A stretch of DNA of 64,000 nucleotides, taken from assembly GCA_012728655.1 (NCBI GenBank), contig JAAYEQ010000026.1:28392-92391 (forward strand). Reading direction: 5' to 3'. Positions 1 through 64,000 of the stretch are shown here, piece by piece (positions within the stretch are counted from its first letter, which is position 1; each line of letters begins with the position of its first letter). The translations under genes were made by a program, and so were the position numbers. Origin of the DNA: Syntrophomonadaceae bacterium (lineage in GTDB: Bacteria > Bacillota > Syntrophomonadia > Syntrophomonadales > DTU052). The notes below the pieces were generated by a model. That model was given only the letters and a program-made list of their open reading frames with translations. It did no database searches and was not told the origin of the DNA.

Positions 1-221
1 GCTGCATCGGCGGAGGAGGCCAGCCCCTGACGCGGACCGACCGGGATCGAGCCCGCCGCATGCAGGCCATATACGATGAGGATCGGGGCCGGCAGCGCAG
101 GAAAGCACACGAGAATCAAGAGGTGAAAGCGCTGTACCAAGATTACCTGGGAAGCGTTATGAGCCACAAAGCGCATGAACTGCTGCACACCAGGTATACC
201 CTGAAGAGAAAGAATACCTAG
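1..221 (+). CDS. [FeFe]-hydrogenase catalytic subunit, C-terminal fragment (5' end outside window)
   Basis: Frame 3 reads CIGGGGQPLTRTDRDRARRMQAIYDEDRGRQRRKAHENQEVKALYQDYLGSVMSHKAHELLHTRYTLKRKNT*. It carries the end of H-cluster motif L3 (C-x-GGGQP) and the conserved HydA C-terminal tail. Stop TAG at 219-221. Confidence 0.8.
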   Translation, partial: CIGGGGQPLTRTDRDRARRMQAIYDEDRGRQRRKAHENQEVKALYQDYLGSVMSHKAHELLHTRYTLKRKNT

Positions 222-560
222 CGGTGTCAAGACCGGGGTTAGAGCGGGTTCTATACCGGGCCGGGATCCGGCCGGTGCCCGCATGCCGGAGGCTGCATCA
301 ACCTGCCGCCTTGCGACGGTGGAGGATCCTGCAGCGTCCGGCGCTTTCCCGGCGCGATAACTGATGTATGGAAACCGCCATGCCCCTGTGTTCATTGCCA
401 GGATCTTCCCCCGGAGCTACCCCTCAACAGCACGTAGAAACGAGTCGAAAATTGACGAATATTAGTGTATAATATAGATGGTTTGCTTAAGACTTTACAG
501 AACGTGCCGCCAGTCATTGGTTACCATTGAACTAACTCGACTGGGGGGAGGGTTGAGCAA

Positions 561-3260
561 ATGGGTGAAGATTTAATTCCCATTATTGGCATAAATGAAG
601 AGAACTGTACCAACTGTCATCAATGCATTGCTGTTTGTCCGGTCAAGTTTTGCAGTGACGGCAGCGGCGATGTTGTCAAGTTCAACAACAACCTGTGCAT
701 CGGGTGCGGTCGCTGCATCGAGGCCTGCATAAAGAGTCATGGGGGAGTTATCGAAAAGAGTGCCCGTTATGCTATCGATGACAGCGAGGAATTCGTTAAT
801 AGCCTGGACTCTCGGGAGATAGTGGCTCTGGTAGCACCGTCGGCTCACGGCAACTTCAACCTGGGCCGGCTTATTACTGCCTTGAAAAAGTTGGGGGTTA
901 AGGGAGTATACGATGTTTCGCTGGGAGCGGAGATTACTGTAGCCTGCTACCATCGGATCATAGAAAGCGGGGATTTCGAACCGCCGGTTATTGCGACTCC
1001 CTGTCCTTCGGTGGTTCAATTTATTGAACTCCATCACCCCCTCCTTTTAAGGTATCTGGCCCCGGTTGGCAGTCCGGTATACAATCTGGGTGTTTATGTG
1101 CGGTCACTGCATCCGGGTGCGGAACTGGCTTTCATATCCCCCTGCCTGGCCAAGAGACGGGAGTTCCAAGAGAGCAGGATGGTTGATTACAACGTGACCT
1201 ACCGGTCGCTGCAGAGGATCCTGCGGGAGAGGAATATCGATCTGGATTCACTGGAGGAGAGTGAATTTGACGGCGGTGTAAAAGCCGGAATCACCACCAA
1301 TTTCTCCAGTGCCGGCGGGCTGAAGGAATCGTTTCTCTTCCATTACCCGGAGATTCCGGCCAGTAAAATTGTGAAGGTCGACGGACCGTTTGTATTTAAC
1401 GGCTACCTGGACAACCTGGAGAAGGCGATTGTCGAGAAAAGTGAGCATCTTCCCCTGTTGGTGGACATCCTGAGCTGTGAGAAAGGATGTAACATGGGGG
1501 TAGGGTGCATTAATAAAACGGTGGAGCTGACGGATTATCTGACCGCTACTCGCGCCGAGAGAGCCATAAAGGACCGGGAGGCCCAGGAAAGGCTGAAGAA
1601 GTTCCTGGATGAGGTACTGGCTGCCCATAACTTTTCCTATCGCAAATACCGGGACCTGTCACGACGCAGGGAGATCAAGATTCCTACCGACGCCGAGTTG
1701 GAAAAGATATACCGTGACATGCACAAGGTTGAAGAAAAGGAATTCCGCAATTGTGCCGCCTGCGGGTACAACTCCTGCTATCAGATGGCGGTGGCCATAT
1801 TCAACGGACTGAATAAGGCGGCCAACTGCCACCTCTATCAGGAAAAGGAACTGCGGATCGAACAGGAAGCCCTGCAACGGATACACTCCAACCTGACCAA
1901 TGTTTTTGACACCATGTCGGACGGAGTCATCGTATTGGACAAGGCCGGCCGGGTTACCAACTTCAACCGAGCCGCCCTTGAGATCACGGGTTATTCGGGT
2001 AATGATCTGCTGGGTGCCAGTGTGGTTGATCTCTTTTCCGGGAAAGCGCCCGGCACCCTTAAACTGCTGGAAACAGGAGAAGCCTTTGCCGACCGTGAGA
2101 TCCTTCTGGATGGGAAACGCGGCAAGATCCATGCTACCGCCACCGGAAAACCCATCCTTGATGCGGAGAACCGGGTCATAGGGGCTACCATATTTCTGAT
2201 ACCCATTGCCCAGGTAACGCAGTTGGTCAACAAGTTTTCAGGTGCCCAGGCCAACTTTACATTTGCTTCGATAATCGGTGAAGACCCGCAGCTGAAAAAC
2301 GCAGTAAACCTGGCGATGATGGCGGCCACCAACTCTTCCACCGTTCTGCTGCAGGCGGAGAGCGGCACCGGCAAAGAGGTGTTTGCCCAGGCTATTCATA
2401 ACGCCAGTGCGCGCAGCAACGGGCCCTTTGTGGCCATCAACTGCGCGGCGATACCGAGGGACCTGGTGGGCAGCGAATTGTTCGGTTACGCCGAGGGCGC
2501 CTTCACCGGAGCCAAGCGCGGAGGACGACCGGGCAAGTTTGAACTGGCCAACAAAGGCACTCTTTTGCTGGATGAGATCGGAGACATGCCCCTGGAGCAG
2601 CAGGGGGCGTTACTGCGGGCCATACAGGAAAAGGCCGTGATGAGAGTGGGAGGAGACACCCCCATCAAAGTTGATGTAAGAATAATTGCCGCTACCAACC
2701 AGAACCTGCTTGCTCTGGTGGACCAGGGAAGATTCCGGGCCGATCTCTATTACCGGCTTAATGTGATCAAGATCAACATTCCTCCACTGCGAGAACGGCG
2801 GGGCGATATCAGGCTCTTTTTCAACCATTTCCTGACGGAAATGTCGCAGAGGTTGGGCCGCAGGATTTCCGGGGTCGAATCGGAGGTCTACAAGTACCTG
2901 GAGGAATATGACTGGCCGGGAAATGTCCGCGAATTGCAGAACGTGCTGGAAAGAATGATTCTGGTTTCCCCGAACGGTGTCTTGACGGTAGACTCCCTTC
3001 CGCGAGAGATTATCGAAAAAAGCAGGTCAGGTGCACCGGCGCGAGCGAGGTCCGGTTGGACGGCTGATGACCAGACCGTGTTCCCGGAACAGCCGCTGGA
3101 TCGAAAAACGCGGAAGATGCTGGCCGGCGAACAGGAGAAAAAACAGATAATCAGGGTCCTGAATGAGTGTGCCGGCAATGTCAGCAAAGCCTCGGCTATG
3201 CTGGGGATTTCTCGCAATACCATGTACAAGAAGATGAAAAAATACAATATCGTTAATTAG
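561..3260 (+). CDS. sigma54-dependent transcriptional activator with N-terminal 2x[4Fe-4S] ferredoxin and HydS-type sensory [FeFe]-hydrogenase-like domain, then PAS, AAA+ and Fis-type HTH
   Basis: 899-aa ORF with SD GGGGGGAGGG 8 nt upstream. Two ferredoxin motifs: [12 protein letters not shown] and [12 protein letters not shown]-cluster-like motifs: ATPCPS (Cys148), SPCLAKRRE (Cys195), [12 protein letters not shown] (Cys306/310/316). Accessory cluster motif Cx2Cx4Cx16C at C398/C401/C406/C423. PAS at about aa 440-550. Walker [14 protein letters not shown] loop at nt 2496-2513. C-terminal [28 protein letters not shown]. Confidence 0.9.
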
Positions 3261-3267
3261 CCTGATC

Positions 3268-3326
3268 TGTCACCCGATTGTCAACCCGGGTACGGTGGTT
3301 TACAAAAAGGTGACAAATGCTGACAC
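3268..3326 (+). promoter_or_regulatory. candidate upstream activator sequence (four TGTCA pentamers in inverted arrangement)
   Basis: TGTCA at 3268-3272 and 3279-3283. TGACA at 3311-3315 and 3321-3325. Pentamer pairs are spaced 10-11 bp (one helical turn). The block lies about 250-300 bp upstream of the sigma54 promoter at 3573. Confidence 0.4.
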
Positions 3327-3427
3327 GATTGAGCCGTGAAAGAAGCCGGGAGGGCCGGACTACGGCCACGGTGTTACCGGAGATAACAGGTGAAGTTTCC
3401 TGCAATTTCCAGTTATCCTTGGTGGTC

Positions 3428-3459
3428 CCGCAGCCTTTATGAGGCTGCGGTTTCTTTTT
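3428..3459 (+). terminator. intrinsic terminator after the regulator gene
   Basis: Stem CCGCAGCC / GGCTGCGG, 7-nt loop, followed by TTTCTTTTT. A second weaker hairpin CCGGC/GCCGG plus T7 lies at 3524-3547. Confidence 0.6.
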
Positions 3460-3572
3460 GCCCGGATTTGAGGGACGGTAACACCGCTGTCCGTCCGTCC
3501 GCCGGACACTGCGGTTTTTCTGTCCGGCTTTAAGGCCGGTTTTTTTCCGAACCCTGCTCGCTGACGCCAATG

Positions 3573-3588
3573 TGGCACGCAATTTGCA
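3573..3588 (+). promoter_or_regulatory. sigma54 (-24/-12) promoter
   Basis: TGGCACgcaatTTGCA matches the TGGCAC-N5-TTGCW consensus exactly. It lies about 75 nt upstream of the ATG at 3662. A sigma54 activator gene is immediately upstream. Confidence 0.85.
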
Positions 3589-3661
3589 AGTGATAATTGA
3601 CAAAAGACAAAGTCGACGCAGCAAGTCAGTCAAGCGAGCAAAATGTAAGGAGGGAGATCTT

Positions 3662-4231
3662 ATGACAACCACAGCAGCAACGAAGCAAAAGGTCATTACT
3701 CCGTTGGGCAGCGCCTATACCAGAGCGGTGGAGGATTTCGTAAAAGCGATCACTTGTCCTCGTTGTGAGTACGATGTTTATGCCGTCGGCATCGCTTTGG
3801 AGTACTTTGTTGGTTCGGTGTTCATGACGCTGGCTGAGATGGGCCGGGATGTTGCCAGGTCGGAGTATACGCATCTGGCCATGATGCAACTGGAAAGAAA
3901 AGAAAAAATAGTGGCGGTCAACAACAACAAGCTTAACCAGATGCTGCAGTATTTCTACGACAACGGAGGTCCGATTATCGAGCCGCCGGTGGATGAACAG
4001 AAGGCTGCCCGAATCGCACCGCGATTCAAGGCCATCATCAACGAATTCTGTGACCGCATGGATGCCCTGGTAACCAAGGCATCCGCCGGCAGGATCGGGG
4101 TACGCGAGATGGAGAAGGAGACCAATGCCGCCGTTCTCGAAGTTTACACGGCCATGAAGGCTCTGTATCGCGAGTATGAATTGCGGAACGCCTTTGATGA
4201 TTTGCTCAGCTTCAGGACCAATAAGGACTGA
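3662..4231 (+). CDS. hypothetical protein, N-terminal ComFB-like Cys motif (sigma54-dependent target)
   Basis: Start moved to ATG 3662, which has SD AAGGAGGGAG 5 nt upstream. The ORF-track start at 3572 overlaps the promoter. 189 aa. Motif ITCPRCEYDVYAVGIAL resembles the ComFB C-x2-C-x2-DV-x-A-x2-L signature. The rest is not recognised. Confidence 0.7.
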   Translation: MTTTAATKQKVITPLGSAYTRAVEDFVKAITCPRCEYDVYAVGIALEYFVGSVFMTLAEMGRDVARSEYTHLAMMQLERKEKIVAVNNNKLNQMLQYFYDNGGPIIEPPVDEQKAARIAPRFKAIINEFCDRMDALVTKASAGRIGVREMEKETNAAVLEVYTAMKALYREYELRNAFDDLLSFRTNKD

Positions 4232-4360
4232 GATTATGCGAAAGCTTTATCCGGCAGGCGATTGGTTTCCCGATGAACCCCCGGGACCAGGCTGTCTCCA
4301 GGTTTGAGGGCAGCCTGGTCCACAACTCCACCGCTGCAACGAAGCTTATCTCTCATTTTT

Positions 4361-4392
4361 CCTCCCTCTATGGCGGGAGGTTTTATTTGTTT
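4361..4392 (+). terminator. intrinsic terminator
   Basis: Stem CCTCCC / GGGAGG with 8-nt loop, followed by TTTTATTTGTTT. A longer hairpin GGACCAGGCTG/CAGCCTGGTCC at 4285-4321 precedes it. Confidence 0.6.
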
Positions 4393-4488
4393 ATGCAGGA
4401 ATTTGACATTGCAAGCGGAATATAAGATTTGTTATATAAAATTAAGTAACGTATTAATGAAAATTAAATTTTACGGGGAGGGCTAAAC

Positions 4489-5655
4489 TTGCACAGGTTT
4501 AAACAGGTGGCTTTATTGTTGAGCCTTTTGTTGTTGCTCGGATTGGCGGTCGGTTGCGGCGGTGGCAGCCAGACGACCGGCGGAAGTGATGAGGATGTTG
4601 TCAAGGTCGGCTTTCTGGGGGCCCTAACCGGAGATGTGGCCTGTTACGGTATTCCGGGCCTAAAGGGGCTTGAACTGGCGGTGGAGGAGATAAACGCCAA
4701 TGGCGGAATCCTCGGCAAGAAAGTGGTCATTGTCAAGGAAGACAACGCCGGTGATAAAACCGAAGCCGCATCCATAGTTAAGAAATTCATCAGCAAGGAC
4801 AAGGTTAACGCGATAATCGGGGATCCCTGCACCGGCATCACCATAGTTGCGGCCAGGATTGCCCAGGATCATGAGATGGTTCTCATTTCTCCCGGAGCTT
4901 GCGGCGAGGGAGCTATTGACGCAGGTGATTACTGTTTCCGCAACACCCTGTTGGACAAAATGGCCTGTCCGGCAGTAACCAAATACCTGATTGACAAGGG
5001 CTACAAGAATTTTGCCCTGGTTACCGCGATTAATGACGAGTACAGCGTAGGATTGTCCAACTATTTCCGTGCTGCCTTGAAGGAGTATGGCGGCAACATC
5101 GTGATCGAGGAGAGCATTCAGAGAGGTGACACCAATTTTGCCGCCCAGGTGACCAAGATCAAGCCCACCAACCCGGATATTATAATTTTCACCGGGTACT
5201 ACCAGGAAGCAGCGCTTTTCATGAAAGAGGTGCGCAAGCAGGGGATGGATCAGATTTTCGTCGCCGGGGACGGCTGCCTGGGTGAGGAATTGTACAAACT
5301 CGGCGGTGACGCGGTTGAAGGCGGTATCGTCTACTGCGGGTTCTCACCGGAGCAGAACAGGCCCGAGGTGAAGGAATTCCTGGATGCTTACGCCAAGAAA
5401 TATAACGGAGAATTGGCCGATATGTTCGCCGCCCAGTATTATGATGCGATGTATATCGTAGCCCAAGCCATGGAAAGGGCCGGCAGCACCGATCCCAAGG
5501 TCTACAAGGCTGAGATGGCCAACACCAAGGATTTCCCCGGCGTTTCAGGAATTACAACCTTTGGACCGGACCGCGAGCCGATCAAGAATCCCGTATTCCT
5601 GTTGCAGGTGAAGGACAACAGTTTCAAGCTTCTGGATACGGCAGAGGTTATCTAA
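4489..5655 (+). CDS. branched-chain amino acid ABC transporter substrate-binding lipoprotein (LivK/LivJ family)
   Basis: TTG start with SD GGGGAGGG. Signal peptide with lipobox LAVGC. Type I periplasmic-binding-fold sequence (VKVGFLGALTGD...). First gene of a livHMG-type operon. Confidence 0.85.
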   Translation: MHRFKQVALLLSLLLLLGLAVGCGGGSQTTGGSDEDVVKVGFLGALTGDVACYGIPGLKGLELAVEEINANGGILGKKVVIVKEDNAGDKTEAASIVKKFISKDKVNAIIGDPCTGITIVAARIAQDHEMVLISPGACGEGAIDAGDYCFRNTLLDKMACPAVTKYLIDKGYKNFALVTAINDEYSVGLSNYFRAALKEYGGNIVIEESIQRGDTNFAAQVTKIKPTNPDIIIFTGYYQEAALFMKEVRKQGMDQIFVAGDGCLGEELYKLGGDAVEGGIVYCGFSPEQNRPEVKEFLDAYAKKYNGELADMFAAQYYDAMYIVAQAMERAGSTDPKVYKAEMANTKDFPGVSGITTFGPDREPIKNPVFLLQVKDNSFKLLDTAEVI

Positions 5656-5771
5656 ACCAGTTATATATTTAAAATCCTGTCACTGAAAGCGATGGGTGGG
5701 GAGGGAAAATTGAACTAGACCGGTTCCACTTCTCCACCCATGTTTGTGGATGCGATGTTTCGGAGGAGTAT

Positions 5772-6647
5772 ATGTTCTGGCAGCAGTTGATAAACGGTCT
5801 GACTCTGGGCAGCTCCTACGCCCTGATCGCCCTGGGCTATACCATGGTGTACGGAATAATACAATTGATAAATTTTGCCCACGGCGAGATCTATATGTTC
5901 GGCGCCTTTGTGGGGCTGTTCCTGGTCTTGACATTTAAGGTCAATATCTTTGTCGCCGTCCTGGGAGCGATGATCTTCTGCATGCTTTTGGGGATGCTGA
6001 TCGAGAGGGTGGCATATCGCCCCTTGCGCGGTTCTTCACGCCTGTCGGCACTGATAAGCGCCATCGGGGTTTCCATTTTTCTGTCCACGCTGATGGTCCT
6101 GATCCGGGGACCCAAGGTCACCAGCTACCCTGCGGGTATCTTCAAGATTGCGTACTTCGATCTGGGTACGGTTGAGATTTCCAGCCTGCAGATTATCATA
6201 CTGGTGACAGCCGGACTCTTGATGCTGGGATTACAGCTCCTGATTCAACACACCCGCATCGGCAAGGCCATGCGCGCCTGCTCACAGGACCTGGATGCGG
6301 CGCGGCTGATGGGAATCAATGTAGATCGCGTGATATCCTTTACCTTTGCCGTGGGTTCGGCCTTGGCAGCCGCCGGTGGCGTAATGGTGGGGATTTACTA
6401 CAATGCCGTGCAGCCCTATATGGGACTTATGGCCGGGCTGAAGGCGTTCGCGGCGGCGGTTCTCGGAGGAATCGGTTCCGTCCCCGGGGCCATGGCGGGA
6501 GGTATGGTCCTGGGAATCCTGGAGAACCTGGGGATTGCTTATCTGTCTTCTTCGTACAAGGATGCTATAGCTTTCGGTATCTTGATCCTGTGCCTGCTGG
6601 TGCGCCCCCAGGGATTGCTGGGCAAGGCTACCACCAAGAAAGTCTGA
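5772..6647 (+). CDS. livH: branched-chain amino acid ABC transporter permease LivH
   Basis: N-terminus MFWQQLINGLTLGSSYALIALGYTMVYGIIQLINFAHGE is typical of LivH. SD GGAGGAG. Confidence 0.9.
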   Translation: MFWQQLINGLTLGSSYALIALGYTMVYGIIQLINFAHGEIYMFGAFVGLFLVLTFKVNIFVAVLGAMIFCMLLGMLIERVAYRPLRGSSRLSALISAIGVSIFLSTLMVLIRGPKVTSYPAGIFKIAYFDLGTVEISSLQIIILVTAGLLMLGLQLLIQHTRIGKAMRACSQDLDAARLMGINVDRVISFTFAVGSALAAAGGVMVGIYYNAVQPYMGLMAGLKAFAAAVLGGIGSVPGAMAGGMVLGILENLGIAYLSSSYKDAIAFGILILCLLVRPQGLLGKATTKKV

Positions 6648-6732
6648 CGGCAGTTTGCGAAAAATCCCCTCAGTTAAGCGCAAGCAGGAGCAGTTCACGT
6701 TGGAGTATCTGGTCATGGCACGGAGGTAAGCC

Positions 6733-7635
6733 GTGGAAGCGTTTATCCTGCAGTATGTAGATATATATGTTCTGCAAATAATGGTTTTGATCGGCATCAA
6801 CATAATTATGGCCCTGGGTTTAAACCTGATCACCGGAGTGACCGGGCAATTGTCCATGGGCCATGCGGGATTTATGAGCATTGGTGCCTATACCTCGGCC
6901 ATCCTTTCTTTGCATTACGGCATGCCCTTCTGGTTCTGCCTGGCGGCGGCGGGGTTGATGGCCGCTTTGGCCGGAGTTTTCATTGGAATACCGACCCTGA
7001 GGCTGGAAGGAGACTACCTGGCCATGGTCACCATCGGTTTTGCCGAGATCGTGCGGGTGGTATTCCTTAATCTGGACATTGCCGGCCGCGGAATGGGGCT
7101 GTCCGGGATACCGGCCACCACCAACTTTACCCTGGTCTGGGGGCTGGTTATTGTCATTGTGCTTTTAAACGCCGGACTTTTGAAGTCGAGACCCGGGCGG
7201 GCGCTGTATTCGATACGCGAGGACGAGATCGCGGCCGAGGCTTCGGGAGTCAATACCACCCTCTACAAAGTGGTGGCCTTCGCCATTGGCACCTTCCTGG
7301 CCGGTATCGGCGGGTCGCTCTATGCCCATTACCTAACCTACATCAGTCCCCAGGACTTCGACTTTATGAGGTCGGTCGAGTATTTGAACATGGTGGTTTT
7401 GGGAGGAATGGGCAGCATCCCCGGAACCATTCTGGGAACGGTGATTCTGACCATCCTTCCCGAGGTTTTGCGTTTTGTACAGGATTACCGGCTGCTGTTC
7501 TACGGCGCCTTGCTGGTTACACTCATGATATTCCGGCCCAATGGACTGCTGGGCGATGTGCGCTGGATCGATGTTAAGCGGACCTGGGCGCGGATAAGAG
7601 GGCAGTCCCTGGCCTCATCCAGTTCTGACAGTTAG
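6733..7635 (+). CDS. livM: branched-chain amino acid ABC transporter permease LivM
   Basis: GTG start with SD GGAGG. LNLITGVTGQLSMGHAGFMSIGAY is typical of LivM. Confidence 0.85.
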   Translation: MEAFILQYVDIYVLQIMVLIGINIIMALGLNLITGVTGQLSMGHAGFMSIGAYTSAILSLHYGMPFWFCLAAAGLMAALAGVFIGIPTLRLEGDYLAMVTIGFAEIVRVVFLNLDIAGRGMGLSGIPATTNFTLVWGLVIVIVLLNAGLLKSRPGRALYSIREDEIAAEASGVNTTLYKVVAFAIGTFLAGIGGSLYAHYLTYISPQDFDFMRSVEYLNMVVLGGMGSIPGTILGTVILTILPEVLRFVQDYRLLFYGALLVTLMIFRPNGLLGDVRWIDVKRTWARIRGQSLASSSSDS

Positions 7636-7679
7636 GGGAAAGCCATTACCAGGTTTATCCTGGAAAGCTGGGAGATATC

Positions 7680-8441
7680 ATGGCGATTTTGGAAATTAAA
7701 AATGTCAGTCAGGAGTTTGGAGGTCTCCTGGCCCTGGACCGGGTGAGTATGACGGTGGAAAAGGGAGAAATCTTCGGGTTGATTGGTCCCAACGGCGCCG
7801 GCAAGACCACCCTGTTTAACCTTATCACCGGGATTTACCGCCCCAGTTCGGGGGAAGTGTGGTTTCAAGGACGCTCCATTGGAGGGCTTAGACCCTACCG
7901 CATTGCTACGGTTGGAATCGGGCGGACTTTTCAGAACATCCGCCTGTTCAAGAAACTCTCGGTGTTGGATAATGTGCGGGTGGGGATGCATTCGGTTTCC
8001 CGGGCGGGTTTTGTATCCGCCATGCTTCATACCCCCTGGGCGGTAAAGCGCGAAAAGGTTACCTGCGAGAAGTCCATGGCCTTGTTGAAACTGGTGGGAC
8101 TGGAGAATAAGGCCATCGAACTGGCGGGAAGCCTGCCCTACGGCGAACAGCGCCGCCTGGAGATAGCACGGGCTATGGCTCTGGAGCCGTCCCTGCTTCT
8201 GCTGGACGAGCCGGCAGCCGGCATGAACGCAACCGAGAAGGAAGAACTGCTGGTTCTGATCCGCAGGATTCGGGAGATGGGAGTGACCGTTCTCCTGGTG
8301 GAACACGATATGAACGTGGTCATGAACATCTGCGATCGTATTGCCGTCCTGGATTATGGCCGCAAGATTGCCGAGGGCACTCCCGAAGAGATAAAAAATA
8401 ACCCTCGGGTTATAGAATCCTACCTCGGGGTGGAGTTGTGA
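7680..8441 (+). CDS. livG: branched-chain amino acid ABC transporter ATP-binding protein LivG
   Basis: Walker [10 protein letters not shown], signature [14 protein letters not shown], Walker [11 protein letters not shown], and the LivG-type C-terminal tail. Confidence 0.9.
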
Positions 8442-9301
8442 AATCCCGCAGCCCGTACCTGATGCTGGCAGCCGCTATTCTTTGTCTTTCCACCGGTGCA
8501 ATCCTGGTGCGGTTCACAACCGCTCCTTCCCTGGTAATCGCTTTTTACCGCCTTTCCCTGACGGCAATTTTGGCAGGGCTCCTGATGGCAGGCACCGGAC
8601 AGGCTTGGCCCGCCAGGTGGTCCGATGTGCCCCGCGCCGGGTTGGCCGGCCTGTTTTTGGCCCTGCATTTCGCGTTCTGGATAACCTCGTTATCCTACAC
8701 TTCAGTTGCCAGTTCGGTGTTGTTTACCAACCTCCAGGTAATATTCGTAATCATTTTTTCCGCCCTTTTTCGTAAGGAGAGGATCACTCCCCGCGCTTTG
8801 GCCGGGGTGGTTTTGGCTCTGGCGGGCAGTGCCGTCATCGGCGGCGGGGACCTGTTAAGCGGACGACTGTTGGGGGATATCCTGGCCCTGATCGGCGGTC
8901 TCATGTTTGCAGTCTATTTGATGTTCGGGCGCAGCCTCAGGTCGGGGGTGGAAATCTGGCCCTACACGGTTGTGGTCTCGGGCATGGCCGGTATCTTCCT
9001 GGCGATAGGTGTGGCTGCAGCCGGCCTGCCGTTTGGAGGTTATCCAATGACAGACTATATCTGCTTCCTGCTGATGGCTGTTCTGCCCGGGATCGGGGGA
9101 CATGGTATCCTGAACTGGGCCCTGAAATACATCAAGGCTCCCGTGGTTGCCATCTCCGTACTGGGAGAATCGGTGGGAGCCTCTATCCTGGGCTATCTCA
9201 TACTGCACGAGAGCCTGGCCTGGTTCCAACTGCTGGGGGGTGCAATGGTACTCTCCGGCATTTACTGGGCGGTACGGACCGAAGCTACTCCCACGCCTTG
9301 A
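8438..9301 (+). CDS. EamA/DMT family transporter
   Basis: GTG start overlaps the livG stop (GTGA). About 10 hydrophobic segments, sequence consistent with two EamA repeats. Confidence 0.75.
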   Translation: MKSRSPYLMLAAAILCLSTGAILVRFTTAPSLVIAFYRLSLTAILAGLLMAGTGQAWPARWSDVPRAGLAGLFLALHFAFWITSLSYTSVASSVLFTNLQVIFVIIFSALFRKERITPRALAGVVLALAGSAVIGGGDLLSGRLLGDILALIGGLMFAVYLMFGRSLRSGVEIWPYTVVVSGMAGIFLAIGVAAAGLPFGGYPMTDYICFLLMAVLPGIGGHGILNWALKYIKAPVVAISVLGESVGASILGYLILHESLAWFQLLGGAMVLSGIYWAVRTEATPTP

Positions 9302-10268
9302 ACAGGTCGGTTTTGGGGTAATAGTGTTTAAGGATCTGCTCGGCGGTTTTGCCTTCCTTGGCCATTTCGTAGGCCCCCCACTGGGACATGCCGCACCCGT
9401 GCCCCCAACCGGCGCCGGTGAAGACAACGTTGTTGCCCTTTACCGTTATATCGGTGATCAGGGTTGATCTCAGACGCTCGGGACCCAGTTTGGTCCTGAG
9501 GTCGTAGCCCTTGACGCTTTTGTTGCCGGCAGTAATGTCAATCGCCCGCCCGCTGGGGCCTTTGCGGGTAATCTTGATAGCATTCAAATCAGCACCGCTG
9601 CCAAAGATGGCCTGCAGTTCGGATTTGGGTATCGAAGCCTGCCAGCGGCGCTCCCGTTCCGGCGCATACTTGGCACCGGGAGAGTCAACAACCTCGGTAT
9701 AGGCCCCGGCGATATCCTCGAGTTCGGGAAAACTCTCCTCCAGCGAAGCCGTTTTGGGCCCGGCATAGGAATGGAACAGGGCATAGGCAAATTTTCCGTT
9801 GTAGAGCAAAACCTGGCCCCGGGTCTCCTCAACCGCCTTGGTGATTTCAGGGGTTACCTCCGCCCGGCTGTATGCCTGGAAGTGTTCCGGGAGGTCGCAG
9901 GTATCGGTGTTGTGTTCATTGTGAACCCCGCCGCGTATGATCTTGGCCATGGTCATGGTCCGTGCAACTATGGCCTGGGCCTTCAGCGCTTCCTCGGGGA
10001 ATTTGGGGCCGATCTCGGCGGCCACCACACCCTCCAGATACTTCTCCAAGGGCATTCTTTCTGTGGTATTGTTCTGATGGAGGTAAACGGTAATCTCAGG
10101 TTCTTCATTGTATTTTCTGACTTCCGGTGCCGGGGTTACCGGCTTGCGCGGGGTAGGACCCCGCATTTCCTGGTTCACAATCAGGATTCCCACCAGCAGG
10201 ATGGCAGCGATTGCCAGGAGCCAAAGGGAGGTCTTGTTCTTAAATATATCCTTGAATCCGCTCTGCAT
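9285..10268 (-). CDS. spoIID: stage II sporulation protein D (SpoIID/LytB lytic transglycosylase)
   Basis: N-terminal membrane anchor. C-terminal GAGWGHGCGMSQWGAYEMAKEGKTAEQILKHYYP is diagnostic of SpoIID. SD GGGGGTGA. Confidence 0.9.
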   Translation of the reverse strand: MQSGFKDIFKNKTSLWLLAIAAILLVGILIVNQEMRGPTPRKPVTPAPEVRKYNEEPEITVYLHQNNTTERMPLEKYLEGVVAAEIGPKFPEEALKAQAIVARTMTMAKIIRGGVHNEHNTDTCDLPEHFQAYSRAEVTPEITKAVEETRGQVLLYNGKFAYALFHSYAGPKTASLEESFPELEDIAGAYTEVVDSPGAKYAPERERRWQASIPKSELQAIFGSGADLNAIKITRKGPSGRAIDITAGNKSVKGYDLRTKLGPERLRSTLITDITVKGNNVVFTGAGWGHGCGMSQWGAYEMAKEGKTAEQILKHYYPKTDLFKAWE

Positions 10269-10563
10269 CTTGACTCACCCCCGTCATTTCTGCTCCTAGG
10301 TTCCCCGCCCTTACCGTTTGTTATTCGACAATGCGTCTGCTATCATAATCCTGAAGCCCGGGCTTTCGCCCCGGCATTAAGCGCCGCAAATTTATCTTAT
10401 ACAGGGCTTGTGGTTCCCGAGGAACAACTGCCGGGAGTGGCGAAAACACAGCCCGTATCCGTTTGCAGGCCCAAAACTGGTATGGTTACATTCTCACCGT
10501 GGTAGCAGACTGGATTATGTTTGGAGTCAACGGTTATTTCGGAAACTCTGAGGATGGTGTGGG

Positions 10564-11022
10564 ATGAACATAGTTCTGGTTGAACCGGAAATACCTCAGA
10601 ATACAGGCAATGTCGCCCGTACCTGCGCTCTGACCTACAGTACCCTGCACCTGGTAAGGCCCCTGGGGTTTTCCCTCGAGGACCGCTACCTTAAAAGGGC
10701 CGGTCTTGATTACTGGGAACACGTACAGGTGGTGGTGTGGAACAGTTTCCGGGAGATAGTTGAGGCCAATCCCAACGGGAGGTTCTTTTTGGCTACCACC
10801 AGGGCACACACCAGCTATAATCAGATCAGGTATGAGCCGGACGACTTCCTGGTGTTTGGAAAGGAAACGGCAGGATTGCCCGCCGATATCTTGTCCATGT
10901 TCCCCGAAAGCCACATCCGGATCCCCATGCGTGACCTGGGGCGCTCCCTGAATCTGGCCAACTCGGTGGCCATTATCCTGTATGAGGCCCTGCGGCAGAT
11001 GGGGTACCCGGGGCTGCGGTAA
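10564..11022 (+). CDS. trmL: tRNA (cytidine/uridine-2'-O-)-methyltransferase TrmL (SpoU family)
   Basis: MNIVLVEPEIPQNTGNVARTCA...LKRAGLDYW...NLANSVAIILYEALRQ matches the TrmL/YibK signature. Confidence 0.9.
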   Translation: MNIVLVEPEIPQNTGNVARTCALTYSTLHLVRPLGFSLEDRYLKRAGLDYWEHVQVVVWNSFREIVEANPNGRFFLATTRAHTSYNQIRYEPDDFLVFGKETAGLPADILSMFPESHIRIPMRDLGRSLNLANSVAIILYEALRQMGYPGLR

Positions 11023-11120
11023 AAGGGGCGCCAACCTCCCTGCGGAATGGAATCTCCCGCCAGGCAGGCTTTTCCGGTGGCAAAAACCCTCTGCTGCGGG
11101 GCAAATCCAACATGAAACTA

Positions 11121-11155
11121 AAAGACCTCGTTTGTTTACCGAGGTCTTTCGTTTG
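11121..11155. terminator. bidirectional intrinsic terminator between trmL and the ferredoxin gene
   Basis: Perfect 10-bp stem AAAGACCTCG / CGAGGTCTTT with 9-nt loop. A-rich on the 5' side and T-rich on the 3' side. Confidence 0.65.
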
Positions 11156-11161
11156 GTAGTT

Positions 11162-11338
11162 CTATTCTTCGCCTTCTTTTATAGCTTCGGTGGGACATAC
11201 CTCGGCACACGAGCCGCAATCCGTGCATTTTTCCGGATCGATAACGTATTTGTCCTCGCCCTCGCTTATGGCTTCAACTGCGCATTCGTCAACACAAACG
11301 CCGCAGCTAATGCACTCATCAGTGATTACATGGGCCAT
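11162..11338 (-). CDS. 2x[4Fe-4S] clostridial-type ferredoxin (58 aa, below ORF-track cutoff)
   Basis: Reverse-strand translation: MAHVITDECISCGVCVDECAVEAISEGEDKYVIDPEKCTDCGSCAEVCPTEAIKEGEE*. Two CxxCxxCxxxC(P) motifs. SD GGGGAGGGAG 6 nt upstream. Confidence 0.9.
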   Translation of the reverse strand: MAHVITDECISCGVCVDECAVEAISEGEDKYVIDPEKCTDCGSCAEVCPTEAIKEGEE

Positions 11339-11448
11339 CTATTTCTCCCTCCCCACATTGTTAGATAGTAACGTTATTATATTATCATAATAGGGCAAAT
11401 GAAGCATTATTTCCAGGCAAGAAATGATACGGCTTAGGAGGTTGGAGC

Positions 11449-12093
11449 TTGAGGTTTCTTCTGATGGCGAATGGAGAATATGGAGAGTTGGAGTGGTACC
11501 GGCCATTCAAGGACGATTTTGACCGGATAATTTGCATTGACGGGGGAACCGATCGGGCTATGGCGCTGGGAATAACCCCCTGGCGAGTGGTGGGTGATAT
11601 GGACTCAATTTCGGAGGAGGCCAGGGCTTATGCGACTTCCCTGGGTGCAGCCTTTACCGTGGTGCCGCGGGAGAAGGATAATACCGATTTTCAACTGGCC
11701 CTGGAACTGGCACAAAAGGCTGGAGCCGGAAGTATTGTTGTCTGGGGCGGAACCGGTACGCGCCTTGATCACAGTCTTTCCAATCTTTTCAGCGCCACCA
11801 GCCTGGTCCTGCAGGGTATTGAGGTTTGTTTTTGCTCCCCACGGGAATATGTCTACCTGGTGAGCCGTCATCTGGTCCTGCCGGGGAAGGTTGGGGATAC
11901 GGTATCCCTTATTACCGTGGGAGATGAGGCCGGAGGGGTTACCCTGCGGGGATTTCAGTATCCGCTGGACAACGCGGTTCTCGACGGCCGCTGGCAGTGT
12001 GCCGTATCCAACGTCATTGTCGAACCAAATCCCGAAGTGACAGTCGGAAGCGGGGTAGTAGCTGTTATTCATTATCATGGGGAATTACCGTGA
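11449..12093 (+). CDS. thiN: thiamine pyrophosphokinase
   Basis: TTG start with SD AGGAGG. IICIDGG...VVGDMDSI...KDNTDFQLALE...GGTGTRLDHSLSN matches the TPK catalytic and thiamine-binding motifs. Confidence 0.85.
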   Translation: MRFLLMANGEYGELEWYRPFKDDFDRIICIDGGTDRAMALGITPWRVVGDMDSISEEARAYATSLGAAFTVVPREKDNTDFQLALELAQKAGAGSIVVWGGTGTRLDHSLSNLFSATSLVLQGIEVCFCSPREYVYLVSRHLVLPGKVGDTVSLITVGDEAGGVTLRGFQYPLDNAVLDGRWQCAVSNVIVEPNPEVTVGSGVVAVIHYHGELP

Positions 12094-12307
12094 ACAAGCC
12101 CGGATTATAATGTTAAATGCGCCTCACAACCGGGCACCGAATAATTAAACCACATCTCGCCCAGAATAAGTTTATCAGCATAAAAAGAAGGGGCGCCGGA
12201 CCCGTTTTCATCTCGGCCCTGCAGCAGCCGGGATTCGAAGAGCCGCCCGGTTTGAATGGGCAGGGTTAATTCGGGAGCCTTGGAAGGAGGTTGTAACAGA
12301 GATTAAG

Positions 12308-12577
12308 ATGGGAAAGCCATTGGGACCAGTTATGGACAAGAAAGACTTTATGAGTAATGGGATTTTTGACAAGGAACCCTATGAAGGACTGTTGATAAGC
12401 GCCCGTCCAGACGGCAAGCTGGATATCGGGATCCAGCTCACCGAAGATAAAGTTCTCAAGGTTGACGAGGCGTACGGTGAGGAGGTACGGGATAAGATCG
12501 CTCACTGGACGCCGCAGATCCTCGCTATCCAGAGGCAATGGGGAGAAAATCCCGATCTCCAGAATTACGACGGTTAG
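12308..12577 (+). CDS. hypothetical protein (89 aa)
   Basis: SD GGAAGGAGG upstream. Followed by hairpin GCGGAGGTG/CACCTCCGC at 12579-12600. No recognisable motif. Confidence 0.55.
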   Translation: MGKPLGPVMDKKDFMSNGIFDKEPYEGLLISARPDGKLDIGIQLTEDKVLKVDEAYGEEVRDKIAHWTPQILAIQRQWGENPDLQNYDG

Positions 12578-12909
12578 CGGCGGAGGTGGACTCACCTCCG
12601 CTTCTGACTGTTGGAGCCAGCCAAACCCCACTTACCTTCTCTTCCCGCCATGCGGCCCCGGCATCAATGCCGTTGCCCGTGCGGCAGGAGTCCATTTTCT
12701 TCTTTAGCCCAACTACTACTCGAACACATTGGCCGGCACTGCCTAAGATGGCACCCAAAAGTATGTAAGCTGTAACTTGGTAAGTGTCCGTTTTTAACCC
12801 CCCTTTTATAAAAAGATGGTTATGACGGGCGGAGGTTTACCTCCGCCGAGGTTTGAAGGCAAGCAGAATCCTGCTGTCCTCTCATACCAGACTGGTGTAC
12901 CGACCTCAA

Positions 12910-14097
12910 CTAGAAGAAAACACCGACCCTGTTTTGCAAAAACTCCTCACAATCGGGGACCACTTCCATCTCAATAGCCTTCGGTTTGCAAACCACGACG
13001 CATTGAGCACAGCCGATGCAGCGATGAGCATTTCGGGTATATGTATTATTGACAACGTCAACCGTAACGGCGCCCATCGGGCAGGCGAGGGCACATTTAC
13101 CGCAGTAATTGCACCTGTCCAAATCAACCCTGGGAACAAAGTGCGGCGGTGCGATGCTTGCCGGCGCATTAAACTCAGATACCCTTCTCATAAAATGACA
13201 GCAGTCGCCGCAACAGGAACAGGATGTACCTCCGACTGAAGGATCGCTGGCGTCAATCCAGGTCACCAATCCATTGGCCTCGGCTTCCGCCTTGATTTCC
13301 AGGGCATCTTTCATGGTAATGCGCCGCGACCTTCCCCCTCTGATTGACATTTCGGCAACCGGTCCGAGAGTTATGCACACTTCCATTGGTTTTCCGCATC
13401 CCCGTTCCACGACTTTTTCAGTAATGCGGCACTGGCACAGGGTTAAGCCAAAGGACTTGTACCGGGAATAGACTTCTTCAAGCTTATCGGAAGGATATGC
13501 CATGGGGTTGTTTCTGATTACCTTGCCCATCGGAACATATTTTATGACTGCCGGTTTCTTGGGTTCGTGATCAACGATATAGCCGGTCTCATAAAGCTTC
13601 TCAAATAGCTCACAGAAGCGGCGATGCCACTCGGTGAGGCTGTCCAGGGACTGGCGGGCAAGAACAAACTCGAAAGCCCCGGGCAGAATAGGAATCACCA
13701 TGTATACAGCAGCTTCTCCTTCGCCCAGGCGGAGGATGACATGCTTTTCTTCGGCTATACTGTACAGAATCCTGTTAATTTCCTCAATCGGCAGGTTTTC
13801 CGCCTCAGCCAGCGATTGGGCGGTCTGGGGGATGCCAGGCTTAAAATGCCTCACCACCATGGCTTCCTCTTCAGTAAAGATGTGTTGGATCAGGGCAATG
13901 GATTCATCACATATGGGGACACCGCCCCCGAGATTTTTGTCCGCGTACAGTTGTGCAACCTCCAGATGGGCTTTGGCGACCCCGGGATAATCGTTTACCG
14001 TCTTGACTTTAACGGTTTTGGTCCGGGGCTCGCGTGGACCAATAACACCGTCTTTCACCTGAATCATCCGGTTACGGGCAACTATGGGTTTACTCAT
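12910..14097 (-). CDS. Fe-S protein with C-terminal 2x[4Fe-4S] ferredoxin domain and additional Cys clusters
   Basis: 395 aa. Motifs CNYCGKCALACP and CIGCAQCVVVC, plus CSCCGDCCHF and CQCRITEKVVERGCGKPMEVC. Function of the N-terminal half not recognised. Confidence 0.7.
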   Translation of the reverse strand: MSKPIVARNRMIQVKDGVIGPREPRTKTVKVKTVNDYPGVAKAHLEVAQLYADKNLGGGVPICDESIALIQHIFTEEEAMVVRHFKPGIPQTAQSLAEAENLPIEEINRILYSIAEEKHVILRLGEGEAAVYMVIPILPGAFEFVLARQSLDSLTEWHRRFCELFEKLYETGYIVDHEPKKPAVIKYVPMGKVIRNNPMAYPSDKLEEVYSRYKSFGLTLCQCRITEKVVERGCGKPMEVCITLGPVAEMSIRGGRSRRITMKDALEIKAEAEANGLVTWIDASDPSVGGTSCSCCGDCCHFMRRVSEFNAPASIAPPHFVPRVDLDRCNYCGKCALACPMGAVTVDVVNNTYTRNAHRCIGCAQCVVVCKPKAIEMEVVPDCEEFLQNRVGVFF

Positions 14098-14788
14098 TTA
14101 TAACCCTCCTTTTTGGTATTTTTTGATTTACAAAAAACGGATTTAATCCAACTCAAAAAGACTTGTACATGATGAAAAACGGTGTTGTTTTTCGGAGATA
14201 AACAGCGTGAGTTTCATATTTGTTGTCAGAGAAATGGTAACCAACGGTTACTCTGGGAAAGCGATGCCGGGTGAGATCAATGCCTGCGAAAGGAAACAAA
14301 GGCTTACGATAAACATTGCTCAGCGTGGCACCATAATTATCCTATACTGTCACAATAATCAAATACGCCGCAAACGTCAAGCTCAGCAATAAGCCTCCAG
14401 GTATCCAAAAATGACCGCCAGAGGGTTCAGAAAAAGTGTTGCAAGAATCTTTTTGAGCTGTCCTTAAAAATAAGTAATTCGCATCTCACTGTTGATATCA
14501 CTGTTATCTGTTTTATAGTTGCCGTTTTCGCTGGGAATGAACTTCAAACCAAAGTTGGGGAACCACGGCACTATTTTGCTGGATTATGGTAACACATCTT
14601 TTTACGGGTAAGCAGTATGCTGCGGGGGACTCATTATGAATAATATTGATCCCAAGTGCGGACCAACGCATAGTTTATAATCCAGACAAGAAAGGTACTC
14701 CAGGAGTATTTTGGAAACTGGAGGAATACGGGATGGTTGCCGAATAGGCAATTAGATGCTTAGATTTCGGCTCTCTCAAGAAATAAAA

Positions 14789-14865
14789 TGGTCGGGATGA
14801 CAGGATTTGAACCTGCGACCTTCTGGTCCCGAACCAGACGCGCTACCAAGCTGCGCTACATCCCG
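14789..14865 (-). tRNA. tRNA-Pro: tRNA-Pro (anticodon CGG)
   Basis: Reverse complement: CGGGATG TA GCGC AGCTTGGTA GCGC G TCTGG TTCGGGA CCAGA AGGTC GCAGG TTCAAAT CCTGT CATCCCG A CCA. Full cloverleaf, 77 nt, encoded CCA. Confidence 0.95.
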
Positions 14866-15060
14866 ACGCTCTATATTCTAACACCGCAAATGAGTTTAGG
14901 CAAGGGCAAGCAAGCCTGCATCTCGCGCAGGCTTGCTTCACGTGGTGCAGGCTGCTTTTCAGGGGGAGTTGTGTTTTATAGCCCATGAATACTTCGGCCG
15001 AATCGGCAATTTGGGCCGGGATGCCAAATCGGCCTGGTATGCGCGGCGCTAACAACGGCA

Positions 15061-16047
15061 TTATTGCTGAATCATATCTGGATCTCTGCTCCAGGGCTTA
15101 TCCATGACCACATGCTCAATGGACAGGGGTTTGCCTTCCACCGTGATCTGGACCTGGTCGATATTATCAAGTTCCGTCAGGGTGGCTACAATGGAGTGGA
15201 TGGTCATTGCTTCCCCGGCAGCTCCGCCCGCATGCTTGGAGTGCATTTCCGAAGAAAAGTCGATAAAAGCGGTGTCGCCCTTCACCGTGACTGAACGGAC
15301 AGCGGCCTCGGTCGGTATGGTACGGCGAAGCTCGCTGTTGCGCGGACCCTTGATTAGCTCGTTGACAATCATTTTGAGATACCCGGCAACACTGATATTA
15401 CTTGGGACCGATATGGTTCTGGTTTCCGGGACCACCTTGGTGGCGTCCTGATTGGCAAAATAGAGGGTAATATTCCTTTTCACTTCGGACGGACCGGGCT
15501 TGGCCGGAGCGGACGCTGACGAACGATTTTCTTCGGTCGAAGTTCCAGGCTGCATGGGGAAGGTTTTCATCCATCCCCGGGGCAAGCCACTCGGTCCCTT
15601 TAATTCTTCACCCTCTACCAGGATTTTGACCTCATCGATTTCGTCAAACTGAGTCAGGGTGTTGACAAAAGCGCCTATCCCCAGGATTTCGGCCATGGTG
15701 CCATCGAAACGAGCAAAGTCGTCACTGACATCGACGATCAGCTTGTCGTCCTGCTTGATGGTCCCGTAAACTTTGGTATTCGGCGAAATGTTGACCCGGT
15801 AATCGTCATCTTTGGGACCCTTGAGCAAAGCTTTCAGGACGGCGGTGTACTTGTCTTCCCCGGCTTTGATTGTAATCTGTCGCTCTTCGGTTACCAGTCT
15901 TTCGTTATCCTCGTCGGCGAAATAGAGCTTAACTGTCTCGACTGTTTGCTCGGGCCGCTGGGGAACATTTTCCTGTTCCTGGGCACACCCGGCGAGCATT
16001 GTAGCCAGCAAAACTGATGCCATTAACAGAGACAACCGTTTAACCAT
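15061..16047 (-). CDS. gerM: GerM-like sporulation/germination lipoprotein (two GerMN domains)
   Basis: Start moved to ATG 16047 (SD GGAAAGGAGTG). Signal peptide MVKRLSLLMASVLLATMLAGC with lipobox. Two repeated GerMN-like halves (LYFAD.../LYFANQ...). Confidence 0.8.
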   Translation of the reverse strand: MVKRLSLLMASVLLATMLAGCAQEQENVPQRPEQTVETVKLYFADEDNERLVTEERQITIKAGEDKYTAVLKALLKGPKDDDYRVNISPNTKVYGTIKQDDKLIVDVSDDFARFDGTMAEILGIGAFVNTLTQFDEIDEVKILVEGEELKGPSGLPRGWMKTFPMQPGTSTEENRSSASAPAKPGPSEVKRNITLYFANQDATKVVPETRTISVPSNISVAGYLKMIVNELIKGPRNSELRRTIPTEAAVRSVTVKGDTAFIDFSSEMHSKHAGGAAGEAMTIHSIVATLTELDNIDQVQITVEGKPLSIEHVVMDKPWSRDPDMIQQ

Positions 16048-16344
16048 ATAACTCACTCCTTTCCTGTAACTAGTATGCTCCAACCAGGTTGATTCTTGCG
16101 TATAAACATTACGCAACCCTCTAACCCGGCATAAACGACGTAAATTTACATGCATGGTTAATCAATGGGCAGAATCATGCTAAATCTTGGTGAAAAACCA
16201 TAATTATGCAGGAATATTAACATGATGGAAGAAGTAATACAATAGAATACTTCCTGCCTGAGCAAGCCTTCGCTGCATTATCCTAAAACCAGTCAAAGCC
16301 GGATTTTTGACAGTTGGAAAAGCCGGATAATAGGGGGAACGATC

Positions 16345-18861
16345 TTGAATCGTTTGGAGAGAAACTACGTTGTTTCCACCATCGGGTTAGGAGCAGCTGT
16401 TAGCAGCCTTTTTGGTCTGGCCTTCTGCTGGCTGCTGGGACTTTCCGATATCCGTCTGATTGTTTCGGGTACTGCTGCCTACATGGTGGGCGGGGGCTTG
16501 ATAACTGTCTTTGCGGTAAGGCGAAACCTGCGCAACTGCATACGGCCGATCGGGGTAATGACCGAATTCTTGGAATCCATCAGTCAGGGAATACTTAACC
16601 GGTCCCTGGCAGAATATGACTTTAAAATGCTTGAACCGGTGAAAGAAGCATTGATTCATATGAGTGGTCAGATCAACCTGCTGATGACAAACATCATGGA
16701 TTGTTCCGCAAACATTGAGCAATTGGCAGCCTCAACTGTGGTGCTGGAAGAGAACTCAAGGTCGGCGGAGGAACAGATTCAAGAAACGATGACTATGGGC
16801 GTGTCGCTGACCGAGGAGAACCAAAAACAGAAGGAAACAATACGAAGTATTATTCTTCAAATGGCAAAGATCCGGGAAATACTGGCCCGAACCGAGACGG
16901 AATCCCGGCAGATATTGGACCTGTTGCAGGTTACAGATGTAAGCGGCTACACCGGCAATGACACCCTGGATGAGGTCGAGGAGGTGGTTCGGGAGCTGCG
17001 AAGCGAGTCCCAGACCATGCTTAAAGCTCTGGGTTTGATTGAGGAAACGGTTCGGTTCACCAATCTCTTGGGGCTCAATGCCTCCATTGAGGCCAGCCGG
17101 GTTGGCAAAACCGGTTTTATGACCGTGGCGGATGAGATTCGCAAACTGGCCGAGCAATCCCTGGTATCGGCTGAACAGATCAAGGCACTGATAACAGGGA
17201 TGCAGGAAAACATTGCGGCGGTGGAAGCGGAACTGAAAAAGACCAGGCAGTTTTTGTTGAACAGGGATATTGAACAGAACTACGAGGTGATTAACGCAAC
17301 TGCGCAGGCGTTGACTTCAATTTCTTCTCGTATTCAATCGATCCTAGACTTCACCCGATCGGCCAACGAACAGGCCAACTCCATTGCCGGCAGCCTGGAC
17401 GAAGTGGACCGCCAAGCGGACCGGACCTTGACCAGCTTGAACCGGATTGTCAGGGGCATGGAAGAGCAGCTCTCCCTTATCAGAACCATTCAAAACCTTG
17501 GTTTTGCTCATCTGGTATCCGGTATAAAAAACACCATGGCCGGCTACGTTTTAGGGGAAAAAGAAGAAATCGGGGCCGGCGAATGGAAAGGGCACGATTT
17601 AATGGAGATTGGGAAGACCTATCGCCAGAAGACGGTGATCTTTGCCGTGGTTATGGCGGCGACGGTGTTTGGCCCGTTGACGGTACTGGCAGCCGGGCAG
17701 AGAACTATGGAGGCAATTCTCATCGGGGTTCTATGGGGAGGGCTGGCAGGCGGAGTTATCGCGTGGGTTTTGGCTTCCATGAATGTAAAGAAAATAATCG
17801 AACCGGCTGTGTTGTTGATTGATCACGCGCAGGCGATTGCCGCCGGGGACTTGAACCGCGAACTTACGGGATCACTGGGGAACTTGAGCCGGTTGGGCCG
17901 CAGGTTTAATGATATGGTTAAACAAATACGCGAAACAGTGGGTGAGATATCAAATATCGCCGATTCCGTCAGAAACACGGCCCGGCGGACCATAGACACG
18001 GCCGACCGCGCCATGAGGACCTGGGATGAAATTGCCGGTGAAGCGAACAAACTGACCGGGAATGCGCGGGCTCAGACCATGGGCTTGGAGATCGTCGGCC
18101 GAGAGATTGCGGGGATTGCAGAAGCGATTCAGGGGGTGGCCCGGGAAGCCGATTTGATGCATCACGAAATGCAAAAAACCGTCGGCATTGCGCAGGAGGG
18201 TTTGAGCAACGCTGTCTTGCAGAAGTCAAAAGCCCGGGAGACCTCGCTGTCGGTGGGACGGGTTTCCGAAGTAGTGGCAAGACTGCAGGATGACTCGGAC
18301 CGGATCAGCGAGGTGGTTAGAGTTATTTCCGATATCGCGAGTCAAACCAGTCTGCTGGCGTTTAATGCCGCCATTGAGTCCAGCCGAGCCGGATTGTCGG
18401 GCCGTGCATTCGGGGTGCTGGCGGAAGAGACCCGCGTCTTATCGCAGGAGGCAGCCGGGGCAACTCAGGAAATTGGGGGTACCGTGCCCAGGGTACAGGA
18501 TATAATCGAGCGAGTCGTTTCCAAGATGCAGCAGGTGCAGACCGATCTGGAGAATCAGGTCAGGATTATAGGAGAGAGCGAAGAGGTCCTCGCGCGGATT
18601 GAAAGCCAGGCGCAGCGTATAAGGGATCAATCGCTGCAAATAATGAATACCGTGCGTTCTCTGGTGGAACTGCGGGAGAGCGTGGTTATGGATGCCGGAA
18701 AGGTTGCAGCTTTCAGTGAAGAAACCGTAGCCGGCGCGGAGGAGGTCTTCACCGTGATCGAGGACCAGACCCAGACTTATCACATGATTAAGGAGATTGC
18801 CGAACAATTCCTCTCCAATTCGGAACAACTGAGATGTCAGATTACCTCGGGTGGAGCCTGA
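16345..18861 (+). CDS. methyl-accepting chemotaxis-like protein with two tandem TM-HAMP-MCP signalling modules
   Basis: 838 aa. Module 1: 2 TM, HAMP-like segment, tip NLLGLNASIEASRVGKTGFMTVADEIRKLAEQS (nt 17053-17160). Module 2: 2 TM (aa about 430-480), HAMP (AIAAGDLNREL...FNDMV), tip TSLLAFNAAIESSRAGLSGRAFGVLAEETRVLSQEA (nt 18334-18450). Confidence 0.8.
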   Translation: MNRLERNYVVSTIGLGAAVSSLFGLAFCWLLGLSDIRLIVSGTAAYMVGGGLITVFAVRRNLRNCIRPIGVMTEFLESISQGILNRSLAEYDFKMLEPVKEALIHMSGQINLLMTNIMDCSANIEQLAASTVVLEENSRSAEEQIQETMTMGVSLTEENQKQKETIRSIILQMAKIREILARTETESRQILDLLQVTDVSGYTGNDTLDEVEEVVRELRSESQTMLKALGLIEETVRFTNLLGLNASIEASRVGKTGFMTVADEIRKLAEQSLVSAEQIKALITGMQENIAAVEAELKKTRQFLLNRDIEQNYEVINATAQALTSISSRIQSILDFTRSANEQANSIAGSLDEVDRQADRTLTSLNRIVRGMEEQLSLIRTIQNLGFAHLVSGIKNTMAGYVLGEKEEIGAGEWKGHDLMEIGKTYRQKTVIFAVVMAATVFGPLTVLAAGQRTMEAILIGVLWGGLAGGVIAWVLASMNVKKIIEPAVLLIDHAQAIAAGDLNRELTGSLGNLSRLGRRFNDMVKQIRETVGEISNIADSVRNTARRTIDTADRAMRTWDEIAGEANKLTGNARAQTMGLEIVGREIAGIAEAIQGVAREADLMHHEMQKTVGIAQEGLSNAVLQKSKARETSLSVGRVSEVVARLQDDSDRISEVVRVISDIASQTSLLAFNAAIESSRAGLSGRAFGVLAEETRVLSQEAAGATQEIGGTVPRVQDIIERVVSKMQQVQTDLENQVRIIGESEEVLARIESQAQRIRDQSLQIMNTVRSLVELRESVVMDAGKVAAFSEETVAGAEEVFTVIEDQTQTYHMIKEIAEQFLSNSEQLRCQITSGGA

Positions 18862-19038
18862 GCGGCGGTATATCCCGCTTCTCCTGATGTGGGACCGGCG
18901 GAAAAAAACGGCGGCAGCCGCGCATGACCGCGGTAGGCCGCCGTTACTGGTCTCTGTGGTTTGGCTCCTCTAAGCGGTTGCCGGGTGGTACCCGAAACCG
19001 GCGGCTGAAGGGATTTATGACCATAAATGATCTATGGA

Positions 19039-19614
19039 TTAATAGAAAACCCTCTTGCTGTTGTAATAATCATAGAGGTGCTGCAGGGTCTCACCAAACC
19101 TTTGATAATGCACGATTTCCCTTTCCCGCAGCCATCTTAAGGTTTCGGTGACACCGGGATCATCCGACAGGTTGATCAGGTATTCGTAAGTGGAACGGGC
19201 TTTTTGCTCCGCGGCCATGTTCTCGTGCAGGTCGGTTATGGGATCCCCTTTTGATTGTATATAGGCGGCAACCCAGGGCACACCGTCACCGTTGACGAAG
19301 TATAAGGCCTTGTCGTGGTCGGCATAGTAGCCCTCCATGCCGGCGGCCTTAATCTGTTCGATGGAGGCATCCTTAATGAGATTGTAGACCAGGGTGGCAA
19401 CTATTTCCATGTGGGCCAGTTCCTCAGTGCCGATATCGTTGAGGACAGCTTTTGACCTCCCGGTGGGCATGGTGTACCTCTGGGTAAGATAGCGGAGCGA
19501 GGCGGCCAGTTCTCCATCCGGCCCGCCGTACTGGGTAATAATTACCTTGGCCAGCTTGGGGTTGGTTGTGCAGATTTTCGCCGGGTATTCAAGTTTTTTT
19601 TCGTAGATCCACAT
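19039..19614 (-). CDS. cotJC: spore coat protein CotJC (manganese catalase family)
   Basis: Start moved to ATG 19614 (SD GAGGAGG). MWIYEKKLEYP...QYGGPDGELAASLRYLTQRY...GTEELAHMEIV is typical of CotJC. Confidence 0.9.
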   Translation of the reverse strand: MWIYEKKLEYPAKICTTNPKLAKVIITQYGGPDGELAASLRYLTQRYTMPTGRSKAVLNDIGTEELAHMEIVATLVYNLIKDASIEQIKAAGMEGYYADHDKALYFVNGDGVPWVAAYIQSKGDPITDLHENMAAEQKARSTYEYLINLSDDPGVTETLRWLREREIVHYQRFGETLQHLYDYYNSKRVFY

Positions 19615-19631
19615 AGGAATTCCTCCTCTTC

Positions 19632-19892
19632 CTAGGCGAAGTTGATCTCCCATGGCCAGGGCTCGTCTATCCACTGCCATGGATATTCACTGCTGGAGAA
19701 GCCGAAATTGAGGAGCGGGCCGTATCGCTTTTCGTACTGTGCTTTCAGATCGTTGAGCCTTTCGACGGTCTCGTTGAAGTCATTCAGGGCTTTCCGGTCT
19801 TCGGGGTGGGTGTCTAGATAGAGGTTTAACTCGATCGCCGTGAATTCTTCAGCCATTAGGTTCATCAACATGGTCTTCCGGTCATTATCCAT
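19632..19892 (-). CDS. cotJB: spore coat protein CotJB
   Basis: Start moved to ATG 19892. FTAIELNLYLDTHPED...YEKRYGPL...PWQWIDEPWPWE is typical of CotJB. Confidence 0.85.
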   Translation of the reverse strand: MDNDRKTMLMNLMAEEFTAIELNLYLDTHPEDRKALNDFNETVERLNDLKAQYEKRYGPLLNFGFSSSEYPWQWIDEPWPWEINFA

Positions 19893-20124
19893 TCCATCCA
19901 CCCCTTCCGCGAAAACGCCACGAATCCTGTTCACGTTCCCGTCTGACCTGAGGGGAGCGCTCTCTTTTCTCATGTTTTTCATACGGCATATACAGCTCGG
20001 GGAATATGGTTCCTTTCTGGAGGCCTTCCATGGGAGAGAAGCGTTTGGTGTATTCCTGCATTTTGATAAATGCCCGAGCCAGTTCAGGTTCGCTTTGTCC
20101 TCTCAAATTAATAACCCCTTTCAC
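19885..20124 (-). CDS. cotJA: spore coat-associated protein CotJA
   Basis: Small ORF overlapping the cotJB start by 8 nt. FSPMEGLQKGTIFPELYMPY matches the CotJA core. Exact start uncertain: GTG 20124 or the internal TTG. Confidence 0.7.
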   Translation of the reverse strand: MKGVINLRGQSEPELARAFIKMQEYTKRFSPMEGLQKGTIFPELYMPYEKHEKRERSPQVRREREQDSWRFRGRGGWNG

Positions 20125-20422
20125 AGATAATTCTGCTCCATAGTATGTAAAACAAGGATCGGATTGTTACTTTACAAGGGGCACTTTCAACAATTCGGGT
20201 GACGGATTGATCACAAGGGTGATGCTGTTGTAAAGCTGCGGATATCCGAAACCCAGGACCCGGGACAATGAGAGCCATGACACCCGGAACTGAAGCGGCA
20301 GGAGGTACTTGGATGGGCACTTAAGGAAGGAAATCCGTCGCCGGAATGTCGGAAGTGGGGGCAACCAACAGTGTCGGTAGTCCCAACCGGGCCTGTTGGC
20401 TGCTCCCCTCGTGTGGAAGTCC

Positions 20423-20863
20423 TCATGCCAACACCGGAGCTGTTGATTCAAAGGTCTCGATCAGGTTTCTCACCTGATCAGGAATAGGTACGCTCCGCTT
20501 GGTGGTCATGTCGTAACCGACATAGATGCTTTCCGCCAGAACAATCGGCTCGGTTTCCCCTTCCTTCCTGATCATGAAGTTGGTTACGAAACTGGAGTTT
20601 CCGAGTTTGGAGACCTTGACATAAATATTCAGTATGTCGTCAAAGAATCCGGAACCCTTAAATTCAAGGGTGGTTTTGACGAGGGCGAAGTCGAACACCG
20701 GTTTTTCACCAGGAGTACCAAAGCTCAAGCCCAGATTGCGAAAATACTCGGTGATTCCTACATCAAGATAGGTTAAATAATGGCTGTTAAAGACGATCAT
20801 CTGCCCGTCTATCTCAGCATAACGGACTCTGATGGAATGACAAAAGCGAAAACCTTGTGACAT
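20423..20863 (-). CDS. acyl-CoA thioesterase (4HBT/YbgC hotdog family)
   Basis: FCHSIRVRYAEIDGQMIVFNSHYLTYLDVGITEYFRNLG is the YbgC-type motif. Start taken at ATG 20863. Confidence 0.75.
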   Translation of the reverse strand: MSQGFRFCHSIRVRYAEIDGQMIVFNSHYLTYLDVGITEYFRNLGLSFGTPGEKPVFDFALVKTTLEFKGSGFFDDILNIYVKVSKLGNSSFVTNFMIRKEGETEPIVLAESIYVGYDMTTKRSVPIPDQVRNLIETFESTAPVLA

Positions 20864-21059
20864 ATTCAGTCCCTGGTTTCCCGGGTACAAGCAGGCGTTC
20901 TATAGACATTCGAACCGCCAAATCCAAAGTGACCGCCAGGAAGACACCGGCACAGCCGGGGGAATATATATTTTGGTTCATCCCTCAGCAGGACTCGCAG
21001 ACGGCGGTCAACTAAATGTCGGAAAACGCAGGAGTCCTCCTTCCTCGGCAAATTTTCGT

Positions 21060-21872
21060 TTATGAAAAGCTGTATTCCCGACGGTCTCTTTTCTGCACCC
21101 GTTCACATTTGGAACAGAATACCGATTCCTGGCGCATCGCCTCCGAAAGCGGTTTCCCGCATCGAAGGCAACGGCCTTCGGCCAGACGACGCTGTCCTTC
21201 AAGAAGGCTCTGCTGGTGTTTGAATGTCCAGGAAATTATCTGGTCTCTCACTGCTTCCGAAATGTCTTTGAACATTATCCCGGCATACATTTGGTCATCG
21301 TTCGCTTGCTTTTCGACCCGCACCACCTGGCATTTCAGAGCCCAGCGGCGTCGTGGTTCCAGCTCCAGAAAGAGTTCCAGTTCATCTCCCACCTGCAACT
21401 GATGTGGAGTGGCGATTTTGCATCCGCCCCCGCTGATATCCAGGATTACTCCCCTCAGCTTGGCCTTTGGGGTGTGGGTTGACCCGGATCCCGTATCCTC
21501 GGCCGATTCACGGGAGATGACGAAATAGCAATCGAGAGATGATTGGACCCTGGCCCAGGCCCTTCTCTGTACCGGCTTGTCGCCGTTGTCATCGGTTTTA
21601 TTCCCAGCGGGGGAAATGGATTCCTCAATGCCGGCGTCCCGGCGAGTCCGGATTATCTCTCGAACCAGCAGCGCTACCAGCACCAAAGCCAGGGCTACAA
21701 ACAGGTAAGCGAATAGAGGGTTTCTCGAATACAAGTAATTGCGAAACGCTTCGGTGAACTCGCTGTATTCCCAGGTTGCTCCAAATACCAGCGGAAAAGC
21801 AGCCGCTTCTGCCCGATAAAACAGGCTGCTTGCTGCAACGAACAGCAGGCTGAATACCAGTAGTCCTAGCAC
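21060..21872 (-). CDS. membrane-anchored PilZ domain protein with C-terminal zinc ribbon
   Basis: Two N-terminal TM segments. PilZ-like RGVILDISGGGCKIATP... C-terminal CLRCGKP...CSKCE. GTG start without a clear SD. Confidence 0.6.
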   Translation of the reverse strand: MLGLLVFSLLFVAASSLFYRAEAAAFPLVFGATWEYSEFTEAFRNYLYSRNPLFAYLFVALALVLVALLVREIIRTRRDAGIEESISPAGNKTDDNGDKPVQRRAWARVQSSLDCYFVISRESAEDTGSGSTHTPKAKLRGVILDISGGGCKIATPHQLQVGDELELFLELEPRRRWALKCQVVRVEKQANDDQMYAGIMFKDISEAVRDQIISWTFKHQQSLLEGQRRLAEGRCLRCGKPLSEAMRQESVFCSKCERVQKRDRREYSFS

Positions 21873-22267
21873 TCGATATGGATTCTTTATAATGATCGCA
21901 GGCCTCCCATCGTCTTACCAGTTTATCCAAAAGATAATATAACATCCTATTAACATGCTAGACTGGAATCCTGAAATATTCAAGCATTGATTAAGAAGGA
22001 GAACAGATTAATGAAACAGGAAATTACGTATACAAAAATTATGGGCTTTGATAAGATCAGTTTAGGGTAAATAAGGGTGCTGTAAAGAGGTATAAATACG
22101 CGAGGTTTCCGGTTGGGGGGAATTAATTCCAGGTCGGGCCAACGGGTAGCAAATACTATAAGAAAGGCAGGTGCAAAAACTGCGTTTCCGGCGGCTTGCC
22201 CAATCGTGCAGGATGCCTGTTCCAGAATTGGGAATGCAGGCCGGGCCGGGGAAACCAGTTAAGGGCG

Positions 22268-23239
22268 ATGAAAACCAGAATGACAGAACTATTTGGCATC
22301 AAGTATCCCATTATGTGCGGAGGGATGATGTGGCTGGCAAAGCCGGAGCTGTGCGCGGCGATATCAAATGCCGGGGGATTGGGCAATTTAACTGCCGGCA
22401 ACTATAATTCCGGCGAAGAACTGCGTGCAGCCATCAGAAGGACCAGGGAACTGACCGATAAGCCATTTTGTGTTAACATCACCATGCTGCCTTCGTTCCG
22501 CATAACCCCGGAAATGTATGACGAGTGGTTCAAGGTTTGCTGTGAAGAGAAGGTGGCCGCGATTGAGGTTTCAGGAGCCCCCGCCAAGAAGTATATGCCG
22601 ATGGTACACGAAGCCGGGGTCAAGATCATGCACAAGGTGGGAGCGGTGCGCCATGCCCTCAATATTGAGAAGTTGGGATACGACGCGGTCCTGGCGGCCG
22701 GAATTGAGGAAGGGGGGCATCCTCTTAACGATGACGTTACCACCATGGTGCTTACACCCCGGATTGCGGAGTCGGTGGAAATCCCGGTGATAGCCACCGG
22801 CGGCATCGCCGATGGCAGGGGACTGGCGGCCGCCCTGGCCTTGGGCGCCGAAGGCGTGATGATGGCCACCCGCTTCATAGCTACGGTTGAGTGCCAGGCA
22901 CACCCGCAGATCAAGGAAGAATTAATCCGGCGTCAGGAGATGGATACCACCCTGATCTGCAAGAGCATCGGCCTGCAGGGACGGGCATTAAAGAATGACC
23001 TGGTGTCACAGATCCTGGAGGTGGAAGCAAGGGGCGGCGGTCTGGATGAATTGATGCCTCTGCTCACCGGCAAGCGCTCCGAGGCGGCCTGGGAAAACGG
23101 AGATGTAAACAGTGCCGCTCTCATGGTCGGGCAGTCAATCGGGCTCATCAAGAACGTCATGACCTGTAAGGAGCTCTTGGACAGCATGGTGCAGGAAGCC
23201 GAGGAGATTTTAAGGAAGAACCTCGCCCGCTGGCAATAA
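22268..23239 (+). CDS. NAD(P)H-dependent flavin oxidoreductase (nitronate monooxygenase/FabK family)
   Basis: Start moved to ATG 22268. ELFGIKYPIMCGGMMWLAKPELCAAISNAGGLG and IPVIATGGIADGRG are NMO/FabK motifs. Confidence 0.8.
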   Translation: MKTRMTELFGIKYPIMCGGMMWLAKPELCAAISNAGGLGNLTAGNYNSGEELRAAIRRTRELTDKPFCVNITMLPSFRITPEMYDEWFKVCCEEKVAAIEVSGAPAKKYMPMVHEAGVKIMHKVGAVRHALNIEKLGYDAVLAAGIEEGGHPLNDDVTTMVLTPRIAESVEIPVIATGGIADGRGLAAALALGAEGVMMATRFIATVECQAHPQIKEELIRRQEMDTTLICKSIGLQGRALKNDLVSQILEVEARGGGLDELMPLLTGKRSEAAWENGDVNSAALMVGQSIGLIKNVMTCKELLDSMVQEAEEILRKNLARWQ

Positions 23240-23361
23240 CGCGGACGCCAACGTTATGGAACCTGGGGCGGGGCACAGGGTGATGCACAATTGCGCCGAG
23301 ACAGCAAAACGGGGGCCGCTTGGCCCCCAAAAATATTGGGTAATATGATGGATGGCTGCAT

Positions 23362-25386
23362 TCATATCGCCAGTTTGTCCGGTTCGATGCAGGTTTCTTC
23401 GTAATGGGAAAACTCCATGTTGAAACCGGCCCGTCCCTGGGTAATGGAACGTATGGAGGTCGAGTATCCAAAGAGTTCCGCTAAGGGGGCAAAGCCTCTG
23501 ATTACCTGGGTATTGTAACTGGTGTCAATGGAATCCAGACGACCCCGTTTGCTGTTAAGGTTGTTGATTATGCCTCCGGTAAACTCGTCCGGTGCCGTGA
23601 TCTCAATCTTCATAATCGGCTCCAAGAGCTTCGGTGCCGCTTTGGACAGGGCGTTCTTAACCGCCAGGAATCCGGCCATCTTGAAGGCTATTTCCGAGGA
23701 GTCAACCTCGTGAAACGATCCATCCAGGACCGTAACCTTTACGTTGACCACCGGGAAACCTTTAACCGGGCCTTCAGCCAGACCCTCCAGTATTCCCGCT
23801 TCAATGGCGGCGAAATACTCCCGGGGGATAACCCCGCCGGTGATCTTGAATTCGATGTTGGTTTCCTCCGCCGGCTCCACCCGGAGTTTGACATGCCCGT
23901 ACTGTCCATGACCGCCGGTCTGCTTCACATAACGTCCTTCGCCCTCGGCGGTTCGGGAAATGGTTTCCTTGTATGCCACCTGCGGTCTTCCTAAACGGGC
24001 CTCCACCTTGAATTCCCTCCGCAGGCGCTCGGCGATGATTTCCAGATGCAGTTCGCCCATCCCGGAGATCAGGGTCTGCCCGGTTTCCCGGTTTACTGTG
24101 GCCGTGAAGGTGGGATCCTCTGCCGAGAGCTTGGCCAGGGCTTCCGCCACCCGCACCTGATCCGCACGGTTTTTGGGCTCAATGGCAATGGTGATTACCG
24201 GTTCCGGAAAGTCGATTTCCTCAAGCATGACCGGCCTGGCTTCCGATGCCAGGGTATCACCGGTGCAGACGTTTTTGAGCCCGATTACGGCGGCAATATC
24301 TCCCGCTTTTATTTCCGGAATTTCCTGGCGATGGTTGGCATGCATTCGCAGGAGTCGTCCCACGTGCTCCCGACGTCCCCGGTTGACATGATAGACGTAA
24401 CTGCCGGCCGACAGCTTTCCGGAATATACCCTTATAAAAGCGAGCCGGCCCACATGACGATCCGACACTATTTTGAATACCAGGGCGGCGAACTCATCAT
24501 TTTCATCCGGTTTGATTACCACCGGTTCACCGCTGCCGTGCAGTCTGGCCTTAATCTCGCCGATATCACGGGGAGAAGGCAGAAAGTCCACAATTGCGTC
24601 CAGAAGCGGCTGTACCCCGATGTTGCGGTAGGCACTGCCGCACAGTACCGGAACCAGCCTGCCGGATATGGTCAGCCGGCGCAGGGCTGCGGTTATAATG
24701 CTAGCCGGGATCGGCCGGTTTTCCACATACAGTTCAAGAACTTCTTCGTCATTCTCGGCCAGGGTTTCGACCAACTCACGACGACAGTCGGCGAACTCTT
24801 CCCGATATGCGGACGGGATCGGGTTTGCCTTCATCTCAAACCCAGGTTTTTCACCGAAGGTCAGATATCTCTCATTTATAACATCGATTACACCGGACAT
24901 CCCATGTTCTTCTATGACCGGAATAGTTATGAGTACGGGTTTGGCACCCAATCTGGTTCTGATCTGTTCCACCACCCCGCGGTGGTCGGCTCCAACCGCA
25001 TCCATTTTGTTGATGAAGGCTATCCGCGGTACCCGATACTTGTCGGCCTGTCTCCATACGGTTTCGGACTGGGGTTCAACCCCTCCCTTGCCGCAGAAAA
25101 TGACTACCGCACCGTCGAGGACTCTGAGGCTCCTCTCGACCTCGGCCGTAAAGTCCACATGGCCGGGGGTATCGACAATATTAATGTTCACGCCCTTCCA
25201 GTTACAACTGGTAGCGGCGGAGGTTATCGTAATACCCCGTTCCCTTTCATAAGGAAGGTAGTCCATGACGCTCTCGCCATCATGAGTTTCTCCAATCTTG
25301 TAGGTTCTGCCGGTAAAATAAAGGATACGTTCGGTAGTGGTTGTTTTGCCGGCATCGATATGGGCGATTATCCCTATGTTCCTCAC
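23362..25386 (-). CDS. elongation factor G paralog (EF-G2-like translational GTPase)
   Basis: GTG start with SD AAAGGTGAGG. G motifs [21 protein letters not shown]. 674 aa. Not located in the str operon context. Confidence 0.85.
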
Positions 25387-25712
25387 CTTGCAACCTCACC
25401 TTTTAATAATCTCAAAAAAGCACCCAAATCCCTATGTTACACCCTCGGCGAAATGTTGTCAAATGAAACCGGAGGAAAATGTAAATGACGCGATCGGAAA
25501 TGGGCCCATGGCGGTGAGGGGGTGGCGTTGCAACCCAACGGGCATATGCGGTGAGAAGGTGGTGCCGCCTTGACAGGCGGTGTTATTGATGGAGTGGGGT
25601 AGTCATCGAAGCCGGTGCCTGGGTTTGTGGGAGGTACCGGCTCCGTTTAAGAAGGTTGGACGGGATCGACCTGGGAAGCTTAATGCTTTTCGGCGGTGGT
25701 AGTCTCCCCGGC

Positions 25713-26909
25713 TTAAGTTTCAACCCGTTTTTCTGCCTGCCAGCGTTTGTATATCATCTCCATCAGCTCCTCCGGGTTATCATAAGGGGGAAGCTCGGTG
25801 GTCGCTGCCGCTTCGGAGCTGAGATAATAGACCGTGGCCATGATGTTGCGCTCCAACCGTTCCTGGCTCTCCTTGAGCTCCTCCAGCTTGAGCTCCTGTT
25901 CATACAGATTCATGCACTCCTGTATGCTGAAGGCGCGCCCGGTTTCGAGGTAGTAATAAAAACGGGTCAGGGGAACAATACTCTGGTACTGGGGATGGAT
26001 GTCCAGGCTGTTCAGGACCTCGTTGTAGATTTTTATAATCCGGTTGCCCTTCTTAATCTTCAGCTTGGCCTTTTTGATATCCTCGATGCTCCGGTTGATC
26101 AGATAATTCTTTTCGGATTCCCAGTCCCTGAGAGCATTCTTGTAGCGGTCACAGGCTTTTTCGTACTCGCGGTACTTAATGTAATAGACTTTCAGATCAT
26201 GGTTGTACTGCTGGCACGCGGCTTCGAAAGCAGCTCTGCTTTTGGGATTAAAAATGCTGCCCAGAAAGGATTGCTTCGGGACGGGTTTCTCCGGTTTATC
26301 CTCCGGTTTTTCCGGTTCGATGAGGGCTGCGTAGGGCGCGTTTAAAAACGCTTCTCTGATTTCGATCAGCCGCCGTTGGAACATGATCTGCCGGGAGATA
26401 TGCTCAATCTCCTCCAGGGCTGATATGGATACCTGCAGGTCATTCAGCAGTTCTTCACGCGATTTCCTTGATGCCGGCTTGCACTTCAGGGTCGCGTAGT
26501 GTTTGGCGATAAGGTCGTTTATAGCCGGGGTGGAGTTCAATTCCACCATCTCGGCAATATCCTGGGCAGTTATGCCTTCATGTTCAAAGCAGGTTTTATA
26601 AAAGAAGAAGCGAGTATTGGTTTTGATATAGTAAGCCGGCCCGACAAAATCCAGATTCCGGTTTTCTTCGAGGCTGTAAAGGGAATCTTCCATATCCAGC
26701 AGCTTATCGATAAAGAGCACCCATTTGGGTATGTTTTCGTTCAGGTTATCCGGATCGGCAAACTGGTCTTTCAGTTCCTGGTAGACGCTCAGGCTTATAT
26801 TAACGTAACTTTGCTGGAAGAATTCCAATACGATATCAGGAGGATATTCCATGAAGACGGAGATGTCGAGATTGTTATTCCCTTCTTTCCCGAAAAACGA
26901 TAAGAGCAA
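25713..26909 (-). CDS. hypothetical protein (398 aa, charged/coiled-coil-rich, lower GC than its neighbours)
   Basis: TTG start with SD AAGGGGGT 8 nt upstream. No TM segments and no recognisable catalytic motifs. KE-rich central segment (EPEKPEDKPEKPVPK). Confidence 0.6.
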   Translation of the reverse strand: MLLSFFGKEGNNNLDISVFMEYPPDIVLEFFQQSYVNISLSVYQELKDQFADPDNLNENIPKWVLFIDKLLDMEDSLYSLEENRNLDFVGPAYYIKTNTRFFFYKTCFEHEGITAQDIAEMVELNSTPAINDLIAKHYATLKCKPASRKSREELLNDLQVSISALEEIEHISRQIMFQRRLIEIREAFLNAPYAALIEPEKPEDKPEKPVPKQSFLGSIFNPKSRAAFEAACQQYNHDLKVYYIKYREYEKACDRYKNALRDWESEKNYLINRSIEDIKKAKLKIKKGNRIIKIYNEVLNSLDIHPQYQSIVPLTRFYYYLETGRAFSIQECMNLYEQELKLEELKESQERLERNIMATVYYLSSEAAATTELPPYDNPEELMEMIYKRWQAEKRVET

Positions 26910-27173
26910 TGAACCAAACCCCCTTGCCGGCCGCAGCCATAATTTAATCTATTTAATTCTATAAATTCCAATAAATACCTTCACAAAAGATCTCGTTTAA
27001 TTCCGGTAATTACCAGCAAAATGGTGAGGATTTCGCCGGGCTTCGTCTTGGGGGAGAGTTTGACTGCCGGATAATGTGGATACCGGATTGTGATTAGCAC
27101 AACCGCCGTTTATACTGCTGCCGGCCGGCGGGCCCGGATTATATCAGGCGCGGAACCAGGAGGGCGGGAAACA

Positions 27174-27860
27174 ATGCCGAATCTGCGTGTTGTAACTTAC
27201 AATATCAGGCACGGTCTGGGCCTGGACGACAGGGTTGACCTGGAACGGGTGGGACGGGTCATAAGTGAACTGGAAGCAGACCTGGTCGGACTGCAGGAGG
27301 TGGACCGGGGGTGGAGGCGCAGCGGAAATATGGACCAGGCCCGCTATCTGGCCGAGATTCTGGATATGAACCATGTATTTGCACCGGCCATCAGTCGGGG
27401 TACCGCCCAGTATGGCAATGCCATACTGAGCCGCTATCCCATTGTTTTCTGGGAGTATTTTCCCCTTGAAAGCAGATGGGAGCCCCGAGTGCTGGTGAGA
27501 GCGGTCATTGAAACGGGCGGAATCCGCCTCAACTTTTACACCACTCATCTGGGTTTGTGGAGGCGCGAGCGGATGCGCCACATAAATGATGTATTGCTCC
27601 CGGTTATAAGCAGGGAGCGTCGGGTTATACTCACCGGCGATTTTAACTGCGGGCCCGATTCCCCGGAAATGCGGAAACTCACCGGTGTACTCCGGGACGC
27701 CTCCCCTCCCGAGGGCCAGTTTACGTTCCCCAGTGCCGGCCCCACCAAGCGCATCGATTACGTATTGTATACCGGTGATTGGGACGCGGTGGAATCCCGG
27801 GTAGTTTCCGCTGAGGCTTCGGATCACAACCCGGTCTTGACCGATTTCAGTTGGACCTAG
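27174..27860 (+). CDS. endonuclease/exonuclease/phosphatase (EEP) family protein
   Basis: Start moved to ATG 27174 (SD AGGAGGG). LRVVTYNIRHG...DLVGLQEVD...SDHNPV are EEP motifs. Confidence 0.8.
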   Translation: MPNLRVVTYNIRHGLGLDDRVDLERVGRVISELEADLVGLQEVDRGWRRSGNMDQARYLAEILDMNHVFAPAISRGTAQYGNAILSRYPIVFWEYFPLESRWEPRVLVRAVIETGGIRLNFYTTHLGLWRRERMRHINDVLLPVISRERRVILTGDFNCGPDSPEMRKLTGVLRDASPPEGQFTFPSAGPTKRIDYVLYTGDWDAVESRVVSAEASDHNPVLTDFSWT

Positions 27861-28882
27861 GATGCCGCTGCTTGCAGACGGTGCTCGCGATACTCGTGCA
27901 GAACCTGGCAGGTGGCTTCGTCAACCACCCCGGTAACCGGCAGGTGGTTGAACGCCTGGAAGTACTTGACGGCCCAGGCGGTCATGGGACCAAAACGCCC
28001 GTCGCAGGAGATCGGAATTCCCATGGCTTTAAGGTACCACTGCAGGTAGACGATCTCCTGCCCTGACATACCCTCTTTCATCTCCTTTCCTGAAAGCAGG
28101 GGCAGGGAAGGCTGGCGGGTATCGATGATCTTTACCGGGGTGCCGATCTTGGTCAGGGGATAAACCTCTTCCACGCTGTCGTTGAACATGCGGATACAGC
28201 CGTGTGAAGCGTAAGAGCCGATAGAGTAGGGCTTGTTGGTGCCGTGGATCCCGTAAATCCCCCAGGGCACATTGAGACCCATCCAGCGGGTGCCAAAGCC
28301 CGACCCCCAGTTGGTGCTGCGGTGAACAATGCGCCAGTCGCCCAGAGGGGTGGGTGTTTCGGGTTTACCCACCGCCACCCGGTACTGCTTATGGAACCTC
28401 CCGCCGATGAGTACGGTGAGGGTGCGGGTTCCGCGATCAATCACGAGGCTGACTTCGGCTTCAGGGTCCACATCTTCGAGCCCTTCGTCACCCAGAGCCC
28501 GGTAGATCTCCTGCCACACTTCCTTTGTTACCTGACCGGTAGGCTCCAGCCCTCTTAAAGCCTGAAATATTTTGACGGCATCACTGGTTGCGGGCCCGAA
28601 GGTGCCGTCGACCGGACCGGGATTTAATCCCAGCCTCAAGAGCTGTTCCTGGAGGGCTATCACCAGCGGTCCCGTTTCCGGCGGGTCCTTAAGGGTCAGG
28701 GTGGGCAGGTCCGGAAAGCAGGTACAGACTACGGCTTCCCGGTCATCGAGCGTCTGTGAACTCACCGGGTTTGCGATGAGCAGAACCGACAGCAGACTCA
28801 GTATGAAAGCCATCATCAACTGTTTGCTGATCAGCATTAGCAGAGACAGCCCCTTTCTTTTGGTTTCATGGTGGTTGCCCAT
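27857..28882 (-). CDS. L,D-transpeptidase (YkuD) with two peptidoglycan-binding domains
   Basis: Catalytic motif IHGTNKPYSIGSYASHGCIRM. PG_binding_1-like repeats (DGTFGPATSDAVKIFQ, DGRFGPMTAWAVKYFQ). N-terminal signal/anchor. Confidence 0.85.
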   Translation of the reverse strand: MGNHHETKRKGLSLLMLISKQLMMAFILSLLSVLLIANPVSSQTLDDREAVVCTCFPDLPTLTLKDPPETGPLVIALQEQLLRLGLNPGPVDGTFGPATSDAVKIFQALRGLEPTGQVTKEVWQEIYRALGDEGLEDVDPEAEVSLVIDRGTRTLTVLIGGRFHKQYRVAVGKPETPTPLGDWRIVHRSTNWGSGFGTRWMGLNVPWGIYGIHGTNKPYSIGSYASHGCIRMFNDSVEEVYPLTKIGTPVKIIDTRQPSLPLLSGKEMKEGMSGQEIVYLQWYLKAMGIPISCDGRFGPMTAWAVKYFQAFNHLPVTGVVDEATCQVLHEYREHRLQAAAS

Positions 28883-29384
28883 ACCGGCGTCAGGCTCCCC
28901 ATTTCTTAATGGTCTCCTATTTTACTGCCGGCATAAGAGGAAATTGTGTCCAACCGGTGAGGGCGGGCACGCCCGTATTGCCCTCAGGGAACAAGCGCTC
29001 ATACGGCGACGATAGCGGTTTCTTCTGGGGTAAAGGAATTGGGGCACGTAATTGGGGTTGCGGGAGTACATCATGAGACCAGTTCAGGCGGGAAAAAGGA
29101 GTCTTGGAACCTCGTGGGCGGGGCTCCGGACCTGGTTTGGATGTACACCTTCATTTCACCGGAAATAACCGCCTGTACAGGGCGGGTTGCCGGAGGTGGT
29201 GCGGATGTACCCGGGTGGAAAGGATCTCCAGGAAAAAGGCTATAATACATATAAGGCCGGCTTTTAATTCCCGGCGGGTTGGCCGGGCAAAGCCGCCGGC
29301 CCGCTTTGGATGGACTCCCTTCATGCCGTTCGGTAGCCGGCTGCCGATCCGTTATCCTACAAAAAACATAAAGGAAGTGATACA

Positions 29385-29702
29385 ATGACACATATTCCCT
29401 GGTTTGTGAACGAGTACGGTAATTTTGACAGCATATTCTGCGAGCAGGTGAAAAAGGTAATCGAGATGGCCATGGCTCCCGGGGTTCTGGATGCCAAGAC
29501 CAAAGTGCTGATAGTCCTGGCGCTCGATACGCTGAAAGGCGCGGCCGAAGGCGTCAGAGTCCTGGCTGCTCAGGCTCGGGAACTGGGGGCTACCGATCAA
29601 GAAATAGCGGAAGCCATACGTCTGGCCTATTATGTTGCCGGCATGGACCCGCTTAAGACCGGCCTCAACGCCTTTCAGCCAAGGCCGCATAAGAACGATT
29701 AA
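29385..29702 (+). CDS. carboxymuconolactone decarboxylase (AhpD-like) family protein
   Basis: 105 aa. LDAKTKVLIVLALDTLKGAAEGV...GATDQEIAEAI fits the CMD fold pattern. SD AAGGAAG. Confidence 0.65.
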   Translation: MTHIPWFVNEYGNFDSIFCEQVKKVIEMAMAPGVLDAKTKVLIVLALDTLKGAAEGVRVLAAQARELGATDQEIAEAIRLAYYVAGMDPLKTGLNAFQPRPHKND

Positions 29703-29801
29703 CCGTGCAGGCCCATCCGGGGCGGGGGACCGTCATCGATACCGGACCGCCTGCATGATATATAGAAAATAAAGTCGGTGCTCCACGGGAGGGGATTTTG
29801 T

Positions 29802-30515
29802 TTGTTTAAAGCGGTGCTGTTTGACCTGGATGGAACACTGCTGGATATCGATATGTACGTCTTTATACAGCATTATTTTACCAAAATGGTGCAAATGGCC
29901 CAGGAGCGTAATCTGAAGTGCAACGACCTGGTGGAGAGTCTGTGGAAGTCAACCGCGGCCATGATCGAGAACAAGGACCCGCAGTTGACCAACCAGGAGG
30001 TTTTTGAACGGCATTTCTTCGAGAATACTTCTTACGATCCGGATGTGTACCGTCCATTTTTTGATGAGTTCTATGAACGGGGATTTGACCAGCTTAAAGG
30101 TCTGGCCCGTCCCTTTCCGGAAACGCGCGCGGTGGTGGAAGAGGTGTTTTCTCACGGCTGCAAGGTGGTCATAGCCACGCAGCCGGTCTTTCCGGATCTG
30201 GCTATACGCAAGCGTTTGGACTGGGCAGGGGTGGGAAGCTTTGACTACCAGATGGTTACCACTTATGAGATCATGCACTACACCAAACCGCATACCGAGT
30301 ACTATCTCGAGATTGCGGAAGCGATCGGGGTGGCGCCGGAGGACTGCCTGATGATAGGAAACGATGTGGGCGAGGACCTGACCGCGGCGCAGGCGGGGAT
30401 GAAGACTTTCCTGGTAAAGAACCGCATGATCAACCAGCGCAACCTGCCGATCAAGGTGGACTGGCAGGGCTACCTGTCCGACCTGTTAAGGTTTGTGAAA
30501 AGCTGGAGGGGATAG
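29802..30515 (+). CDS. HAD family hydrolase
   Basis: Start moved to TTG 29802 (SD GGGAGGGGA 6 nt upstream). Motif I FDLDGTLLD. Motif IV GNDVGEDL. Confidence 0.75.
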   Translation: MFKAVLFDLDGTLLDIDMYVFIQHYFTKMVQMAQERNLKCNDLVESLWKSTAAMIENKDPQLTNQEVFERHFFENTSYDPDVYRPFFDEFYERGFDQLKGLARPFPETRAVVEEVFSHGCKVVIATQPVFPDLAIRKRLDWAGVGSFDYQMVTTYEIMHYTKPHTEYYLEIAEAIGVAPEDCLMIGNDVGEDLTAAQAGMKTFLVKNRMINQRNLPIKVDWQGYLSDLLRFVKSWRG

Positions 30516-30605
30516 GGGAGGTCGCAGCCGGTGTGACCGCACCGGAAACTGAGGCGGCCAAGCCTGGAAAGAGACAAGCTTGGATGGGGAAAAGGAGAGA
30601 TAGCA

Positions 30606-31067
30606 GTGTCTGTAGAAAGAGTACAGAGCTACCTGGAACAGTATAACCCTGCTCTGAGGGTAATAGTATTTGAAGACGATACCAGCACCAGTGAACTGGC
30701 AGCACAAGCCCTGGGGGTTGAAGTAGGACAGATTGCCAAATCCCTGGTTTACAAAAGCAAGACCGGCTTTTTGATGATTGTGGCCGCCGGGGATGTGCGC
30801 CTGGACGGCAAGCTGATCAAGGAGTTGGCGGGAAGCAGGGTGCGCATGGCTACTCCTGAGGAGACCCTGGAGGTTACCGGCCACCCGGTGGGAGGGGTGT
30901 GTCCCTTCGACCTGAAGAGCCCGATTCCCATCTATCTGGACGAGAGTTTGAAAAGGTTTGATGTGGTTTACGCTGCCGCCGGCAGCCCCAACTCGGCTCT
31001 TCCTATAACATATGAAGAGCTCAAGCGGATCACCGGCGGGACCCCATGTTCAGTTTTCATGAGATAG
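30606..31067 (+). CDS. ybaK: YbaK/EbsC family aminoacyl-tRNA deacylase
   Basis: GTG start with SD AAAGGAGAG. IAKSLVYK...GHPVGGVCPF is the YbaK editing-domain motif. Confidence 0.75.
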   Translation: MSVERVQSYLEQYNPALRVIVFEDDTSTSELAAQALGVEVGQIAKSLVYKSKTGFLMIVAAGDVRLDGKLIKELAGSRVRMATPEETLEVTGHPVGGVCPFDLKSPIPIYLDESLKRFDVVYAAAGSPNSALPITYEELKRITGGTPCSVFMR

Positions 31068-31075
31068 GAGTAAAA

Positions 31076-34000
31076 ATGAGTTCTTTCGTTCACCTGCACA
31101 CTCATTCGGAATACAGTCTCCTGGACGGTGCCGCCCGGGTGAAAGGTCTGGTGCAGAAGGCGGTGCAGGAGGGGATGCCGGCTCTGGCCATAACCGACCA
31201 CGGTGTCCTTTACGCGGCCATTGATTTTTACAAAGAAGCAAAAAAATGTGATTTAAAGCCGATCATTGGCTTTGAAGCCTATGTGGCCCGGCGGAGTCGT
31301 CTCGATCGGGTTCCCAAGCTGGACGACTCGCAGTATCACCTCATCCTGCTGGCCCGGGATGAAGAGGGATACAGGAATCTGCTGCAGCTCTGCAGTCGCG
31401 CCTCCCTGGAAGGGTTCTATTACAAACCGCGGATCGACAGGGAGCTGCTGGAGAAATACCACCGCGGCCTGATAGCCCTCTCCGGCTGCATTGCCGGAGA
31501 GATACCGGAATTGATCCTGTCCGGCAGGATAGCGGAAGCGGAGGCGACCGCTGCGTATTACCGGGAACTCCTGGGAGCGGATAATTTTTACCTGGAGATG
31601 CAATACCACGGAATGCCCGAGCAGCAGGTGATCAACCGAGAACTGGTCCGCATGGCGCGCAAACTGAACCTGCCGCTGGTGGCCACCAACGATATCCACT
31701 ACCTGGAGAAGAGCGACGCCTTCTACCAGGATGTCCTCCTCTGTATTCAGACCGGAAAGACCATCAATGATGAGAACCGCATGCGGTTTTCATCGGCGGA
31801 GTACTACTTTAAATCGGCCCGTGAAATGGAGGAGATTTTTCGTGAGGTGCCGGAGGCCATTGCCAATACCCTGAGGATCGCCGAGAGGTGCAACCTGGAG
31901 TTCAACTTCAATGAGTTTTGCCTGCCGAGCTTTGAGGTACCTGCGGGGGAGACCCCGGAGAGCTACTTAAGGAAACTTGTTTACCAGCGTCTGCCCCAAA
32001 AGTATCCCGATTATGACCGCCGGGTAACCGACCGGCTGGAGTATGAACTGGAAGTAATCAACCGCATGGGATTTGCGGGATATTTCCTGATCGTGCAGGA
32101 CCTGGTCAACTGGGCCAGGGAACGCGGCATCGCAGTTGGTCCCGGCCGCGGATCGGCCGCCGGCAGCCTGGTATCCTATCTGCTCTCCATTACCACTATT
32201 GATCCCCTCCGCTACGGATTGCTTTTTGAGCGCTTTCTGAACCCAGAGCGGGTTTCAATGCCGGACATTGATATTGATTTCTGCTTTGAGCGCCGCGACG
32301 AAGTGATCGACTATATTGTGAGGCGTTACGGGCATGATAGGGTGGCCCAGATTATAACCTTTGGAACCATGGCGGCCCGAGCCGCCATTCGGGATGTGGG
32401 AAGGGCTTTGGATTATCCCTATGCCGAGGTTGACCGGATAGCGAGGATGATACCCAATGAACTGGGAGTAACCCTGGCCCGCAGCCTGGAGATTTCTCCT
32501 GAACTGATCGAGGCTTACCGGAACGATTACCGGGTACGGCGCCTGGTGGATACGGCGCGGGCTTTAGAGGGCATGCCCCGCCATGCCTCGGTTCACGCCG
32601 CCGGGGTGGTGATCGGAAGCGAAGAATTGATGAATCTGCTGCCCCTGCAGCGGACTGTTGACGGCCACGTCGTCACCCAGTTTGCCAAGGAAACGGTGGA
32701 GGAAATAGGACTTCTGAAAATGGATATTCTTGGGCTTCGCACCCTGACGGTTATCCAGCGGACCCTGAACATCCTGGAGAAAACCCGCGGAATAAAGCTT
32801 AATTTGGACGAGCTGCCCCTGGATGATGCAGAAGCCTACAGTCTCCTGTCCCGGGGAGAAACACTGGGGGTGTTCCAGTTGGAAAGTGAAGGCATGCGCC
32901 GCCTGCTGATCGAGATGGAACCAAACCGGTTCGAGGATCTGATCGCTATCAATGCTCTTTACCGTCCCGGACCGCTGGGAAGCGGGATGGTGGAGGATTA
33001 TATCAACCGCAGGCGCGGGCGGCAGGAGATATCATATGTTGATCCTATGCTGGAACCGGTCCTGGAGGAGACCTACGGCGTGTTCCTTTATCAGGAGCAG
33101 GTTATGCAGGTCGCCAGTGAGCTGGCGGCGTTTACGATGGGTGAAGCCGACGGGCTGCGCCGTGCTATGGGCAAGAAGAAGCCGCAGGAGATAATGAGCC
33201 AGCGGGATAAGTTTATAAGCGGCGCCATGAAACGCGGTATCAGTGAGGAAAAGGCTTCCTATATTTTTGACCTGATGGAGCACTTTGCCGGCTATGGGTT
33301 TAACAAGAGCCACAGTGCCGCCTATGCCATGATCTCCTACCAGACCGCCTATCTTAAAGCTCATTATCCGGCTGAATACATGACGGCGTTCCTGTCCAGT
33401 GTGATTGATAATCAGGACCGGGTGGTATTTTATATTAAAGAGTGCAAGCGCATGGGGATTGAGATCCTGCCCCCGGATATAAATGAGAGTCTTGAGAATT
33501 TCACCATTACCGATGGGAGGATCCGCTTCGGTCTGGGAGCAATCAAGAACGTCGGGGAAGCGGCCTATCACTCGATAATTGAGGCTCGAAAAGAGCGTCC
33601 TTTTACCGATTTGTTGGACTTCTGCCGCCGGGTGGACCTGCGCCAGGTGAACAAGCGGGTCCTGGAAAACCTGATCTGTGCCGGGTGTTTTGACAGCCTG
33701 GGGATGACCCGCCTCGAGGCCATGTCAGTGCTGGATGAGACCCTGGAGATGGCGGCGGGCTTAAAAGCCGCTGAGGAGAGCAACCAGATGACCCTTTTTT
33801 CCTCCGAGGAGCAGATGCCCGAGATTCCCAAGCCGCCAAGACGGGGAGAATGGACGGTGGCTGAGCGGCTGGCTCGGGAAAAGGAGGTCCTGGGGTTTTA
33901 TGTCTCCGGGAACCCTCTGGACGAATACCGGCAGATAATACCGTTCTATGCGACTCATTCGATCGAGGACCTGCCCCGCCTGGAAGACGGGACTGCAGTC

Positions 34001-34462
34001 AGGCTGGCGGGCATGATAAGCGGCCTTAGCCGGCGTCTTAGCAAGAAGGGCGAAACCTGGGCCAGTTTCTTCCTGGAGGACTTTACCGGAAAGGTGGAGG
34101 TTTTGGTGTTCGCCTCCGCCTACCGGCAGTGTGCCGCCGGGATGAAGGCGGAGAAGGCGGTCTGTGTAACCGGCAAGCTGATTAACCGGGAAGAAGAATT
34201 GAAAATTGTGGCCCGGACCGTGACCAGGTTATCCATCGAGGGCCCGGAACTGCATGTGCGCCTTAACGGCAGCAAGGGCAACGGGGAGCCCGACCGCTTG
34301 ATTTCCCTGCTGTCCAAACACCGGGGTGAAGTGCCGGTTTATGTTCATCTGAGCGATAACCGGACGATTAAACTGGACCGCAAATACTGGATAGCCGCCA
34401 GTGACCGGTTGAAGGAGGAGCTGGAAAAGGTGTATGGGGCGGGCAATGTTTATATGTCTTAA
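31076..34462 (+). CDS. dnaE: DNA polymerase III alpha subunit DnaE
   Basis: Start moved to ATG 31076 (SD AGGAG). PHP domain [16 protein letters not shown]. Palm motifs [14 protein letters not shown] and [10 protein letters not shown] fold at the C-terminus. Confidence 0.95.
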
Positions 34463-34485
34463 TAATAGAGCAGGGGGGATTACCG

Positions 34486-34716
34486 GTGAATGAGGTCTGC
34501 AAATGTGGGGAAGATTATATCGTCGTAAAGGCCTTGGAAAACGGGGTTACCATCATGGGTTTAACCCGGGGGAAGGATACCAAGTTCCACCACAGCGAGA
34601 AACTGGACAAGGGCGAGATCATGGTGGCTCAGTTTACCGAGCATACCTCGGCCATCAAGATCCGCGGCAAGGCGGAGGTTTTGACCGCCCACGGGCGGAT
34701 AACCAGCGCCGATTAG
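34486..34716 (+). CDS. mtrB: trp RNA-binding attenuation protein (TRAP) MtrB
   Basis: GTG start with [64 protein letters not shown] is near-identical in pattern to B. subtilis MtrB, including the K/K/R RNA-contact positions. Confidence 0.9.
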
Positions 34717-34878
34717 TGAACGGGGTGACTCCTTCGCCGCCGCCCGCGGCCAGGAAGCGGGCTCCGGCGGCAAAGAACCTTCGATGCCGATGGGCTCGGT
34801 GACAGTTGGATATAATTCCCGGGGATGAGGGGTGAGATTAAAAAGAGCCATCCCGATTTGAGGAGACGATGAACACCT

Positions 34879-35838
34879 ATGAAACGAGTTGCGGTTTTGA
34901 CCAGCGGTGGAGATGCACCCGGCATGAATGCGGCCATCAGGGCAATCGTCAGGAACTGTGCCCATAAAGGGATAACGGTGTTCGGGGTTAAGCGAGGATT
35001 CTATGGCCTGATATATCACGATTTTATCAACCTGACCGTCAACTCGGTGGGAGACATCATTCATCGCGGAGGCACCATACTGCGCACCTCCCGGACCCGC
35101 GAATTCCGGGATGTGAATATGCGGATGAGGGCCAAAGAAGCTCTTGATTATTTCGGGATCAAGGCTCTTTTTGTTATTGGCGGCAACGGCACCCTGTGCG
35201 GGGGGTACGAGCTCTCCAAACTGGGAGTCAATGTAATCGGTATACCTGCCAGCATTGATAACGATATACCGGGAACCGATGAGGCGATTGGTTTTGACAC
35301 CGCGGTTAATACGGTACTGGATGCCATCAACCGCATCCGGGATACTGCCACCTCCCACGAGCGCATCTTCATAATAGAAGTGATGGGACGCGAATCGGGG
35401 CAGATTGCCCTGGCATCCGGGTTGGCGGGAGGTGCCGAATCCATACTGGTTCCGGAGTTGCCCTATGACCTGGAGGATGTGGTGAAAAGGATCAACGCCG
35501 GCATTGCCCGGGGCAAGCTGCACAGCATAATTGTAGTGGCCGAGGGCTGCTGCAGCGCCATCGAGCTGGGCAAGCAGATTGAGAAGATGAGCCGGCACGA
35601 GACCAGGGTCACGGTGCTGGGGCATACCCAGCGGGGAGGAACGCCTACGGCGGCGGACCGCATCCTGGCTTCACGGCTGGCTACCAAAGCGGTTGAATTG
35701 TTTATCTCCGGTGATTATGGCAAGATGGCCGGTATTCAGGATGGAAAGGTGACCGCCGTCAGCCTGCAGTCGGTGGTGGAAGGCAAGAAGGAACTTAATC
35801 GGGAGCTTTATGAACTGGCTCGAGTTCTTTCAATTTAG
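34879..35838 (+). CDS. pfkA: ATP-dependent 6-phosphofructokinase
   Basis: MKRVAVLTSGGDAPGMNAAIRA, GGNGT, IPASIDNDI, MGRESG. Confidence 0.95.
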   Translation: MKRVAVLTSGGDAPGMNAAIRAIVRNCAHKGITVFGVKRGFYGLIYHDFINLTVNSVGDIIHRGGTILRTSRTREFRDVNMRMRAKEALDYFGIKALFVIGGNGTLCGGYELSKLGVNVIGIPASIDNDIPGTDEAIGFDTAVNTVLDAINRIRDTATSHERIFIIEVMGRESGQIALASGLAGGAESILVPELPYDLEDVVKRINAGIARGKLHSIIVVAEGCCSAIELGKQIEKMSRHETRVTVLGHTQRGGTPTAADRILASRLATKAVELFISGDYGKMAGIQDGKVTAVSLQSVVEGKKELNRELYELARVLSI

Positions 35839-35854
35839 CAAAGGGGAGGAGAAA

Positions 35855-37606
35855 ATGCGCAAGACCAAAATCGTCTGTACCCTGGGGCCGTCGACCGATA
35901 ACCCGGACGTAATAAGGGGATTGATCGAACGGGGGATGGATGTGGCTCGGCTCAATTTCTCTCATGGTACGCGCGAGGAACATCTCTCCCGCATTCGTAT
36001 GGTACGGGAGGCAGCCAAGGCCGCCGGACGCCATATTGCCATTATGCTTGATACCCGGGGTCCGGAGATACGTACCGGCAGCTTGAAGAATGGCCGGGTA
36101 ACGCTTGTTAACGGGCAGAAGTTCATCCTCACCACCCGGGAGATCATCGGTGATGAGCATCAGGTTCAAGTAAGTTTTGACGGCTTTCCCCGGGAGGTAA
36201 AGCCGGGGGACCGTATTCTGCTGTCCGATGGATTCATACAGCTTATGGTGGAGGAGATTGTCGAGGACAAAGATGTAATCTGCCGGGTCGTTTTCGGGGG
36301 AGTGCTGGGGGAGCGTAAGGGTGTCAATATTCCGGGAGTAAGGACCAAAATGCCCTATATGAATGACGAGGACGCAGCGGATATACGCTTTGGATTGGAA
36401 AACGGGATTGACATAATTGCCGCCTCCTTTGTTACTTCACCGGAGGATATACTCCAGATCAGGCAGTTGGTGGAGAGTCACAAACGGGTGGTAGATATAA
36501 TTGCCAAGATCGAGAGCCGGGACGGGGTCGACCGCCTGGATGAGATTATCAAGGTGGCCGACGGGGTAATGGTAGCCCGGGGGGACCTGGGAGTGGACAT
36601 CCCCACGGAAGAGGTTCCCCTGGTACAGAAGGCCATCATCCGGCGGTGCAATGAACTGGGCAAAGTGGTGATTATCGCCACCCAGATGCTGGAATCAATG
36701 ATAAACAACCCCCGCCCCACCAGGGCTGAAGCCTCGGATGTTGCCAATGCCATCTTCGACGGAGCGGATGCCATCATGCTCTCCGGGGAAACCGCAGCCG
36801 GTCGCTATCCCCTGGAGGCGGTTGAGACCATGGCCCGTATCGCCTGCCGCACGGAAGAGGTCCTGCCCTACGACCAGATGCTGCTCAACCGGGGTTTGGG
36901 CGGTGATGCCACGGTAACCGATGCCATAAGCTATGCTACCTGCGCCACCGCCGAGAACCTGGGCATATCAACCATTATAACCGCGACCCAGTCAGGCTCC
37001 ACCGCCAGGATGGTTTCCAAACATCGGCCGCGTTCCAAGATTATTGCGGCGACACCGGATGAGGGGGTGGCCCGGCGTTTGAACCTGGTGTGGGGAGTAA
37101 TTCCCCTCCTGGTGAAGAGAAGTCCGGGAACCGACCAGATGATTGAGGAGTCGGTCACTGCCGGTGTGAAGGCCGGATTCATCCGGGAAGGCGAGATGGT
37201 GGTCATAACCGCCGGGGTGCCCACCGGGGTGCCGGGCACCACAAATCTGCTCAAGGTACATATCGTGGCCGAGGTTCTGGTTTCCGGAACCGGTATCGGC
37301 GAAAGATCGGCTTCGGGGATCGTGCGCCTGGTGGAAAGACCGGACGAACATACATATTTCAACGAGGGCGACATCCTGGTTGCCAGGGCTACCAATGCCG
37401 ATTTCGTCCCCCTGTTTCAAAAGGCAGCAGCGGTGTTGGTTGAGGAAGGCGGGCTGACCTCTCATGCTGCCATTGTGGGGCTGAGCCTGGGAGTACCCGT
37501 GGTAGTGGGGGTGGAAGGAGCAATGGCCAAACTGAAAGACGGGACCTTGGTAACGGTTGATACGGCTCGCGGTCAGGTTTACAAAGGCCTTATCAAGGTG
37601 TTATAA
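35855..37606 (+). CDS. pyk: pyruvate kinase with C-terminal PEP-utilizer mobile domain
   Basis: Start moved to ATG 35855 (SD AAGGGGAGGAG). MRKTKIVCTLGPS...ARLNFSHG...MVARGDLGV. C-terminal GGLTSHAAIVG swivel-domain motif. Confidence 0.95.
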   Translation: MRKTKIVCTLGPSTDNPDVIRGLIERGMDVARLNFSHGTREEHLSRIRMVREAAKAAGRHIAIMLDTRGPEIRTGSLKNGRVTLVNGQKFILTTREIIGDEHQVQVSFDGFPREVKPGDRILLSDGFIQLMVEEIVEDKDVICRVVFGGVLGERKGVNIPGVRTKMPYMNDEDAADIRFGLENGIDIIAASFVTSPEDILQIRQLVESHKRVVDIIAKIESRDGVDRLDEIIKVADGVMVARGDLGVDIPTEEVPLVQKAIIRRCNELGKVVIIATQMLESMINNPRPTRAEASDVANAIFDGADAIMLSGETAAGRYPLEAVETMARIACRTEEVLPYDQMLLNRGLGGDATVTDAISYATCATAENLGISTIITATQSGSTARMVSKHRPRSKIIAATPDEGVARRLNLVWGVIPLLVKRSPGTDQMIEESVTAGVKAGFIREGEMVVITAGVPTGVPGTTNLLKVHIVAEVLVSGTGIGERSASGIVRLVERPDEHTYFNEGDILVARATNADFVPLFQKAAAVLVEEGGLTSHAAIVGLSLGVPVVVGVEGAMAKLKDGTLVTVDTARGQVYKGLIKVL

Positions 37607-37662
37607 ACGGCGGCATGATGATGGGGAACGCGAAGGGGAGCATTTCCCTTGAGGCCGCAGGA

Positions 37663-38118
37663 TCAATAAAATGAACGGGCCTTGTTCAGAGAGAGCCGAT
37701 TGATCATGGAGTCAAGGGTTACGCTGTCCAGGATGCCGGTATTGGCAAGCTGGTTTTCTTCCTGAAAGGATTTCAGCGACTGCGAAAAGGTGGGCTTGGA
37801 GTGGCCCAATTCTTTGAGCATGCGTTTGACTTCCCGGGTTTCTATCGGCGTTAGCTTGGACGAGGAGGCATTTCCGCTTACCGGGATGTTGCCGCTGACG
37901 TATATGGATTCGCCTGATTCGGCGGTATTATTTTCAGCTTGGGCGATCTTGTTTTCATCTTCAGAAGTAGATATCTCAAGATTCGATTGGGAATTGACAG
38001 GTATTTTGGTCTGCTGCACTTTGTAGTTGGTCAGGGCGGAAACAATAGCGACTGTCGATCCCATTACCATAGCCGCAGCAACCAAGAGGACAAAGAAAAC
38101 CACGTGTTCTCTTTTCAT
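37663..38118 (-). CDS. membrane-anchored protein with partial peptidoglycan-binding-like C-terminus
   Basis: N-terminal TM segment (VVFFVLLVAAAMVMGSTVAIV). C-terminal SLKSFQEENQLANTGILDSVTLDSMI resembles PG_binding_1. Confidence 0.5.
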   Translation of the reverse strand: MKREHVVFFVLLVAAAMVMGSTVAIVSALTNYKVQQTKIPVNSQSNLEISTSEDENKIAQAENNTAESGESIYVSGNIPVSGNASSSKLTPIETREVKRMLKELGHSKPTFSQSLKSFQEENQLANTGILDSVTLDSMINRLSLNKARSFY

Positions 38119-38481
38119 ATACGACTCCCCTCCAACCTTATCTTACCTATTAATGGTACAAAATACAACTCAAAAATTAACAATTTGTGCACACGGACTG
38201 CATTTTTTCCCAATTGGGCACGGGAAAACGGGTAAAAACGGTACTCCTCGACATTTCGTCAAGATTATGGTTTCGTTGTTCTTGTTGAAAATGTTTCGAG
38301 TGCAACAATTGTTACCATTGGGGGGCATCCTGGTAGACAAGCCATTCATTAGTGTTATAATTTAAATGTTATAATTAAAAAGGGTTGTAAGATACAACTT
38401 ATCCGTATTGTGACACTGCATCCCAGCGGCCGTACGATTTGCAAAAACTCCGTGACAGGGAAATTTGGAGGGGGGAGCTTA

Positions 38482-39222
38482 TTGCAAGTAAAGTCTTTCA
38501 AGGATTTTTGCGAAGCTTTTAGAGAACTCGCTTATTCCGGAAGGGCTCCGGAAGAAATGGTAATAGAAGGACAAATGATTCTGTCGGAGTATTTGGCCAA
38601 TCCCGATCTGATATTGGACCACCTGGTGAGTGTTACCGAAAGAAGGGCCGACGATGAATTCCTGCCTATAGATGTAAACGAAATCAGTATCTACCGGGAT
38701 GCCAATCGGATGTTTTCGGTGCGTGTTTTTGTTTGGGAACCGAATTACCCGTATCATATTCACGACCACGGTTCTTGGGGTGTAATTGGTTGTCTGGCCA
38801 ATCAGATCCGGGAAACAAAGTACCGCAGGCTGGATGACGGGAGCCAGTGCGACTATGCCGAGCTCGAAGTCCGTTCGGAAGGAATTATTCAGACCGGGCA
38901 GACCACTTTTGTCCTTCCGCTCAATGAAGGGATTCATCGCATGATGGTTTTCGGAAGGAAGCCGGCTCTCAGCATACATGTCTACGGCAAACCAATCCGC
39001 ACTGGTTTTATTCAAGGATTTTTAATGGAGAGCAACTCCGCCTACAAGATGTACCCGGTTAAGGTGCAGAGAAAGATACTTGCCATTCGGGCCCTGGAAG
39101 TGATAGGAACCGAGTGGGCCTCAGAGATCCTGAGAATGTCGGCGCGTGATGATAATGAGATGATCCGCATCATCAGTCAGCAGGCTCTCAAACGGATTGA
39201 GAAACAGCGGGCAGATGAATAG
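38482..39222 (+). CDS. cysteine-dioxygenase-type cupin protein with C-terminal HEAT-like repeat
   Basis: Start moved to TTG 38482 (SD GGAGGGGGGAG). VFVWEPNYPYHIHDHGSWGVIGCL matches the bacterial CDO-type cupin motif. The C-terminal 60 aa look like one HEAT/PBS-lyase repeat. Confidence 0.6.
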   Translation: MQVKSFKDFCEAFRELAYSGRAPEEMVIEGQMILSEYLANPDLILDHLVSVTERRADDEFLPIDVNEISIYRDANRMFSVRVFVWEPNYPYHIHDHGSWGVIGCLANQIRETKYRRLDDGSQCDYAELEVRSEGIIQTGQTTFVLPLNEGIHRMMVFGRKPALSIHVYGKPIRTGFIQGFLMESNSAYKMYPVKVQRKILAIRALEVIGTEWASEILRMSARDDNEMIRIISQQALKRIEKQRADE

Positions 39223-39376
39223 AAGTATGCAGACCATCCCCTCCGTTGACCCGCGTGAGGGTGTTGGATACAAGTAATCGGAGTAAAAAGACCTGTGATA
39301 AAACCGCCAACCGCGTTAAGTGGCCGGGTCTTATCACAGGTCTTATTGTATGCGTTTTTCACAATCACCGGTTAAG

Positions 39377-39401
39377 AAAAAACCGGGTAACCGGTTTTTT
39401 C
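39377..39401. terminator. bidirectional intrinsic terminator
   Basis: AAAAAACCGG gtaa CCGGTTTTTT: short GC stem flanked by an A-run and a T-run. Sits between convergent genes. Confidence 0.6.
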
Positions 39402-39423
39402 TGTATGAAAGCATTTGTTGGTA

Positions 39424-39651
39424 TTAATCGATGGTTTTGAGGTCACGGCAAATGGCGACGATTTCACATATCGGAATGTAGCAAATGTCGCATCCGGAAA
39501 CGGTGATGAAGTCGGAGTTTACATCTGTCAATATGCCACAGATCCATTCCTTGTCGCCTTCAGTTAACACCTTGACCCGAAAATTTAGCAGGCTGCAGAG
39601 GAGCCCGAAAAAATTCCGCCTACCGATACCGCATCCCAAACCGACAGCCAT
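39424..39651 (-). CDS. small DUF2642-like (spore-associated) protein
   Basis: SD AAGGAGGG 6 nt upstream. Core FRVKVLTEGDKEWICGILTDVNSDFITVS...IPICEIVAI. Paralogous to the C-terminus of the next gene. Confidence 0.65.
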   Translation of the reverse strand: MAVGLGCGIGRRNFFGLLCSLLNFRVKVLTEGDKEWICGILTDVNSDFITVSGCDICYIPICEIVAICRDLKTID

Positions 39652-39735
39652 GATATCCCTCCTTTTAAGTGAATACTCGCCGTTTTAGGCCAGTTCTGGT
39701 TTATACTATTCGGTGCCATTTCCATTTGTTACACA

Positions 39736-40089
39736 CTATTCCGGCGAAAAAAGTTGCGGAACCGAAACCGTAACAGCCGCAATCATGTGCAGCGGGATGA
39801 ATGCGGCCTGCGGAGGGTTGGCCCGTTGGGACAGGGTGAGAAAATCCGGGTTAACTGTAGTAAGGATTCCCTGGAATGAACTGGAGCTGGTGGTGTGCAC
39901 CGTTACTTGGTGGTTGATGAGGGTCAGCAAGTGATCGCCGAACCTCATAGGCGCAGCAAGGGGGTCGGGACTCGGGCGGGATTGGCTTTGGCTGCGGATG
40001 AGGAGGAGAAGCAGCAGCAGTATAAGGAGCCTCCGGCTGTCCACGATGAACTCCCCCCATAATAAAATTCCCTGGTAAAGTATATACAT
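39736..40089 (-). CDS. DUF2642-like protein, N-terminus and reading frame uncertain
   Basis: The C-terminal core HQVTVHTTSSSSFQGILTTVNPDFLTLS...IPLHMIAAV is credible. Upstream, two frames stay open (39851-40108 encodes a Pro-rich MYDPGFDVY... peptide). No SD before the internal ATG. Confidence 0.45.
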   Translation of the reverse strand: MYILYQGILLWGEFIVDSRRLLILLLLLLLIRSQSQSRPSPDPLAAPMRFGDHLLTLINHQVTVHTTSSSSFQGILTTVNPDFLTLSQRANPPQAAFIPLHMIAAVTVSVPQLFSPE

Positions 40090-40184
40090 CAAAACCAGGG
40101 TCATACATCGGGGGTTGGAACAGTGAATCACGGGGGATTTCCCCCCGTGATTCACCGGAAAGAGGCCCACAATCTTTCTTTACC

Positions 40185-41051
40185 CTATGATTTCGATTTC
40201 AAAACCATTTTGGTGGCGTTTAAAGCCGCTACCTGGCCTTCGCCGATTGACTTGGCGAGCTGGTACGGCGGTCCGGTGCAGTCTCCCGCCGCAAATATTC
40301 CCGGCAGGTTGGTCTCCATGTTGCGGTTAACCTTGATAAAGTTTTCGGTCAGCTCCAGACCGGGGACCAGACGTTCCGGGGAGGTTTCGGCTCCGACAAT
40401 GAATACCCCGTCCACCGGCAGTTGGCTCTTGTTGGTTTTAAGACTTTTAACCGTCTGATCGCCTTCCACGGCCAGGGGGCGTTCCCGGACCACTTTTACC
40501 TTGGCCACCACCGCAGGCTCTTTTTTATAAAGAGGAAGGTAATAGACCCGGCGGCATATCTCGCTCAAGTAGTTGGCTTCCGGTTCGGCTTCTTCGCTGT
40601 AACCGATTATGGCGACATCCTTGCCCCGGTAGAGAGGGCCGTCACAGGTGGCACAGTACCCCAGTCCTTTCCCCAGGAAATCGGCTTCGTTCTGCACGGT
40701 GTGACGGTAGGGAATACCGGTGCAGATTATTACCGTCTTGGCCCGGATCATCTTCCCCTGGGATATGATCAGGTACCCGTCCTCGTCGGGGAACACGTTA
40801 TCGGCTTTGCTCTTTATAATATCGATGCCCAGCATGGAAGCATGTCCCAGGAAAGACTGACGGAGCTCCTCGCCGCTGACGGAGGGAAAACCCAAATAGT
40901 TGTTTATTAATGACGCTTTATGCAATGGGGGGCTGCATATTTCCGTACCCAGGACAACGATATCGCGGTTCTTATTCTTGGCATTGACTGCCGCCGAGAG
41001 GCCGGCCGGTCCACATCCGATGATCCCGATTTCAAATTGGTGTTCCGACAA
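40185..41051 (-). CDS. thioredoxin-reductase-like flavoprotein lacking the canonical NADPH-binding motifs
   Basis: FAD motif GCGPAG, redox CATC (aa 133-136), C-terminal GIFAAGDC. GGGxSA is replaced by GYSEEA and HRRxxFRA by PLYKKEPA. Confidence 0.75.
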   Translation of the reverse strand: MSEHQFEIGIIGCGPAGLSAAVNAKNKNRDIVVLGTEICSPPLHKASLINNYLGFPSVSGEELRQSFLGHASMLGIDIIKSKADNVFPDEDGYLIISQGKMIRAKTVIICTGIPYRHTVQNEADFLGKGLGYCATCDGPLYRGKDVAIIGYSEEAEPEANYLSEICRRVYYLPLYKKEPAVVAKVKVVRERPLAVEGDQTVKSLKTNKSQLPVDGVFIVGAETSPERLVPGLELTENFIKVNRNMETNLPGIFAAGDCTGPPYQLAKSIGEGQVAALNATKMVLKSKS

Positions 41052-41222
41052 ACTATCACCTCCGGGTTTTTAAATACATTTTACCAGTAATCGCCTGGGG
41101 ATACTCGCATAAGTTTTTCCTGTTTTATATATGCGGCTGCTTGTTTCGCTTTTACTACGGGCGAATCATGGGGCATCAGGCGGCGTTATTCCCTTATTTT
41201 CAGGCCATTATAGAGGGTTGGC

Positions 41223-41252
41223 TTGACTTGACAGTTTACTATTAAGTAGAAT
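41223..41252 (+). promoter_or_regulatory. candidate sigmaA promoter for the riboswitch/opu operon
   Basis: TTGACT (41223-41228), 18-bp spacer, TAGAAT (41247-41252). Lies about 70 nt upstream of the riboswitch. Confidence 0.45.
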
Positions 41253-41317
41253 TTATACAAAAGTAAAATATCGTCAAACCACAATTACAAACCGTATTGG
41301 AACCATGGTATGCCATT

Positions 41318-41432
41318 CTTTTGCTTAATCTCGGCCTCGGCCGGGAGCGGGGGAACCAACATTTGGGGTGAATCCGGGTTTCCGGTAGGGCGCCCTGGCC
41401 CGAATCCGTCAGCTAACCTCGTAAGCAGTTTT
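41318..41432 (+). promoter_or_regulatory. c-di-AMP riboswitch (ydaO-yuaA class)
   Basis: GCTTAATC...GAGCGGGGGAACCAAC...GGGGTGAATCC...GGTAGGGCG...CCCGAATCCGTCAGCTAACCTCGTAAGC matches the conserved ydaO blocks as I recall them from the B. subtilis element. It precedes an osmolyte ABC operon, a typical regulon member. Confidence 0.8.
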
Positions 41433-41697
41433 AGGGGGGAATGGGGCTTTGTTCAAATACGTGCTGAAAGACTTTTTCTTTGGCTCTCTCCTTTAAAGGC
41501 ACCGTTGGTGTGGTAACACCTCTGATTTTCAAGCCCCGATAGTATTTGTTAATACTGTTTCGCACAGACTAAAACCATCCGTCGGCGGATGGCAGGTCAT
41601 GTCTTTGTACCTCCGTTGAGTTGCTGACAGTATAAAATGAATAAAATACATGCAATATCTGACATGCCATGGAGATCCAGGGAAGCGAGGTCTTGCT

Positions 41698-42825
41698 ATG
41701 GTTAAATTCAAGAATGTCGTTAAAGCCTATGAAAACCATGTAGCCGTTAAGAACCTCAATCTCGAGATCCCGGAAGGAGAACTGGTAGTCTTAATTGGTC
41801 CCAGTGGCTGCGGCAAAACCACAACCCTCAAGATGGTCAACCGCCTGATTGAGCCTACCTCGGGCAGCATTTTCATCCGTGACCGCAATGTGAAAGACCT
41901 GAACCCGGTTGCTCTGCGGCGTGAGATCGGATATGTAATCCAGCAGATTGGTCTTTTCCCCAATATGACTATCGAACAGAATATTGACGTGGTACCCAGG
42001 CTTCTGGGCTGGCCGGCGGAAAAGAGAAAACGACGGGTCTATGAACTGCTGGAAATGGTCGGTATGGATCCCGAAATCTATGCTCATCGGTATCCGAACG
42101 AGTTAAGCGGCGGACAGCAGCAGCGTATCGGAGTTTTACGGGCATTGGCGGCTGAACCGCCTTTGATTTTGATGGATGAGCCTTTTGGGGCCTTGGATCC
42201 GATTGCCCGCGAATCTTTGCAGGACGAGTTGAAGAACCTGCACTCGCGGCTTAACATAACCACCATTTTCGTGACCCATGACATGGACGAGGCTCTCAAG
42301 CTGGCGGACCGGGTGGTGGTCATGAACCAGGGAGAAGTGGTTCAGGTGGCGACTCCCGAAACGCTCCTGCGCAATCCGGCCAACGATTTTGTAGCCTCGT
42401 TTATCGGCAAGAACCGGTTAAATGGCGACAGCCTGCAGAGCGTGGTCGAGATTATGCTGCCCGATCCGGTGACAGTACACCCGCAGATGGGCTTGGCTGA
42501 AGGACTGGCTTTGATGAAGCGCAAGAAGGTGGATACGGTGCTGGTGGTGGATGAGCAGCGAAGACTCTTGGGCAGTGTTGCCGTTGAAACGCTGGATCGC
42601 GAGCATAAACGGGCCCGGACCATAGGGGAGATTATGAACCAGGATCCTCCTTTGACCACCATTCGCAGCCAGGCATCGGCCAAGGAGGCCTTTGACCTGA
42701 TTATTGGTGAGAAGCTTAAATACCTTCCCGTGCTCGATGAAAATGATGTGTTGGTGGGATTGGTAACCCGTAACAGCATGGTAAGTGCTCTGGCGTCTGC
42801 GGTTTGGGGTGATGTGGGTGAGTGA
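41698..42825 (+). CDS. glycine betaine/carnitine/choline ABC transporter ATP-binding protein with tandem CBS domains (OpuCA-like)
   Basis: Start moved to ATG 41698. Walker A GPSGCGKTT, signature LSGGQQQR, Walker B LILMDEPFGALD. C-terminal CBS pair (aa about 255-375). Confidence 0.9.
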   Translation: MVKFKNVVKAYENHVAVKNLNLEIPEGELVVLIGPSGCGKTTTLKMVNRLIEPTSGSIFIRDRNVKDLNPVALRREIGYVIQQIGLFPNMTIEQNIDVVPRLLGWPAEKRKRRVYELLEMVGMDPEIYAHRYPNELSGGQQQRIGVLRALAAEPPLILMDEPFGALDPIARESLQDELKNLHSRLNITTIFVTHDMDEALKLADRVVVMNQGEVVQVATPETLLRNPANDFVASFIGKNRLNGDSLQSVVEIMLPDPVTVHPQMGLAEGLALMKRKKVDTVLVVDEQRRLLGSVAVETLDREHKRARTIGEIMNQDPPLTTIRSQASAKEAFDLIIGEKLKYLPVLDENDVLVGLVTRNSMVSALASAVWGDVGE

Positions 42826-43456
42826 TTTCATTGATTTTATCCGGAGTAACCTCGATGTTGCCGCTGTAGCAACCTATCAGCACCTTTATCTCTCGTTTGG
42901 ATCGGTACTGTTGGGGATGCTGATAGCCGTTCCCCTGGGGATCTGGCTTTCAGACAAAGAGAGGCTGGCGGAAAAGGTGCTGGCGGTTACCGGAACCATT
43001 CAAACCGTACCCGGCCTGGCATTCCTCGGCTTGTTTTTGCCCCTGCTGGGGCTTGGGGTGGTTCCTTCGATGACGGTCTTATTCCTCTATTCGCTGCTGC
43101 CCATCCTTACCAACACCTATACCGGGATCAGGGGGGTTAACCCGGCCGTGGTTGAAGCGGGGATAGGAATGGGCATGAGTCCCAGACAGCTTCTTTTTAT
43201 GGTTAAACTCCCCTTGGCCTTTCCGGTTATCATCGCCGGTATCCGCATCGCATCCGTCTACATCGTGAGCTGGGCCACTCTGGCGGCTTTCGTCGGGGGA
43301 GGCGGCCTGGGAGACCCCATTCTTACCGGGATAATGACTGCCGATATCAATTTTATTCTTATGGGTGCGATTCCCGCCGCCTTGCTGGCACTTGCCGCCG
43401 GTTGGATACTGGGGATGGTTGAGCGGTTGGCGACCCCCAGAGGATTGAGAGGATAG
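42812..43456 (+). CDS. osmoprotectant ABC transporter permease (OpuCB/OpuCD-like)
   Basis: Start ATG 42812 overlaps the upstream stop. BPD-transporter motif EAGIGMGMSPRQLLFMVKLPLA. Confidence 0.85.
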   Translation: MWVSDFIDFIRSNLDVAAVATYQHLYLSFGSVLLGMLIAVPLGIWLSDKERLAEKVLAVTGTIQTVPGLAFLGLFLPLLGLGVVPSMTVLFLYSLLPILTNTYTGIRGVNPAVVEAGIGMGMSPRQLLFMVKLPLAFPVIIAGIRIASVYIVSWATLAAFVGGGGLGDPILTGIMTADINFILMGAIPAALLALAAGWILGMVERLATPRGLRG

Positions 43457-43490
43457 AAGAGCCTGATTGGCAAGAAACGGAGGTGAAAAC

Positions 43491-44114
43491 ATGGGGGATA
43501 TCCTTGCACTGACGGTTGAGCACCTGATGCTGTCCGCAGCCGGAGTGGGTCTGGCTCTCGTAGTCGGTATTCCGCTGGCCATCTTGATTACCCGTTACCG
43601 AACTCTAGCCGGTTTTACTATGGCGGTGACCGACGTGCTCCAGACCATTCCGTCCATGGCTCTTCTTGCGGCCTTGATGATCTATCTGGGGTTGGGGAAC
43701 CAGACCCTGGTCGTAACCCTGATGATTTACTCCCTGTTGCCGATTGTGCGCAACACCTATACCGGAATCACCGGGATTGATAAAGGGCTGATCGAAGCCG
43801 GTAAAGGTATGGGCATGACCAGATGGCAGCTTTTGCGTATGGTGCAGATACCTGTAGCTTTGCCGGTGATAATGGCAGGGATCCGGGTAGCGATGGTTAC
43901 CGCCATCGGTATTGCTACCCTGGGGGTCCTGATCGGTGGGGGAGGATTGGGCGCTCCCATTTGGAGAGGCATGCAGATTGTGGACAGTTCCATGATCCTG
44001 TCGGGTGCCATTCCGGCTGCTCTCATTGCTATTCTTTGCGAGTTCGGACTGGCCAAGCTGGAGAAGGCTGTGACTCCCCGCGGAATGAAGGCATCGTCCC
44101 CGGCAAAGAGCTAA
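43491..44114 (+). CDS. osmoprotectant ABC transporter permease (second permease)
   Basis: Start moved to ATG 43491 (SD GGAGGTG). EAGKGMGMTRWQLLRMVQIPVA. Confidence 0.85.
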   Translation: MGDILALTVEHLMLSAAGVGLALVVGIPLAILITRYRTLAGFTMAVTDVLQTIPSMALLAALMIYLGLGNQTLVVTLMIYSLLPIVRNTYTGITGIDKGLIEAGKGMGMTRWQLLRMVQIPVALPVIMAGIRVAMVTAIGIATLGVLIGGGGLGAPIWRGMQIVDSSMILSGAIPAALIAILCEFGLAKLEKAVTPRGMKASSPAKS

Positions 44115-44283
44115 TCGGGAGGGGGCGACCCGTTCGGCGGCTGCAGCGGGCGGCACCGGCTTAAACGGATGGTGGTGCGTTTCCGGTAGGCATTATTGTT
44201 GTCTGCCCGGTGAGAGAGTACGGGCATTGAGTCTGTGTTCCTATTGGGTTGGAGTTGGTTTATATGTGAGAGGAGGTTGTAAA

Positions 44284-45183
44284 ATGCGAAAAAGATTAAG
44301 GAGATTTTTTTCTCTGCTGGTGATAGCCGGACTCTTGATCGGTACAGTCAGCGGTTGCGGGGGTGATGGTGCTGACAAGATTACCGTGGGGTCGAAGAAC
44401 TTCACGGAGAATATCCTGCTCGGGGAAATAATGGCCCAGTTGATTGAGAACAAGACCGATCTCAAGGTGGAGCGCAAGCTGAATCTCGGCGGGACCCTGG
44501 TTGCCTGGGAGGCTCTGAAAAAAGGAGACCTGGATTTATATCCGGAATACACCGGCACGGCGCTGATGGCGATACTGAAAAAAGAAGTGATGTACGATGC
44601 TGATGAGGTCTATAACTTGGTGCAGAAAGAGTACAATGAGCAGTTCCAGGTTAAATGGCTAAAGCCCTTCGGGTTCAACAATACCTATGCTACGGCTGTA
44701 ACCCGTGAGATGGCGGAAAAGTATAATCTGGTGAAAACTTCGGACCTTAAGCCGTACGCCAAAGACCTGGTGTTTTGTGCGGAGCAGGAATTCTTCAACC
44801 GCGATGACGGTTATGACGGCTTTGTTAAAACCTATAATCTCCAATTCAAGGATAAGAGAGCGGTGGAGACCGCCCTTAAGTATCAGGCGGTAGCCGAGGG
44901 CAAGGTGCAAGTAATTGATGCCTTCTCCACCGACGGCGAGTTGGTCACCTACGACATGGTGATACTGGAGGATGACAAGGGTTTCTTCCCGCCGTATCAC
45001 GGTGCGCCAATAATCCGTATGGATACCCTGGAAAAATACCCGGAACTCGAGGAAGTGCTAAACCTCCTGGCGGGCCAGATCTCGGATACCGAGATGCAGC
45101 AACTGAATTACCAGGTGAAAGAGCAGAAAAAGGATGCGGCCGAGGTGGCGACCAAGTTCCTGCAGGATAAGGGCTTGATTTAG
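44284..45183 (+). CDS. glycine betaine/choline-binding lipoprotein (OpuCC/OpuBC family)
   Basis: Start moved to ATG 44284 (SD GAGGAGG). Lipobox VSGC. ITVGSKNFTENILLGEIMAQL...LYPEYTGT. Confidence 0.85.
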   Translation: MRKRLRRFFSLLVIAGLLIGTVSGCGGDGADKITVGSKNFTENILLGEIMAQLIENKTDLKVERKLNLGGTLVAWEALKKGDLDLYPEYTGTALMAILKKEVMYDADEVYNLVQKEYNEQFQVKWLKPFGFNNTYATAVTREMAEKYNLVKTSDLKPYAKDLVFCAEQEFFNRDDGYDGFVKTYNLQFKDKRAVETALKYQAVAEGKVQVIDAFSTDGELVTYDMVILEDDKGFFPPYHGAPIIRMDTLEKYPELEEVLNLLAGQISDTEMQQLNYQVKEQKKDAAEVATKFLQDKGLI

Positions 45184-45223
45184 AACTTCGGTCGGATAAG
45201 ACCGGCGGTAACGGATTGTGCAG

Positions 45224-45277
45224 ATCGGCAAAGGTTTCACGGGCAAAGGCTCCCTTGAACCTTTGCCGATTTTGGTT
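45224..45277 (+). terminator. intrinsic terminator of the opu operon
   Basis: 13-bp perfect stem ATCGGCAAAGGTT / AACCTTTGCCGAT followed by TTTTGGTT. Confidence 0.7.
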
Positions 45278-45373
45278 CGTATTAGGAAATTACAACTCAA
45301 AGGGATTTTGATAATTGACGTAGAATCCTCAATTAATAAGTGTTGGTTGTTATCGGAAAAAAACAGAGGAGGA

Positions 45374-46162
45374 ATGACATTGGCGGAGTACAAAAACCTG
45401 TTGCTGGCAAAAGAAGGCCCGATAGCCATCATGACCATCAATCGCGCGGACAAGTTTAACACCCTGGGGCCGGATGTCTGGCGGGAGATGGAGCAGGTGG
45501 AACGGGAAATCGAGGAGATGGAAGACCTGCGGGCGGTAATAATCAATGCCGCCGGACCCCACTTCTCCGCGGGGATAGACCTTAACGTTCTCGGTACCTT
45601 CAATTCGGAGGTGGTAATGAAAACCGTATCCTGGTCGCAGAAAGTGTACTCGAAGTGGGAAGAACTCCAGGTTCCCGTAATTGCTGCGGTGCAGGGTATC
45701 TGTTACGGTTCGGGTACCGAGCTGATCCTGGCCTGTGACATCCGCATCGCCGCCAGGAACGCACGCATCGCCATACCCGAGGTTCGCTTCGGGCTGGCCC
45801 CTGATATGGGAGGAACCACCCGTCTCACCAAACTGGTCGGAGCCGGTCAGGCCAAGCGCATGATAATCGCATGTGAGGAAGTTGATGCAGAGGAAGCCAA
45901 GAGCATCGGCCTGGTGGAGAAAGTGGTGGATAACGACAAGCTTATGGAAGAGGCCATGAAATTGGCGCAGAAGATTGCAGACATGCCGCCGGTGGCGGTG
46001 AAGATGGCCAAGAAGGGAATCAACCTGGCGGTGGAGAGCAGCCGCATGGCCGGTCTGCTGTTTGAGCAGGCGCAATCGATTTACTGCTGCGGCACCCGCG
46101 ACATGAAGGAAGCGGTGGCGGCTTTCTTTGAGAAGAGAAAACCCACTTTTGAAGGCCGCTAG
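45374..46162 (+). CDS. enoyl-CoA hydratase/isomerase (crotonase) family protein
   Basis: IAIMTINRADKFNTL...FSAGIDL...GICYGSGTELILACDIRIA. The start may instead be TTG 45380, which gives better SD spacing. Confidence 0.85.
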   Translation: MTLAEYKNLLLAKEGPIAIMTINRADKFNTLGPDVWREMEQVEREIEEMEDLRAVIINAAGPHFSAGIDLNVLGTFNSEVVMKTVSWSQKVYSKWEELQVPVIAAVQGICYGSGTELILACDIRIAARNARIAIPEVRFGLAPDMGGTTRLTKLVGAGQAKRMIIACEEVDAEEAKSIGLVEKVVDNDKLMEEAMKLAQKIADMPPVAVKMAKKGINLAVESSRMAGLLFEQAQSIYCCGTRDMKEAVAAFFEKRKPTFEGR

Positions 46163-46473
46163 TATAAAAGAGCAGCCGGAGGCACGAAGGGGCGGAGCAG
46201 GATAAACCCTGTCTTTGAGGGCCGTGAGCCGGAAACATAACGAACCGGACCTGACGGAAACCGGTCCGATTTGTCTTCTCGTTTAGGGAAGATAAACCGG
46301 CCCGGCACGGTTTTTGACCCCGAACGGTATGTGCCGGACGGAAGGTCGCTGCGGAGCCACCGGCAGGGAATTGGCTTAAAAATAGAAAGAGAAATGCCCC
46401 CAGTTTCACGAGAACATTTCTCCGATTTAACCTATCCGAATCCCGGCAATTTGCCGAAGGACGTGAGCCGGTC

Positions 46474-47328
46474 CTAGTCTTCCTTGAATTTCGGTTCCGG
46501 TGACCAGGGATAGAAATCCGGCATATCCCTCTCTGGGCTCATCGTGAAATTCGGCGGCCTCTTTTCCAGGAAGGCGTTGATACCTTCAGCAGCGTCCGCC
46601 TTCGGTCCCAGGTAGTGGAAGCATTTGGACTCCACGCGGTGTGCCTCCATGGGATGACTGGCTCCCAGCATGGTCCACATGAGCTGGCGGGTAAGCGCCA
46701 CCGATACCGGTGCGGTGTTCTGAGCGATATCCAGGGCGATGGACCGGGCGGTGGGCATTACCTCTTCCGGAGGCACCAGATGGGTCACCAAACGGCGTTC
46801 ATACGCCTCCTCCGCTGAGAAGATCCTCCCGGTCAGGCCCCATTCCAGAGCCTGACTTATGCCCACGATCCGGGGCAAAAAGTAGGAGGCGCAGGCATCT
46901 ATGACCACACCCCGCCGGACGAACACTATCCCCAGTTTTGCGGTGTTTGCGACTACGCGGATGTCCATGGGCAAAGTCATCGTTAACCCGACACCTACAG
47001 CATGGCCATTGATGGCGGCAATGATCGGCTTTTTCAACCGGAAGATGCGCAGTGCCAGGATGCCTCCGCCATCGCGGTGCTCGTCCTGAGGAACGTCATT
47101 ATAGTTGAAAGTGGACTCTCTGCCCCCCAAATCGGAACCGGCGCAGAAGGCTTTCCCGGCACCGGTAACAATAATTGCTCTTATATCGTCATCCTTCTCC
47201 GCTTGATCCAGAGCATCAATGATCTCTTCGCGCATATCCTCGGTGTAGGCGTTCATGCGTTCGGGACGGTTAAGGGTGATGGTTAGTATCCGTTCTGCAG
47301 ATTCGACCTTGATCTGTTCGTACTTCAA
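46474..47328 (-). CDS. enoyl-CoA hydratase/isomerase family protein
   Basis: ILTITLNRPERMNAY...AIIVTGAGKAFCAGSDL...INGHAVGVGLTMTLPMDIRV. Confidence 0.85.
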   Translation of the reverse strand: MKYEQIKVESAERILTITLNRPERMNAYTEDMREEIIDALDQAEKDDDIRAIIVTGAGKAFCAGSDLGGRESTFNYNDVPQDEHRDGGGILALRIFRLKKPIIAAINGHAVGVGLTMTLPMDIRVVANTAKLGIVFVRRGVVIDACASYFLPRIVGISQALEWGLTGRIFSAEEAYERRLVTHLVPPEEVMPTARSIALDIAQNTAPVSVALTRQLMWTMLGASHPMEAHRVESKCFHYLGPKADAAEGINAFLEKRPPNFTMSPERDMPDFYPWSPEPKFKED

Positions 47329-47484
47329 AACGGGTTCCTCCTTACAGTTTATCTAAGGAATATTATATCACTTGCAAAACCCGTCCTCCGGCATGGCGCC
47401 GCCGATCACCTGTCCCGAGGGTTATTTATCCGACGCCGGTTTTGGGGTAAGTGTTATGCCAATCATGGTGTAGGAGGTTTATCC

Positions 47485-48648
47485 TCAGTAAGCCGCCCGC
47501 AGGATGGCCAGAACATCGCTCCGGTTAAGCTGCCCGAAGGCTCCCAGCGGCTGCCGGTTGGCGGTTACCTGGTCTGCCATTTCTTCGAGCCTGCTCTCTT
47601 CAACTCCGACTTCCCGCAGGTTGGCGGCCAGTCCGAGGGAACGGAAGAAGGCGGCCGTCTTCTCAATTCCGAGCGAAGCCACCACCATATCATCATCCCC
47701 CACGATATCCCAAACCCTTCTGGCGTAGTCCGCCAGTTTGGGCGCAGTTCTTGCGCTCAGTATATGCCGCATCCAGTGGGGGGTGAGGATGGCCAATCCC
47801 ACACCATGGGTAACGTCATAAAGGGCACTGATGACGTGCTCAATCTCATGTACGCCCCAATCGGTCTCCCGACCGGTGCTGAGCAAACCGTTCAAGGCCA
47901 CGGTACCGGTCCACATCAGGTTGGCTCGGGCTTCGTAATCATTTGGTTCGGCAATGGCAATCGGTGCATAATGAATGCAGGTTTTGAGCATGGCTTCCGC
48001 CATCCGGTCTACGATGAAACCGCCGGGAGTGGGGCTGAAATACTGTTCGAACACGTGGCTCATGATGTCCGCGGTACCGGCGGCCGTTTGCAATGGGGGA
48101 ACGGTGAAGGTTAGAGTAGGATCGAGTATCGAAAAACGAGGGTAGAGGTGTCTGCTGCTGATATCCAACTTCTGTCCGGTATCCTCATTGCTGATTACCG
48201 CGTTGGCGTTCATCTCCGATCCGGTAGCCGCCAGGGTAAGCACGGTTCCAATGGGCAGAGCCCCGGTAATGCGGGCATTGTGAATAAAGAAATCCCAGGG
48301 ATCACCTTCGTAATTGACACCGGCCGCGATGATCTTGGCACAATCGATGACGCTCCCACCACCTACTGCCAGTACCAGCTCCACCTGGTTATCGCGGCAC
48401 AGCTTGACCCCCTCGCGGACACTGGTAATACGGGGGTTGGGCTGTACACCGGAGAGCTCCACATATGATATGCCGTTGCTGTTGAGGCTCTCGATAACCC
48501 GGTCATAAAGGCCGGTCTTCTTTATACTGCCGCCGCCGTATACGAGGAGCACCCGGTTACCGTATTTGCGCACCTCCTTGCCCAGTTCGCTTATCCGGTC
48601 GCGCCCGAAGAGTATGCGGGTGGGTAATTGAAAATTGAAATTTAACAC
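47485..48648 (-). CDS. iron-containing alcohol dehydrogenase (butanol dehydrogenase/YqhD-like)
   Basis: LLVYGGGSIKK, AVGGGSVIDCAK, and the metal-binding His cluster HVISALYDVTHGVGLA. Confidence 0.85.
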   Translation of the reverse strand: MLNFNFQLPTRILFGRDRISELGKEVRKYGNRVLLVYGGGSIKKTGLYDRVIESLNSNGISYVELSGVQPNPRITSVREGVKLCRDNQVELVLAVGGGSVIDCAKIIAAGVNYEGDPWDFFIHNARITGALPIGTVLTLAATGSEMNANAVISNEDTGQKLDISSRHLYPRFSILDPTLTFTVPPLQTAAGTADIMSHVFEQYFSPTPGGFIVDRMAEAMLKTCIHYAPIAIAEPNDYEARANLMWTGTVALNGLLSTGRETDWGVHEIEHVISALYDVTHGVGLAILTPHWMRHILSARTAPKLADYARRVWDIVGDDDMVVASLGIEKTAAFFRSLGLAANLREVGVEESRLEEMADQVTANRQPLGAFGQLNRSDVLAILRAAY

Positions 48649-48852
48649 CTTGATTCCCTCCTGTTTATATCCTTTTATCGCACGGTTTTAAGTTCGATGA
48701 GGTCGGTTGGAGGCCAACTCTGGTATTAAGTTTTTCCATGATTAAGTCAAAACCATTCGACGATATGCCAGGCTTTTCCTCCCGGCCGTAACGGGTATGA
48801 CCCGGTTGGTTCGCACCCCGCCGGGTAGCTGAATAAGTTGTGCCATAGTACC

Positions 48853-48881
48853 TTGACAAACATAGTACTATTTCATAAACT
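48853..48881 (+). promoter_or_regulatory. candidate sigmaA promoter of the padR operon with overlapping repeat (possible operator)
   Basis: TTGACA (48853-48858), 17-bp spacer, TAAACT (48876-48881). CATAGTAC occurs twice (48844-48851 and 48861-68). Palindrome ATAGTACTAT lies inside the spacer. Confidence 0.45.
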
Positions 48882-48899
48882 ATACCTAAGGAGGCAAGG

Positions 48900-49256
48900 A
48901 TGATGAGTTCCACCATCTCTACCGATATCATACGGGGTCACACCGACACTATAATCCTCAACATCCTGCGGCAGGGTGACAGCTACGGGTATGAGATTTA
49001 CAAAAGGATCATACAGCTTTCCGGTCAACGCTATGAGTTGAAGGAGGCTACCCTGTATACGGCCTTTCGCAGGCTGGAAAAGGAAGGTTTTATCGTGTCT
49101 TACTGGGGGGACGAAACCCAGGGGGGACGCCGCAAGTACTATCGCATAACCGAAGAGGGAAGGAAACACTACGAAAGGAACGTCAAGGACTGGGACTTTG
49201 CGAAGGATATTCTGGAAACATTGATCAAGGGGGGTATTGAGGATGTCCGGGAATGA
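48900..49256 (+). CDS. padR: PadR family transcriptional regulator
   Basis: ILNILRQGDSYGYEIYKRI...YTAFRRLEKEGFIVSYW...GRRKYYRITEEG. Confidence 0.9.
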   Translation: MMSSTISTDIIRGHTDTIILNILRQGDSYGYEIYKRIIQLSGQRYELKEATLYTAFRRLEKEGFIVSYWGDETQGGRRKYYRITEEGRKHYERNVKDWDFAKDILETLIKGGIEDVRE

Positions 49257-49908
49257 GAATGGGCTCGATCAAAGGATAAAAGCCTATTTCGATAACCTGT
49301 TTTCCGGAGTGGGAGCCAGTCAGCAATTATTCGACTTAAAGGAAGAGTTGACGATCAACATGAAAGAAAGAATAGCGGATTACCGAGCCCGGGGGATGGA
49401 CGATGAGCAGGCCTTTAAGGAGGCGATTGTATCGATGGGGGATCTGAGCGGGCTGGTCGATGATATGCGCAGACTGGGACAGGATACGGCTCGGATTAAT
49501 ATTTATTCCTCGATGGCCAACCGGATATCCGCCGGTTTCATTGTGGTAGGGGTGCTGCTGGTCCTGTTTGGCATATTTGTGATGGCCATGACCTACTTCA
49601 TGCAGATGGAGGGAGTGGCAGTTGCGGGCAACGGCATATTTGTGGTAGCCGGCGGCATGCTGTTTACCTACGGGCTGTTGACCAGGGAAACCGACAGGAA
49701 ATACGCGATGAACAAGGTGCGCGCCGCACTCTACGGGCTGTCTATCGGATCGATTTTGTTCGGGATATTTAGTGCGGCGGTTACGCATTTCTCCGTTGGT
49801 GAAACCTACGTATCCATTGCCTCGTTGATGGTTTTCTTCCTGGGGGGAGTGGGGCTGTTCCTCATACTGGCCCTGACCGGGAGTGACCGGCGCAAACCTG
49901 ACCACTGA
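49243..49908 (+). CDS. PadR-associated membrane protein
   Basis: Start ATG 49243 overlaps the padR end. Soluble helical N-terminus (FDLKEELTINMKERIADY) followed by 4 TM segments. Confidence 0.65.
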   Translation: MSGNENGLDQRIKAYFDNLFSGVGASQQLFDLKEELTINMKERIADYRARGMDDEQAFKEAIVSMGDLSGLVDDMRRLGQDTARINIYSSMANRISAGFIVVGVLLVLFGIFVMAMTYFMQMEGVAVAGNGIFVVAGGMLFTYGLLTRETDRKYAMNKVRAALYGLSIGSILFGIFSAAVTHFSVGETYVSIASLMVFFLGGVGLFLILALTGSDRRKPDH

Positions 49909-50123
49909 CGGCGTTGTCCCCTCAAAGTGATACATTTTCCGTTCAGGATCGAGTATAATTAAGCCTACTGGAAAAGAACACTAATGTATGCTCTTTCCGG
50001 GCGTTAAAGCCGAGCTTGCCAGAGGAGCAATGAAAACGGGACCGGTTTGAGTTCCCATTTTCCTGGGTTGCACGCGGTTTGCCGGACAGGTCCGGGACAA
50101 CAAGTGGTGAGGAGGAATCGATA

Positions 50124-51227
50124 TTGAATCGGGTAGAGAAGGCACTGATGCACGCGCTCTTTGTACACCTGCATCATAACATCGACAAGGCCATCGATTT
50201 TAATGAGTTCAAGCGGCTGAACCAGAAGGTTGATGCGACCTGGCCGGGAGCTCTCCTGGTAGGGCCGGATGCCAATGATGATGCAGCCGTGGTGAGGATC
50301 CCCGGTACCGAAACCCTGGTGGCGGCCAAGATGGAAAGCCACTGCAGTCCCTGTGTTCCGCGGCCTTATGACAGCGCGGCCACCGGAGCCGGTGGGGCCA
50401 TGCGGGATGTGGTGGCCATGGGAGCCCGCCCCATTTTTATTCTGGATTTTATCGGTACCCGTCCGTTGGAAGAGAAGGTTATTGTGGGCCCCTGCGGTTT
50501 TGAAGGGAAGTGCACCTGCGGCAACTGCCAGGAGATGACCAGCAAGGAGCGGCTGGATCTTATGCTCAAAGGGATCCGGGACATGGCGGCGGCCATGGAT
50601 GTGTTTGTCGCGGGCGGAGGTTTTTCCACCTCTTTCAGCGATATTGTCCCCGCGGTGGTGATCGCAGTAATAGGAAAACAGATAACGGATAAGCCCCTGA
50701 CCAAGCCGGCCAAATCGGCAGGGGATAAGATAATAATCCTGGGTGAGACCGGCACTGACGGAAACGACACCCTGTATCGAGCCGGTCTGGTATCGGAGAT
50801 GCGCCCGGCGGTAGCTCTGTTCGCCGAAGAGAGAGCGGTTATGGAGGCCAGCATAGCTGCGTTCAGAACCGGTAAGATTAAGGCCTGCTCCGACTTGGGT
50901 GCAGCCGGTATCGGGGCTGCGGTATGCGAATCGGCGCGGTTCGGCGGTCTGGGCGCCCGGGTCGACCTGGCCAAGGTGCCGACCAAAGTAGAGGATATCA
51001 CTCCGGAGGAGATACTCATCTGTGAGACCCAGGCCCGCATGGCGTTCCAGGTAGCACCCGAAGATGTGGAAGAGGTGTTGGCGGCACTCCGCTCTCAAGG
51101 CACCAAGGCGGAGGTGGTCGGCGAGATCACCAATGAAGACCGGGTGGTATTTGAATACCAGGGCCGCACCATTGCTACCATCCCCAACCGACCGTCACCG
51201 GAAGTCCTGGAGATGCTGCGCAAGTAA
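50124..51227 (+). CDS. AIR-synthase-related (PurM superfamily) protein, PurL-like single module with Cys-rich insertion
   Basis: Start moved to TTG 50124 (SD GAGGAGG). DAAVVRI...AKMESHCSPCVPRPYDSAATGAGGAMRDVVAMGARP parallels the PurL ESHNHPS...GAATGVGG..RD...MGARP block. Insertion CGFEGKCTCGNC. Confidence 0.7.
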   Translation: MNRVEKALMHALFVHLHHNIDKAIDFNEFKRLNQKVDATWPGALLVGPDANDDAAVVRIPGTETLVAAKMESHCSPCVPRPYDSAATGAGGAMRDVVAMGARPIFILDFIGTRPLEEKVIVGPCGFEGKCTCGNCQEMTSKERLDLMLKGIRDMAAAMDVFVAGGGFSTSFSDIVPAVVIAVIGKQITDKPLTKPAKSAGDKIIILGETGTDGNDTLYRAGLVSEMRPAVALFAEERAVMEASIAAFRTGKIKACSDLGAAGIGAAVCESARFGGLGARVDLAKVPTKVEDITPEEILICETQARMAFQVAPEDVEEVLAALRSQGTKAEVVGEITNEDRVVFEYQGRTIATIPNRPSPEVLEMLRK

Positions 51228-51420
51228 ATATCGGACGGTTTTCAAGCCCCTTTGCCCTCCTGAGTGTGAGCGGCGCAGGGGTTTCTGTTGTTACCGGTTT
51301 ATAAAGCCATTGACGTAGTTATAAAATCCGGCGCGTATTGAAGGAAAGGGATAGATTATTTTGTATATTATTGCTATACTTAACAGTAAGTAACCCAAAA
51401 AACAAAGAGGAGGCTCCACC

Positions 51421-53076
51421 ATGCAATCAATTAAGGAAATTTCTCTGAAAAGCTGGCCCCCTGGCGCCCCGACCGAAGCTCAGTATCCATTGGGCAAGGT
51501 CCCACTGGCTGAGTACCTCAAAATGCGCGCCCAGGAACACCCGGACAAGCCTGCCATCATTTTTTACGGTCGAACTATCACCTACCGCGAACTGGATGAA
51601 GCCAGCAACTGTCTCGCCAACTACCTCCTCCAGCAGGGAGTGAAGAAGGGCGACCGGGTTGCCCTCTTTCTCCTGAACTGCCCGCAGTACCACATTGCTC
51701 ATTATGCAGCTTGGAAGATTGGAGCCGTCGTTGCTCCCTGTTCCCCCCTGTTTAAAGAGATGGAGCTGGAGTATGAACTGAATGATGCCGGGGCGGAAAC
51801 CCTGGTAACCCTGGATGTCCTGTTCCCGGTTGTGCAGAAAGTACTGGACAAGACTCCGGTCAAACGGGTTATCACCACCAATCTGAACGATTTCCTGCCG
51901 GAAGAACCGACCCTCCCGATCACCGATGTTATGAAGATTAAGAAATCGCCCATCCCGGGAACTGCCGACCTTATGGAAATCATAGCCAATGGCGATACCC
52001 GCCCGCCGGAGGTGAAGGTTGAGCTTGATGATCTGGCCCTGCTGCAGTATACCGGAGGAACTACCGGACTGCCGAAAGGAGCCATGCTGACCCAGTTTGC
52101 GGCCCTGTTCAAGAGTGCTACCGCTTATGCCAATGCACGAGTGGTTAGGCCGGAGAGCATCGTGCTGGCGATAGCACCAATTTTCCACATTGCCGGCATG
52201 CTGGTTGGCGTGGATGCGCCTATACTTGCGGGTGCTACCGTGGTCCTCTTGGTCGGTTTTGATCCGGAAACCGCCATGATGGCAATTGACAAGTACAAGG
52301 TCAACTATTTTACCGGTACGGTGCCCATGAATGTGGCGATTATGAATCATCCCAACGTGGGCAAGTATGACCTCTCCAGCTTGAGGCTTACCCTGACCAT
52401 GTCCTTTGGCATAGCCCTGACCGAGGAGATAGCCAAGCAGTGGGCGGAGGTGACCAAGGGCGGAATCCTGGTTGAAGCCGCCTACGGATTAAGTGAAACC
52501 CACACCTTTGATACCTTTGTTCCGCTCAACAAGATAAAGTATGGAACCTGTGGCATTCCCAATGCTGAAACCGATATTCGGATATTCGATTTTAACGACC
52601 GCAGCCGTGAGCTTCCCATTGGTGAAGAAGGCGAAATCGCGGTTAAGGGTCCGGCAAACTTCAAAGGCTACTGGAATAAGCCGGAGGCAACCGCTGAGAC
52701 CCTGATCGACGGCTGGGTATATACCGGTGATGTGGGCAAATTCGACGAAGATGGGTACTTGTACTTCCTTGGCCGCCGCAAAGAGATGATCAAAGTCTCG
52801 GGGTTCTCCGTCTTCCCCGAAGAAGTTGAAATGTTGCTCTGCAAACACCCGGCAGTTGCCCAGGCAGCAGTTATCCCCAAGCCGGATCCTCATAAGGGTG
52901 AGGTCATCAAGGCTTTCATCATCTTGAAACCCGGTGTGAGTGCAACCGCCGAGGAGATCCAGGTCTGGGCCAAGCAGAATATGTCCTCCTACAAGGTCCC
53001 GGCAGAAATTGTATTTACGGATTCCTTCCCCATGTCGGGAGCGGGCAAGGTGTTGCGCCGCCTGTTGAAGCCTTAA
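51421..53076 (+). CDS. acyl-CoA synthetase (AMP-forming, FadD-like)
   Basis: LQYTGGTTGLPKGAMLT (AMP-binding motif), YGLSE, TGDVGKFDEDGYLYFLGRRKEMIKVSG. Confidence 0.9.
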   Translation: MQSIKEISLKSWPPGAPTEAQYPLGKVPLAEYLKMRAQEHPDKPAIIFYGRTITYRELDEASNCLANYLLQQGVKKGDRVALFLLNCPQYHIAHYAAWKIGAVVAPCSPLFKEMELEYELNDAGAETLVTLDVLFPVVQKVLDKTPVKRVITTNLNDFLPEEPTLPITDVMKIKKSPIPGTADLMEIIANGDTRPPEVKVELDDLALLQYTGGTTGLPKGAMLTQFAALFKSATAYANARVVRPESIVLAIAPIFHIAGMLVGVDAPILAGATVVLLVGFDPETAMMAIDKYKVNYFTGTVPMNVAIMNHPNVGKYDLSSLRLTLTMSFGIALTEEIAKQWAEVTKGGILVEAAYGLSETHTFDTFVPLNKIKYGTCGIPNAETDIRIFDFNDRSRELPIGEEGEIAVKGPANFKGYWNKPEATAETLIDGWVYTGDVGKFDEDGYLYFLGRRKEMIKVSGFSVFPEEVEMLLCKHPAVAQAAVIPKPDPHKGEVIKAFIILKPGVSATAEEIQVWAKQNMSSYKVPAEIVFTDSFPMSGAGKVLRRLLKP

Positions 53077-53296
53077 TTGGAGAGGAGCATTTGGAAATCG
53101 AGCCAGGCCTTGGAGCCTGGCTTTTATTTGAAAAACTCCCGGGCTATGTGCCCGGGAGCCCGGGAAGGCTAATACCATGATATTCCCGCTCGCTTGCGGC
53201 TCCCGTGCTGATTAAGGCGGATTTCTGGTTTGAAGTAGAGGAGAGATATGTTAAGATTTGAACGAATACATTAACAATTTAGGGAGGTTAAACGCG

Positions 53297-54079
53297 TTGA
53301 AAACATTCGAGTTATTCAACCTTAAAGGCAAGGTCGCAATCGTCACCGGCGGTTCGATTGGTCTTGGCGCCCAGATGGCGATCGGCCTGGCCGAAGCCGG
53401 AGCAAATGTTGTAGTAGCGGCTCGCAAGGTCGAACGCTGTGTTGCCCTGTGCGAGAAAATTGAAGCCGAAACCGGGGTCAGGGCCCTCCCGGTCAAGTGT
53501 GACACCAGTATCGATGAAGACTGCCAGAACCTGATTAATGCAACAGTAAAAGAGTTTGGAACCGTGGACATCCTGGTCAATAATGCCGGTATTACCTGGG
53601 GTGCCGATTCTCTCAACTACCCCATGGACAGATGGCAGAAAGTGCTGGACGTAAACCTGACCGGGCTCTTCCGGTGCAGCATGTATGCAGCCCGGGTTAT
53701 GAAGGAAAAGGGCGGCGGCAAGATAATCAACATATCATCTACGACCGGATACGGAGGGACCGCTCCCGAACACCAGGACACAGTGGCCTACAATGCGAGC
53801 AAAGGTGCGGTCATGGTTTTGACCAAGGACCTGGCAGTAAAATGGGCACGGTACAATATCCATGTCAACTGCATTGCTCCGGGACCGTTTGTAACCCACA
53901 TGACGGAGAAACACTTCGCCAACGTCGGGGAAGACGTTGTCAAGAGTGCGAATCCGCTGGGCAGATTCGGAACCGAATGGGATCTCAAAGGTGCCGTCGT
54001 ATTCCTTGCTTCCGCGGCTTCGGATTTCGTAACCGGTGCCATCATTCCGGTGGATGGCGGCAGCCACGCCTATGCTTAA
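53297..54079 (+). CDS. SDR family oxidoreductase
   Basis: Start moved to TTG 53297 (SD AGGGAGG). TGGSIGLG, NNAG, Y-x3-K (YNASKGA). Confidence 0.85.
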   Translation: MKTFELFNLKGKVAIVTGGSIGLGAQMAIGLAEAGANVVVAARKVERCVALCEKIEAETGVRALPVKCDTSIDEDCQNLINATVKEFGTVDILVNNAGITWGADSLNYPMDRWQKVLDVNLTGLFRCSMYAARVMKEKGGGKIINISSTTGYGGTAPEHQDTVAYNASKGAVMVLTKDLAVKWARYNIHVNCIAPGPFVTHMTEKHFANVGEDVVKSANPLGRFGTEWDLKGAVVFLASAASDFVTGAIIPVDGGSHAYA

Positions 54080-54100
54080 ATCAACCTAGTTTCGGACGCG

Positions 54101-54138
54101 AAAAAGCCCCCGGCTCCAACCATTCGGGGGCTTTTTGG
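54101..54138. terminator. bidirectional intrinsic terminator
   Basis: AAAAAGCCCCCG / CGGGGGCTTTTT stem with 12-nt loop, between convergent genes. Confidence 0.75.
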
Positions 54139-54146
54139 ATCCTTAC

Positions 54147-54947
54147 CTACAGGCGTTCATTAATCCAGGCAATAATGTCGGCAATGACGGTGTCTTTTGT
54201 CGGCTCGTTCATGATCTCATGATACAAGCCGTCATATATCTTGAGTGACTTGTCCTGAGACGAGATGTTCTCATAAAACCTCTTTGAATCTGCAGCCGGG
54301 ACAATTTGGTCACCGCCGCCGTGCAGTATTAGGCACGGGTATTGGAAAGCGGATTCGTTTTCGTTCAGCCAGCCTTGACCTCTGCAGAACTGGTCCAAAA
54401 GGCCCAGGGTGGTCTGTTTCAGCACCAGCGGGTCCTCCTCGTAGGCCTTGACGACTGCCGGATCACTGCTGATAAGGCTTGAGAGCGCATTGGGAATCGG
54501 TATCATCGGATCCGGCACCTCCGGAGGCAGAAGCTGCTTTAGGTTGGCGCTGTTGGTGGCCGCACCGGATAAGATGATCCCCTTAACCTTGCCGGGATAC
54601 TTGGCGCCAAAGGCGGCGGCAATGAAACCGCCCATACTGTGTCCCAGCATGAAAATCGGCAGATTCGGATTTTCTTTGGCAACAAGATCAACCATGAAGT
54701 TGGCGTCTTCGATGAGGGGCTCAAAACTGTCGAGGTGCCCCCGGGTACCCTTCGATTTTCCGTGCCCCCGGTTGTCATACCGGTATACGCTGTACCCGGC
54801 TGCGTTAAGTTTATACTTAACATAGTCGTATCGCCTGCAATGCTCAGCCATGCCGTGAACGATTAAGATCACCGCTCGGCCGGCTTCAACCGGGTCACGG
54901 GTGAAAAACAGTTCCAGGCCGTCATAAGACGGAATGTATCCGCTCAT
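54147..54947 (-). CDS. alpha/beta hydrolase (lysophospholipase/monoacylglycerol lipase-like)
   Basis: Start moved to ATG 54947 (SD GGGAGGT). Nucleophile elbow GHSMGG. HG oxyanion motif IVHGMAEH. Confidence 0.8.
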   Translation of the reverse strand: MSGYIPSYDGLELFFTRDPVEAGRAVILIVHGMAEHCRRYDYVKYKLNAAGYSVYRYDNRGHGKSKGTRGHLDSFEPLIEDANFMVDLVAKENPNLPIFMLGHSMGGFIAAAFGAKYPGKVKGIILSGAATNSANLKQLLPPEVPDPMIPIPNALSSLISSDPAVVKAYEEDPLVLKQTTLGLLDQFCRGQGWLNENESAFQYPCLILHGGGDQIVPAADSKRFYENISSQDKSLKIYDGLYHEIMNEPTKDTVIADIIAWINERL

Positions 54948-55382
54948 GTTCCTACCTCCCATCCGGTAAATTCAAGTTTACCCTTCAGCATTAAGAACCC
55001 GCCACCTCCTCCCGAAAATGAATTTGTTATTGTGCAAGAGCAATTATCGTACTGTCATATTGCCATAATTAGGCATTATTAACAATACAGAACAGCACTT
55101 ATTTGGCTGGAAAATCGGCGACGCGGTGTGGAATGAACTTGGAAAATTGTTTGACCCAGCAGAAAACTTGTGATAAAGTTTGTTTACTTCACGGGTCCTC
55201 ATTGGCAAGCTCGGACTCAAGCAGCACCCCGTCTAATCGGCATCCGTGCCTCAAAGGCTTATCGTGTGAACTACTTACGCTCGGCGGCTTTACGGCCCCG
55301 ATTTCGCAGGGTGTTTCTCGATTCGGAGCCAACGGTCGTCGCAATGGACTTTTTTGACAACATATCTGGGGAGGGATTGATT

Positions 55383-55871
55383 TTGGGAAGGAACCTCCTA
55401 ATAGCCGTTTTGCTGTCGGCAATTGTTGTGATCAGTGGTTGTCAGTGGAAACACGAGCAGGTTACTCATGAACAGGAGCAGGTTACTCATGAACAGGAGC
55501 AGGTTACTCATGAACAGGAGCAAGTGGCTTACAAGGAGATAAGCCCCCAGGAAGCTCTGGCTTTAATGGAAGAGGATCTGAACGTCATCCTGCTGGATGT
55601 CCGAACTGAAGAGGAATTTCAGGAGAAACATATCCCCGGCAGCGTTCTTATCCCTGATTATGAATTGGCTGAGTTGGCGGCTCAAATGCTGCCCGATAAA
55701 GATGCCACCATCCTGGTGTATTGCCGTACGGGGCGGAGAAGTGAAGCCGCCTCCCGGCAGTTGATCGAGATGGGATATACCAGGGTTTACGACCTTGGGG
55801 GTATTGTCGACTGGCCGTATGATACGGTGTCGGGACGAGACCCTTCCACGGAGTATTCTTCCAAACCCTGA
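55383..55871 (+). CDS. rhodanese-domain lipoprotein with EQVTHEQ tandem repeat linker
   Basis: Preferred start TTG 55383 (SD GGGGAGGGA 6 nt upstream); ATG 55344 is possible. Lipobox ISGC. Rhodanese active-site loop YCRTGRRS. Confidence 0.75.
   Translation: MGRNLLIAVLLSAIVVISGCQWKHEQVTHEQEQVTHEQEQVTHEQEQVAYKEISPQEALALMEEDLNVILLDVRTEEEFQEKHIPGSVLIPDYELAELAAQMLPDKDATILVYCRTGRRSEAASRQLIEMGYTRVYDLGGIVDWPYDTVSGRDPSTEYSSKP
55455..55530 (+). repeat. 21-bp in-frame tandem repeat, about 3.5 copies
   Basis: GAGCAGGTTACTCATGAACAG occurs three times exactly (55455-55517), followed by a diverged partial copy. Encodes (EQVTHEQ)n. Confidence 0.95.
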
Positions 55872-55958
55872 TGGTACTGCCGGCTCCGAAGAAAGATGGC
55901 GGAGTGTTATAATCATGATAATGATAAGCTTTGTTAACGCTTGTTGGAAGGTGATCCC

Positions 55959-56636
55959 ATGTGCGGACGCTACTCTCTTATTATCGGGATGGAACAACTT
56001 GTAAAGCGGTTTGGTATCGGCGAGGAGGAAACAGGGTGGGCTCCGCGCTACAATGTGGCACCGACGCAGACCATGCCGGTGGTGATAGCGCAGGATGGAA
56101 GTCGTGAACTACGGATGATGCAGTGGGGGCTGATACCTTTTTGGGCCAAAGACAGGAGTATCGGCAGCCGTCTCATCAATGCCCGGATGGAAACGGTGGC
56201 GGAGAAACCCGCCTTCAAATATGCTTTCCGCTGGCGGCGATGCCTGGTTCCGGCGGATGGTTATTATGAGTGGCAGAAAACAGGCGCCGGGAAGCAACCT
56301 CTGCGCATTGTCCGACCCGATAATCAGCCGTTTGCCATGGCGGGTCTGTGGGAGCAGTGGCAGGATCCGAATGGCGGCCTTATTTTTTCTTACACTATCC
56401 TGACAACGACTCCCACTGCATCGGTTAAACATATTCATAACCGGATGCCGCTGATACTCAACCCTGAACAGGAGGATTACTGGTTGTACGGGCTCCGGGG
56501 AACAACGACCGCGGAGATAGATGCATTTTTAAAAAATCTGTGGTCACCTCCCGAATTAACATCCTATCCGGTGTCGAACCGGGTTAACAACCCCCGCAAC
56601 GATGACCCCTTCTGTATATTACCCCTTCAGCTTTAG
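55959..56636 (+). CDS. SOS response-associated peptidase (SRAP/YedK, abasic-site processing)
   Basis: Start moved to ATG 55959 (SD GGAAGGTG), giving the obligatory MCGRY N-terminus. FAMAGLWE and HNRMPLIL motifs. Confidence 0.9.
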   Translation: MCGRYSLIIGMEQLVKRFGIGEEETGWAPRYNVAPTQTMPVVIAQDGSRELRMMQWGLIPFWAKDRSIGSRLINARMETVAEKPAFKYAFRWRRCLVPADGYYEWQKTGAGKQPLRIVRPDNQPFAMAGLWEQWQDPNGGLIFSYTILTTTPTASVKHIHNRMPLILNPEQEDYWLYGLRGTTTAEIDAFLKNLWSPPELTSYPVSNRVNNPRNDDPFCILPLQL

Positions 56637-56828
56637 CAGTGGTCGGGTCTCGCCGATACATCCCGTGATGTCAATCCGCCGGGTGCAAGTAGATTCAACA
56701 GAATTGTCTCAAAATTTAACACTTTTACCTATTCAATCTGGTTCATTTCGAGTTATACTTTAATTTAGGACGATGATCGTAAAAAGAATACACACGGTGT
56801 CGTGAATACAGCTTTGTGGGGGAATTGT

Positions 56829-58154
56829 ATGTATAAAAAGTGGCAGGAGATGTACAAGTCCAAGCTGGTTACTGCAGAGGAAGCGGCGGCGATGATCCGC
56901 GACGGAGAGGTGATTAGTTCAGCCTTTGGCAACGGTCAGCCGGTTGCACTGTTTGATGCTATCCGCAAGCGGGTTATGGAGGGCAAGTTGCATAAACCGA
57001 CAATTTTGGCGGCCAGCATGACGGACAGCATGCCGTTGATGGACCCGGAGATTGAGGACCGAATTGAGTTCGACTCGTTCTTCGTCAAAAGCGAGAGGGC
57101 AAGAATTAAAGAAGGTTACTACACCCACACCCCGAACAAGTTCAGCGACCTGGAGAAGATATCTTCGCGGGGCCTGCGCTCGGTGCAGGTTTCGGTTCTA
57201 AGGGTTTCTCCCATGGACAACCACGGGTTTTTCAGCACCGGAATCAATGTGGACTTCGGCTGGGATATCGCGAGATCGAATCCCAACCGCCGATTGTTGA
57301 TGGTGGAAGTCAACAAATACATGCCCCGGACTTACGGCAGCAACCACGTTCATATCTCGGAAGTTGATGCGGTCATTGAGTATGACCTGCCTCTGATTGA
57401 AGAGTCAGAACCGCCAACCAAGAAGGAATGGGAGACGATAGGTCATTACATTGCAGAGATGGTTCCGGACGGGGCCACCCTGCAGTTGGGAGTCGGCGGT
57501 ATCCCGGCGGCGGTGGGGCGCTGCCTGATGGACAAGCGCGACCTGGGGGTGCATACCGAGGTTATACCGGAGGTTTACCTGGATCTATATGAGGCCGGGG
57601 TCATTACCAGCCGCAAAAAGACCTTCATGCCCTATAAGTGGGTGGCGGCTTTCGCCAACGGCACCAGGAGGCTCTATGATTTTGTGAACGAGAACCCCAT
57701 GGTGGAGATGCACGGCTGCGGTTTTGTCAATGACCCGTACATCATTGCCCAGAACGACAACATGATCTCCGTCAATGCCACCCTGCAGATTGACCTTACA
57801 GGTCAATGCGCCTCCGAGGCCATCGGACCGGTTCAGTTTGCGTCCACCGGGGGACAGCTTGATTTTGTTCAGGGGGCTTGGCTTTCCAAGGGAGGCAAGT
57901 CCTTCATATGCCTGGAGTCGACCTTCGTGGACAAGAACGGGGAAAGAAAGTCCAAAATCGTTCCCCAGCTTTATCCCGGCAGCTTCGTAACCACCCCTCG
58001 AACCGAGGTTCACTGGGTGGTCACCGAATACGGCGCGGTCCTCCTTAAAGGCCAAAGCATCAGGACCCGCGTAAAGAACCTGATCTCTATTGCTCACCCG
58101 GACTTCCGCGACGAGTTGATGTTTGAAGCCAAGAAGATGGGATATCTGAGATAA
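56829..58154 (+). CDS. acetyl-CoA hydrolase/transferase family protein (4-hydroxybutyrate/butyryl-CoA:acetate CoA-transferase-like)
   Basis: Start moved to ATG 56829. LVTAEEAAAMIRDGEVI...LQLGVGGIPAAV...VNATLQIDLTGQ...GGQLDF. Confidence 0.85.
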   Translation: MYKKWQEMYKSKLVTAEEAAAMIRDGEVISSAFGNGQPVALFDAIRKRVMEGKLHKPTILAASMTDSMPLMDPEIEDRIEFDSFFVKSERARIKEGYYTHTPNKFSDLEKISSRGLRSVQVSVLRVSPMDNHGFFSTGINVDFGWDIARSNPNRRLLMVEVNKYMPRTYGSNHVHISEVDAVIEYDLPLIEESEPPTKKEWETIGHYIAEMVPDGATLQLGVGGIPAAVGRCLMDKRDLGVHTEVIPEVYLDLYEAGVITSRKKTFMPYKWVAAFANGTRRLYDFVNENPMVEMHGCGFVNDPYIIAQNDNMISVNATLQIDLTGQCASEAIGPVQFASTGGQLDFVQGAWLSKGGKSFICLESTFVDKNGERKSKIVPQLYPGSFVTTPRTEVHWVVTEYGAVLLKGQSIRTRVKNLISIAHPDFRDELMFEAKKMGYLR

Positions 58155-58213
58155 GAGTCAACCGGGGAAGCAAGGGATTGTCGCCTTGCTTCCCCGCTGT
58201 CATAAACAAAAGT

Positions 58214-58255
58214 GCCGGTTCAGAACCAGCGAGGCCGACTGAACCGGCTTTTTTG
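58214..58255. terminator. bidirectional intrinsic terminator
   Basis: GCCGGTTCAG / CTGAACCGGC stem followed by TTTTTTGTT. On the other strand the hairpin is followed by ACTTTTGTTTAT. A second hairpin GGGGAAGCAAGG/CCTTGCTTCCCC lies at 58164-58195. Confidence 0.7.
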
Positions 58256-58287
58256 TTCGAGAAAAAAATGATAAGTTCGGCCGCGGT

Positions 58288-59877
58288 TTACCATGGATCG
58301 ACATAGGGGCGGTGGCTTGGTTTCATCCTCGGGGGTACTGACATCAAGCCCTTCAGGATCCACCTGCGGGTATCTGCCGGGTCAATAACCGCATCAATCT
58401 CCAGATATGACGCCATGTTAACCGCTTTTCCTCTTTCATACATCTGGTTGAGCAATTTGTTGAAAAGTGCTTCTCGCTCCACCGGGTCTTCGATGGCGTT
58501 AAGCTGCTTTTCAAAGCCCTTCTTTACTGCGCCTTCCAAACCCATGGCGCCGAACTCACCGGTAGGCCAGGCGACGCAGAAGACGGGTTCGTGAAAACCG
58601 CCTGCGGCCATGGCCATGGCACCGAGGCCGTAACCCCGGCGGAGGACCACCGAAAAGTAGGGTACTGAAATATGGGAGCCGATTACAAACATGCGACATA
58701 CGTGACGCACCTGAGCCCGAGTTTCAATATCCGGTCCCACCATAAATCCGGGGGTGTCGATCAACGAAATGATGGGCAGCCCATGCGCATCGCAGATCTG
58801 CATCAGGCGGGTTGCCTTGTCGGCATCCTCCGCCTCGATAGCTCCCGCCGAATGGCGGCAGTTGTTGGCTATGATGCCGAAGGGCTTGCCTTCAATGCGA
58901 ATAAAGCCGGTAATAATTCCCTGACCGAAATCGGGTCTCAACTCCAGGAAGGAATCAACGTCGGCAAGGGTCTTGATCACGCGTTTCACATCATAGACCC
59001 GGCGGCGGTTCTCCGGGATCATAGTGCGCAGCTTCATCTGGTCGGGTGCTTCCCAATCCGAAAGCTCTCCCTGGAAGTAGGAGAGATACTTCTTGGCCAC
59101 CGCCACCGCTTCCTCATCATTCTCTACTACAATGTCGACTACCCCATTCTTGGCTTGGACATCAATGGGGCCGACATCCTCAGGTCGATAGGTTCCAAGC
59201 CCGCCGCCTTCGATCATTACGGGTCCGCCCATACCTATGTTCGAATTCTTGGCGGCAATAATAACATCACAGCACCCCAGCAGAGCCGCGTTGCCGGCGA
59301 AACAGGGTCCGGAAACGATGCCGACAATTGGGGCCTTCCCGCTGTAGGCACCGAATTGGGCGAAGGTGGTGAGGTCCAGTCCGGCAATCATAACTCCCTC
59401 GGCGTCCACATCGCCCGGTCTTCCGCCGCCGCCTTCCGCAAAGAGGATGAGGGGGATTTCCTGCTGGTGGGCCAGTCTCAGCATACGGTCCATTTTCTTG
59501 TGGTTAAAGAACCCCTGGGTACCTGCCAGAACCGTATAATCGTAGGCCATTACCAGGCAGCGGGTATTTTCCTCTCCGAACAGGGATCCGTTAACCGATC
59601 CGATTCCGGCTATGAGGCCGTCTGCAGGGGTTCTGGCGATGAGGTCCTCCTCGGACCGTCTCTGGCGTTGGGCTGCAACTGCCAGCGCACCGTATTCCAT
59701 GAAACTTCCGGGGTCGCACAGATCCTCGATATTGGCCCGAGCGGTACGCTGGTTTTTCTTGCGCCGGCGTTCAACCGCATCGGGGCGGTTCTCGTCCAGG
59801 CCGTACGAATGGCGCTTAATCATCTCCGCCAATTCGGGGCGGATCTCATCATTCACTTGGTTCTTTGGCGTCGTCAT
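58288..59877 (-). CDS. acyl-CoA carboxyltransferase (alpha subunit of a biotin-dependent decarboxylase; GcdA/MmdA/PccB-like)
   Basis: 529 aa with two crotonase-like halves. TARANIEDLCDPGSFMEYG, LFAEGGGGR, GPCFAGNAALLG. Confidence 0.85.
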   Translation of the reverse strand: MTTPKNQVNDEIRPELAEMIKRHSYGLDENRPDAVERRRKKNQRTARANIEDLCDPGSFMEYGALAVAAQRQRRSEEDLIARTPADGLIAGIGSVNGSLFGEENTRCLVMAYDYTVLAGTQGFFNHKKMDRMLRLAHQQEIPLILFAEGGGGRPGDVDAEGVMIAGLDLTTFAQFGAYSGKAPIVGIVSGPCFAGNAALLGCCDVIIAAKNSNIGMGGPVMIEGGGLGTYRPEDVGPIDVQAKNGVVDIVVENDEEAVAVAKKYLSYFQGELSDWEAPDQMKLRTMIPENRRRVYDVKRVIKTLADVDSFLELRPDFGQGIITGFIRIEGKPFGIIANNCRHSAGAIEAEDADKATRLMQICDAHGLPIISLIDTPGFMVGPDIETRAQVRHVCRMFVIGSHISVPYFSVVLRRGYGLGAMAMAAGGFHEPVFCVAWPTGEFGAMGLEGAVKKGFEKQLNAIEDPVEREALFNKLLNQMYERGKAVNMASYLEIDAVIDPADTRRWILKGLMSVPPRMKPSHRPYVDPW

Positions 59878-60368
59878 AAGTTACACCTTCCTATTAATCA
59901 GTGAATAATTGCTTTATACATTTTTAATAATGCCATACGGATTGTATTTTTACTACCTGGTTTTGGATTGTTCTTTCCCGCCGATGGCAAGCTTCCTGCT
60001 TCCGTCGTCGAAATTGACGATCTTGAACCCTGCCTTATACCGGGGATTCCCATGGTGCCATACTTAATCCGGTAGCGGGGGCGGGAAGTATCAACAGTAT
60101 GCGCTAATGTTTCCAGTTCGATTGTTATCCTCTTACCCGGCATCCTTTCCCGGCAGCGGACTGCCTGGTAAAATGAAATTACCCCCCTTTCGTATTTGTT
60201 GCCCGGTTGATACGGAAGTATTGACTGCGGTATTGACAGGAGCAAGAATTTTACTTACTGTTAAGTATATAAGAATGAGTTCGGTGTTGCAAGTTTTCTC
60301 CATGATTCGCAGCCAAGTCTCGTACCGCACGGACTGGTCGTTAACCTTGTTCGAAAGGAGGCGTACGT

Positions 60369-60506
60369 ATGTCATTAGAGATGACGGTTTTTGTCTCGGG
60401 AATAACAGGAGTCTTCCTGGTTATGATATTCCTCCAAATAATGGTTAACCTGAGTTCAAAACTCGCCATCCGCCTGGAAAAAAGGGAATCACCAGACGAT
60501 AAATAG
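60369..60506 (+). CDS. OadG-like small membrane subunit of the Na+-translocating decarboxylase (45 aa, below ORF-track cutoff)
   Basis: ATG 60369 with SD AAGGAGG 8 nt upstream. [45 protein letters not shown]. One TM segment. Sits directly upstream of the beta subunit gene. Confidence 0.7.
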
Positions 60507-60532
60507 CTGAAAGAAAGGGAGAAACGGAAGCA

Positions 60533-61663
60533 ATGGATGTATTTATGGACATCATAATGAACCTGTGGTCCACCATGGCCTTTGACAACCTCTATTGGGG
60601 CAACGTGGTCATGTGGGGCATTGCGTTCCTACTTATTTATCTGGCCATCAAAAAGGATTATGAGCCACTCCTGCTGTTACCGATAGCATTCGGTATCCTG
60701 CTGGTCAACCTCCCCTCCGATATCATGAAAGAGGGAAGCGGACTATTGTGGATCCTCTACCACTACGGAGAAGAGTGGGCGATAATTCCTCCGCTAATCT
60801 TCCTGGGTATCGGGGCCATGACCGACTTTGGCCCGGTGATCGCCAACCCCAAAACCCTGCTCCTGGGAGCGGCTGCGCAGGGTGGGGTTTATATAACCTT
60901 CTTCGGAGCTCTGGCTTTAGGGTTTACGGCGGCGGAGGCAGCAACCATCGGAATTATCGGCGGTGCCGACGGCCCGACCACCATATTCCTGTCGGCAAAA
61001 CTGGCACCTCACCTGATGGGGGTCTGTGCGGTGGCGGCTTACTCCTATATGGCGATGGTACCGATCATACAGCCGCCGGTAATGAAAGCTTTAACCACGG
61101 AAAAAGAACGGAAGATCCGCATGAAATCATTGCGCAAGGTTTCTAAGCTGGAGAAGATTTTCTTCCCGATTATTACGGCTATTGTTGTAATTCTGATTGT
61201 TCCCGATGCCGCGGCTCTAATAGGGATGTTCTGCTTCGGCAACCTGATGCGCGAGTCCGGAGTGGTGGAGCGCCTGAGCAATGCGGCCCAGAACGAGCTG
61301 ATGAACATTATTACCATTTTTCTGGGGGTATCGGTTGGTGCCACCATGCCGGCTGAGGTATTTCTAACACCTCAAGTTATATACATCTTTGTGCTGGGTT
61401 GTGTGGCGTTTGCGACCGCAACCGCGTGTGGGGTTCTGCTGGCCAAGTTCATGAACCTGTTCCTGAAAGAAGGCGAAAAGATCAACCCGCTGATAGGTGC
61501 GGCGGGGGTATCCGCGGTACCGATGGCGGCTCGGGTAGCTCATAAAGTGGGTTCTGAAGCGGACCGCAAGAACTATCTCCTGATGCACGCGATGGGTCCG
61601 AACGTGGCCGGAGTTATCGGAACCGCAGTGGCGGCAGGGATGTTCCTGAGCGTTTTAAAGTAA
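60533..61663 (+). CDS. Na+-translocating decarboxylase beta subunit (OadB/GcdB/MmdB family)
   Basis: 376-aa polytopic membrane protein. [33 protein letters not shown] are typical OadB family blocks. Confidence 0.9.
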
Positions 61664-61787
61664 AATACCATTAAACCGGTATACAAAAGTATCGGAGTGC
61701 CAATACCTGGTTGACAGGTAGGGGAATTTCCCTCGAACTTTAGTATAATTAACTACGAAAACTAAGTTTTAAGGAGGAATCGAAGAA

Positions 61788-62000
61788 ATGGCTGTAATCG
61801 AGAGTCCTATGGCAGGAAAAGTTATTGAGATTCTGGTCGAAGTGGGACAGAGCGTACAAGAGGATGATGAGGTAATCATCCTGGAAGCCATGAAAATGGA
61901 AAATCCGGTATATGCACCCGAAGGCGGTGTGGTCCAGGAGATTAAGGTTGAAGTTGGACAAAAAGTTGAAGAAGGCGAAGTGTTGATAGTACTCGAATAG
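61788..62000 (+). CDS. biotin carboxyl carrier domain protein (minimal 70 aa)
   Basis: SPMAGKV...DDEVIILEAMKMENPVYAPEGGVV carries the biotinyl-lysine motif EAMKM. SD AAGGAGG. Confidence 0.9.
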   Translation: MAVIESPMAGKVIEILVEVGQSVQEDDEVIILEAMKMENPVYAPEGGVVQEIKVEVGQKVEEGEVLIVLE

Positions 62001-62027
62001 AGTTGAGTTAGCAGGACCTTAATCGGT

Positions 62028-62081
62028 GTTAAGCGCTTGAGAGTTGATTGTAGGCTCAACCACAAGCGCTTAACTTTTAAT
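62028..62081 (+). terminator. intrinsic terminator of the decarboxylase operon
   Basis: 12-bp stem GTTAAGCGCTTG / CAAGCGCTTAAC followed by TTTTAAT. Confidence 0.65.
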
Positions 62082-62140
62082 ATCGAACATGAACTGATTC
62101 TTCAAAGGCTTTCGGGTTGAATAATTTGGAGGGTGTTGCA

Positions 62141-62539
62141 GTGCCGGGTATGTATCAGGTTGAGGCGAAGGAGACAAGCTGCAGGTCCTGCGGCCAAACC
62201 GTACTGGAAAACGACCACCACTGTAAACACTGCGGGATCGGTGCTCCTGGAATTCGAAGCCGGTGTCCCCGATGCAAATCAACCAACTATGTATACCATA
62301 GGTATGGTTATGCTTTGATTCGAGGTCTGCTCGCGACCTTAATTGTAGGCCCGCTCGGTCCGATATTCGGCTTTGTTGGTTTCAACCGCACCGAGTGTGT
62401 TTGTCTCGAGTGCAAGCAGGGGTGGTTTCCGTTTATGCCGGAAGTCCAGGTTTCGCGCTTTAATACCATGGTTGGTGAAGAGGGACGGATGAGCAGGAGG
62501 TTTAAGAAGATCCCGGCCAACTGTTATGACCGGTCTTAG
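62141..62539 (+). CDS. zinc-ribbon membrane protein, hypothetical
   Basis: Start moved to GTG 62141 (SD GGAGGGTG 5 nt upstream). CRSCG...CKHCG, CPRCK, CLEC motifs flank one TM segment (LLATLIVGPLGPIFGFVGF). Confidence 0.55.
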   Translation: MPGMYQVEAKETSCRSCGQTVLENDHHCKHCGIGAPGIRSRCPRCKSTNYVYHRYGYALIRGLLATLIVGPLGPIFGFVGFNRTECVCLECKQGWFPFMPEVQVSRFNTMVGEEGRMSRRFKKIPANCYDRS

Positions 62540-62653
62540 CACCTGCATTTCCGCAATAAATACAGAATTCTCATTGCAGGGAAATATGCTCGTTGATAAT
62601 GGTTTTGACATGGAAATACAATAACATCGAAGTAAGAAGGTGCATTATCTGAT

Positions 62654-63925
62654 ATGGAATGGCAGACGTGGTTTGCAGGAATTCTTTTTCTCCTCGTTTA
62701 TGCTTTCATAATATCTGAAAAAATCCATCGTACCGTACTGGCTTTATGCGGCGCGGCTTTACTGGTTCTGGTGGGGGTCCTTAACCAGCATGAAGCGGTA
62801 AGTTTTATCGATTTTAATACCATCGGCCTGCTCTTCGGCATGATGGTTATCGTGGGCATTACCCGAAAAAGCGGGGTCTTTGAGTATGTGGCCATTAAGG
62901 CGGCCCATACCACCGGCGGCGACCCGGTGAAAACCATGATTGCCCTCTCTGTTGTTACTGCGGTGGCTTCCGCGTTACTTGACAATGTTACCACCGTACT
63001 GCTGATTGTTCCGGTTACCATTTCTATCTGCAAAGCCCTGGAGGTCAATCCTATACCGATGTTCGTGGCGGAGATACTTTCTTCCAATATTGGAGGTACC
63101 GCCACCCTCATTGGCGACCCGCCCAATATCATGATCGGCAGCGCCACCGGGCTGGGTTTCATGGATTTTGTCATTAACCTGACTCCAGTGGTGATTGTGA
63201 TATTAATCGTTACCTTGTTCCTGTTGAAACTGATCTACCAGAAGGGATTACAGACTACCGATGAAAATAAGGCCAGGTTGATGGCGATGGACCCCAACGG
63301 TGCCATTAAGGACCCCATCCTGCTGAAAAGGTCGCTTGCAGTTATTGGCATTGTAATATTGGGATTTGTGAGTCACCAGTACCTGAACCTCGAGTCGGCT
63401 ACCATCGCCATCGCCGGCGCGGCTCTGCTGATGCTGATCAGCCGGGAGAACCCGGAGGAGGCCCTGCTTACCGTGGAATGGGCAACCCTGTTCTTCTTTG
63501 TTGGGCTGTTCATTCTGGTGGGTGGACTGGAGAAGGTTGGTATAATCGAAGATATGGCCCGGGAGGCTGTAAGACTCACTCAGGGGAATGTAACCCTGAC
63601 CGCGATGCTTGTTCTCTGGTTTTCGGCTATTGCTTCCGCCTTTATCGATAATATACCGTTCGTGGCAACATTTATCCCTCTGATTCAGGAGATGGGGCAG
63701 ATCGGTCAAATGAATATCGGGCCACTGTGGTGGGCTTTGTCCCTGGGCGCATGCCTGGGCGGCAATGGAACCATTATCGGGGCATCGGCCAATGTTATCG
63801 TTACCGGCATCGCCTCCAGGGAAGGCCATCCCATAACTTTTATTGGTTACATGAAGATTGCATTTCCTTTAATGCTGGTCTCCATTGTAATCTCGACCAT
63901 CTACCTGCTCCTCTTCTATCTGTAG
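62654..63925 (+). CDS. ArsB/NhaD (CitMHS-like) superfamily anion/ion permease
   Basis: 423-aa polytopic protein. LLDNVTTVLLIVPV and IGGTATLIGDPPN / SAFIDNIPFVA and GGNGTIIGASAN form an inverted-repeat motif pair typical of the ArsB/NhaD superfamily. Confidence 0.75.
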   Translation: MEWQTWFAGILFLLVYAFIISEKIHRTVLALCGAALLVLVGVLNQHEAVSFIDFNTIGLLFGMMVIVGITRKSGVFEYVAIKAAHTTGGDPVKTMIALSVVTAVASALLDNVTTVLLIVPVTISICKALEVNPIPMFVAEILSSNIGGTATLIGDPPNIMIGSATGLGFMDFVINLTPVVIVILIVTLFLLKLIYQKGLQTTDENKARLMAMDPNGAIKDPILLKRSLAVIGIVILGFVSHQYLNLESATIAIAGAALLMLISRENPEEALLTVEWATLFFFVGLFILVGGLEKVGIIEDMAREAVRLTQGNVTLTAMLVLWFSAIASAFIDNIPFVATFIPLIQEMGQIGQMNIGPLWWALSLGACLGGNGTIIGASANVIVTGIASREGHPITFIGYMKIAFPLMLVSIVISTIYLLLFYL

Positions 63926-64000
63926 AGGCTGCAGAAGAGGCGGATGACAATGAGGGGAATTATGCAGCCGGGAGTGGTGTGAGTGAGCCTACCCAAAGAC

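What the first reader, a model, noticed from the sequence alone, without database searches (positions are those of the whole stretch)
561..3260. Sensory (HydS-type) [FeFe]-hydrogenase domain fused in one polypeptide to a sigma54 AAA+ activator: a possible direct H2-to-transcription switch
What the sequence shows: the 899-aa protein starts with two ferredoxin motifs. An H-cluster-type domain follows, with all three Cys-bearing motifs recognisable: ATPCPS (Cys148, nt 1002-1004), SPCLAKRRE (Cys195) and [12 protein letters not shown]. In the first motif the canonical TSCCP has lost its first Cys, the proton-relay Cys of catalytic enzymes, which is Pro here. Loss of that Cys is the pattern reported for sensory HydS proteins. 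Next comes an exact Cx2Cx4Cx16C motif (C398/401/406/423, nt 1752-1829), the accessory [4Fe-4S] signature of Group C sensory hydrogenases. After that come a PAS domain, a complete sigma54-interaction module (ESGTGKE, GAFTGA at 2496-2513) and a Fis-type HTH. The gene sits directly downstream of a catalytic [FeFe]-hydrogenase gene, whose C-terminus is at 1-221. Established knowledge: as I recall them, the described sensory [FeFe]-hydrogenase classes signal through separate or fused histidine kinases, MCPs or PP2C phosphatases. I do not know of a characterised member wired directly to a bacterial enhancer-binding protein. Inference: H2 or redox state at the H-cluster would gate AAA+ oligomerisation, making this a one-component H2-responsive sigma54 activator.
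Basis: partly seen in the sequence, partly recalled or inferred. Interest (0 to 1): 0.85.

Follow-up and report, generated by a model that had tools for sequence, protein, structure and literature searches.

The report
Hydrogenase-like sensor fused to sigma54 activator
This gene encodes a transcription activator whose input domain is a sensor-type iron hydrogenase, so it probably switches genes on or off in response to hydrogen; the design was predicted from a genome in 2005 but has never been tested, and this copy is a separate, well-conserved lineage in hydrogen-dependent syntrophic bacteria.

Summary
ORF 561-3260 encodes 899 aa with this domain order: 2x[4Fe-4S] ferredoxin, [FeFe]-hydrogenase H-domain, Cx2Cx4Cx16C cluster, PAS, sigma54 AAA+ (GAFTGA), HTH_8.

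Across 49 orthologues, nearly all Syntrophomonadaceae, all 16 cluster-binding Cys and the 2Fe-site residues (APS, K358, E361 equivalents) are invariant. The proton-relay Cys is Pro in 44 of 49.

I went beyond the finding in two ways. First, a consensus sigma54 promoter (3573) with an upstream inverted-repeat enhancer (3265-3326) drives a conserved ~190-aa protein of unknown function. Second, 24 of 28 genes of that family in related loci carry a near-consensus sigma54 promoter. In the closest relatives a paralogue heads the hydCBA hydrogenase operon just upstream of the fusion gene, with the same enhancer element.

The most likely mechanism is a one-component H2-to-sigma54 switch that controls hydrogenase-linked genes. 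The idea is not new. Wu et al. 2005 described the same fusion (CHY1547) and proposed the same function, and Nie et al. 2019 tabulated the architecture. I found no experimental characterisation.

The window's family arose by an independent fusion from the histidine-kinase/MCP-linked sensor clade.

Verdict: a real, new member of a known (predicted) kind, of moderate interest.

The parts
3..221 (+). 3' end of hydA, the catalytic subunit of an A3-type multimeric [FeFe]-hydrogenase (…GGGQP… to stop)
   Evidence: Frame-3 translation. 88% identical to residues 512-577 of L001 HydA, which has Fer2_4, NADH-G_4Fe-4S_3, Fe_hyd_lg_C (E 3.5e-94) and Fe_hyd_SSU domains and is preceded by NuoE-like and NuoF-like hydC and hydB.
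445..473 (+). sigma70-like promoter of the fusion gene (TCGAAA-17-TATAAT)
   Evidence: 10 of 12 consensus match. The same element lies at the same relative position in L001 (9884-9912). This is a consensus match only.
561..3260 (+). 899-aa fusion protein: sensory [FeFe]-hydrogenase module + PAS + sigma54 AAA+ activator + HTH
   Evidence: 49 full-length orthologues at 60-92% identity.
585..734 (+). two ferredoxin-type [4Fe-4S] motifs (C16/19/22/26 and C46/49/52/56)
   Evidence: Pfam Fer4 families. All 8 Cys are invariant in 49/49.
816..1499 (+). H-domain (H-cluster site): A92-P93-S94, P147 (in place of C299), C148, S193 (M353), C195, K198, E201, L304 (M497), C306, C310
   Evidence: Fe_hyd_lg_C E 1.1e-30. 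PDB sequence hits to HDCR HydA2, CpI and DdH. AF2 model of aa 1-440 has pLDDT 94 and matches solved [FeFe]-hydrogenases at E 1e-19 to 1e-16 with TM 0.60-0.72. The four ligand Cys, APS, K198 and E201 are invariant in 49/49.
1749..1829 (+). accessory [4Fe-4S] motif Cx2Cx4Cx16C (C398/401/406/423)
   Evidence: Exact motif. Invariant in 49/49. PF04060 match at 21.5 bits. The motif is defined for M2e/M2f sensory hydrogenases in PMC8163306.
1899..2207 (+). PAS domain
   Evidence: PF00989 E 1.9e-14, plus PAS_9, PAS_8 and PAS_4.
2271..3041 (+). sigma54-interaction AAA+ domain and lid (Walker [14 protein letters not shown], Walker [11 protein letters not shown]-fingers)
   Evidence: PF00158 E 7e-67 and PF25601 E 1.2e-26. 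GAFTGA in 49/49, with Walker B, sensor I/II and R-finger motifs conserved.
3129..3245 (+). Fis-type HTH_8 DNA-binding domain
   Evidence: PF02954 E 1e-16.
3265..3326 (.). candidate enhancer (UAS): four TGTCA/TGACA half-sites in 11-bp phase (TGTCAC 3268, TGTCAA 3279, GTGACA 3310, CTGACA 3321) within a 22-nt imperfect inverted repeat
   Evidence: Inverted repeat I1, 3265-3286 / 3297-3318. The half-sites keep their position in W, L001, L002, L003 and L045. The core ACAWAAAGGTGACA occurs once in the window and, across the 80 loci, only at regulatory positions, including upstream of the hyd-operon promoters in L001 (4687) and L045 (4662). Binding by this protein is inferred.
3428..3450 (+). intrinsic terminator-like hairpin after the fusion gene (a second one lies at 3524-3539)
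   Evidence: An analogous hairpin (AACGCCCC…GGGGCGTT) sits between the UAS and the promoter in most Syntrophomonas loci.
3573..3588 (+). sigma54 (-24/-12) promoter TGGCACGCAATTTGCA
   Evidence: An equivalent promoter lies next to the fusion gene in about 40 loci. 24 of 28 genes of the ~190-aa family have a score of at least 10/11 upstream, against 3% of random windows.
3662..4231 (+). conserved sigma54-driven target: 189-aa all-helical protein of unknown function ('T189')
   Evidence: RBS AAGGAGG and ATG at 3662. Homologues flank the fusion gene in at least 26 loci. No Pfam or NCBIfam hit. Only 11 clusters in the 5.8-billion-protein database, all unnamed or hypothetical. AF2 pLDDT 85.9 with six helices; no PDB fold match at E below 0.4.
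4361..4380 (+). terminator-like hairpin after the 189-aa gene, separating it from the Liv-type ABC transporter genes (4489-8441)
   Evidence: The ABC genes are identified. They follow T189 only in the closest relatives.

Best explanation
The protein is a one-component, hydrogen-responsive bacterial enhancer-binding protein.

Shown:
- Its N-terminal 440 residues form a complete sensory-type [FeFe]-hydrogenase module: two ferredoxin clusters, an H-cluster site that lacks the proton-relay Cys, and an accessory Cx2Cx4Cx16C cluster.
- This module is joined through a PAS domain to an intact sigma54 AAA+ ATPase and a Fis-type HTH.
- Next to the gene lie a conserved repeat element and a consensus sigma54 promoter that drives a conserved ~190-aa protein.
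- In the nearest relatives a second promoter of the same type, with the same repeat element, drives a paralogue of that protein together with hydC-hydB-hydA, directly upstream of the fusion gene.

Inferred:
- The H-domain receives a [2Fe] subcluster from HydEFG.
- H2 binding or oxidation changes the H-cluster or FeS state, or the conformation of the sensor.
- The PAS linker passes this change on to control AAA+ hexamer assembly.
- The hexamer, bound at the TGTCA/TGACA repeats, remodels sigma54-RNA polymerase at the adjacent promoters.

The result would be an H2 feedback loop on the NADH-linked/confurcating hydrogenase and its companion protein, in bacteria whose fatty-acid oxidation is thermodynamically gated by H2. 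The sign of the response (activation by H2 or by its absence) cannot be read from the sequence.
For: - Architecture and motifs.
- Fold: AF2 pLDDT 94, Foldseek E 1e-19 to 1e-16 against solved [FeFe]-hydrogenases.
- Purifying selection: 49/49 invariance of all 16 cluster Cys, of the A-P-S motif and of the K358 and E361 equivalents. The C299 position is Pro in 44, Ala in 4 and Ser in 1. M353 is Ser in 49/49 and M497 is Leu in 48/49. That Ser/Leu pair is the one reported for TamHydS, which binds [2Fe]adt and reacts with H2 (PMC8163306).
- AAA+ motifs are intact in 49/49.
- Sigma54 promoter next to the fusion gene in about 40 loci. 24 of 28 T189-family genes have a near-consensus promoter, against a 3% background.
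- The same UAS core lies upstream of both sigma54 promoters that flank the fusion gene in L001, and occurs nowhere else.
- The T189'-hydCBA operon has a perfect sigma54 promoter in L001, L045 and L007. L058 has the order fusion, promoter, T189, hydB, hydA.
- hydE, hydG and hydF lie downstream of the fusion/T189 pair in L018.
- An unrelated sigma54-fused sensor lineage also sits immediately upstream of hydCBA.
- rpoN is listed for Syntrophothermus and Syntrophomonas (PMC6615313 supplement).
Against: - There is no experimental evidence for any sigma54-fused member (literature searches).
- Even for TmHydS and TamHydS the sensory role is still called putative (PMC8924675).
- In TamHydS the C-terminal cluster is not reduced by H2, which weakens a simple redox-relay model (PMC13104023).
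- Occupancy of the 2Fe site cannot be shown from sequence.
- Binding of this protein to the proposed UAS is inferred only from position and conservation.
- The main conserved target has no known function.
- The upstream hyd-operon promoter lies outside the window and is seen only in orthologous loci.
Confidence: 0.6

Rival explanations
1. The protein is a redox (ferredoxin or electron-pool) sensor rather than an H2 sensor. The hydrogenase-like module binds only [4Fe-4S] clusters, as in Nar1/NARF-type proteins without a 2Fe subcluster, and it reports the cellular redox state to the AAA+ domain.
For: The proton-relay Cys is lost. Nothing here shows 2Fe occupancy. Four FeS centres form a plausible electron wire. 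In TamHydS the C-terminal cluster is not reduced by H2 (PMC13104023). From my own knowledge, the four H-cluster Cys are also retained in Nar1-like proteins.
Against: Residues that contact the 2Fe subcluster and its CN ligands in catalytic enzymes (A-P-S, K358 and E361 equivalents) are invariant in 49/49. The pocket substitutions (Ser/Leu) match TamHydS, which does bind [2Fe]adt and turns over H2 (PMC8163306). Maturase genes hydE, hydG and hydF lie beside the fusion/T189 pair in L018. The genomic link is to hydrogenase operons specifically.
Confidence: 0.2
2. The PAS domain is the real signal input, binding a small ligand or cofactor. The hydrogenase-like module is then an accessory or structural remnant, and the protein is an ordinary PAS-EBP of the PrdR-like clostridial type.
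For: The C-terminal 460 residues match PAS-sigma54-HTH regulators end to end (NCBIfam PrdR model at 418 bits, below its cut-off). They are about 50% identical to PAS-EBPs that lack any hydrogenase domain (L057-L080). Most clostridial EBPs are PAS-controlled (PMC6615313).
Against: The sensor module is as conserved as the rest of the protein (54-89% in the H-domain), and every cluster ligand is invariant. The other sigma54-fused lineage often has no PAS at all (P0143, P0148 and others), so in that lineage the H-module can act as the input without a PAS domain.
Confidence: 0.12
3. The adjacent sigma54 promoter and the 189-aa gene are controlled by a different EBP, and the fusion protein acts elsewhere. 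The linkage would then be positional only.
For: No binding data exist. Syntrophomonadaceae genomes encode about six EBPs (PMC6615313 supplement). In the window the UAS is about 250-300 bp from the promoter, with terminator-like hairpins in between.
Against: The fusion gene, the promoter and the T189 gene stay together across at least 26 loci despite rearrangement of their order (L008, L006, L049, L058). The repeat element sits directly after the fusion gene's stop codon and recurs at the hyd-operon promoter. EBP genes are typically adjacent to their targets (PMC6615313).
Confidence: 0.08

Closest known systems
CHY1547 of Carboxydothermus hydrogenoformans and its homologues (Wu et al. 2005, PLoS Genet, PMC1287953); the Fer4-Fe_hyd_lg_C-FeS EBPs TherJR_2992 and CFE_2753 (Nie et al. 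2019, PMC6615313)
   Same: An iron-hydrogenase-like sensory module fused to a sigma54 AAA+ activator and an HTH_8. It was predicted to activate genes in response to H2 and is encoded next to hydrogenase genes. It has not been characterised experimentally.
   Different: The window's sensor module belongs to a different clade. It groups with HK-, MCP- and PP2C-fused sensors (bootstrap 99/100), while the other sigma54-fused sensors form their own clade (84/100). Monophyly of all sigma54 fusions got 0/100. The L2 motif is SPC (M353 to Ser) rather than GPC (M353 to Gly). A PAS domain is always present here, whereas many of the others lack it. CHY1547 itself was not in my tree. I place it in the second clade from its described PAS-less architecture.
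TmHydS (group C, M2f) and TamHydS (group D, M2e), putative sensory [FeFe]-hydrogenases
   Same: Two N-terminal [4Fe-4S] motifs, an H-domain without C299, and a C-terminal Cx2Cx4Cx16C cluster. It has a PAS domain like TmHydS, and the M353Ser/M497Leu pocket of TamHydS. The genes are often encoded beside group A hydrogenases (PMC8163306, PMC13104023).
   Different: Those proteins stop after the FeS or PAS domain and need separate, unidentified signalling partners. Here the output (AAA+ and HTH) is in the same polypeptide. The C299 position is Pro rather than the residue found in those enzymes. I did no phylogeny with the TmHydS or TamHydS sequences themselves.
HydDB [FeFe] groups C1 (histidine-kinase-linked) and C2 (chemotactic/MCP-linked), for example Swol_1040 of Syntrophomonas wolfei
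   Same: The sensor modules are the closest relatives at 52-64% identity, from the same bacterial family, with the same invariant residues including Pro at the C299 position. Swol_1040 was detected only in syntrophically grown cells (PMC4324140).
   Different: Their output is a HisKA/HATPase or an MCP signalling domain with no PAS, so they depend on downstream response regulators or the chemotaxis machinery. Here the output is direct sigma54-dependent transcription. HydDB has no sigma54-linked subclass (PMC5037454).
Regulatory [NiFe]-hydrogenase cascade HoxBC-HoxJ-HoxA / HupUV-HupT-HupR (from my own knowledge)
   Same: It has the same logic: a slow, sensor-type hydrogenase controls transcription of hydrogenase genes. 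In Cupriavidus necator the final activator, HoxA, is an NtrC-type regulator that works with sigma54.
   Different: The metal centre and proteins are unrelated ([NiFe], not [FeFe]), and the cascade uses three or four separate proteins with a phosphorelay. Here everything is in one polypeptide. The resemblance is in how it works, not in membership.

Membership tests
Sensory-type (M2e/M2f; group C/D) [FeFe]-hydrogenase | H-domain homologous to the [FeFe]-hydrogenase large subunit | tested here: met
   Fe_hyd_lg_C E 1.1e-30. PDB sequence hits at 5e-24 to 1e-13. AF2 model pLDDT 94 with Foldseek E 1e-19 and TM up to 0.72.
Sensory-type (M2e/M2f; group C/D) [FeFe]-hydrogenase | Four Cys ligands of the H-cluster (C300, C355, C499, C503 in CpI numbering) | tested here: met
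   C148, C195, C306 and C310 align with the catalytic HydA and CpI motifs and are invariant in 49/49.
Sensory-type (M2e/M2f; group C/D) [FeFe]-hydrogenase | Loss of the proton-relay Cys C299 and altered M353/M497 | tested here: met
   P147 (Pro 44, Ala 4, Ser 1 of 49), S193 (49/49), L304 (48/49). The criterion comes from PMC8163306.
Sensory-type (M2e/M2f; group C/D) [FeFe]-hydrogenase | Two N-terminal [4Fe-4S] motifs and a C-terminal Cx2Cx4Cx16C motif; a PAS domain after it in group C | tested here: met
Sensory-type (M2e/M2f; group C/D) [FeFe]-hydrogenase | Phylogenetic placement with reference group C/D sequences (TmHydS, TamHydS, HydDB set) | tested here: inconclusive
   No reference sequences were available. 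The sensor nests among HK- and MCP-fused sensors, which match the HydDB C1/C2 definitions by partner domain, but it has the pocket residues of TamHydS.
Sensory-type (M2e/M2f; group C/D) [FeFe]-hydrogenase | Binds a [2Fe] subcluster and reacts with H2 | not testable with these tools
   Needs maturation plus FTIR/EPR. Indirect support comes from invariant APS/K198/E201 and from hydEGF beside the gene pair in L018.
Bacterial enhancer-binding protein (sigma54 activator, NtrC-type AAA+) | Sigma54-interaction AAA+ domain with Walker A/B, the GAFTGA loop and arginine fingers | tested here: met
   PF00158 E 7e-67. GAFTGA in 49/49 with Walker B, sensor and R-finger motifs conserved.
Bacterial enhancer-binding protein (sigma54 activator, NtrC-type AAA+) | C-terminal DNA-binding HTH and a cognate -24/-12 promoter with upstream repeats nearby | tested here: met
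   HTH_8 E 1e-16. Promoter at 3573 and repeats at 3265-3326, both conserved across loci. Actual binding was not tested.
Bacterial enhancer-binding protein (sigma54 activator, NtrC-type AAA+) | rpoN (sigma54) present in the genome | not testable with these tools
   I did not find rpoN among the window ORFs I annotated. Nie et al. list rpoN for S. lipocalidus (Slip_1854) and S. wolfei (Swol_0265).
CHY1547-type sigma54-fused hydrogenase-like regulators (Wu 2005) | Same domain composition (hydrogenase-like sensor + sigma54 AAA+ + HTH) | tested here: met
CHY1547-type sigma54-fused hydrogenase-like regulators (Wu 2005) | Common descent of the fusion (sensor modules forming one clade) | tested here: not met
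   Monophyly of all sigma54-fused sensors got 0/100 bootstraps. The window's family lies inside the HK/MCP clade (99/100). Caveats: this is an NJ tree on 420 columns, and CHY1547 itself was not included.
Nar1/NARF-like degenerate hydrogenase homologues | Loss of the residues that hold the 2Fe subcluster while the [4Fe-4S] Cys are kept | tested here: not met
   The A-P-S, K358 and E361 equivalents are invariant, so the protein is not filed here. The definition of the family is from my own knowledge.

The most novel reading that the evidence does not exclude
Obligate syntrophs (Syntrophomonadaceae) independently built a single-polypeptide H2-to-transcription switch by joining an HK/MCP-type sensory hydrogenase module to a PAS-sigma54 activator. 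Through a shared enhancer it controls both the NADH-linked/confurcating HydABC operon and a previously unrecognised ~190-aa helical protein family. That family would be either a new hydrogenase-associated factor or a PspA-like feedback modulator of the activator. A paralogous branch controls an AAA+/VWA chaperone-like pair. If so, this would be the first defined regulon and the first direct physiological read-out for any 'putative sensory' [FeFe]-hydrogenase.
Probability: 0.35. Interest if true: 0.7.

Novelty: new member of a known kind. Interest (0 to 1): 0.45.

Why it matters
The sensory role of group C/D [FeFe]-hydrogenases is still called putative, because their signalling partners and outputs are unknown (PMC8924675, PMC13104023).

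A version with the transcriptional output in the same polypeptide, and with a mapped promoter, enhancer and target genes, turns the question 'does this H-cluster sense H2?' into a simple assay. The assay would measure H2-dependent ATPase activity, open-complex formation or reporter expression from the 3573 promoter.

The organisms matter too. Syntrophomonadaceae oxidise fatty acids only when H2 is kept very low, so a direct H2 feedback on their NADH-dependent hydrogenase operon would be a central control point of methanogenic carbon flow.

The protein could also serve as a compact, genetically encoded H2 biosensor.

The conserved ~190-aa sigma54-dependent protein, which heads hydCBA operons in some genomes, is a new candidate hydrogenase-associated factor.

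Tried and rejected
- The Liv-type ABC transporter (4489-8441) as the regulated output: rejected. A terminator-like hairpin at 4361-4380 follows the 189-aa gene, and the transporter follows it only in the four closest relatives.
- 'Always next to a catalytic hydrogenase': rejected as a family trait. Only 6 of about 50 loci have hydABC within 10 kb.
- Function of the 189-aa protein: no result. There were no Pfam or NCBIfam hits even at E = 10. A PDB profile search gave nothing below E 0.2. Foldseek against the PDB gave nothing below E 0.4, only weak resemblance to ferritin-like and four-helix bundles.
- My strict sigma54 regular expression missed weaker promoters (L009, L058, L024, L028, L031). 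A scored scan recovered them.
- Other sigma54-like matches in the window (16022-, 21859-, 32169+) are weaker, are not linked to an EBP or to T189, and I treat them as chance.
- The Greening 2016 ISME J survey (PMC4817680) is not held, so I could not check it for sigma54-linked subclasses.
- The first bootstrap script timed out. I reran it with a faster distance calculation.
- Identifying the exact source organism: the best match is 92% to a Syntrophothermus MAG. The S. lipocalidus EBPs listed by Nie et al. include none labelled Fe_hyd. I left this unresolved because it does not affect the verdict.


Full report
**1. The observation**

The ORF 561..3260 (+) encodes 899 aa.
- two CxxCxxCxxxC ferredoxin motifs (C16-26 and C46-56);
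- ATPCPS, with C148 at nt 1002-1004;
- SPCLAKRRE (C195, K198);
- [12 protein letters not shown] (C306, C310);
- an exact Cx2Cx4Cx16C motif (C398/401/406/423, nt 1752-1829);
- ESGTGKE, and GAFTGA at nt 2496-2513.

Pfam finds Fer4 families, Fe_hyd_lg_C (aa 86-313, E 1.1e-30), PAS (447-549), Sigma54_activat (571-738, E 7e-67), AAA_lid_14 and HTH_8 (857-895). PF04060 'FeS' matches the accessory motif just below its cut-off.

Sequence alignments to CpI and HDCR HydA2 place ATPCP on TSCCP, so C299 becomes Pro147 and C300 is Cys148. They place PCLAKRRE on PCTSKKFE. An AlphaFold model of aa 1-440 is confident (pLDDT 94, pTM 0.91). It matches solved [FeFe]-hydrogenases (CbA5H, DdHydAB, HDCR HydA2, TmHydABC, CpI) at E 1e-19 to 1e-16 with TM 0.60-0.72.

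The upstream fragment 3-221 is the C-terminus of a HydA. It is 88% identical to the end of a 577-aa HydA in the orthologous locus L001. A consensus sigma54 promoter, TGGCACGCAATTTGCA, lies at 3573.

**2. The family and the selection on it**

A scan of one genome per species found about 50 genomes with a full-length orthologue (residues ~3-899, 60-92% identity). Nearly all are Syntrophomonadaceae (Syntrophomonas, Syntrophothermus), including the cultured Syntrophomonas zehnderi OL-4. The best match is 92%, to a Syntrophothermus MAG, so the window is probably from a Syntrophothermus.

In a 49-member alignment the following are invariant:
- all eight ferredoxin Cys;
- the four H-cluster Cys;
- the four accessory-cluster Cys;
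- the A-P-S motif;
- the equivalents of K358 and E361.

The proton-relay position C299 is Pro in 44, Ala in 4 and Ser in 1. M353 is Ser in 49/49 and M497 is Leu in 48/49.

According to Land et al. 2020 (PMC8163306), M2e/M2f sensory hydrogenases are defined by:
- two N-terminal clusters;
- the Cx2Cx4Cx16C motif;
- loss of C299;
- altered M353/M497 (Gly/Ser in TmHydS, Ser/Leu in TamHydS).

Group C has in addition a PAS domain. So the window protein has the group C domain order with the pocket residues of TamHydS.

The AAA+ motifs (GAFTGA, Walker B, sensor I/II, arginine fingers) are conserved throughout. This pattern argues against a degenerate, Nar1-like domain and for a functional metal site. 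It cannot prove that a 2Fe subcluster is bound.

**3. The regulatory cassette and its targets**

A sigma54 promoter lies next to the fusion gene in about 40 loci. In most it is 107-550 bp downstream on the same strand, as in the window. In a monophyletic subgroup of 10 loci it is about 220 bp upstream and divergent.

In the window-type arrangement the first gene after the promoter is a conserved ~190-aa protein (window 3662-4231). Of 28 genes of this family in the fetched loci, 24 have a promoter scoring at least 10 of 11 consensus positions within 80-350 bp upstream. Only 3% of random 530-bp windows from the same loci reach that score. The binomial P is about 5e-33, although the loci are not phylogenetically independent.

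Between the stop codon and the promoter the window carries a 22-nt imperfect inverted repeat (3265-3286 / 3297-3318). It contains four TGTCA/TGACA half-sites in 11-bp phase, followed by terminator-like hairpins (3428-3450 and 3524-3539). Syntrophomonas loci have related AAAGTGTCRC…GYGACACTTT palindromes and a terminator at the same relative place.

The key link to hydrogen metabolism is in L001, L045 and L007. There, a paralogue of the ~190-aa protein is the first gene of an operon with hydC (NuoE-like), hydB (NuoF-like) and hydA, immediately upstream of the fusion gene. That operon has a perfect sigma54 promoter; in L001 it is TGGCACGCTTATTGCA. In L058 the order is fusion gene, sigma54 promoter, ~190-aa gene, hydB, hydA.

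The enhancer core ACAWAAAGGTGACA occurs exactly once in the 64-kb window, at 3302. In L001 it occurs twice: about 170 bp upstream of the hyd-operon promoter (4687) and about 300 bp upstream of the promoter that follows the fusion gene (12742). Apart from the equivalent sites in L002, L003 and L045, it occurs nowhere else in the 80 loci.

The window starts inside hydA, so its own upstream promoter cannot be seen. In L018 the maturase genes hydE, hydG and hydF (NCBIfam equivalogs) lie a few kb downstream of the fusion/T189 pair. The fusion gene itself has a sigma70-like promoter (445-473).

**4. The ~190-aa target**

It has no Pfam or NCBIfam match. It forms only 11 clusters in a 5.8-billion-protein database, all unnamed or 'hypothetical'. 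A strongly conserved YFYDNGGPIIEPPVDE motif runs through the family. The predicted fold is a six-helix, all-alpha structure (pLDDT 85.9) with no significant match in the PDB. Its function is unknown.

Two ideas fit its position and neither is tested:
- a hydrogenase-associated factor;
- a PspA-like feedback partner of the activator.

The Liv-type ABC transporter downstream is separated from it by a terminator-like hairpin and is not conserved in that position, so I do not count it as part of the regulon.

**5. Mechanism**

Shown by sequence and comparison: a complete sensor-type hydrogenase module, PAS, an intact sigma54 AAA+ domain, an HTH, and an adjacent conserved enhancer, promoter and targets, which include a hydrogenase operon in the closest relatives.

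Inferred: the H-domain is matured by HydEFG. H2 at the H-cluster changes the redox state or the conformation of the sensor. PAS relays this to AAA+ assembly. The hexamer activates the flanking sigma54 promoters.

The sign of the response is unknown. The recent finding that the C-terminal cluster of TamHydS is not reduced by H2 (PMC13104023) favours a conformational relay over a simple redox relay.

The rivals, with confidences that sum to 1 with the best explanation at 0.60, are:
- a ferredoxin/redox sensor without a 2Fe subcluster (0.20);
- PAS as the true input (0.12);
- the adjacent promoter belonging to another EBP (0.08).

**6. Comparison with what is known**

HydDB lists only C1 (HK-linked), C2 (MCP-linked) and C3 (phosphatase-linked) sensory [FeFe] subclasses, all marked putative (PMC5037454). 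Recent reviews mention no sigma54-linked class.

The fusion has nevertheless been described. Wu et al. [quoted passage not shown] They described it as a sigma54-dependent regulator with an iron-hydrogenase-like sensory module, predicted to activate genes in response to hydrogen and located next to a [NiFe] hydrogenase cluster. They listed homologues in Moorella, Geobacter and Desulfuromonas (PMC1287953).

Nie et al. 2019 listed Fer4, Fe_hyd_lg_C and FeS among EBP input domains and tabulated two such EBPs, without assigning a regulon that I could find (PMC6615313). No paper in the library follows up CHY1547, and none describes an experiment on any member.

An exhaustive HMMER search of 1.84 billion representatives shows one cluster for the window's family and at least 16 further clusters of sigma54-fused sensors, with or without PAS. 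One example is Candidatus Frackibacter. Databases name these proteins simply 'sigma 54-interacting transcriptional regulator'.

**7. Independent origin**

The sensor module of the window's family is 52-64% identical to HK- and MCP-fused sensors of the same bacterial family. In an NJ tree of 160 sensor modules the 51 sigma54-fused Syntrophomonadaceae sequences are monophyletic and nested among the HK-fused ones.

I then added the distant sigma54 fusions and ran 100 bootstraps:
- clade A (HK-, MCP-, PP2C- and hybrid-HK-fused sensors plus the window's family): 99/100;
- clade B (all other sigma54 fusions): 84/100;
- monophyly of all sigma54 fusions: 0/100.

The L2 motif agrees with this split: SPC in clade A and GPC in clade B. 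So the same architecture arose at least twice, or the sensor module was swapped.

In clade B loci the fusion gene also sits immediately upstream of hydC-hydB-hydA, with sigma54-like promoters before hydC. The functional theme is therefore shared by both lineages.

Caveats: these are distance trees on 420 columns, and CHY1547, TmHydS and TamHydS were not themselves available.

**8. Verdict**

It remains untested, and it is not new as an idea.

The window protein is a new member of a predicted but uncharacterised kind: a separate, Syntrophomonadaceae-specific lineage. Interest is moderate (0.45). A specialist would not be greatly surprised. However, the defined promoter, enhancer and targets, including a hydrogenase operon, make the long-open question of whether 'sensory' [FeFe]-hydrogenases really sense H2 directly testable.

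Noticed in passing
window 3662-4231; paralogues at L001 4957-5454, L045 4953-5450, L007 2850-3377, L058 9565-10026: A ~190-aa all-helical protein family with no known domain (conserved motif YFYDNGGPIIEPPVDE), apparently restricted to Syntrophomonadaceae. It is almost always preceded by a sigma54 promoter, and in several genomes it is the first gene of a hydC-hydB-hydA operon. It may be a new hydrogenase-associated factor or a feedback regulator.
   Followed up: partly
L032-L038, L041, L042, L048 (e.g. L033 about 9780 going down to about 6000, minus strand of the locus): A monophyletic paralogous branch of the fusion family has a divergent sigma54 promoter about 220 bp upstream. It drives a ~405-aa AAA+ protein (weak Mg-chelatase/MoxR-like hits) followed in some loci by a ~589-aa VWA-domain protein. 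This is a chaperone-like pair of the kind often involved in metallo-enzyme maturation. Some genomes carry both branches (contig CAXXWF010000001: L016 and L048).
   Followed up: partly
L018 about 9900-13800: hydE, hydG and hydF (H-cluster maturases, NCBIfam equivalog scores 579, 926 and 526 bits) lie downstream of the fusion gene and its ~190-aa target, after a membrane metallophosphoesterase-like ORF.
   Followed up: partly
L001 4-4614: In the closest relative, a membrane-bound group-4 [NiFe]-hydrogenase-like cluster (Proton_antipo_M, NADHdh, Oxidored_q6, Complex1_49kDa/NiFeSe_Hases, Fer4) lies directly upstream of the sigma54-dependent T189'-hydCBA operon. Two hydrogenase systems and the sensor-regulator are therefore clustered.
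   Followed up: no
L009 and L055 (same contig, JBMNOY010000026.1): One contig carries both the sigma54-fused sensor and, roughly 13 kb away, a second sensor module that matches only residues 5-441 (HK/MCP type). A single organism therefore wires the same sensor type to different outputs.
   Followed up: no
window C316 (nt 1506-1508): An extra Cys just after the L3 motif (GCNMGVGC) is conserved in 45 of 49 family members and has no counterpart in the catalytic HydA. Its role is unknown.
   Followed up: no
window 16345-18861 (+) and 16022 (-): An 838-aa methyl-accepting chemotaxis protein whose ~600-residue N-terminal region has no Pfam match. A weaker sigma54-like sequence (TGGCATCAGTTTTGCT) lies nearby on the opposite strand, inside or upstream of a GerM-like gene, and is probably chance.
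   Followed up: no
L081/L082 10244-10628; L083 10559-10744: In the unrelated sigma54-fused sensor lineage (Ca. Frackibacter and a Clostridiales MAG), the fusion gene is immediately followed by hydC-hydB-hydA, with sigma54-like promoters (TGGAATAAAAATTGCA and TGGCATGAAATATGCT) 40-60 bp before hydC.
   Followed up: partly
window 4489-8441: A Liv-type ABC transporter cluster (binding protein, two permeases, one ATPase with the BCA_ABC_TP_C tail) is followed directly by an EamA transporter gene. I saw only one ATPase gene where LivG and LivF are usual.
   Followed up: no

Follow-up and report, generated by a model that had tools for sequence, protein, structure and literature searches.

A candidate sigma54 enhancer-promoter module next to the gene for a sensory [FeFe]-hydrogenase-type activator in a Syntrophomonadaceae bacterium

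In Cupriavidus necator (Ralstonia eutropha), H2 control of the [NiFe] hydrogenase genes runs through the regulatory hydrogenase HoxBC, the kinase HoxJ, the NtrC-type activator HoxA and sigma54 promoters. The locus described here resembles that system in that a catalytically poor sensory hydrogenase would steer sigma54 transcription of hydrogenase genes via an enhancer-binding protein (EBP). The Hox system, however, uses a [NiFe] sensor, three to four proteins and a phosphorelay, whereas here an [FeFe]-type sensor, an AAA+ domain and an HTH domain are joined in one polypeptide; in addition, the organism is a Gram-positive syntroph and the controlled enzyme would be an NADH-linked HydABC rather than an uptake hydrogenase. 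Escherichia coli FhlA is likewise a sigma54 EBP that switches on hydrogenase genes (formate hydrogenlyase) from a TGT-type upstream activating sequence (UAS), but it senses formate via GAF domains, and both the hydrogenase class and the organism differ. To our knowledge, sensory [FeFe] hydrogenases have carried the sensor label for 15 years on domain content alone. Group C (M2f) proteins such as TmHydS, RaHydS and HfsB, with kinase-, MCP- and phosphatase-linked subtypes, share the sensor build found here (PMC8163306; PMC8924675). Their sensory role is still labelled putative (PMC8924675), a word that reviews keep because no output has been defined. In the protein described here, by contrast, the sensor is joined to a sigma54 AAA+ domain with an HTH as output, so that the signalling path would end directly at a defined promoter.

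On the output side, the PrdR-like one-component EBPs of Clostridiales share the PAS-AAA+-HTH_8 core, and Clostridiales EBPs also have TGT/ACA-type UAS, multiple sites and a target adjoining the regulator (PMC6615313). The EBP architecture Fer4-Fe_hyd_lg_C-FeS has been recorded in Thermincola and Carboxydocella, with no regulon or UAS given for these hydrogenase-domain EBPs (Nie et al., 2019; PMC6615313), and none of the literature that we searched describes a regulon for a sensory [FeFe] hydrogenase linked to an EBP. The sister promoter of the locus, that of famA-hydCBA, has a Rex operator and in this resembles the Rex-repressed hydrogenase operons known from Clostridia and Thermoanaerobacterales (PMC6391272); the promoter described below differs from them in lacking one.

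We analyzed a 64-kb stretch of DNA (the window) together with related loci, and we assign a probability of about 75% to the reading that positions 3268–3588 control a sigma54 transcription unit of one gene, famB, run by the regulator encoded immediately upstream in the manner proposed below. The motifs, their conservation and geometry, the genomic association of the parts, the domain make-up of the regulator and the monocistronic layout of famB are direct observations. The core of the initial annotation, namely a sigma54 promoter with an upstream phased TGT/ACA enhancer and an adjacent sensor-activator, is supported by the comparative tests. The locus would constitute a complete and very short path, in which one protein serving as sensor, ATPase and DNA-binding factor acts from a 58-bp enhancer on a textbook sigma54 promoter, with a single gene as the readout. 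It is this brevity that makes H2 sensing testable by in vitro transcription from a single DNA fragment with a single purified protein.

The regulator gene (561–3260, + strand) encodes a predicted one-component sensor-activator of 899 aa, identified from Pfam domains, in the order 2x[4Fe-4S], H-domain, Cx2Cx4Cx16C, PAS, sigma54 AAA+ (GAFTGA) and HTH_8. Its sensor module matches Pfam Fer4, FeS and PAS, and the Cx2Cx4Cx16C motif is readable in the translation. The AAA+ domain (PF00158, E 7e-67) has GAFTGA at nt 2496 as well as the Walker A/B motifs GESGTGKE and DEIGD, which are readable in the translation, and the C-terminus is an HTH_8 domain (residues 857–895, E 1e-16). The best NCBIfam match is PrdR, below the family cut-off. 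A putative sigma-A-type promoter at 445–473 (+ strand), recognized by its consensus match (TCGAAA, a 17-nt spacer and the extended -10 sequence TGTATAAT), precedes the gene, and its -10 block is kept in five loci. We rejected a simple fusion of the Syntrophomonas wolfei two-component pair as the origin of the regulator, since the kinase-fused sensor of that species precedes a receiver-HD-GYP protein and not a sigma54 response regulator.

Group C sensors are defined by an N-terminal 2x[4Fe-4S] region, an H-domain without Cys299, Cx2Cx4Cx16C and PAS (PMC8163306), and by such sequence criteria the sensor of the regulator belongs with the sensory [FeFe]-hydrogenase modules of group C type. When it is aligned with HydA2 and CpI, the H-cluster cysteine ligands C300, C355, C499 and C503 (CpI numbering) are all kept, in TPCP, SPCLAK and SCEKGC. 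Pro takes the place of the proton-relay Cys299, and Met353 and Met497 are also changed. The module is 60–64% identical to histidine-kinase-fused and 52–57% identical to MCP-fused sensory hydrogenases (52–64% across the kinase- and MCP-fused sensors of Syntrophomonadaceae); a sigma54 AAA+/HTH output occurs in only 2 of the 120 relatives listed. Because the module is of group C type, with the H-cluster ligands kept and the proton-relay Cys lost, H2, or the redox state imposed by H2, is most likely the signal of the regulator. The sensor could instead report general redox state, O2 or CO via its FeS clusters, or function without the [2Fe] subcluster in the manner of Nar1/NARF. The three substitutions would suit such a role, as would the absence of hydEFG maturase genes from the 64-kb window, the putative standing of group C sensors (PMC8924675) and the existence of Nar1-type proteins, which retain the fold of a hydrogenase but have no H-cluster (PMC12621388). 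We nevertheless consider this unlikely, given that four out of four ligands are retained, that the predicted regulon includes a hydrogenase operon, and that TmHydS and TamHydS, sensory enzymes that bind H2 and do carry an H-cluster, are characterized by the loss of Cys299 (PMC8163306).

The hydrogenase operon lies on the other side of the regulator gene. The 3' end of hydA, which encodes the catalytic subunit of a HydABC-type [FeFe] hydrogenase, occupies positions 1–220 (+ strand; assigned by synteny, with the gene end aligning), and synteny with L001, L003, L015, L017 and L019 places a famA-hydC-hydB-hydA operon just 5' of the window. FamA, encoded by the first gene of this operon, is a paralogue of FamB; the two constitute a small conserved family that is a constant companion of HydABC in this group. 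No FamA homologue from S. wolfei was retrieved in a word-indexed search, which gives no link to the biochemically studied Hyd1ABC. The array and sigma54 promoter found upstream of famB also precede famA, an equivalent sigma54 motif being located 61–106 nt 5' of FamA in L014 as well as in 13 of 14 metagenome loci.

Two gene orders place the regulator beside this module, hydA-regulator-[array-P-famB] in the lineage of the window and [array-P-famA-hydCBA]-regulator in L014, and EBP genes mostly neighbour their targets (PMC6615313); both points suggest that the array is bound by this regulator. It is also conceivable, if quite improbable, that promoter and array are real but are served by an EBP encoded elsewhere, the adjacent regulator having other targets or only a part role. 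About six EBPs occur in each related species (Nie 2019). In FamA loci L021–L032 the array is present and no EBP gene lies within 7 kb, and for at least eight FamA loci this holds with array and sigma54 promoter together, so that the binder there could be another EBP or one encoded elsewhere. In these loci, however, the regulator itself may simply be encoded farther off.

The candidate enhancer (UAS) array occupies 3268–3325, without strand assignment, and was delimited from conserved columns and geometry. Four TGTCA/TGACA pentamers (at 3268, 3279, 3311 and 3321) had been annotated initially; all are present, but the array contains five half-sites, the invariant TTTACA having been missed. These are H1 (TGTCACC, 3268–3274), H2 (TGTCAAC, 3279–3285), H3 (TTTACA, 3299–3304, with ACA at 3302–3304), H4 (GGTGACA, 3309–3315, ACA at 3313–3315) and H5 (CTGACA, 3320–3325, ACA at 3323–3325). 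They lie one helical turn apart, two in one direction and three in the opposite, and H1–H4 form a pseudo-palindrome centred on 3291/3292; the array length is 48–58 bp. Columns invariant across seven loci (TGT.A.C, TGT.A.C, T.ACA.AA and GT.ACA) coincide exactly with the TGT/ACA half-sites. The geometry TGTNA-N6-TGTNA-N18/19-ACA-N6-TNACA is found in one copy per locus in 21 related loci, each time 5' of a sigma54 promoter, and had no match in simulated 64-kb sequences (n = 300). H5, which contains the 3321 pentamer, is the least conserved half-site within FamB loci, and its counterpart in FamA loci, GTTACA, is well kept. L003 has an additional tandem copy of the right-hand unit of the array.

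Within each arm the half-sites are direct repeats, unlike the usual TGT-N10-12-ACA dimer site, of which the array holds no conserved copy; its opposed half-sites are spaced as TGT-N20-ACA and TGT-N42-ACA. With this spacing, the array was ruled out as a Rex, CRP/FNR-type or canonical TGT-N10-12-ACA site. In FamB loci the distance from array to promoter is 234–414 bp without a fixed helical phase, and thus strict phasing with respect to the promoter is unsupported; the phasing proposed earlier for the half-sites among themselves stands. Clostridiales UAS are usually multiple and located 100–250 bp upstream (PMC6615313), a range that the FamB loci exceed; the array also differs from these UAS in its phased direct repeats in two opposed arms. 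In FamA loci the array lies 157–172 bp 5' of the sigma54 promoter and does not adjoin the stop codon of the regulator gene. Since array and promoter also precede the paralogue famA elsewhere, the array is tied to the promoter and not to that stop codon. The comparisons support 3268–3325 as a putative UAS conserved together with the sigma54 promoter.

An RNA element in the 3' UTR of the regulator, that is, a long imperfect stem-loop that stabilises the mRNA or marks where it is processed, would be another way to account for the block at 3268–3325. In all FamB loci the block begins 8 nt past the stop codon; it should be transcribed because it lies ahead of the terminator of the regulator, and it forms a nested inverted repeat that folds into one hairpin in the window, L003 and L007. 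Orthologues L001 and L008, however, fold otherwise, and z-scores are modest (-1.1 to -2.9, with one of +0.2). A change from TGTCACC to TGTAACC is not compensated in GGTGACA, and conservation lies in the sequence itself (TGT/ACA and the "internal loop" A-run) rather than in base pairing. The differing folds, together with the presence of the same array ahead of the FamA promoters, where the intergenic DNA has nothing to do with regulator 3' ends, largely refute the RNA hairpin, which we regard as very improbable. Rfam gave no match for it: a scan of 3000–4700 at E ≤ 1 returned sub-threshold noise only, which also indicates that the stretch from the regulator to famB contains no riboswitch or sRNA of a known kind.

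Between the putative enhancer and the promoter, a hairpin scan predicted an intrinsic terminator of the regulator transcript at 3428–3460 (+ strand); six of six distinct orthologous sequences have a strong hairpin there with a T-run behind it, and compensatory changes are present. Two more terminator-like hairpins (3490–3521 and 3524–3547, + strand) are limited to this sequence; the conserved part is a T-run ahead of the promoter. Two terminators, at 3428–3459 and 3524–3547, had been suggested to separate the regulator transcript from the promoter; the scan indeed places hairpins with T-runs at 3428–3450 and 3524–3539, but only the first is conserved.

The predicted sigma54 promoter TGGCACgcaatTTGCA occupies 3573–3588 (+ strand), with TGGCAC at 3573–3578, the spacer gcaat and TTGCA at 3584–3588. 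Its GG (3574–3575, -25/-24) and GC (3586–3587, -13/-12) doublets are 10 bp apart, as the sigma54 class requires. The perfect consensus TGGCAC-N5-TTGCW claimed for this site was borne out, as was its uniqueness on either strand of the 64-kb window, where shuffled sequences give an expectation of 0.09 matches; a relaxed TGGCAY consensus adds a second match at 16007–16022 (- strand), within a coding region. The motif is found without any change in 12 of 12 orthologous loci (six distinct sequences), spanning lineages between which the target protein shares just 63% identity, and the remaining spacer between array and promoter is unalignable among them. A match due to chance, with famB transcription coming instead from read-through or an unrecognized sigma70 promoter, is barely credible: a lone 11-base match does occur at least once in 8 of 100 shuffles, but this one is invariant between unalignable flanks, the same motif class precedes the FamA genes, a conserved terminator lies upstream, and a scan of the + strand from the terminators to the famB ATG found no sigma70-like promoter. 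We take the comparisons to confirm the predicted sigma54 promoter as real and strongly conserved. The promoter is intergenic, 89 nt 5' of the ATG at 3662. A sigma54 transcription start lies, as standard, 12 nt from the -12 C. This distance predicts a start at about 3599 (3597–3601, + strand) and a leader of about 63 nt. No RpoN box was found in the 64-kb window; rpoN is present in the relatives S. wolfei and S. lipocalidus (Nie 2019, Table S1), and the source genome presumably carries it as well. The comparisons support famB as a sigma54-dependent target gene, probably a strictly dependent one.

FamA promoters have a near-consensus Rex operator, TTGTTAA-N4-TTCACAA, over the start site. At the famB promoter of the window, no TTGTGAA-N4-TTCACAA-like site was found near 3268–3662 with up to three mismatches. 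The control copy at famB is, as its alignment indicates, a duplicate minus the Rex operator, which was lost via a 10-nt deletion. Because of this loss the EBP is predicted to be the sole input to famB, which might then be a pure H2-reporter. A distant FamB homologue in Syntrophomonas curvata is associated with three Rex operators.

Growth of syntrophic butyrate and fatty-acid oxidisers is restricted to very low H2, and the locus suggests how these organisms control hydrogenase. In the mechanism that we propose, sigma54-RNA polymerase would sit at TGGCAC-N5-TTGCA (3573–3588) as a closed complex, and the 899-aa regulator would bind the 58-bp array of five TGTNA/TNACA half-sites via its C-terminal Fis-type HTH. 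The roughly 250 bp between array and promoter, which carry the regulator terminator and the T-tract, would be looped out, and the AAA+ ring (GAFTGA) would open the promoter using ATP. Transcription would start near 3599 and yield a monocistronic famB mRNA ending at the terminator at 4361. The activity of the regulator would be governed by its N-terminal sensory [FeFe]-hydrogenase module with the FeS motif and PAS, and H2 may turn the promoter either on or off. At famA-hydC-hydB-hydA, the same enhancer-promoter module would act together with an operator for Rex (NADH/NAD+) that covers the start site, and the hydrogenase operon thus appears to join an H2 input through the EBP with an NADH/NAD+ input through Rex. 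More tentatively, and with more doubt than confidence, we suggest that a single polypeptide couples H2 sensing at an [FeFe] H-cluster to sigma54 promoter opening without a phosphorelay, with a regulon of HydABC and FamA/FamB in which famB reports H2 without Rex and feedback by FamB is possible.

famB (3662–4231, + strand) encodes a predicted all-helical protein of 189 aa that contains the motifs CPRC and YFYDNGGPIIEPPVDE and belongs to an uncharacterized family. Its start is the ATG at 3662, where every homologue begins with MTT; the listed open reading frame start at 3572, a GTG overlapping the promoter, is the artefact that the initial annotation took it for. A predicted ribosome-binding site, AAGGAGGG, at 3647–3654 (+ strand) is conserved in the orthologue alignment. 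A small leader ORF 3' of the promoter was discarded, being present in L007 and L008 only and not conserved. Downstream of the gene are a conserved 3'-UTR hairpin without a T-run (4286–4319, + strand; 13–14 bp stem, with compensatory changes in L003) and a conserved predicted intrinsic terminator closing the famB transcript (4361–4390, + strand), followed by an invariant sigma-A-like promoter block and then the liv genes. With conserved terminators upstream and downstream, the layout shows famB to be a predicted monocistronic unit. FamB has no Pfam or NCBIfam match, and its AF2 model (pLDDT 85) has no fold match in the PDB. Feedback by FamB on either the activator or the hydrogenase is conceivable, as in PspA/PspF or NifL/NifA.

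We identified the sigma54 promoter of famB, TGGCACgcaatTTGCA (3573-3588, + strand), as the single perfect match to TGGCAC-N5-TTGCW on both strands of the 64-kb window, as the initial annotation had claimed; dinucleotide shuffles gave a mean of 0.09 perfect matches, with one or more in 8 of 100 shuffles. Metagenome assemblies and MAGs supplied the genomic contexts of FamB homologues; the MAGs bear the names Syntrophothermus sp. DTU052, Syntrophothermus sp. UBA1445, a Syntrophomonadales bacterium and a Bacillota bacterium. Their genes run hydA, regulator, famB and a Liv-type ABC transporter, the last missing from one lineage. A perfect TGGCAC-N5-TTGCA lies approximately 89 nt 5' of the famB ATG in all FamB loci recovered. 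Since TGGCACGC.A.TTGCA is invariant in a spacer that is otherwise mostly unalignable, and remains so among FamB proteins as little as 63% identical, a chance match is excluded on comparative sequence grounds. No sigma70-like promoter was found by promoter scan on the + strand 5' of famB, and the predicted transcription start would lie near 3599. A looser TGGCAY consensus yields a second match at 16007-16022 on the - strand (TGGCAT-N5-TTGCT), within an ORF (15061-16155, -) and 3' of both of its candidate start codons; this intragenic match is likely to be non-productive or due to chance. The GTG at 3572 listed as the start of famB falls on the sigma54 promoter and had already been regarded as an artefact, which the homologues confirm: all begin with MTT at the position of ATG 3662 (+ strand), which has AAGGAGGG ahead of it at 3647-3654, and no coding conservation is seen over the 90 nt 5' of this ATG.

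A second island of conservation in the spacer begins 8 nt past the regulator stop codon and constitutes the putative enhancer array. Invariant columns across seven aligned loci define two half-sites in the same orientation 11 bp apart (H1, TGT.A.C, 3268-3274; H2, TGT.A.C, 3279-3285) and two in the opposite orientation, also 11 bp apart (H3, T.ACA.AA, 3300-3307; H4, GT.ACA, 3310-3315), with a centre of symmetry at 3291/3292. A further half-site, H5 (CTGACA, 3320-3325), lies 10 bp beyond H4 and reads (G)ACA in five of the six distinct FamB sequences, and the H3-H4 unit has an additional tandem copy in locus L003. The four pentamers first described (TGTCA at 3268 and 3279, TGACA at 3311 and 3321) are thus present as placed, but H3 (TTTACA) had been missed and the half-sites number five. 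A single match to the geometry TGTNA-N6-TGTNA-N18/19-ACA-N6-TNACA is present in the window and a single one in each of 21 loci, in every case 5' of a famA or famB sigma54 promoter, and 300 simulated 64-kb sequences contained none.

As the array is transcribed within the regulator 3' UTR and forms a nested inverted repeat, it could instead be read as an RNA hairpin. Its folds are inconsistent among orthologues, however, with modest z-scores; TGTCACC changes to TGTAACC without a compensating change in GGTGACA, and conservation follows sequence rather than pairing. The decisive observation comes from a more distant contig, L014, where the same array lies 5' of a sigma54 promoter heading a hydCBA operon. 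The first gene of this operon encodes a 193-aa FamB relative (hhalign probability 99.9%), with hydC, hydB and hydA next and a gene for the same type of regulator after them; TGGCATgacttTTGCA precedes the FamB relative, with the array TGTCATCTTTGTGTAACC...GTTTACACAAAAGTTACAACTATGTTACA 172 bp further upstream. The association of array and sigma54 promoter is therefore seen in two gene orders, and the array accompanies the promoter rather than the regulator stop codon, which argues against the RNA hairpin and for a DNA element.

The window's own lineage also carries a paralogue, FamA (182 aa; L015), with 33% identity to FamB and 49% to the L014 protein, whose gene heads hydC-hydB-hydA just 5' of the window start. 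A metagenome scan with FamA-type queries recovered 14 loci, all ordered famA-hydC-hydB-hydA. A sigma54 motif (at most one mismatch) lies 61-106 nt 5' of famA in 13 of them, including L019, where the regulator shares 90-96% identity with that of the window, and the array is found 157-172 bp 5' of the famA promoter in most of the 14. FamB (189 aa) has no Pfam or NCBIfam match. Its AlphaFold model, built with 11 homologues as input, is confidently all-helical (pLDDT 85, pTM 0.81) and has no significant fold match in the PDB. Only 11 relatives were retrieved among 5.8 billion proteins by word-indexed search, and 59 cluster representatives of 130-225 aa each by full profile search. Because FamA and FamB are invariably linked to HydABC and the regulator, a role as a hydrogenase accessory or in feedback on the activator is suggested. 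In several low-coverage metagenome contigs (L002/L015, L006, L013), the regulator or hydA is broken into at least two ORFs, which are probably assembly frameshifts and not real pseudogenes.

Most FamA promoters carry a near-consensus Rex operator (TTGTTAA-N4-TTCACAA, one mismatch) over the predicted start site (L019:6963-6980; L014:697-714; also L020, L021, L029 and L032); in L021 the sigma54 motif is absent and two Rex boxes accompany sigma70-like promoters. The position of these operators over the sigma54 start sites of famA-hydCBA implies that the NADH-linked hydrogenase would be under dual control by the EBP and by NADH/NAD+. The famB promoter of the window has no Rex box, and comparison of promoter-proximal DNA within one lineage (famA agttattgTTAAATGATTcacaaacataag versus famB agttattgGcaaaacataag) shows the famB control region to be a duplicate of that of famA with the Rex operator deleted. 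A conserved A-rich segment just past the -12 element of famB promoters (ATTGACAAAAG / ATTAACAAAAGG; window 3590-3612, with equivalents in L003, L010, L011, L012 and L013) is thereby accounted for, with its ACAAAAG, as what is left of the right half of that operator. In Syntrophomonas curvata, a distant FamB homologue (36% identity) has three Rex-like boxes within 210 nt upstream (L009:7789-7907; CM129641.1), no sigma54 site and no adjoining hydrogenase-type EBP. The same locus contains a GAF-EBP gene (1178-3130) and a sigma54-like motif (7458-7473, opposite strand) that faces an enoyl-CoA hydratase / acetyl-CoA hydrolase / acyl-CoA dehydrogenase operon.

The regulator ORF (561-3260; 899 aa) encodes two 4Fe-4S ferredoxin motifs, Fe_hyd_lg_C, PF04060 (small FeS), PAS, Sigma54_activat, AAA_lid_14 and HTH_8, in that order, and contains GAFTGA. 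Alignment of its N-terminal 440 residues, the sensor, to solved [FeFe] hydrogenases showed that it retains the four cysteines of the H-cluster (TPCP, SPCLAK, SCEKGC), while the proton-relay Cys299 is replaced by Pro and Met353 and Met497 are altered. The sensor also carries a match to Cx2Cx4Cx16C; this motif has been reported in the putative sensory enzymes of classes M2e and M2f, where Cys299 is likewise absent (PMC8163306). It is 60-64% identical to histidine-kinase-fused homologues of Syntrophomonadaceae and 52-57% to MCP-fused ones, and a sigma54 domain occurs in only 2 of 120 sensor relatives among the matches listed. Taken together, these sequence features identify the regulator as a predicted sensory hydrogenase of group-C type that, unusually, has transcription as its direct output. 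In S. wolfei, the histidine-kinase-fused sensory hydrogenase with a 62% identical sensor (L033:8001-11203; CP000448.1, 1183050-1186252) precedes a receiver-HD-GYP-type response regulator, which suggests that H2 sensing there feeds into cyclic-di-GMP rather than transcription.

The reading of a sigma54 promoter with an upstream array and an adjacent activator is essentially right, with the corrections made here, and is supported by the comparative loci. In the best-supported model, the adjacent regulator would activate the famB promoter by an enhancer-dependent sigma54 mechanism, with looping between array and promoter across 234-414 bp. The signal would be H2 or an H2-imposed redox state, which may switch the promoter on or off. 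We infer that the adjacent regulator binds the array, as well as the stoichiometry of binding on two forward and three reverse half-sites, an unusual layout; at FamA loci L021-L032, an EBP gene is absent from the surrounding 7 kb. In function, the system most like this one is [NiFe] HoxBC-HoxJ-HoxA with its sigma54 promoters in Cupriavidus necator. A sigma54 promoter adjoining an EBP gene is ordinary, and the interest lies in the type of regulator and the regulon it exposes. Sites of the form TGT-N10-12-ACA serve many EBPs, as a rule in multiple copies 100-250 bp upstream, and the Fer4-Fe_hyd_lg_C-FeS architecture has been listed among Clostridiales EBPs (Thermincola potens TherJR_2992, Carboxydocella CFE_2753), with no UAS or regulon given for these hydrogenase-domain EBPs (Nie et al., PMC6615313). 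Reviews of [FeFe] hydrogenases still term the sensory role putative and do not mention a sigma54 output (PMC8924675), and full-text literature searches yielded no description of an EBP-linked sensory [FeFe] hydrogenase regulon. Neither rpoN nor hydEFG was found within the 64-kb window; both are presumably present in the host genome, and rpoN is listed for S. wolfei and S. lipocalidus (Nie et al., Table S1, PMC6615313).

A predicted sigma-A-type promoter of the regulator's own, in which the -10 is extended, is conserved at 445-473. Both terminator-like hairpins with T-runs proposed between regulator and famB are present (3428-3450 and 3524-3539), but only the first past the array (3428-3459) is conserved as a terminator, being strong in six of six distinct sequences with compensatory changes; hairpins 3490-3521 and 3524-3547 are specific to the window sequence, and only the T-run ahead of the promoter is conserved. 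The famB 3' UTR contains a conserved hairpin of 13-14 bp (4286-4319) with no T-run and no Rfam match, which shows compensatory changes in L003 and follows a conserved TGGTTT...GTGAAC segment. With a conserved terminator downstream (4361-4380), a terminator on the other side and a separate sigma-A-like promoter before the liv genes, famB is a monocistronic unit. The block containing that promoter (4403-4439, TTGACATTGCAAGCGGAATATAAGATTTGTTATATAA), just 5' of the Liv-type ABC transporter operon, is invariant in all six lineages and resembles a sigma-A promoter (TTGCAA, 18-nt spacer, TGTTATATA). It is much better conserved than the adjoining coding DNA, and a regulator site possibly overlaps it.

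Follow-up and report, generated by a model that had tools for sequence, protein, structure and literature searches.

What does a hydrogenase-type sensor switch on when it is built into a transcriptional activator? We know of no organism in which the output of a "sensory" [FeFe] hydrogenase has been defined, nor of any account of how obligate syntrophs perceive H2. In the locus analysed here, part of a 64,000-nucleotide stretch of Syntrophomonadaceae DNA (the window), such a sensor and a sigma-54 activator are joined in one protein, whose most conserved target is a small gene with a promoter of textbook form and a candidate UAS. The initial annotation had presented this gene as an orphan target of an H2-sensor/sigma-54 circuit, and had read into its 189-aa product a ComFB-like cysteine motif that would link it to cyclic dinucleotides. 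The locus thus raises two questions: whether the gene and its control are genuine, and what its product might do.

The gene is real. The open reading frame, Shine-Dalgarno sequence, sigma-54 promoter and terminator were each found where the initial annotation had placed them (Table 1), and comparison with seven orthologs gave dN/dS values of 0.10-0.23, indicating purifying selection. We hold the descriptive part of this account, that is the gene, its family and its promoter unit, with very high confidence. A longer version of the gene starting from GTG at 3572 (219 aa) was rejected as an artefact of ORF listing, as it overlaps the promoter. An ATG TAA start-stop mini-ORF (3644-3649) overlaps the Shine-Dalgarno region, and some orthologous leaders (L007, L010, L018) contain small upstream ORFs that differ from it in length and are not conserved. 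A search of window positions 3200-4600 against Rfam returned sub-threshold chance matches only, and no known riboswitch or leader.

Table 1. Coordinates of the features discussed in the text. Positions are those of the window unless a related locus (L number) is named.
Feature	Position	Strand	Basis or remarks
hydA 3' end (alpha subunit of NADH-type [FeFe] hydrogenase), as read from its C-terminal tail	1..221	+	ORF 60-221 ending ...SHKAHELLHTRY
899-aa HydS-like-PAS-sigma54 AAA+-HTH_8 enhancer-binding protein (bEBP)	561..3260	+	Pfam; orthologs directly 5' of family genes elsewhere
Candidate UAS, two 22-nt inverted arms	3265..3318	.	inverted repeat, 77% complementary
Terminator-like hairpin, 10-bp stem and T run	3428..3450	+	analogous hairpin between UAS and promoter in related loci
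Second terminator-like hairpin, 5' of promoter	3524..3539	+	hairpin search
Sigma-54 promoter TGGCACgcaatTTGCA (= TGGCACGCAATTTGCA), TGGCAC-N5-TTGCA	3573-3588	+	GG 3574-3575, GC 3586-3587
Shine-Dalgarno AAGGAGGG	3647-3654	+	GGAGG core to ATG 8 nt; strong ribosome-binding site
B-type family protein, 189 aa, 21.4 kDa, pI 6.0	3662..4231	+	ATG 3662, stop 4229-4231; homologs, dN/dS, AF2 model
C32-P33-R34-C35, directly before helix 2	3755..3766	+	helix 2 starts at residue 36
Family signature Y-F-Y-x-N-G-G-P-x-I-E-x-P-V-x-E, residues 97-112	3950..3997	+	loop between helices 3 and 4
Intrinsic-terminator-like hairpin CCTCCC...GGGAGG and T run	4361..4389 (hairpin 4361-4380)	+	kept in closest clade
A-type paralog	L004 3-356, L015 2-337, L018 1-213, L033 2-466, L079 2-547, L012 1448-1987
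Rex-like boxes	L001 7790-7906		upstream of S. curvata family gene
CTTGTGAATGATAGTACAATCACATTAGAAGG	L029 ~260-290, L030 ~6915-6945, L031 ~6900-6930		different contigs, upstream of distant family members

The promoter is a perfect sigma-54 element, with the -24 GG and -12 GC at canonical spacing, and is the sole exact match to TGGCAC-N5-TTGCA in the 64 kb of the window; transcription of the gene is expected to start near 3599. A second, one-mismatch site (TGGCATCAGTTTTGCT, 16008-16022, minus strand) was rejected as a chance match because it lies within the part of a GerM-like (Germane) gene that encodes a lipoprotein signal peptide. Directly 3' of the regulator stop codon lies a dyad with half-sites TGTCAC/TGTCAA and GTTTAC/GTGACA. 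TGTNAC/GTNACA dyads occur at the corresponding place, after the regulator stop codon, in most related loci, and the order of dyad, terminator hairpin, A/T-rich stretch and promoter is common to them. UAS motifs of the form TGT-N10-12-ACA, at distances of 100-250 bp, have been reported for Clostridiales enhancer-binding proteins (PMC6615313), and the dyad at 3265-3318 and its spacing fit this description; we infer that it is a candidate binding site of the HydS-sigma54 activator. The first of the two hairpins between this site and the promoter probably ends the regulator transcript, and with both in place the activator would act across its own terminators. The hairpin 3' of the small gene is kept in the window and in L015, L016, L007, L010 and L018 (a Syntrophothermus-like clade) and is present in L020 and L022, whereas none like it was detected in several loci of the Syntrophomonas type (L019, L023, L024, L025). 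Here, then, the gene probably forms a monocistronic unit, while in some relatives it would share a transcript with the genes that follow.

The presumed activator of the gene is the 899-aa bEBP, in which Pfam identifies Sigma54_activat (7e-67), Fe_hyd_lg_C (1e-30), HTH_8 (1e-16) and PAS domains, and in whose translation GAFTGA is visible. Its HydS-like part consists of two Fer4 domains, Fe_hyd_lg_C and a C-terminal FeS domain, and such regulatory domains have been catalogued among Clostridiales EBPs (Nie et al. 2019, PMC6615313). With the sensory HydS proteins of groups C and D (TmHydS, TamHydS) it shares the N-terminal Fer4, the H-domain, the C-terminal four-Cys cluster and PAS; papers on sensory HydS and on Clostridiales EBPs (including PMC6615313) cover the sensor rather than its targets. 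By eye, L2 (SPCLAKRRE), L3 (SCEKGC) and the C-terminal CAACGYNSC...NCH cluster are invariant in six aligned regulators, and the L1 motif of the window regulator's hydrogenase-like domain reads ATPCP. The L1 motif of catalytic [FeFe] hydrogenases is TSCCP, and the proton-relay Cys appears to be replaced in the regulator. Proteins of ~700 aa in other loci (L049-L061, L065, L069, L072, L076, L077) carry a HydS-like domain 57-64% identical to that of the regulator; they showed no match to its PAS or sigma-54 AAA+ region and presumably carry a different output domain. In S. wolfei, Swol_1040 is described as a hydrogenase-domain histidine kinase (PMC4324140). On the 5' side of the regulator, the window appears to start within a hydCBA operon, and the syntenic loci L005, L006 and L007 have a 574-aa Fe_hyd_lg_C/Fe_hyd_SSU gene in the same direction from it.

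The pairing of regulator and small gene is conserved. Wherever close-subfamily loci extend far enough upstream, the family gene lies directly 3' of a regulator ortholog, S. curvata excepted, and these linked orthologs (~896-920 aa) carry Fer4, Fe_hyd_lg_C, FeS, PAS, Sigma54_activat and HTH_8. The motif TGGCA[CT]-N5-TTGC is located 50-140 bp 5' of the family ORF start, and the succession regulator, promoter, family gene is found in the window, L004-L008, L010, L015-L020, L022-L025 and L028. About 25 loci have the sigma-54 element ahead of a homolog, and it hardly occurs anywhere else in some 240 kb of loci. The linkage persists in relatives down to about 25-35% protein identity. Promoter, activator domains and conserved linkage together bear out the initial view of the gene as a sigma-54 target adjoining a HydS-like activator. 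The linkage to a hydrogenase-type sensor is real; H2-sensing by the activator is putative.

Approached from the regulator side, a metagenome scan with the HydS-like domain yielded 80 loci, some of which duplicate genome loci already in the set so that the counts are not independent; 25 of these encode full HydS-PAS-AAA+ fusions, and 23 could be evaluated downstream. The family gene is next in 10 of the 23, and in 8 of these an exact sigma-54 motif precedes it. It is absent downstream of the other 13, most of which have sigma-54 promoters before other genes. Paralogous HydS-PAS-sigma54 regulators without the family gene (L034, L035, L036, L039, L041, L043, L062-L070, L078) have among their sigma-54 targets a YgaP-like small membrane protein with citrate synthase or nuoA/C, a GreA-like protein with glutamate dehydrogenase, and a divergently transcribed ChlI-like AAA protein. 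In a neighbor-joining tree of the regulators (without support values), association with the family gene is spread over the tree, and apparent losses keep the downstream genes, as in the sister pair L019, with the family gene, and L039, without it. From this distribution, the small gene looks ancestral to the module but dispensable.

The genes that follow are far less constant. Downstream of the family gene are a liv-type ABC transporter (window, L004-L009, L016, L018), hydCBA and then hydE and hydG (L024), a metallophosphoesterase, HydE and HydG (L023, L027), a small membrane protein and citrate synthase (L019), an aminotransferase (L020) or an acyl-CoA ligase (L021). The constant unit is the regulator, the sigma-54 promoter and the family gene, while the downstream genes vary. 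Translation of the locus ends revealed a second, A-type paralog, about 30-35% identical to the B-type protein of the window and located immediately 5' of hydC in L004, L015, L018, L033, L079 and L012. In L012, two tandem paralogs precede hydC, each with its own sigma-54 promoter (that of the A-type gene at 1373-1387), which suggests that the regulator probably also induces the hydrogenase operon. The locus type of the window is therefore best written as A-type gene, hydC, hydB, hydA, hydS-sigma54 regulator, sigma-54 promoter, B-type gene, terminator and liv genes; the A-type copy falls beyond the window, whose first nucleotides already belong to hydA. In this light, the initial annotation's preference for a cascade over operon induction goes too far, since in L024 and L023 the promoter and gene run into hydCBA or hydE/G and an A-type gene heads hydCBA just upstream of the regulator in this locus type.

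The gene is not the orphan it had been taken for. A word-index search returned 11 homologs and an exhaustive profile search 60 clusters at 50% identity, with all members about 170-225 aa long. All taxon-labelled members belong to Syntrophomonadaceae (Syntrophothermus, Syntrophomonas, Thermosyntropha), and the family, restricted to these fatty-acid-degrading syntrophs, was previously undescribed and unannotated: no member is named beyond "hypothetical protein", and literature searches found no description of the 189-aa protein. Family libraries do fail to recognise the sequence, as had been claimed, with no match of the query in Pfam or NCBIfam and no family from PHROGs or PADLOC, and none of the 54 family members has a Pfam or NCBIfam domain. 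The best-conserved stretch is the family signature between helices 3 and 4, where F98, Y99 and G103 show little or no variation among 54 sequences. Ahead of helix 2, the close subfamily keeps C32 in 33 of 37 members, P33 in all 37 and R34 in 32, and has at position 35 Cys in 15 and Ser in 13; C32 is kept in 5 of 17 distant members. The family alignment contains no conserved enzyme, cofactor or metal-ligand motif, consistent with the initial reading of a non-enzymatic product. The 189-aa protein founds an undescribed, lineage-restricted family, for which any biochemical role proposed below is putative.

More distant paralogs are found in other settings. Members of subfamily ii (P0047, P0050, P0057) lack both a HydS regulator in the vicinity and a sigma-54 promoter, and minDEC lies downstream of P0047 and P0057. 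An upstream element of ~32 nt, CTTGTGAATGATAGTACAATCACATTAGAAGG, is identical in P0047, P0048 and P0057, P0050 being without it, and may be an operator or promoter. The S. curvata family gene, which faces a beta-oxidation gene cluster, likewise has no sigma-54 promoter. It is preceded, 95-211 bp upstream, by three boxes with at most one mismatch each to TGTGAA-N4-TTCACA, which we take to be the Rex consensus, where 0.46 would be expected by chance. These Rex-like boxes suggest that control of family members tends to respond to H2 or redox state.

The AF2 model of the 189-aa protein is an all-alpha, six-helix bundle (pLDDT 92.8, pTM 0.87). Helix 2 is hydrophobic (1.66 in a 19-residue Kyte-Doolittle window) and sits inside this confident compact bundle, so a membrane-protein reading was rejected and the protein is probably soluble. 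A phasin or PHA-granule protein was also set aside, given the lack of a Phasin-family match and a compact bundle that is unexpected for a phasin. Searches of the PDB with two AF2 models (Foldseek) gave nothing significant (best E 0.38), and a PDB search by sequence gave only a marginal match to TM1526.

Two proposals as to what this bundle might be can be weighed directly against these data. The string likened to the core of ComFB domains, ITCPRCEYDVYAVGIAL, is present at residues 30-46, but its likeness to ComFB is no better than chance. Using the B. subtilis ComFB sequence (4WAI) recovered by PDB search, hhalign of the family alignment gave 1.5% probability over 22 columns, and BLASTP gave E = 4 in another part of the protein, with the motif unaligned. 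The ComFB profile (PF10719) had no match to the query at E <= 1, ComFB was missing from the 25 Pfam families, out of 70, that 54 members matched most often at E <= 1, and no ComFB fold was among the Foldseek hits listed against the PDB. Only C32-P33-R34, [DE]38, V39, Y40 and G43 are conserved within the motif across 37 close members, so that the second Cys, and with it CxxC, is not a family feature. Conversely, the ALNxLPPxY core common to the ComFB structures 4WAI and 8HJA has no LPPxY-like counterpart in the family, and 8HJA, which binds c-di-GMP, is without the Cys motif in the aligned stretch. ComFB does resemble the 189-aa protein in being helical, and B. subtilis ComFB shares with it the short string C-x2-C-x2-D-V-x-A, also the site of hhalign's best 22-column alignment; the protein is nonetheless twice the size of ComFB and built of six long helices. 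The ComFB reading is thus refuted at the level of both sequence and fold, the cyclic-dinucleotide inference loses its basis, and a receptor of that type can be regarded as wildly improbable, which removes a misleading lead from the annotation. A degenerate ferritin- or rubrerythrin-like four-helix bundle, with a metal or oxidative-stress role, has somewhat more behind it and is still very unlikely. The hairpin of helices 2-3 gives the family profile a match to TM1526 (1vjx) with E = 0.0055, a weak similarity to the repeated hairpin of that protein, two members match Pfam Rubrerythrin at E about 0.006, and the first model gave Foldseek probabilities of 0.80 for 1vjx and 0.75 for 3q4n. However, the per-domain E-values are 4.4 and 12, and the better model lowers the best ferritin-like probability to 0.35 or less, so the fold match was not reproduced. 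Unlike in ferritin- and rubrerythrin-like proteins, the metal ligands are not conserved either: E/ExxH di-iron ligand positions vary, and 24 of 37 close members have Gln in place of E47.

Taken together, the locus lends itself to the following working model. The activator would bind the dyad-symmetric candidate site at 3265-3318 and from there contact sigma54-RNA polymerase at 3573-3588, over an intervening stretch of about 250 bp in which its own terminators lie. A signal from the hydrogenase-like sensor domain would then lead to a transcript that is about 790 nt long and stops at 4361-4389. The 189-aa protein would act by binding another protein, most likely in feedback on its own activator, and this interaction may be gated by the near-invariant Cys32 of CPRC/CPRS at the helix 2 N-cap. 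By analogy with known anti-activators, we tentatively favor such a non-enzymatic feedback modulator, as a possibility that falls well short of being probable, because catalytic or cofactor residues are not conserved and because the regulator-promoter-gene unit is constant while the downstream genes vary. The variable downstream genes, the scattered association and the losses likewise fit a modulatory partner rather than a core catalytic part. The layout is that of an anti-activator, a family gene under a sigma-54 promoter and linked to the activator, and the module recurs in the 10 metagenome loci (of 23 evaluable regulators) found from the regulator side. On the other hand, the 13 regulators without the gene mean that the partnership is not obligatory. 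The pair of diverged paralogs in a single locus, with one heading hydCBA, fits a hydrogenase-linked role at least as well, and distant paralogs occur far from any such regulator and without a sigma-54 promoter.

That hydrogenase-linked role, in which the protein would be a co-induced accessory factor that assists, stabilises or tunes HydABC or the hydrogenase domain of the sensor, is rather unlikely, though it draws on the same neighborhoods. These include the A-type paralogs immediately 5' of hydC, the tandem copies of L012 with their two sigma-54 promoters, L024 with its run of regulator, family gene, hydCBA and hydE/G, and L023 and L027, where the family gene is followed by a phosphoesterase, HydE and HydG. 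Yet the genes after many regulator-family pairs are not hydrogenase genes, distant paralogs adjoin minDEC or beta-oxidation genes, and metal or cofactor ligands are not conserved. This role is further weakened by recombinant S. wolfei Hyd1ABC, which was an active alpha-beta-gamma trimer in E. coli with only the maturase genes co-expressed (PMC5626996). A different emphasis would make the protein a thiol-based redox or "H2-stress" effector, in which Cys32 senses or transmits redox state to another target. The near-constancy of C32 and P33 in the close subfamily argues for this, as do the position of CPRC against the start of helix 2 and the Rex-like boxes of the S. curvata paralog, a member outside sigma-54 control. 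We liken CPRC/CPRS to the CPYC and CPHC motifs, and the alternation of Cys and Ser at position 35 is the pattern of dithiol versus monothiol redox families. Against it, the fold is all-alpha and not thioredoxin-like, a full CxxC is found in only 15 of 37 close members, C32 in only 5 of 17 distant ones, and no partner or target is indicated, and we consider this reading unlikely.

If the feedback modulator and the conserved cysteine are taken together, a new class of activator-coupled modulator can be envisaged: a helix bundle with a reactive N-cap Cys, made on the command of the H2 sensor, which would bind the sensor-activator or the NADH hydrogenase and so set an H2 threshold, or adaptation to H2, in obligate syntrophs. 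We regard this broader picture as speculative and, in full, rather doubtful. Of more immediate use, the 3265-3600 region would offer a simple read-out of a HydS-type sensor, and the 189-aa protein is a candidate partner for it.

A promoter-proximal, sigma-54-dependent gene whose product antagonises its own activator is an established arrangement, exemplified by PspA, HycA, FleN and HrpV. The 189-aa protein resembles PspA, HycA and FleN neither in sequence nor in fold, and searches of Pfam, NCBIfam, PHROG and PADLOC found no homology to PspA, HycA or a known anti-activator family; binding to the activator is thus proposed by analogy. Unlike in the PspF, FhlA and FleQ systems, the sensor here is an [FeFe]-hydrogenase-like domain, and about half of the related activators are without the small gene. 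What the present locus has in common with PspF-PspA, FhlA-HycA and FleQ-FleN is a small, non-enzymatic, promoter-proximal product of a sigma-54 unit, encoded beside or under its activator. The arrangement of UAS, -24/-12 promoter and small gene first is shared as well, and HycA heads a hydrogenase operon, as does the A-type paralog.
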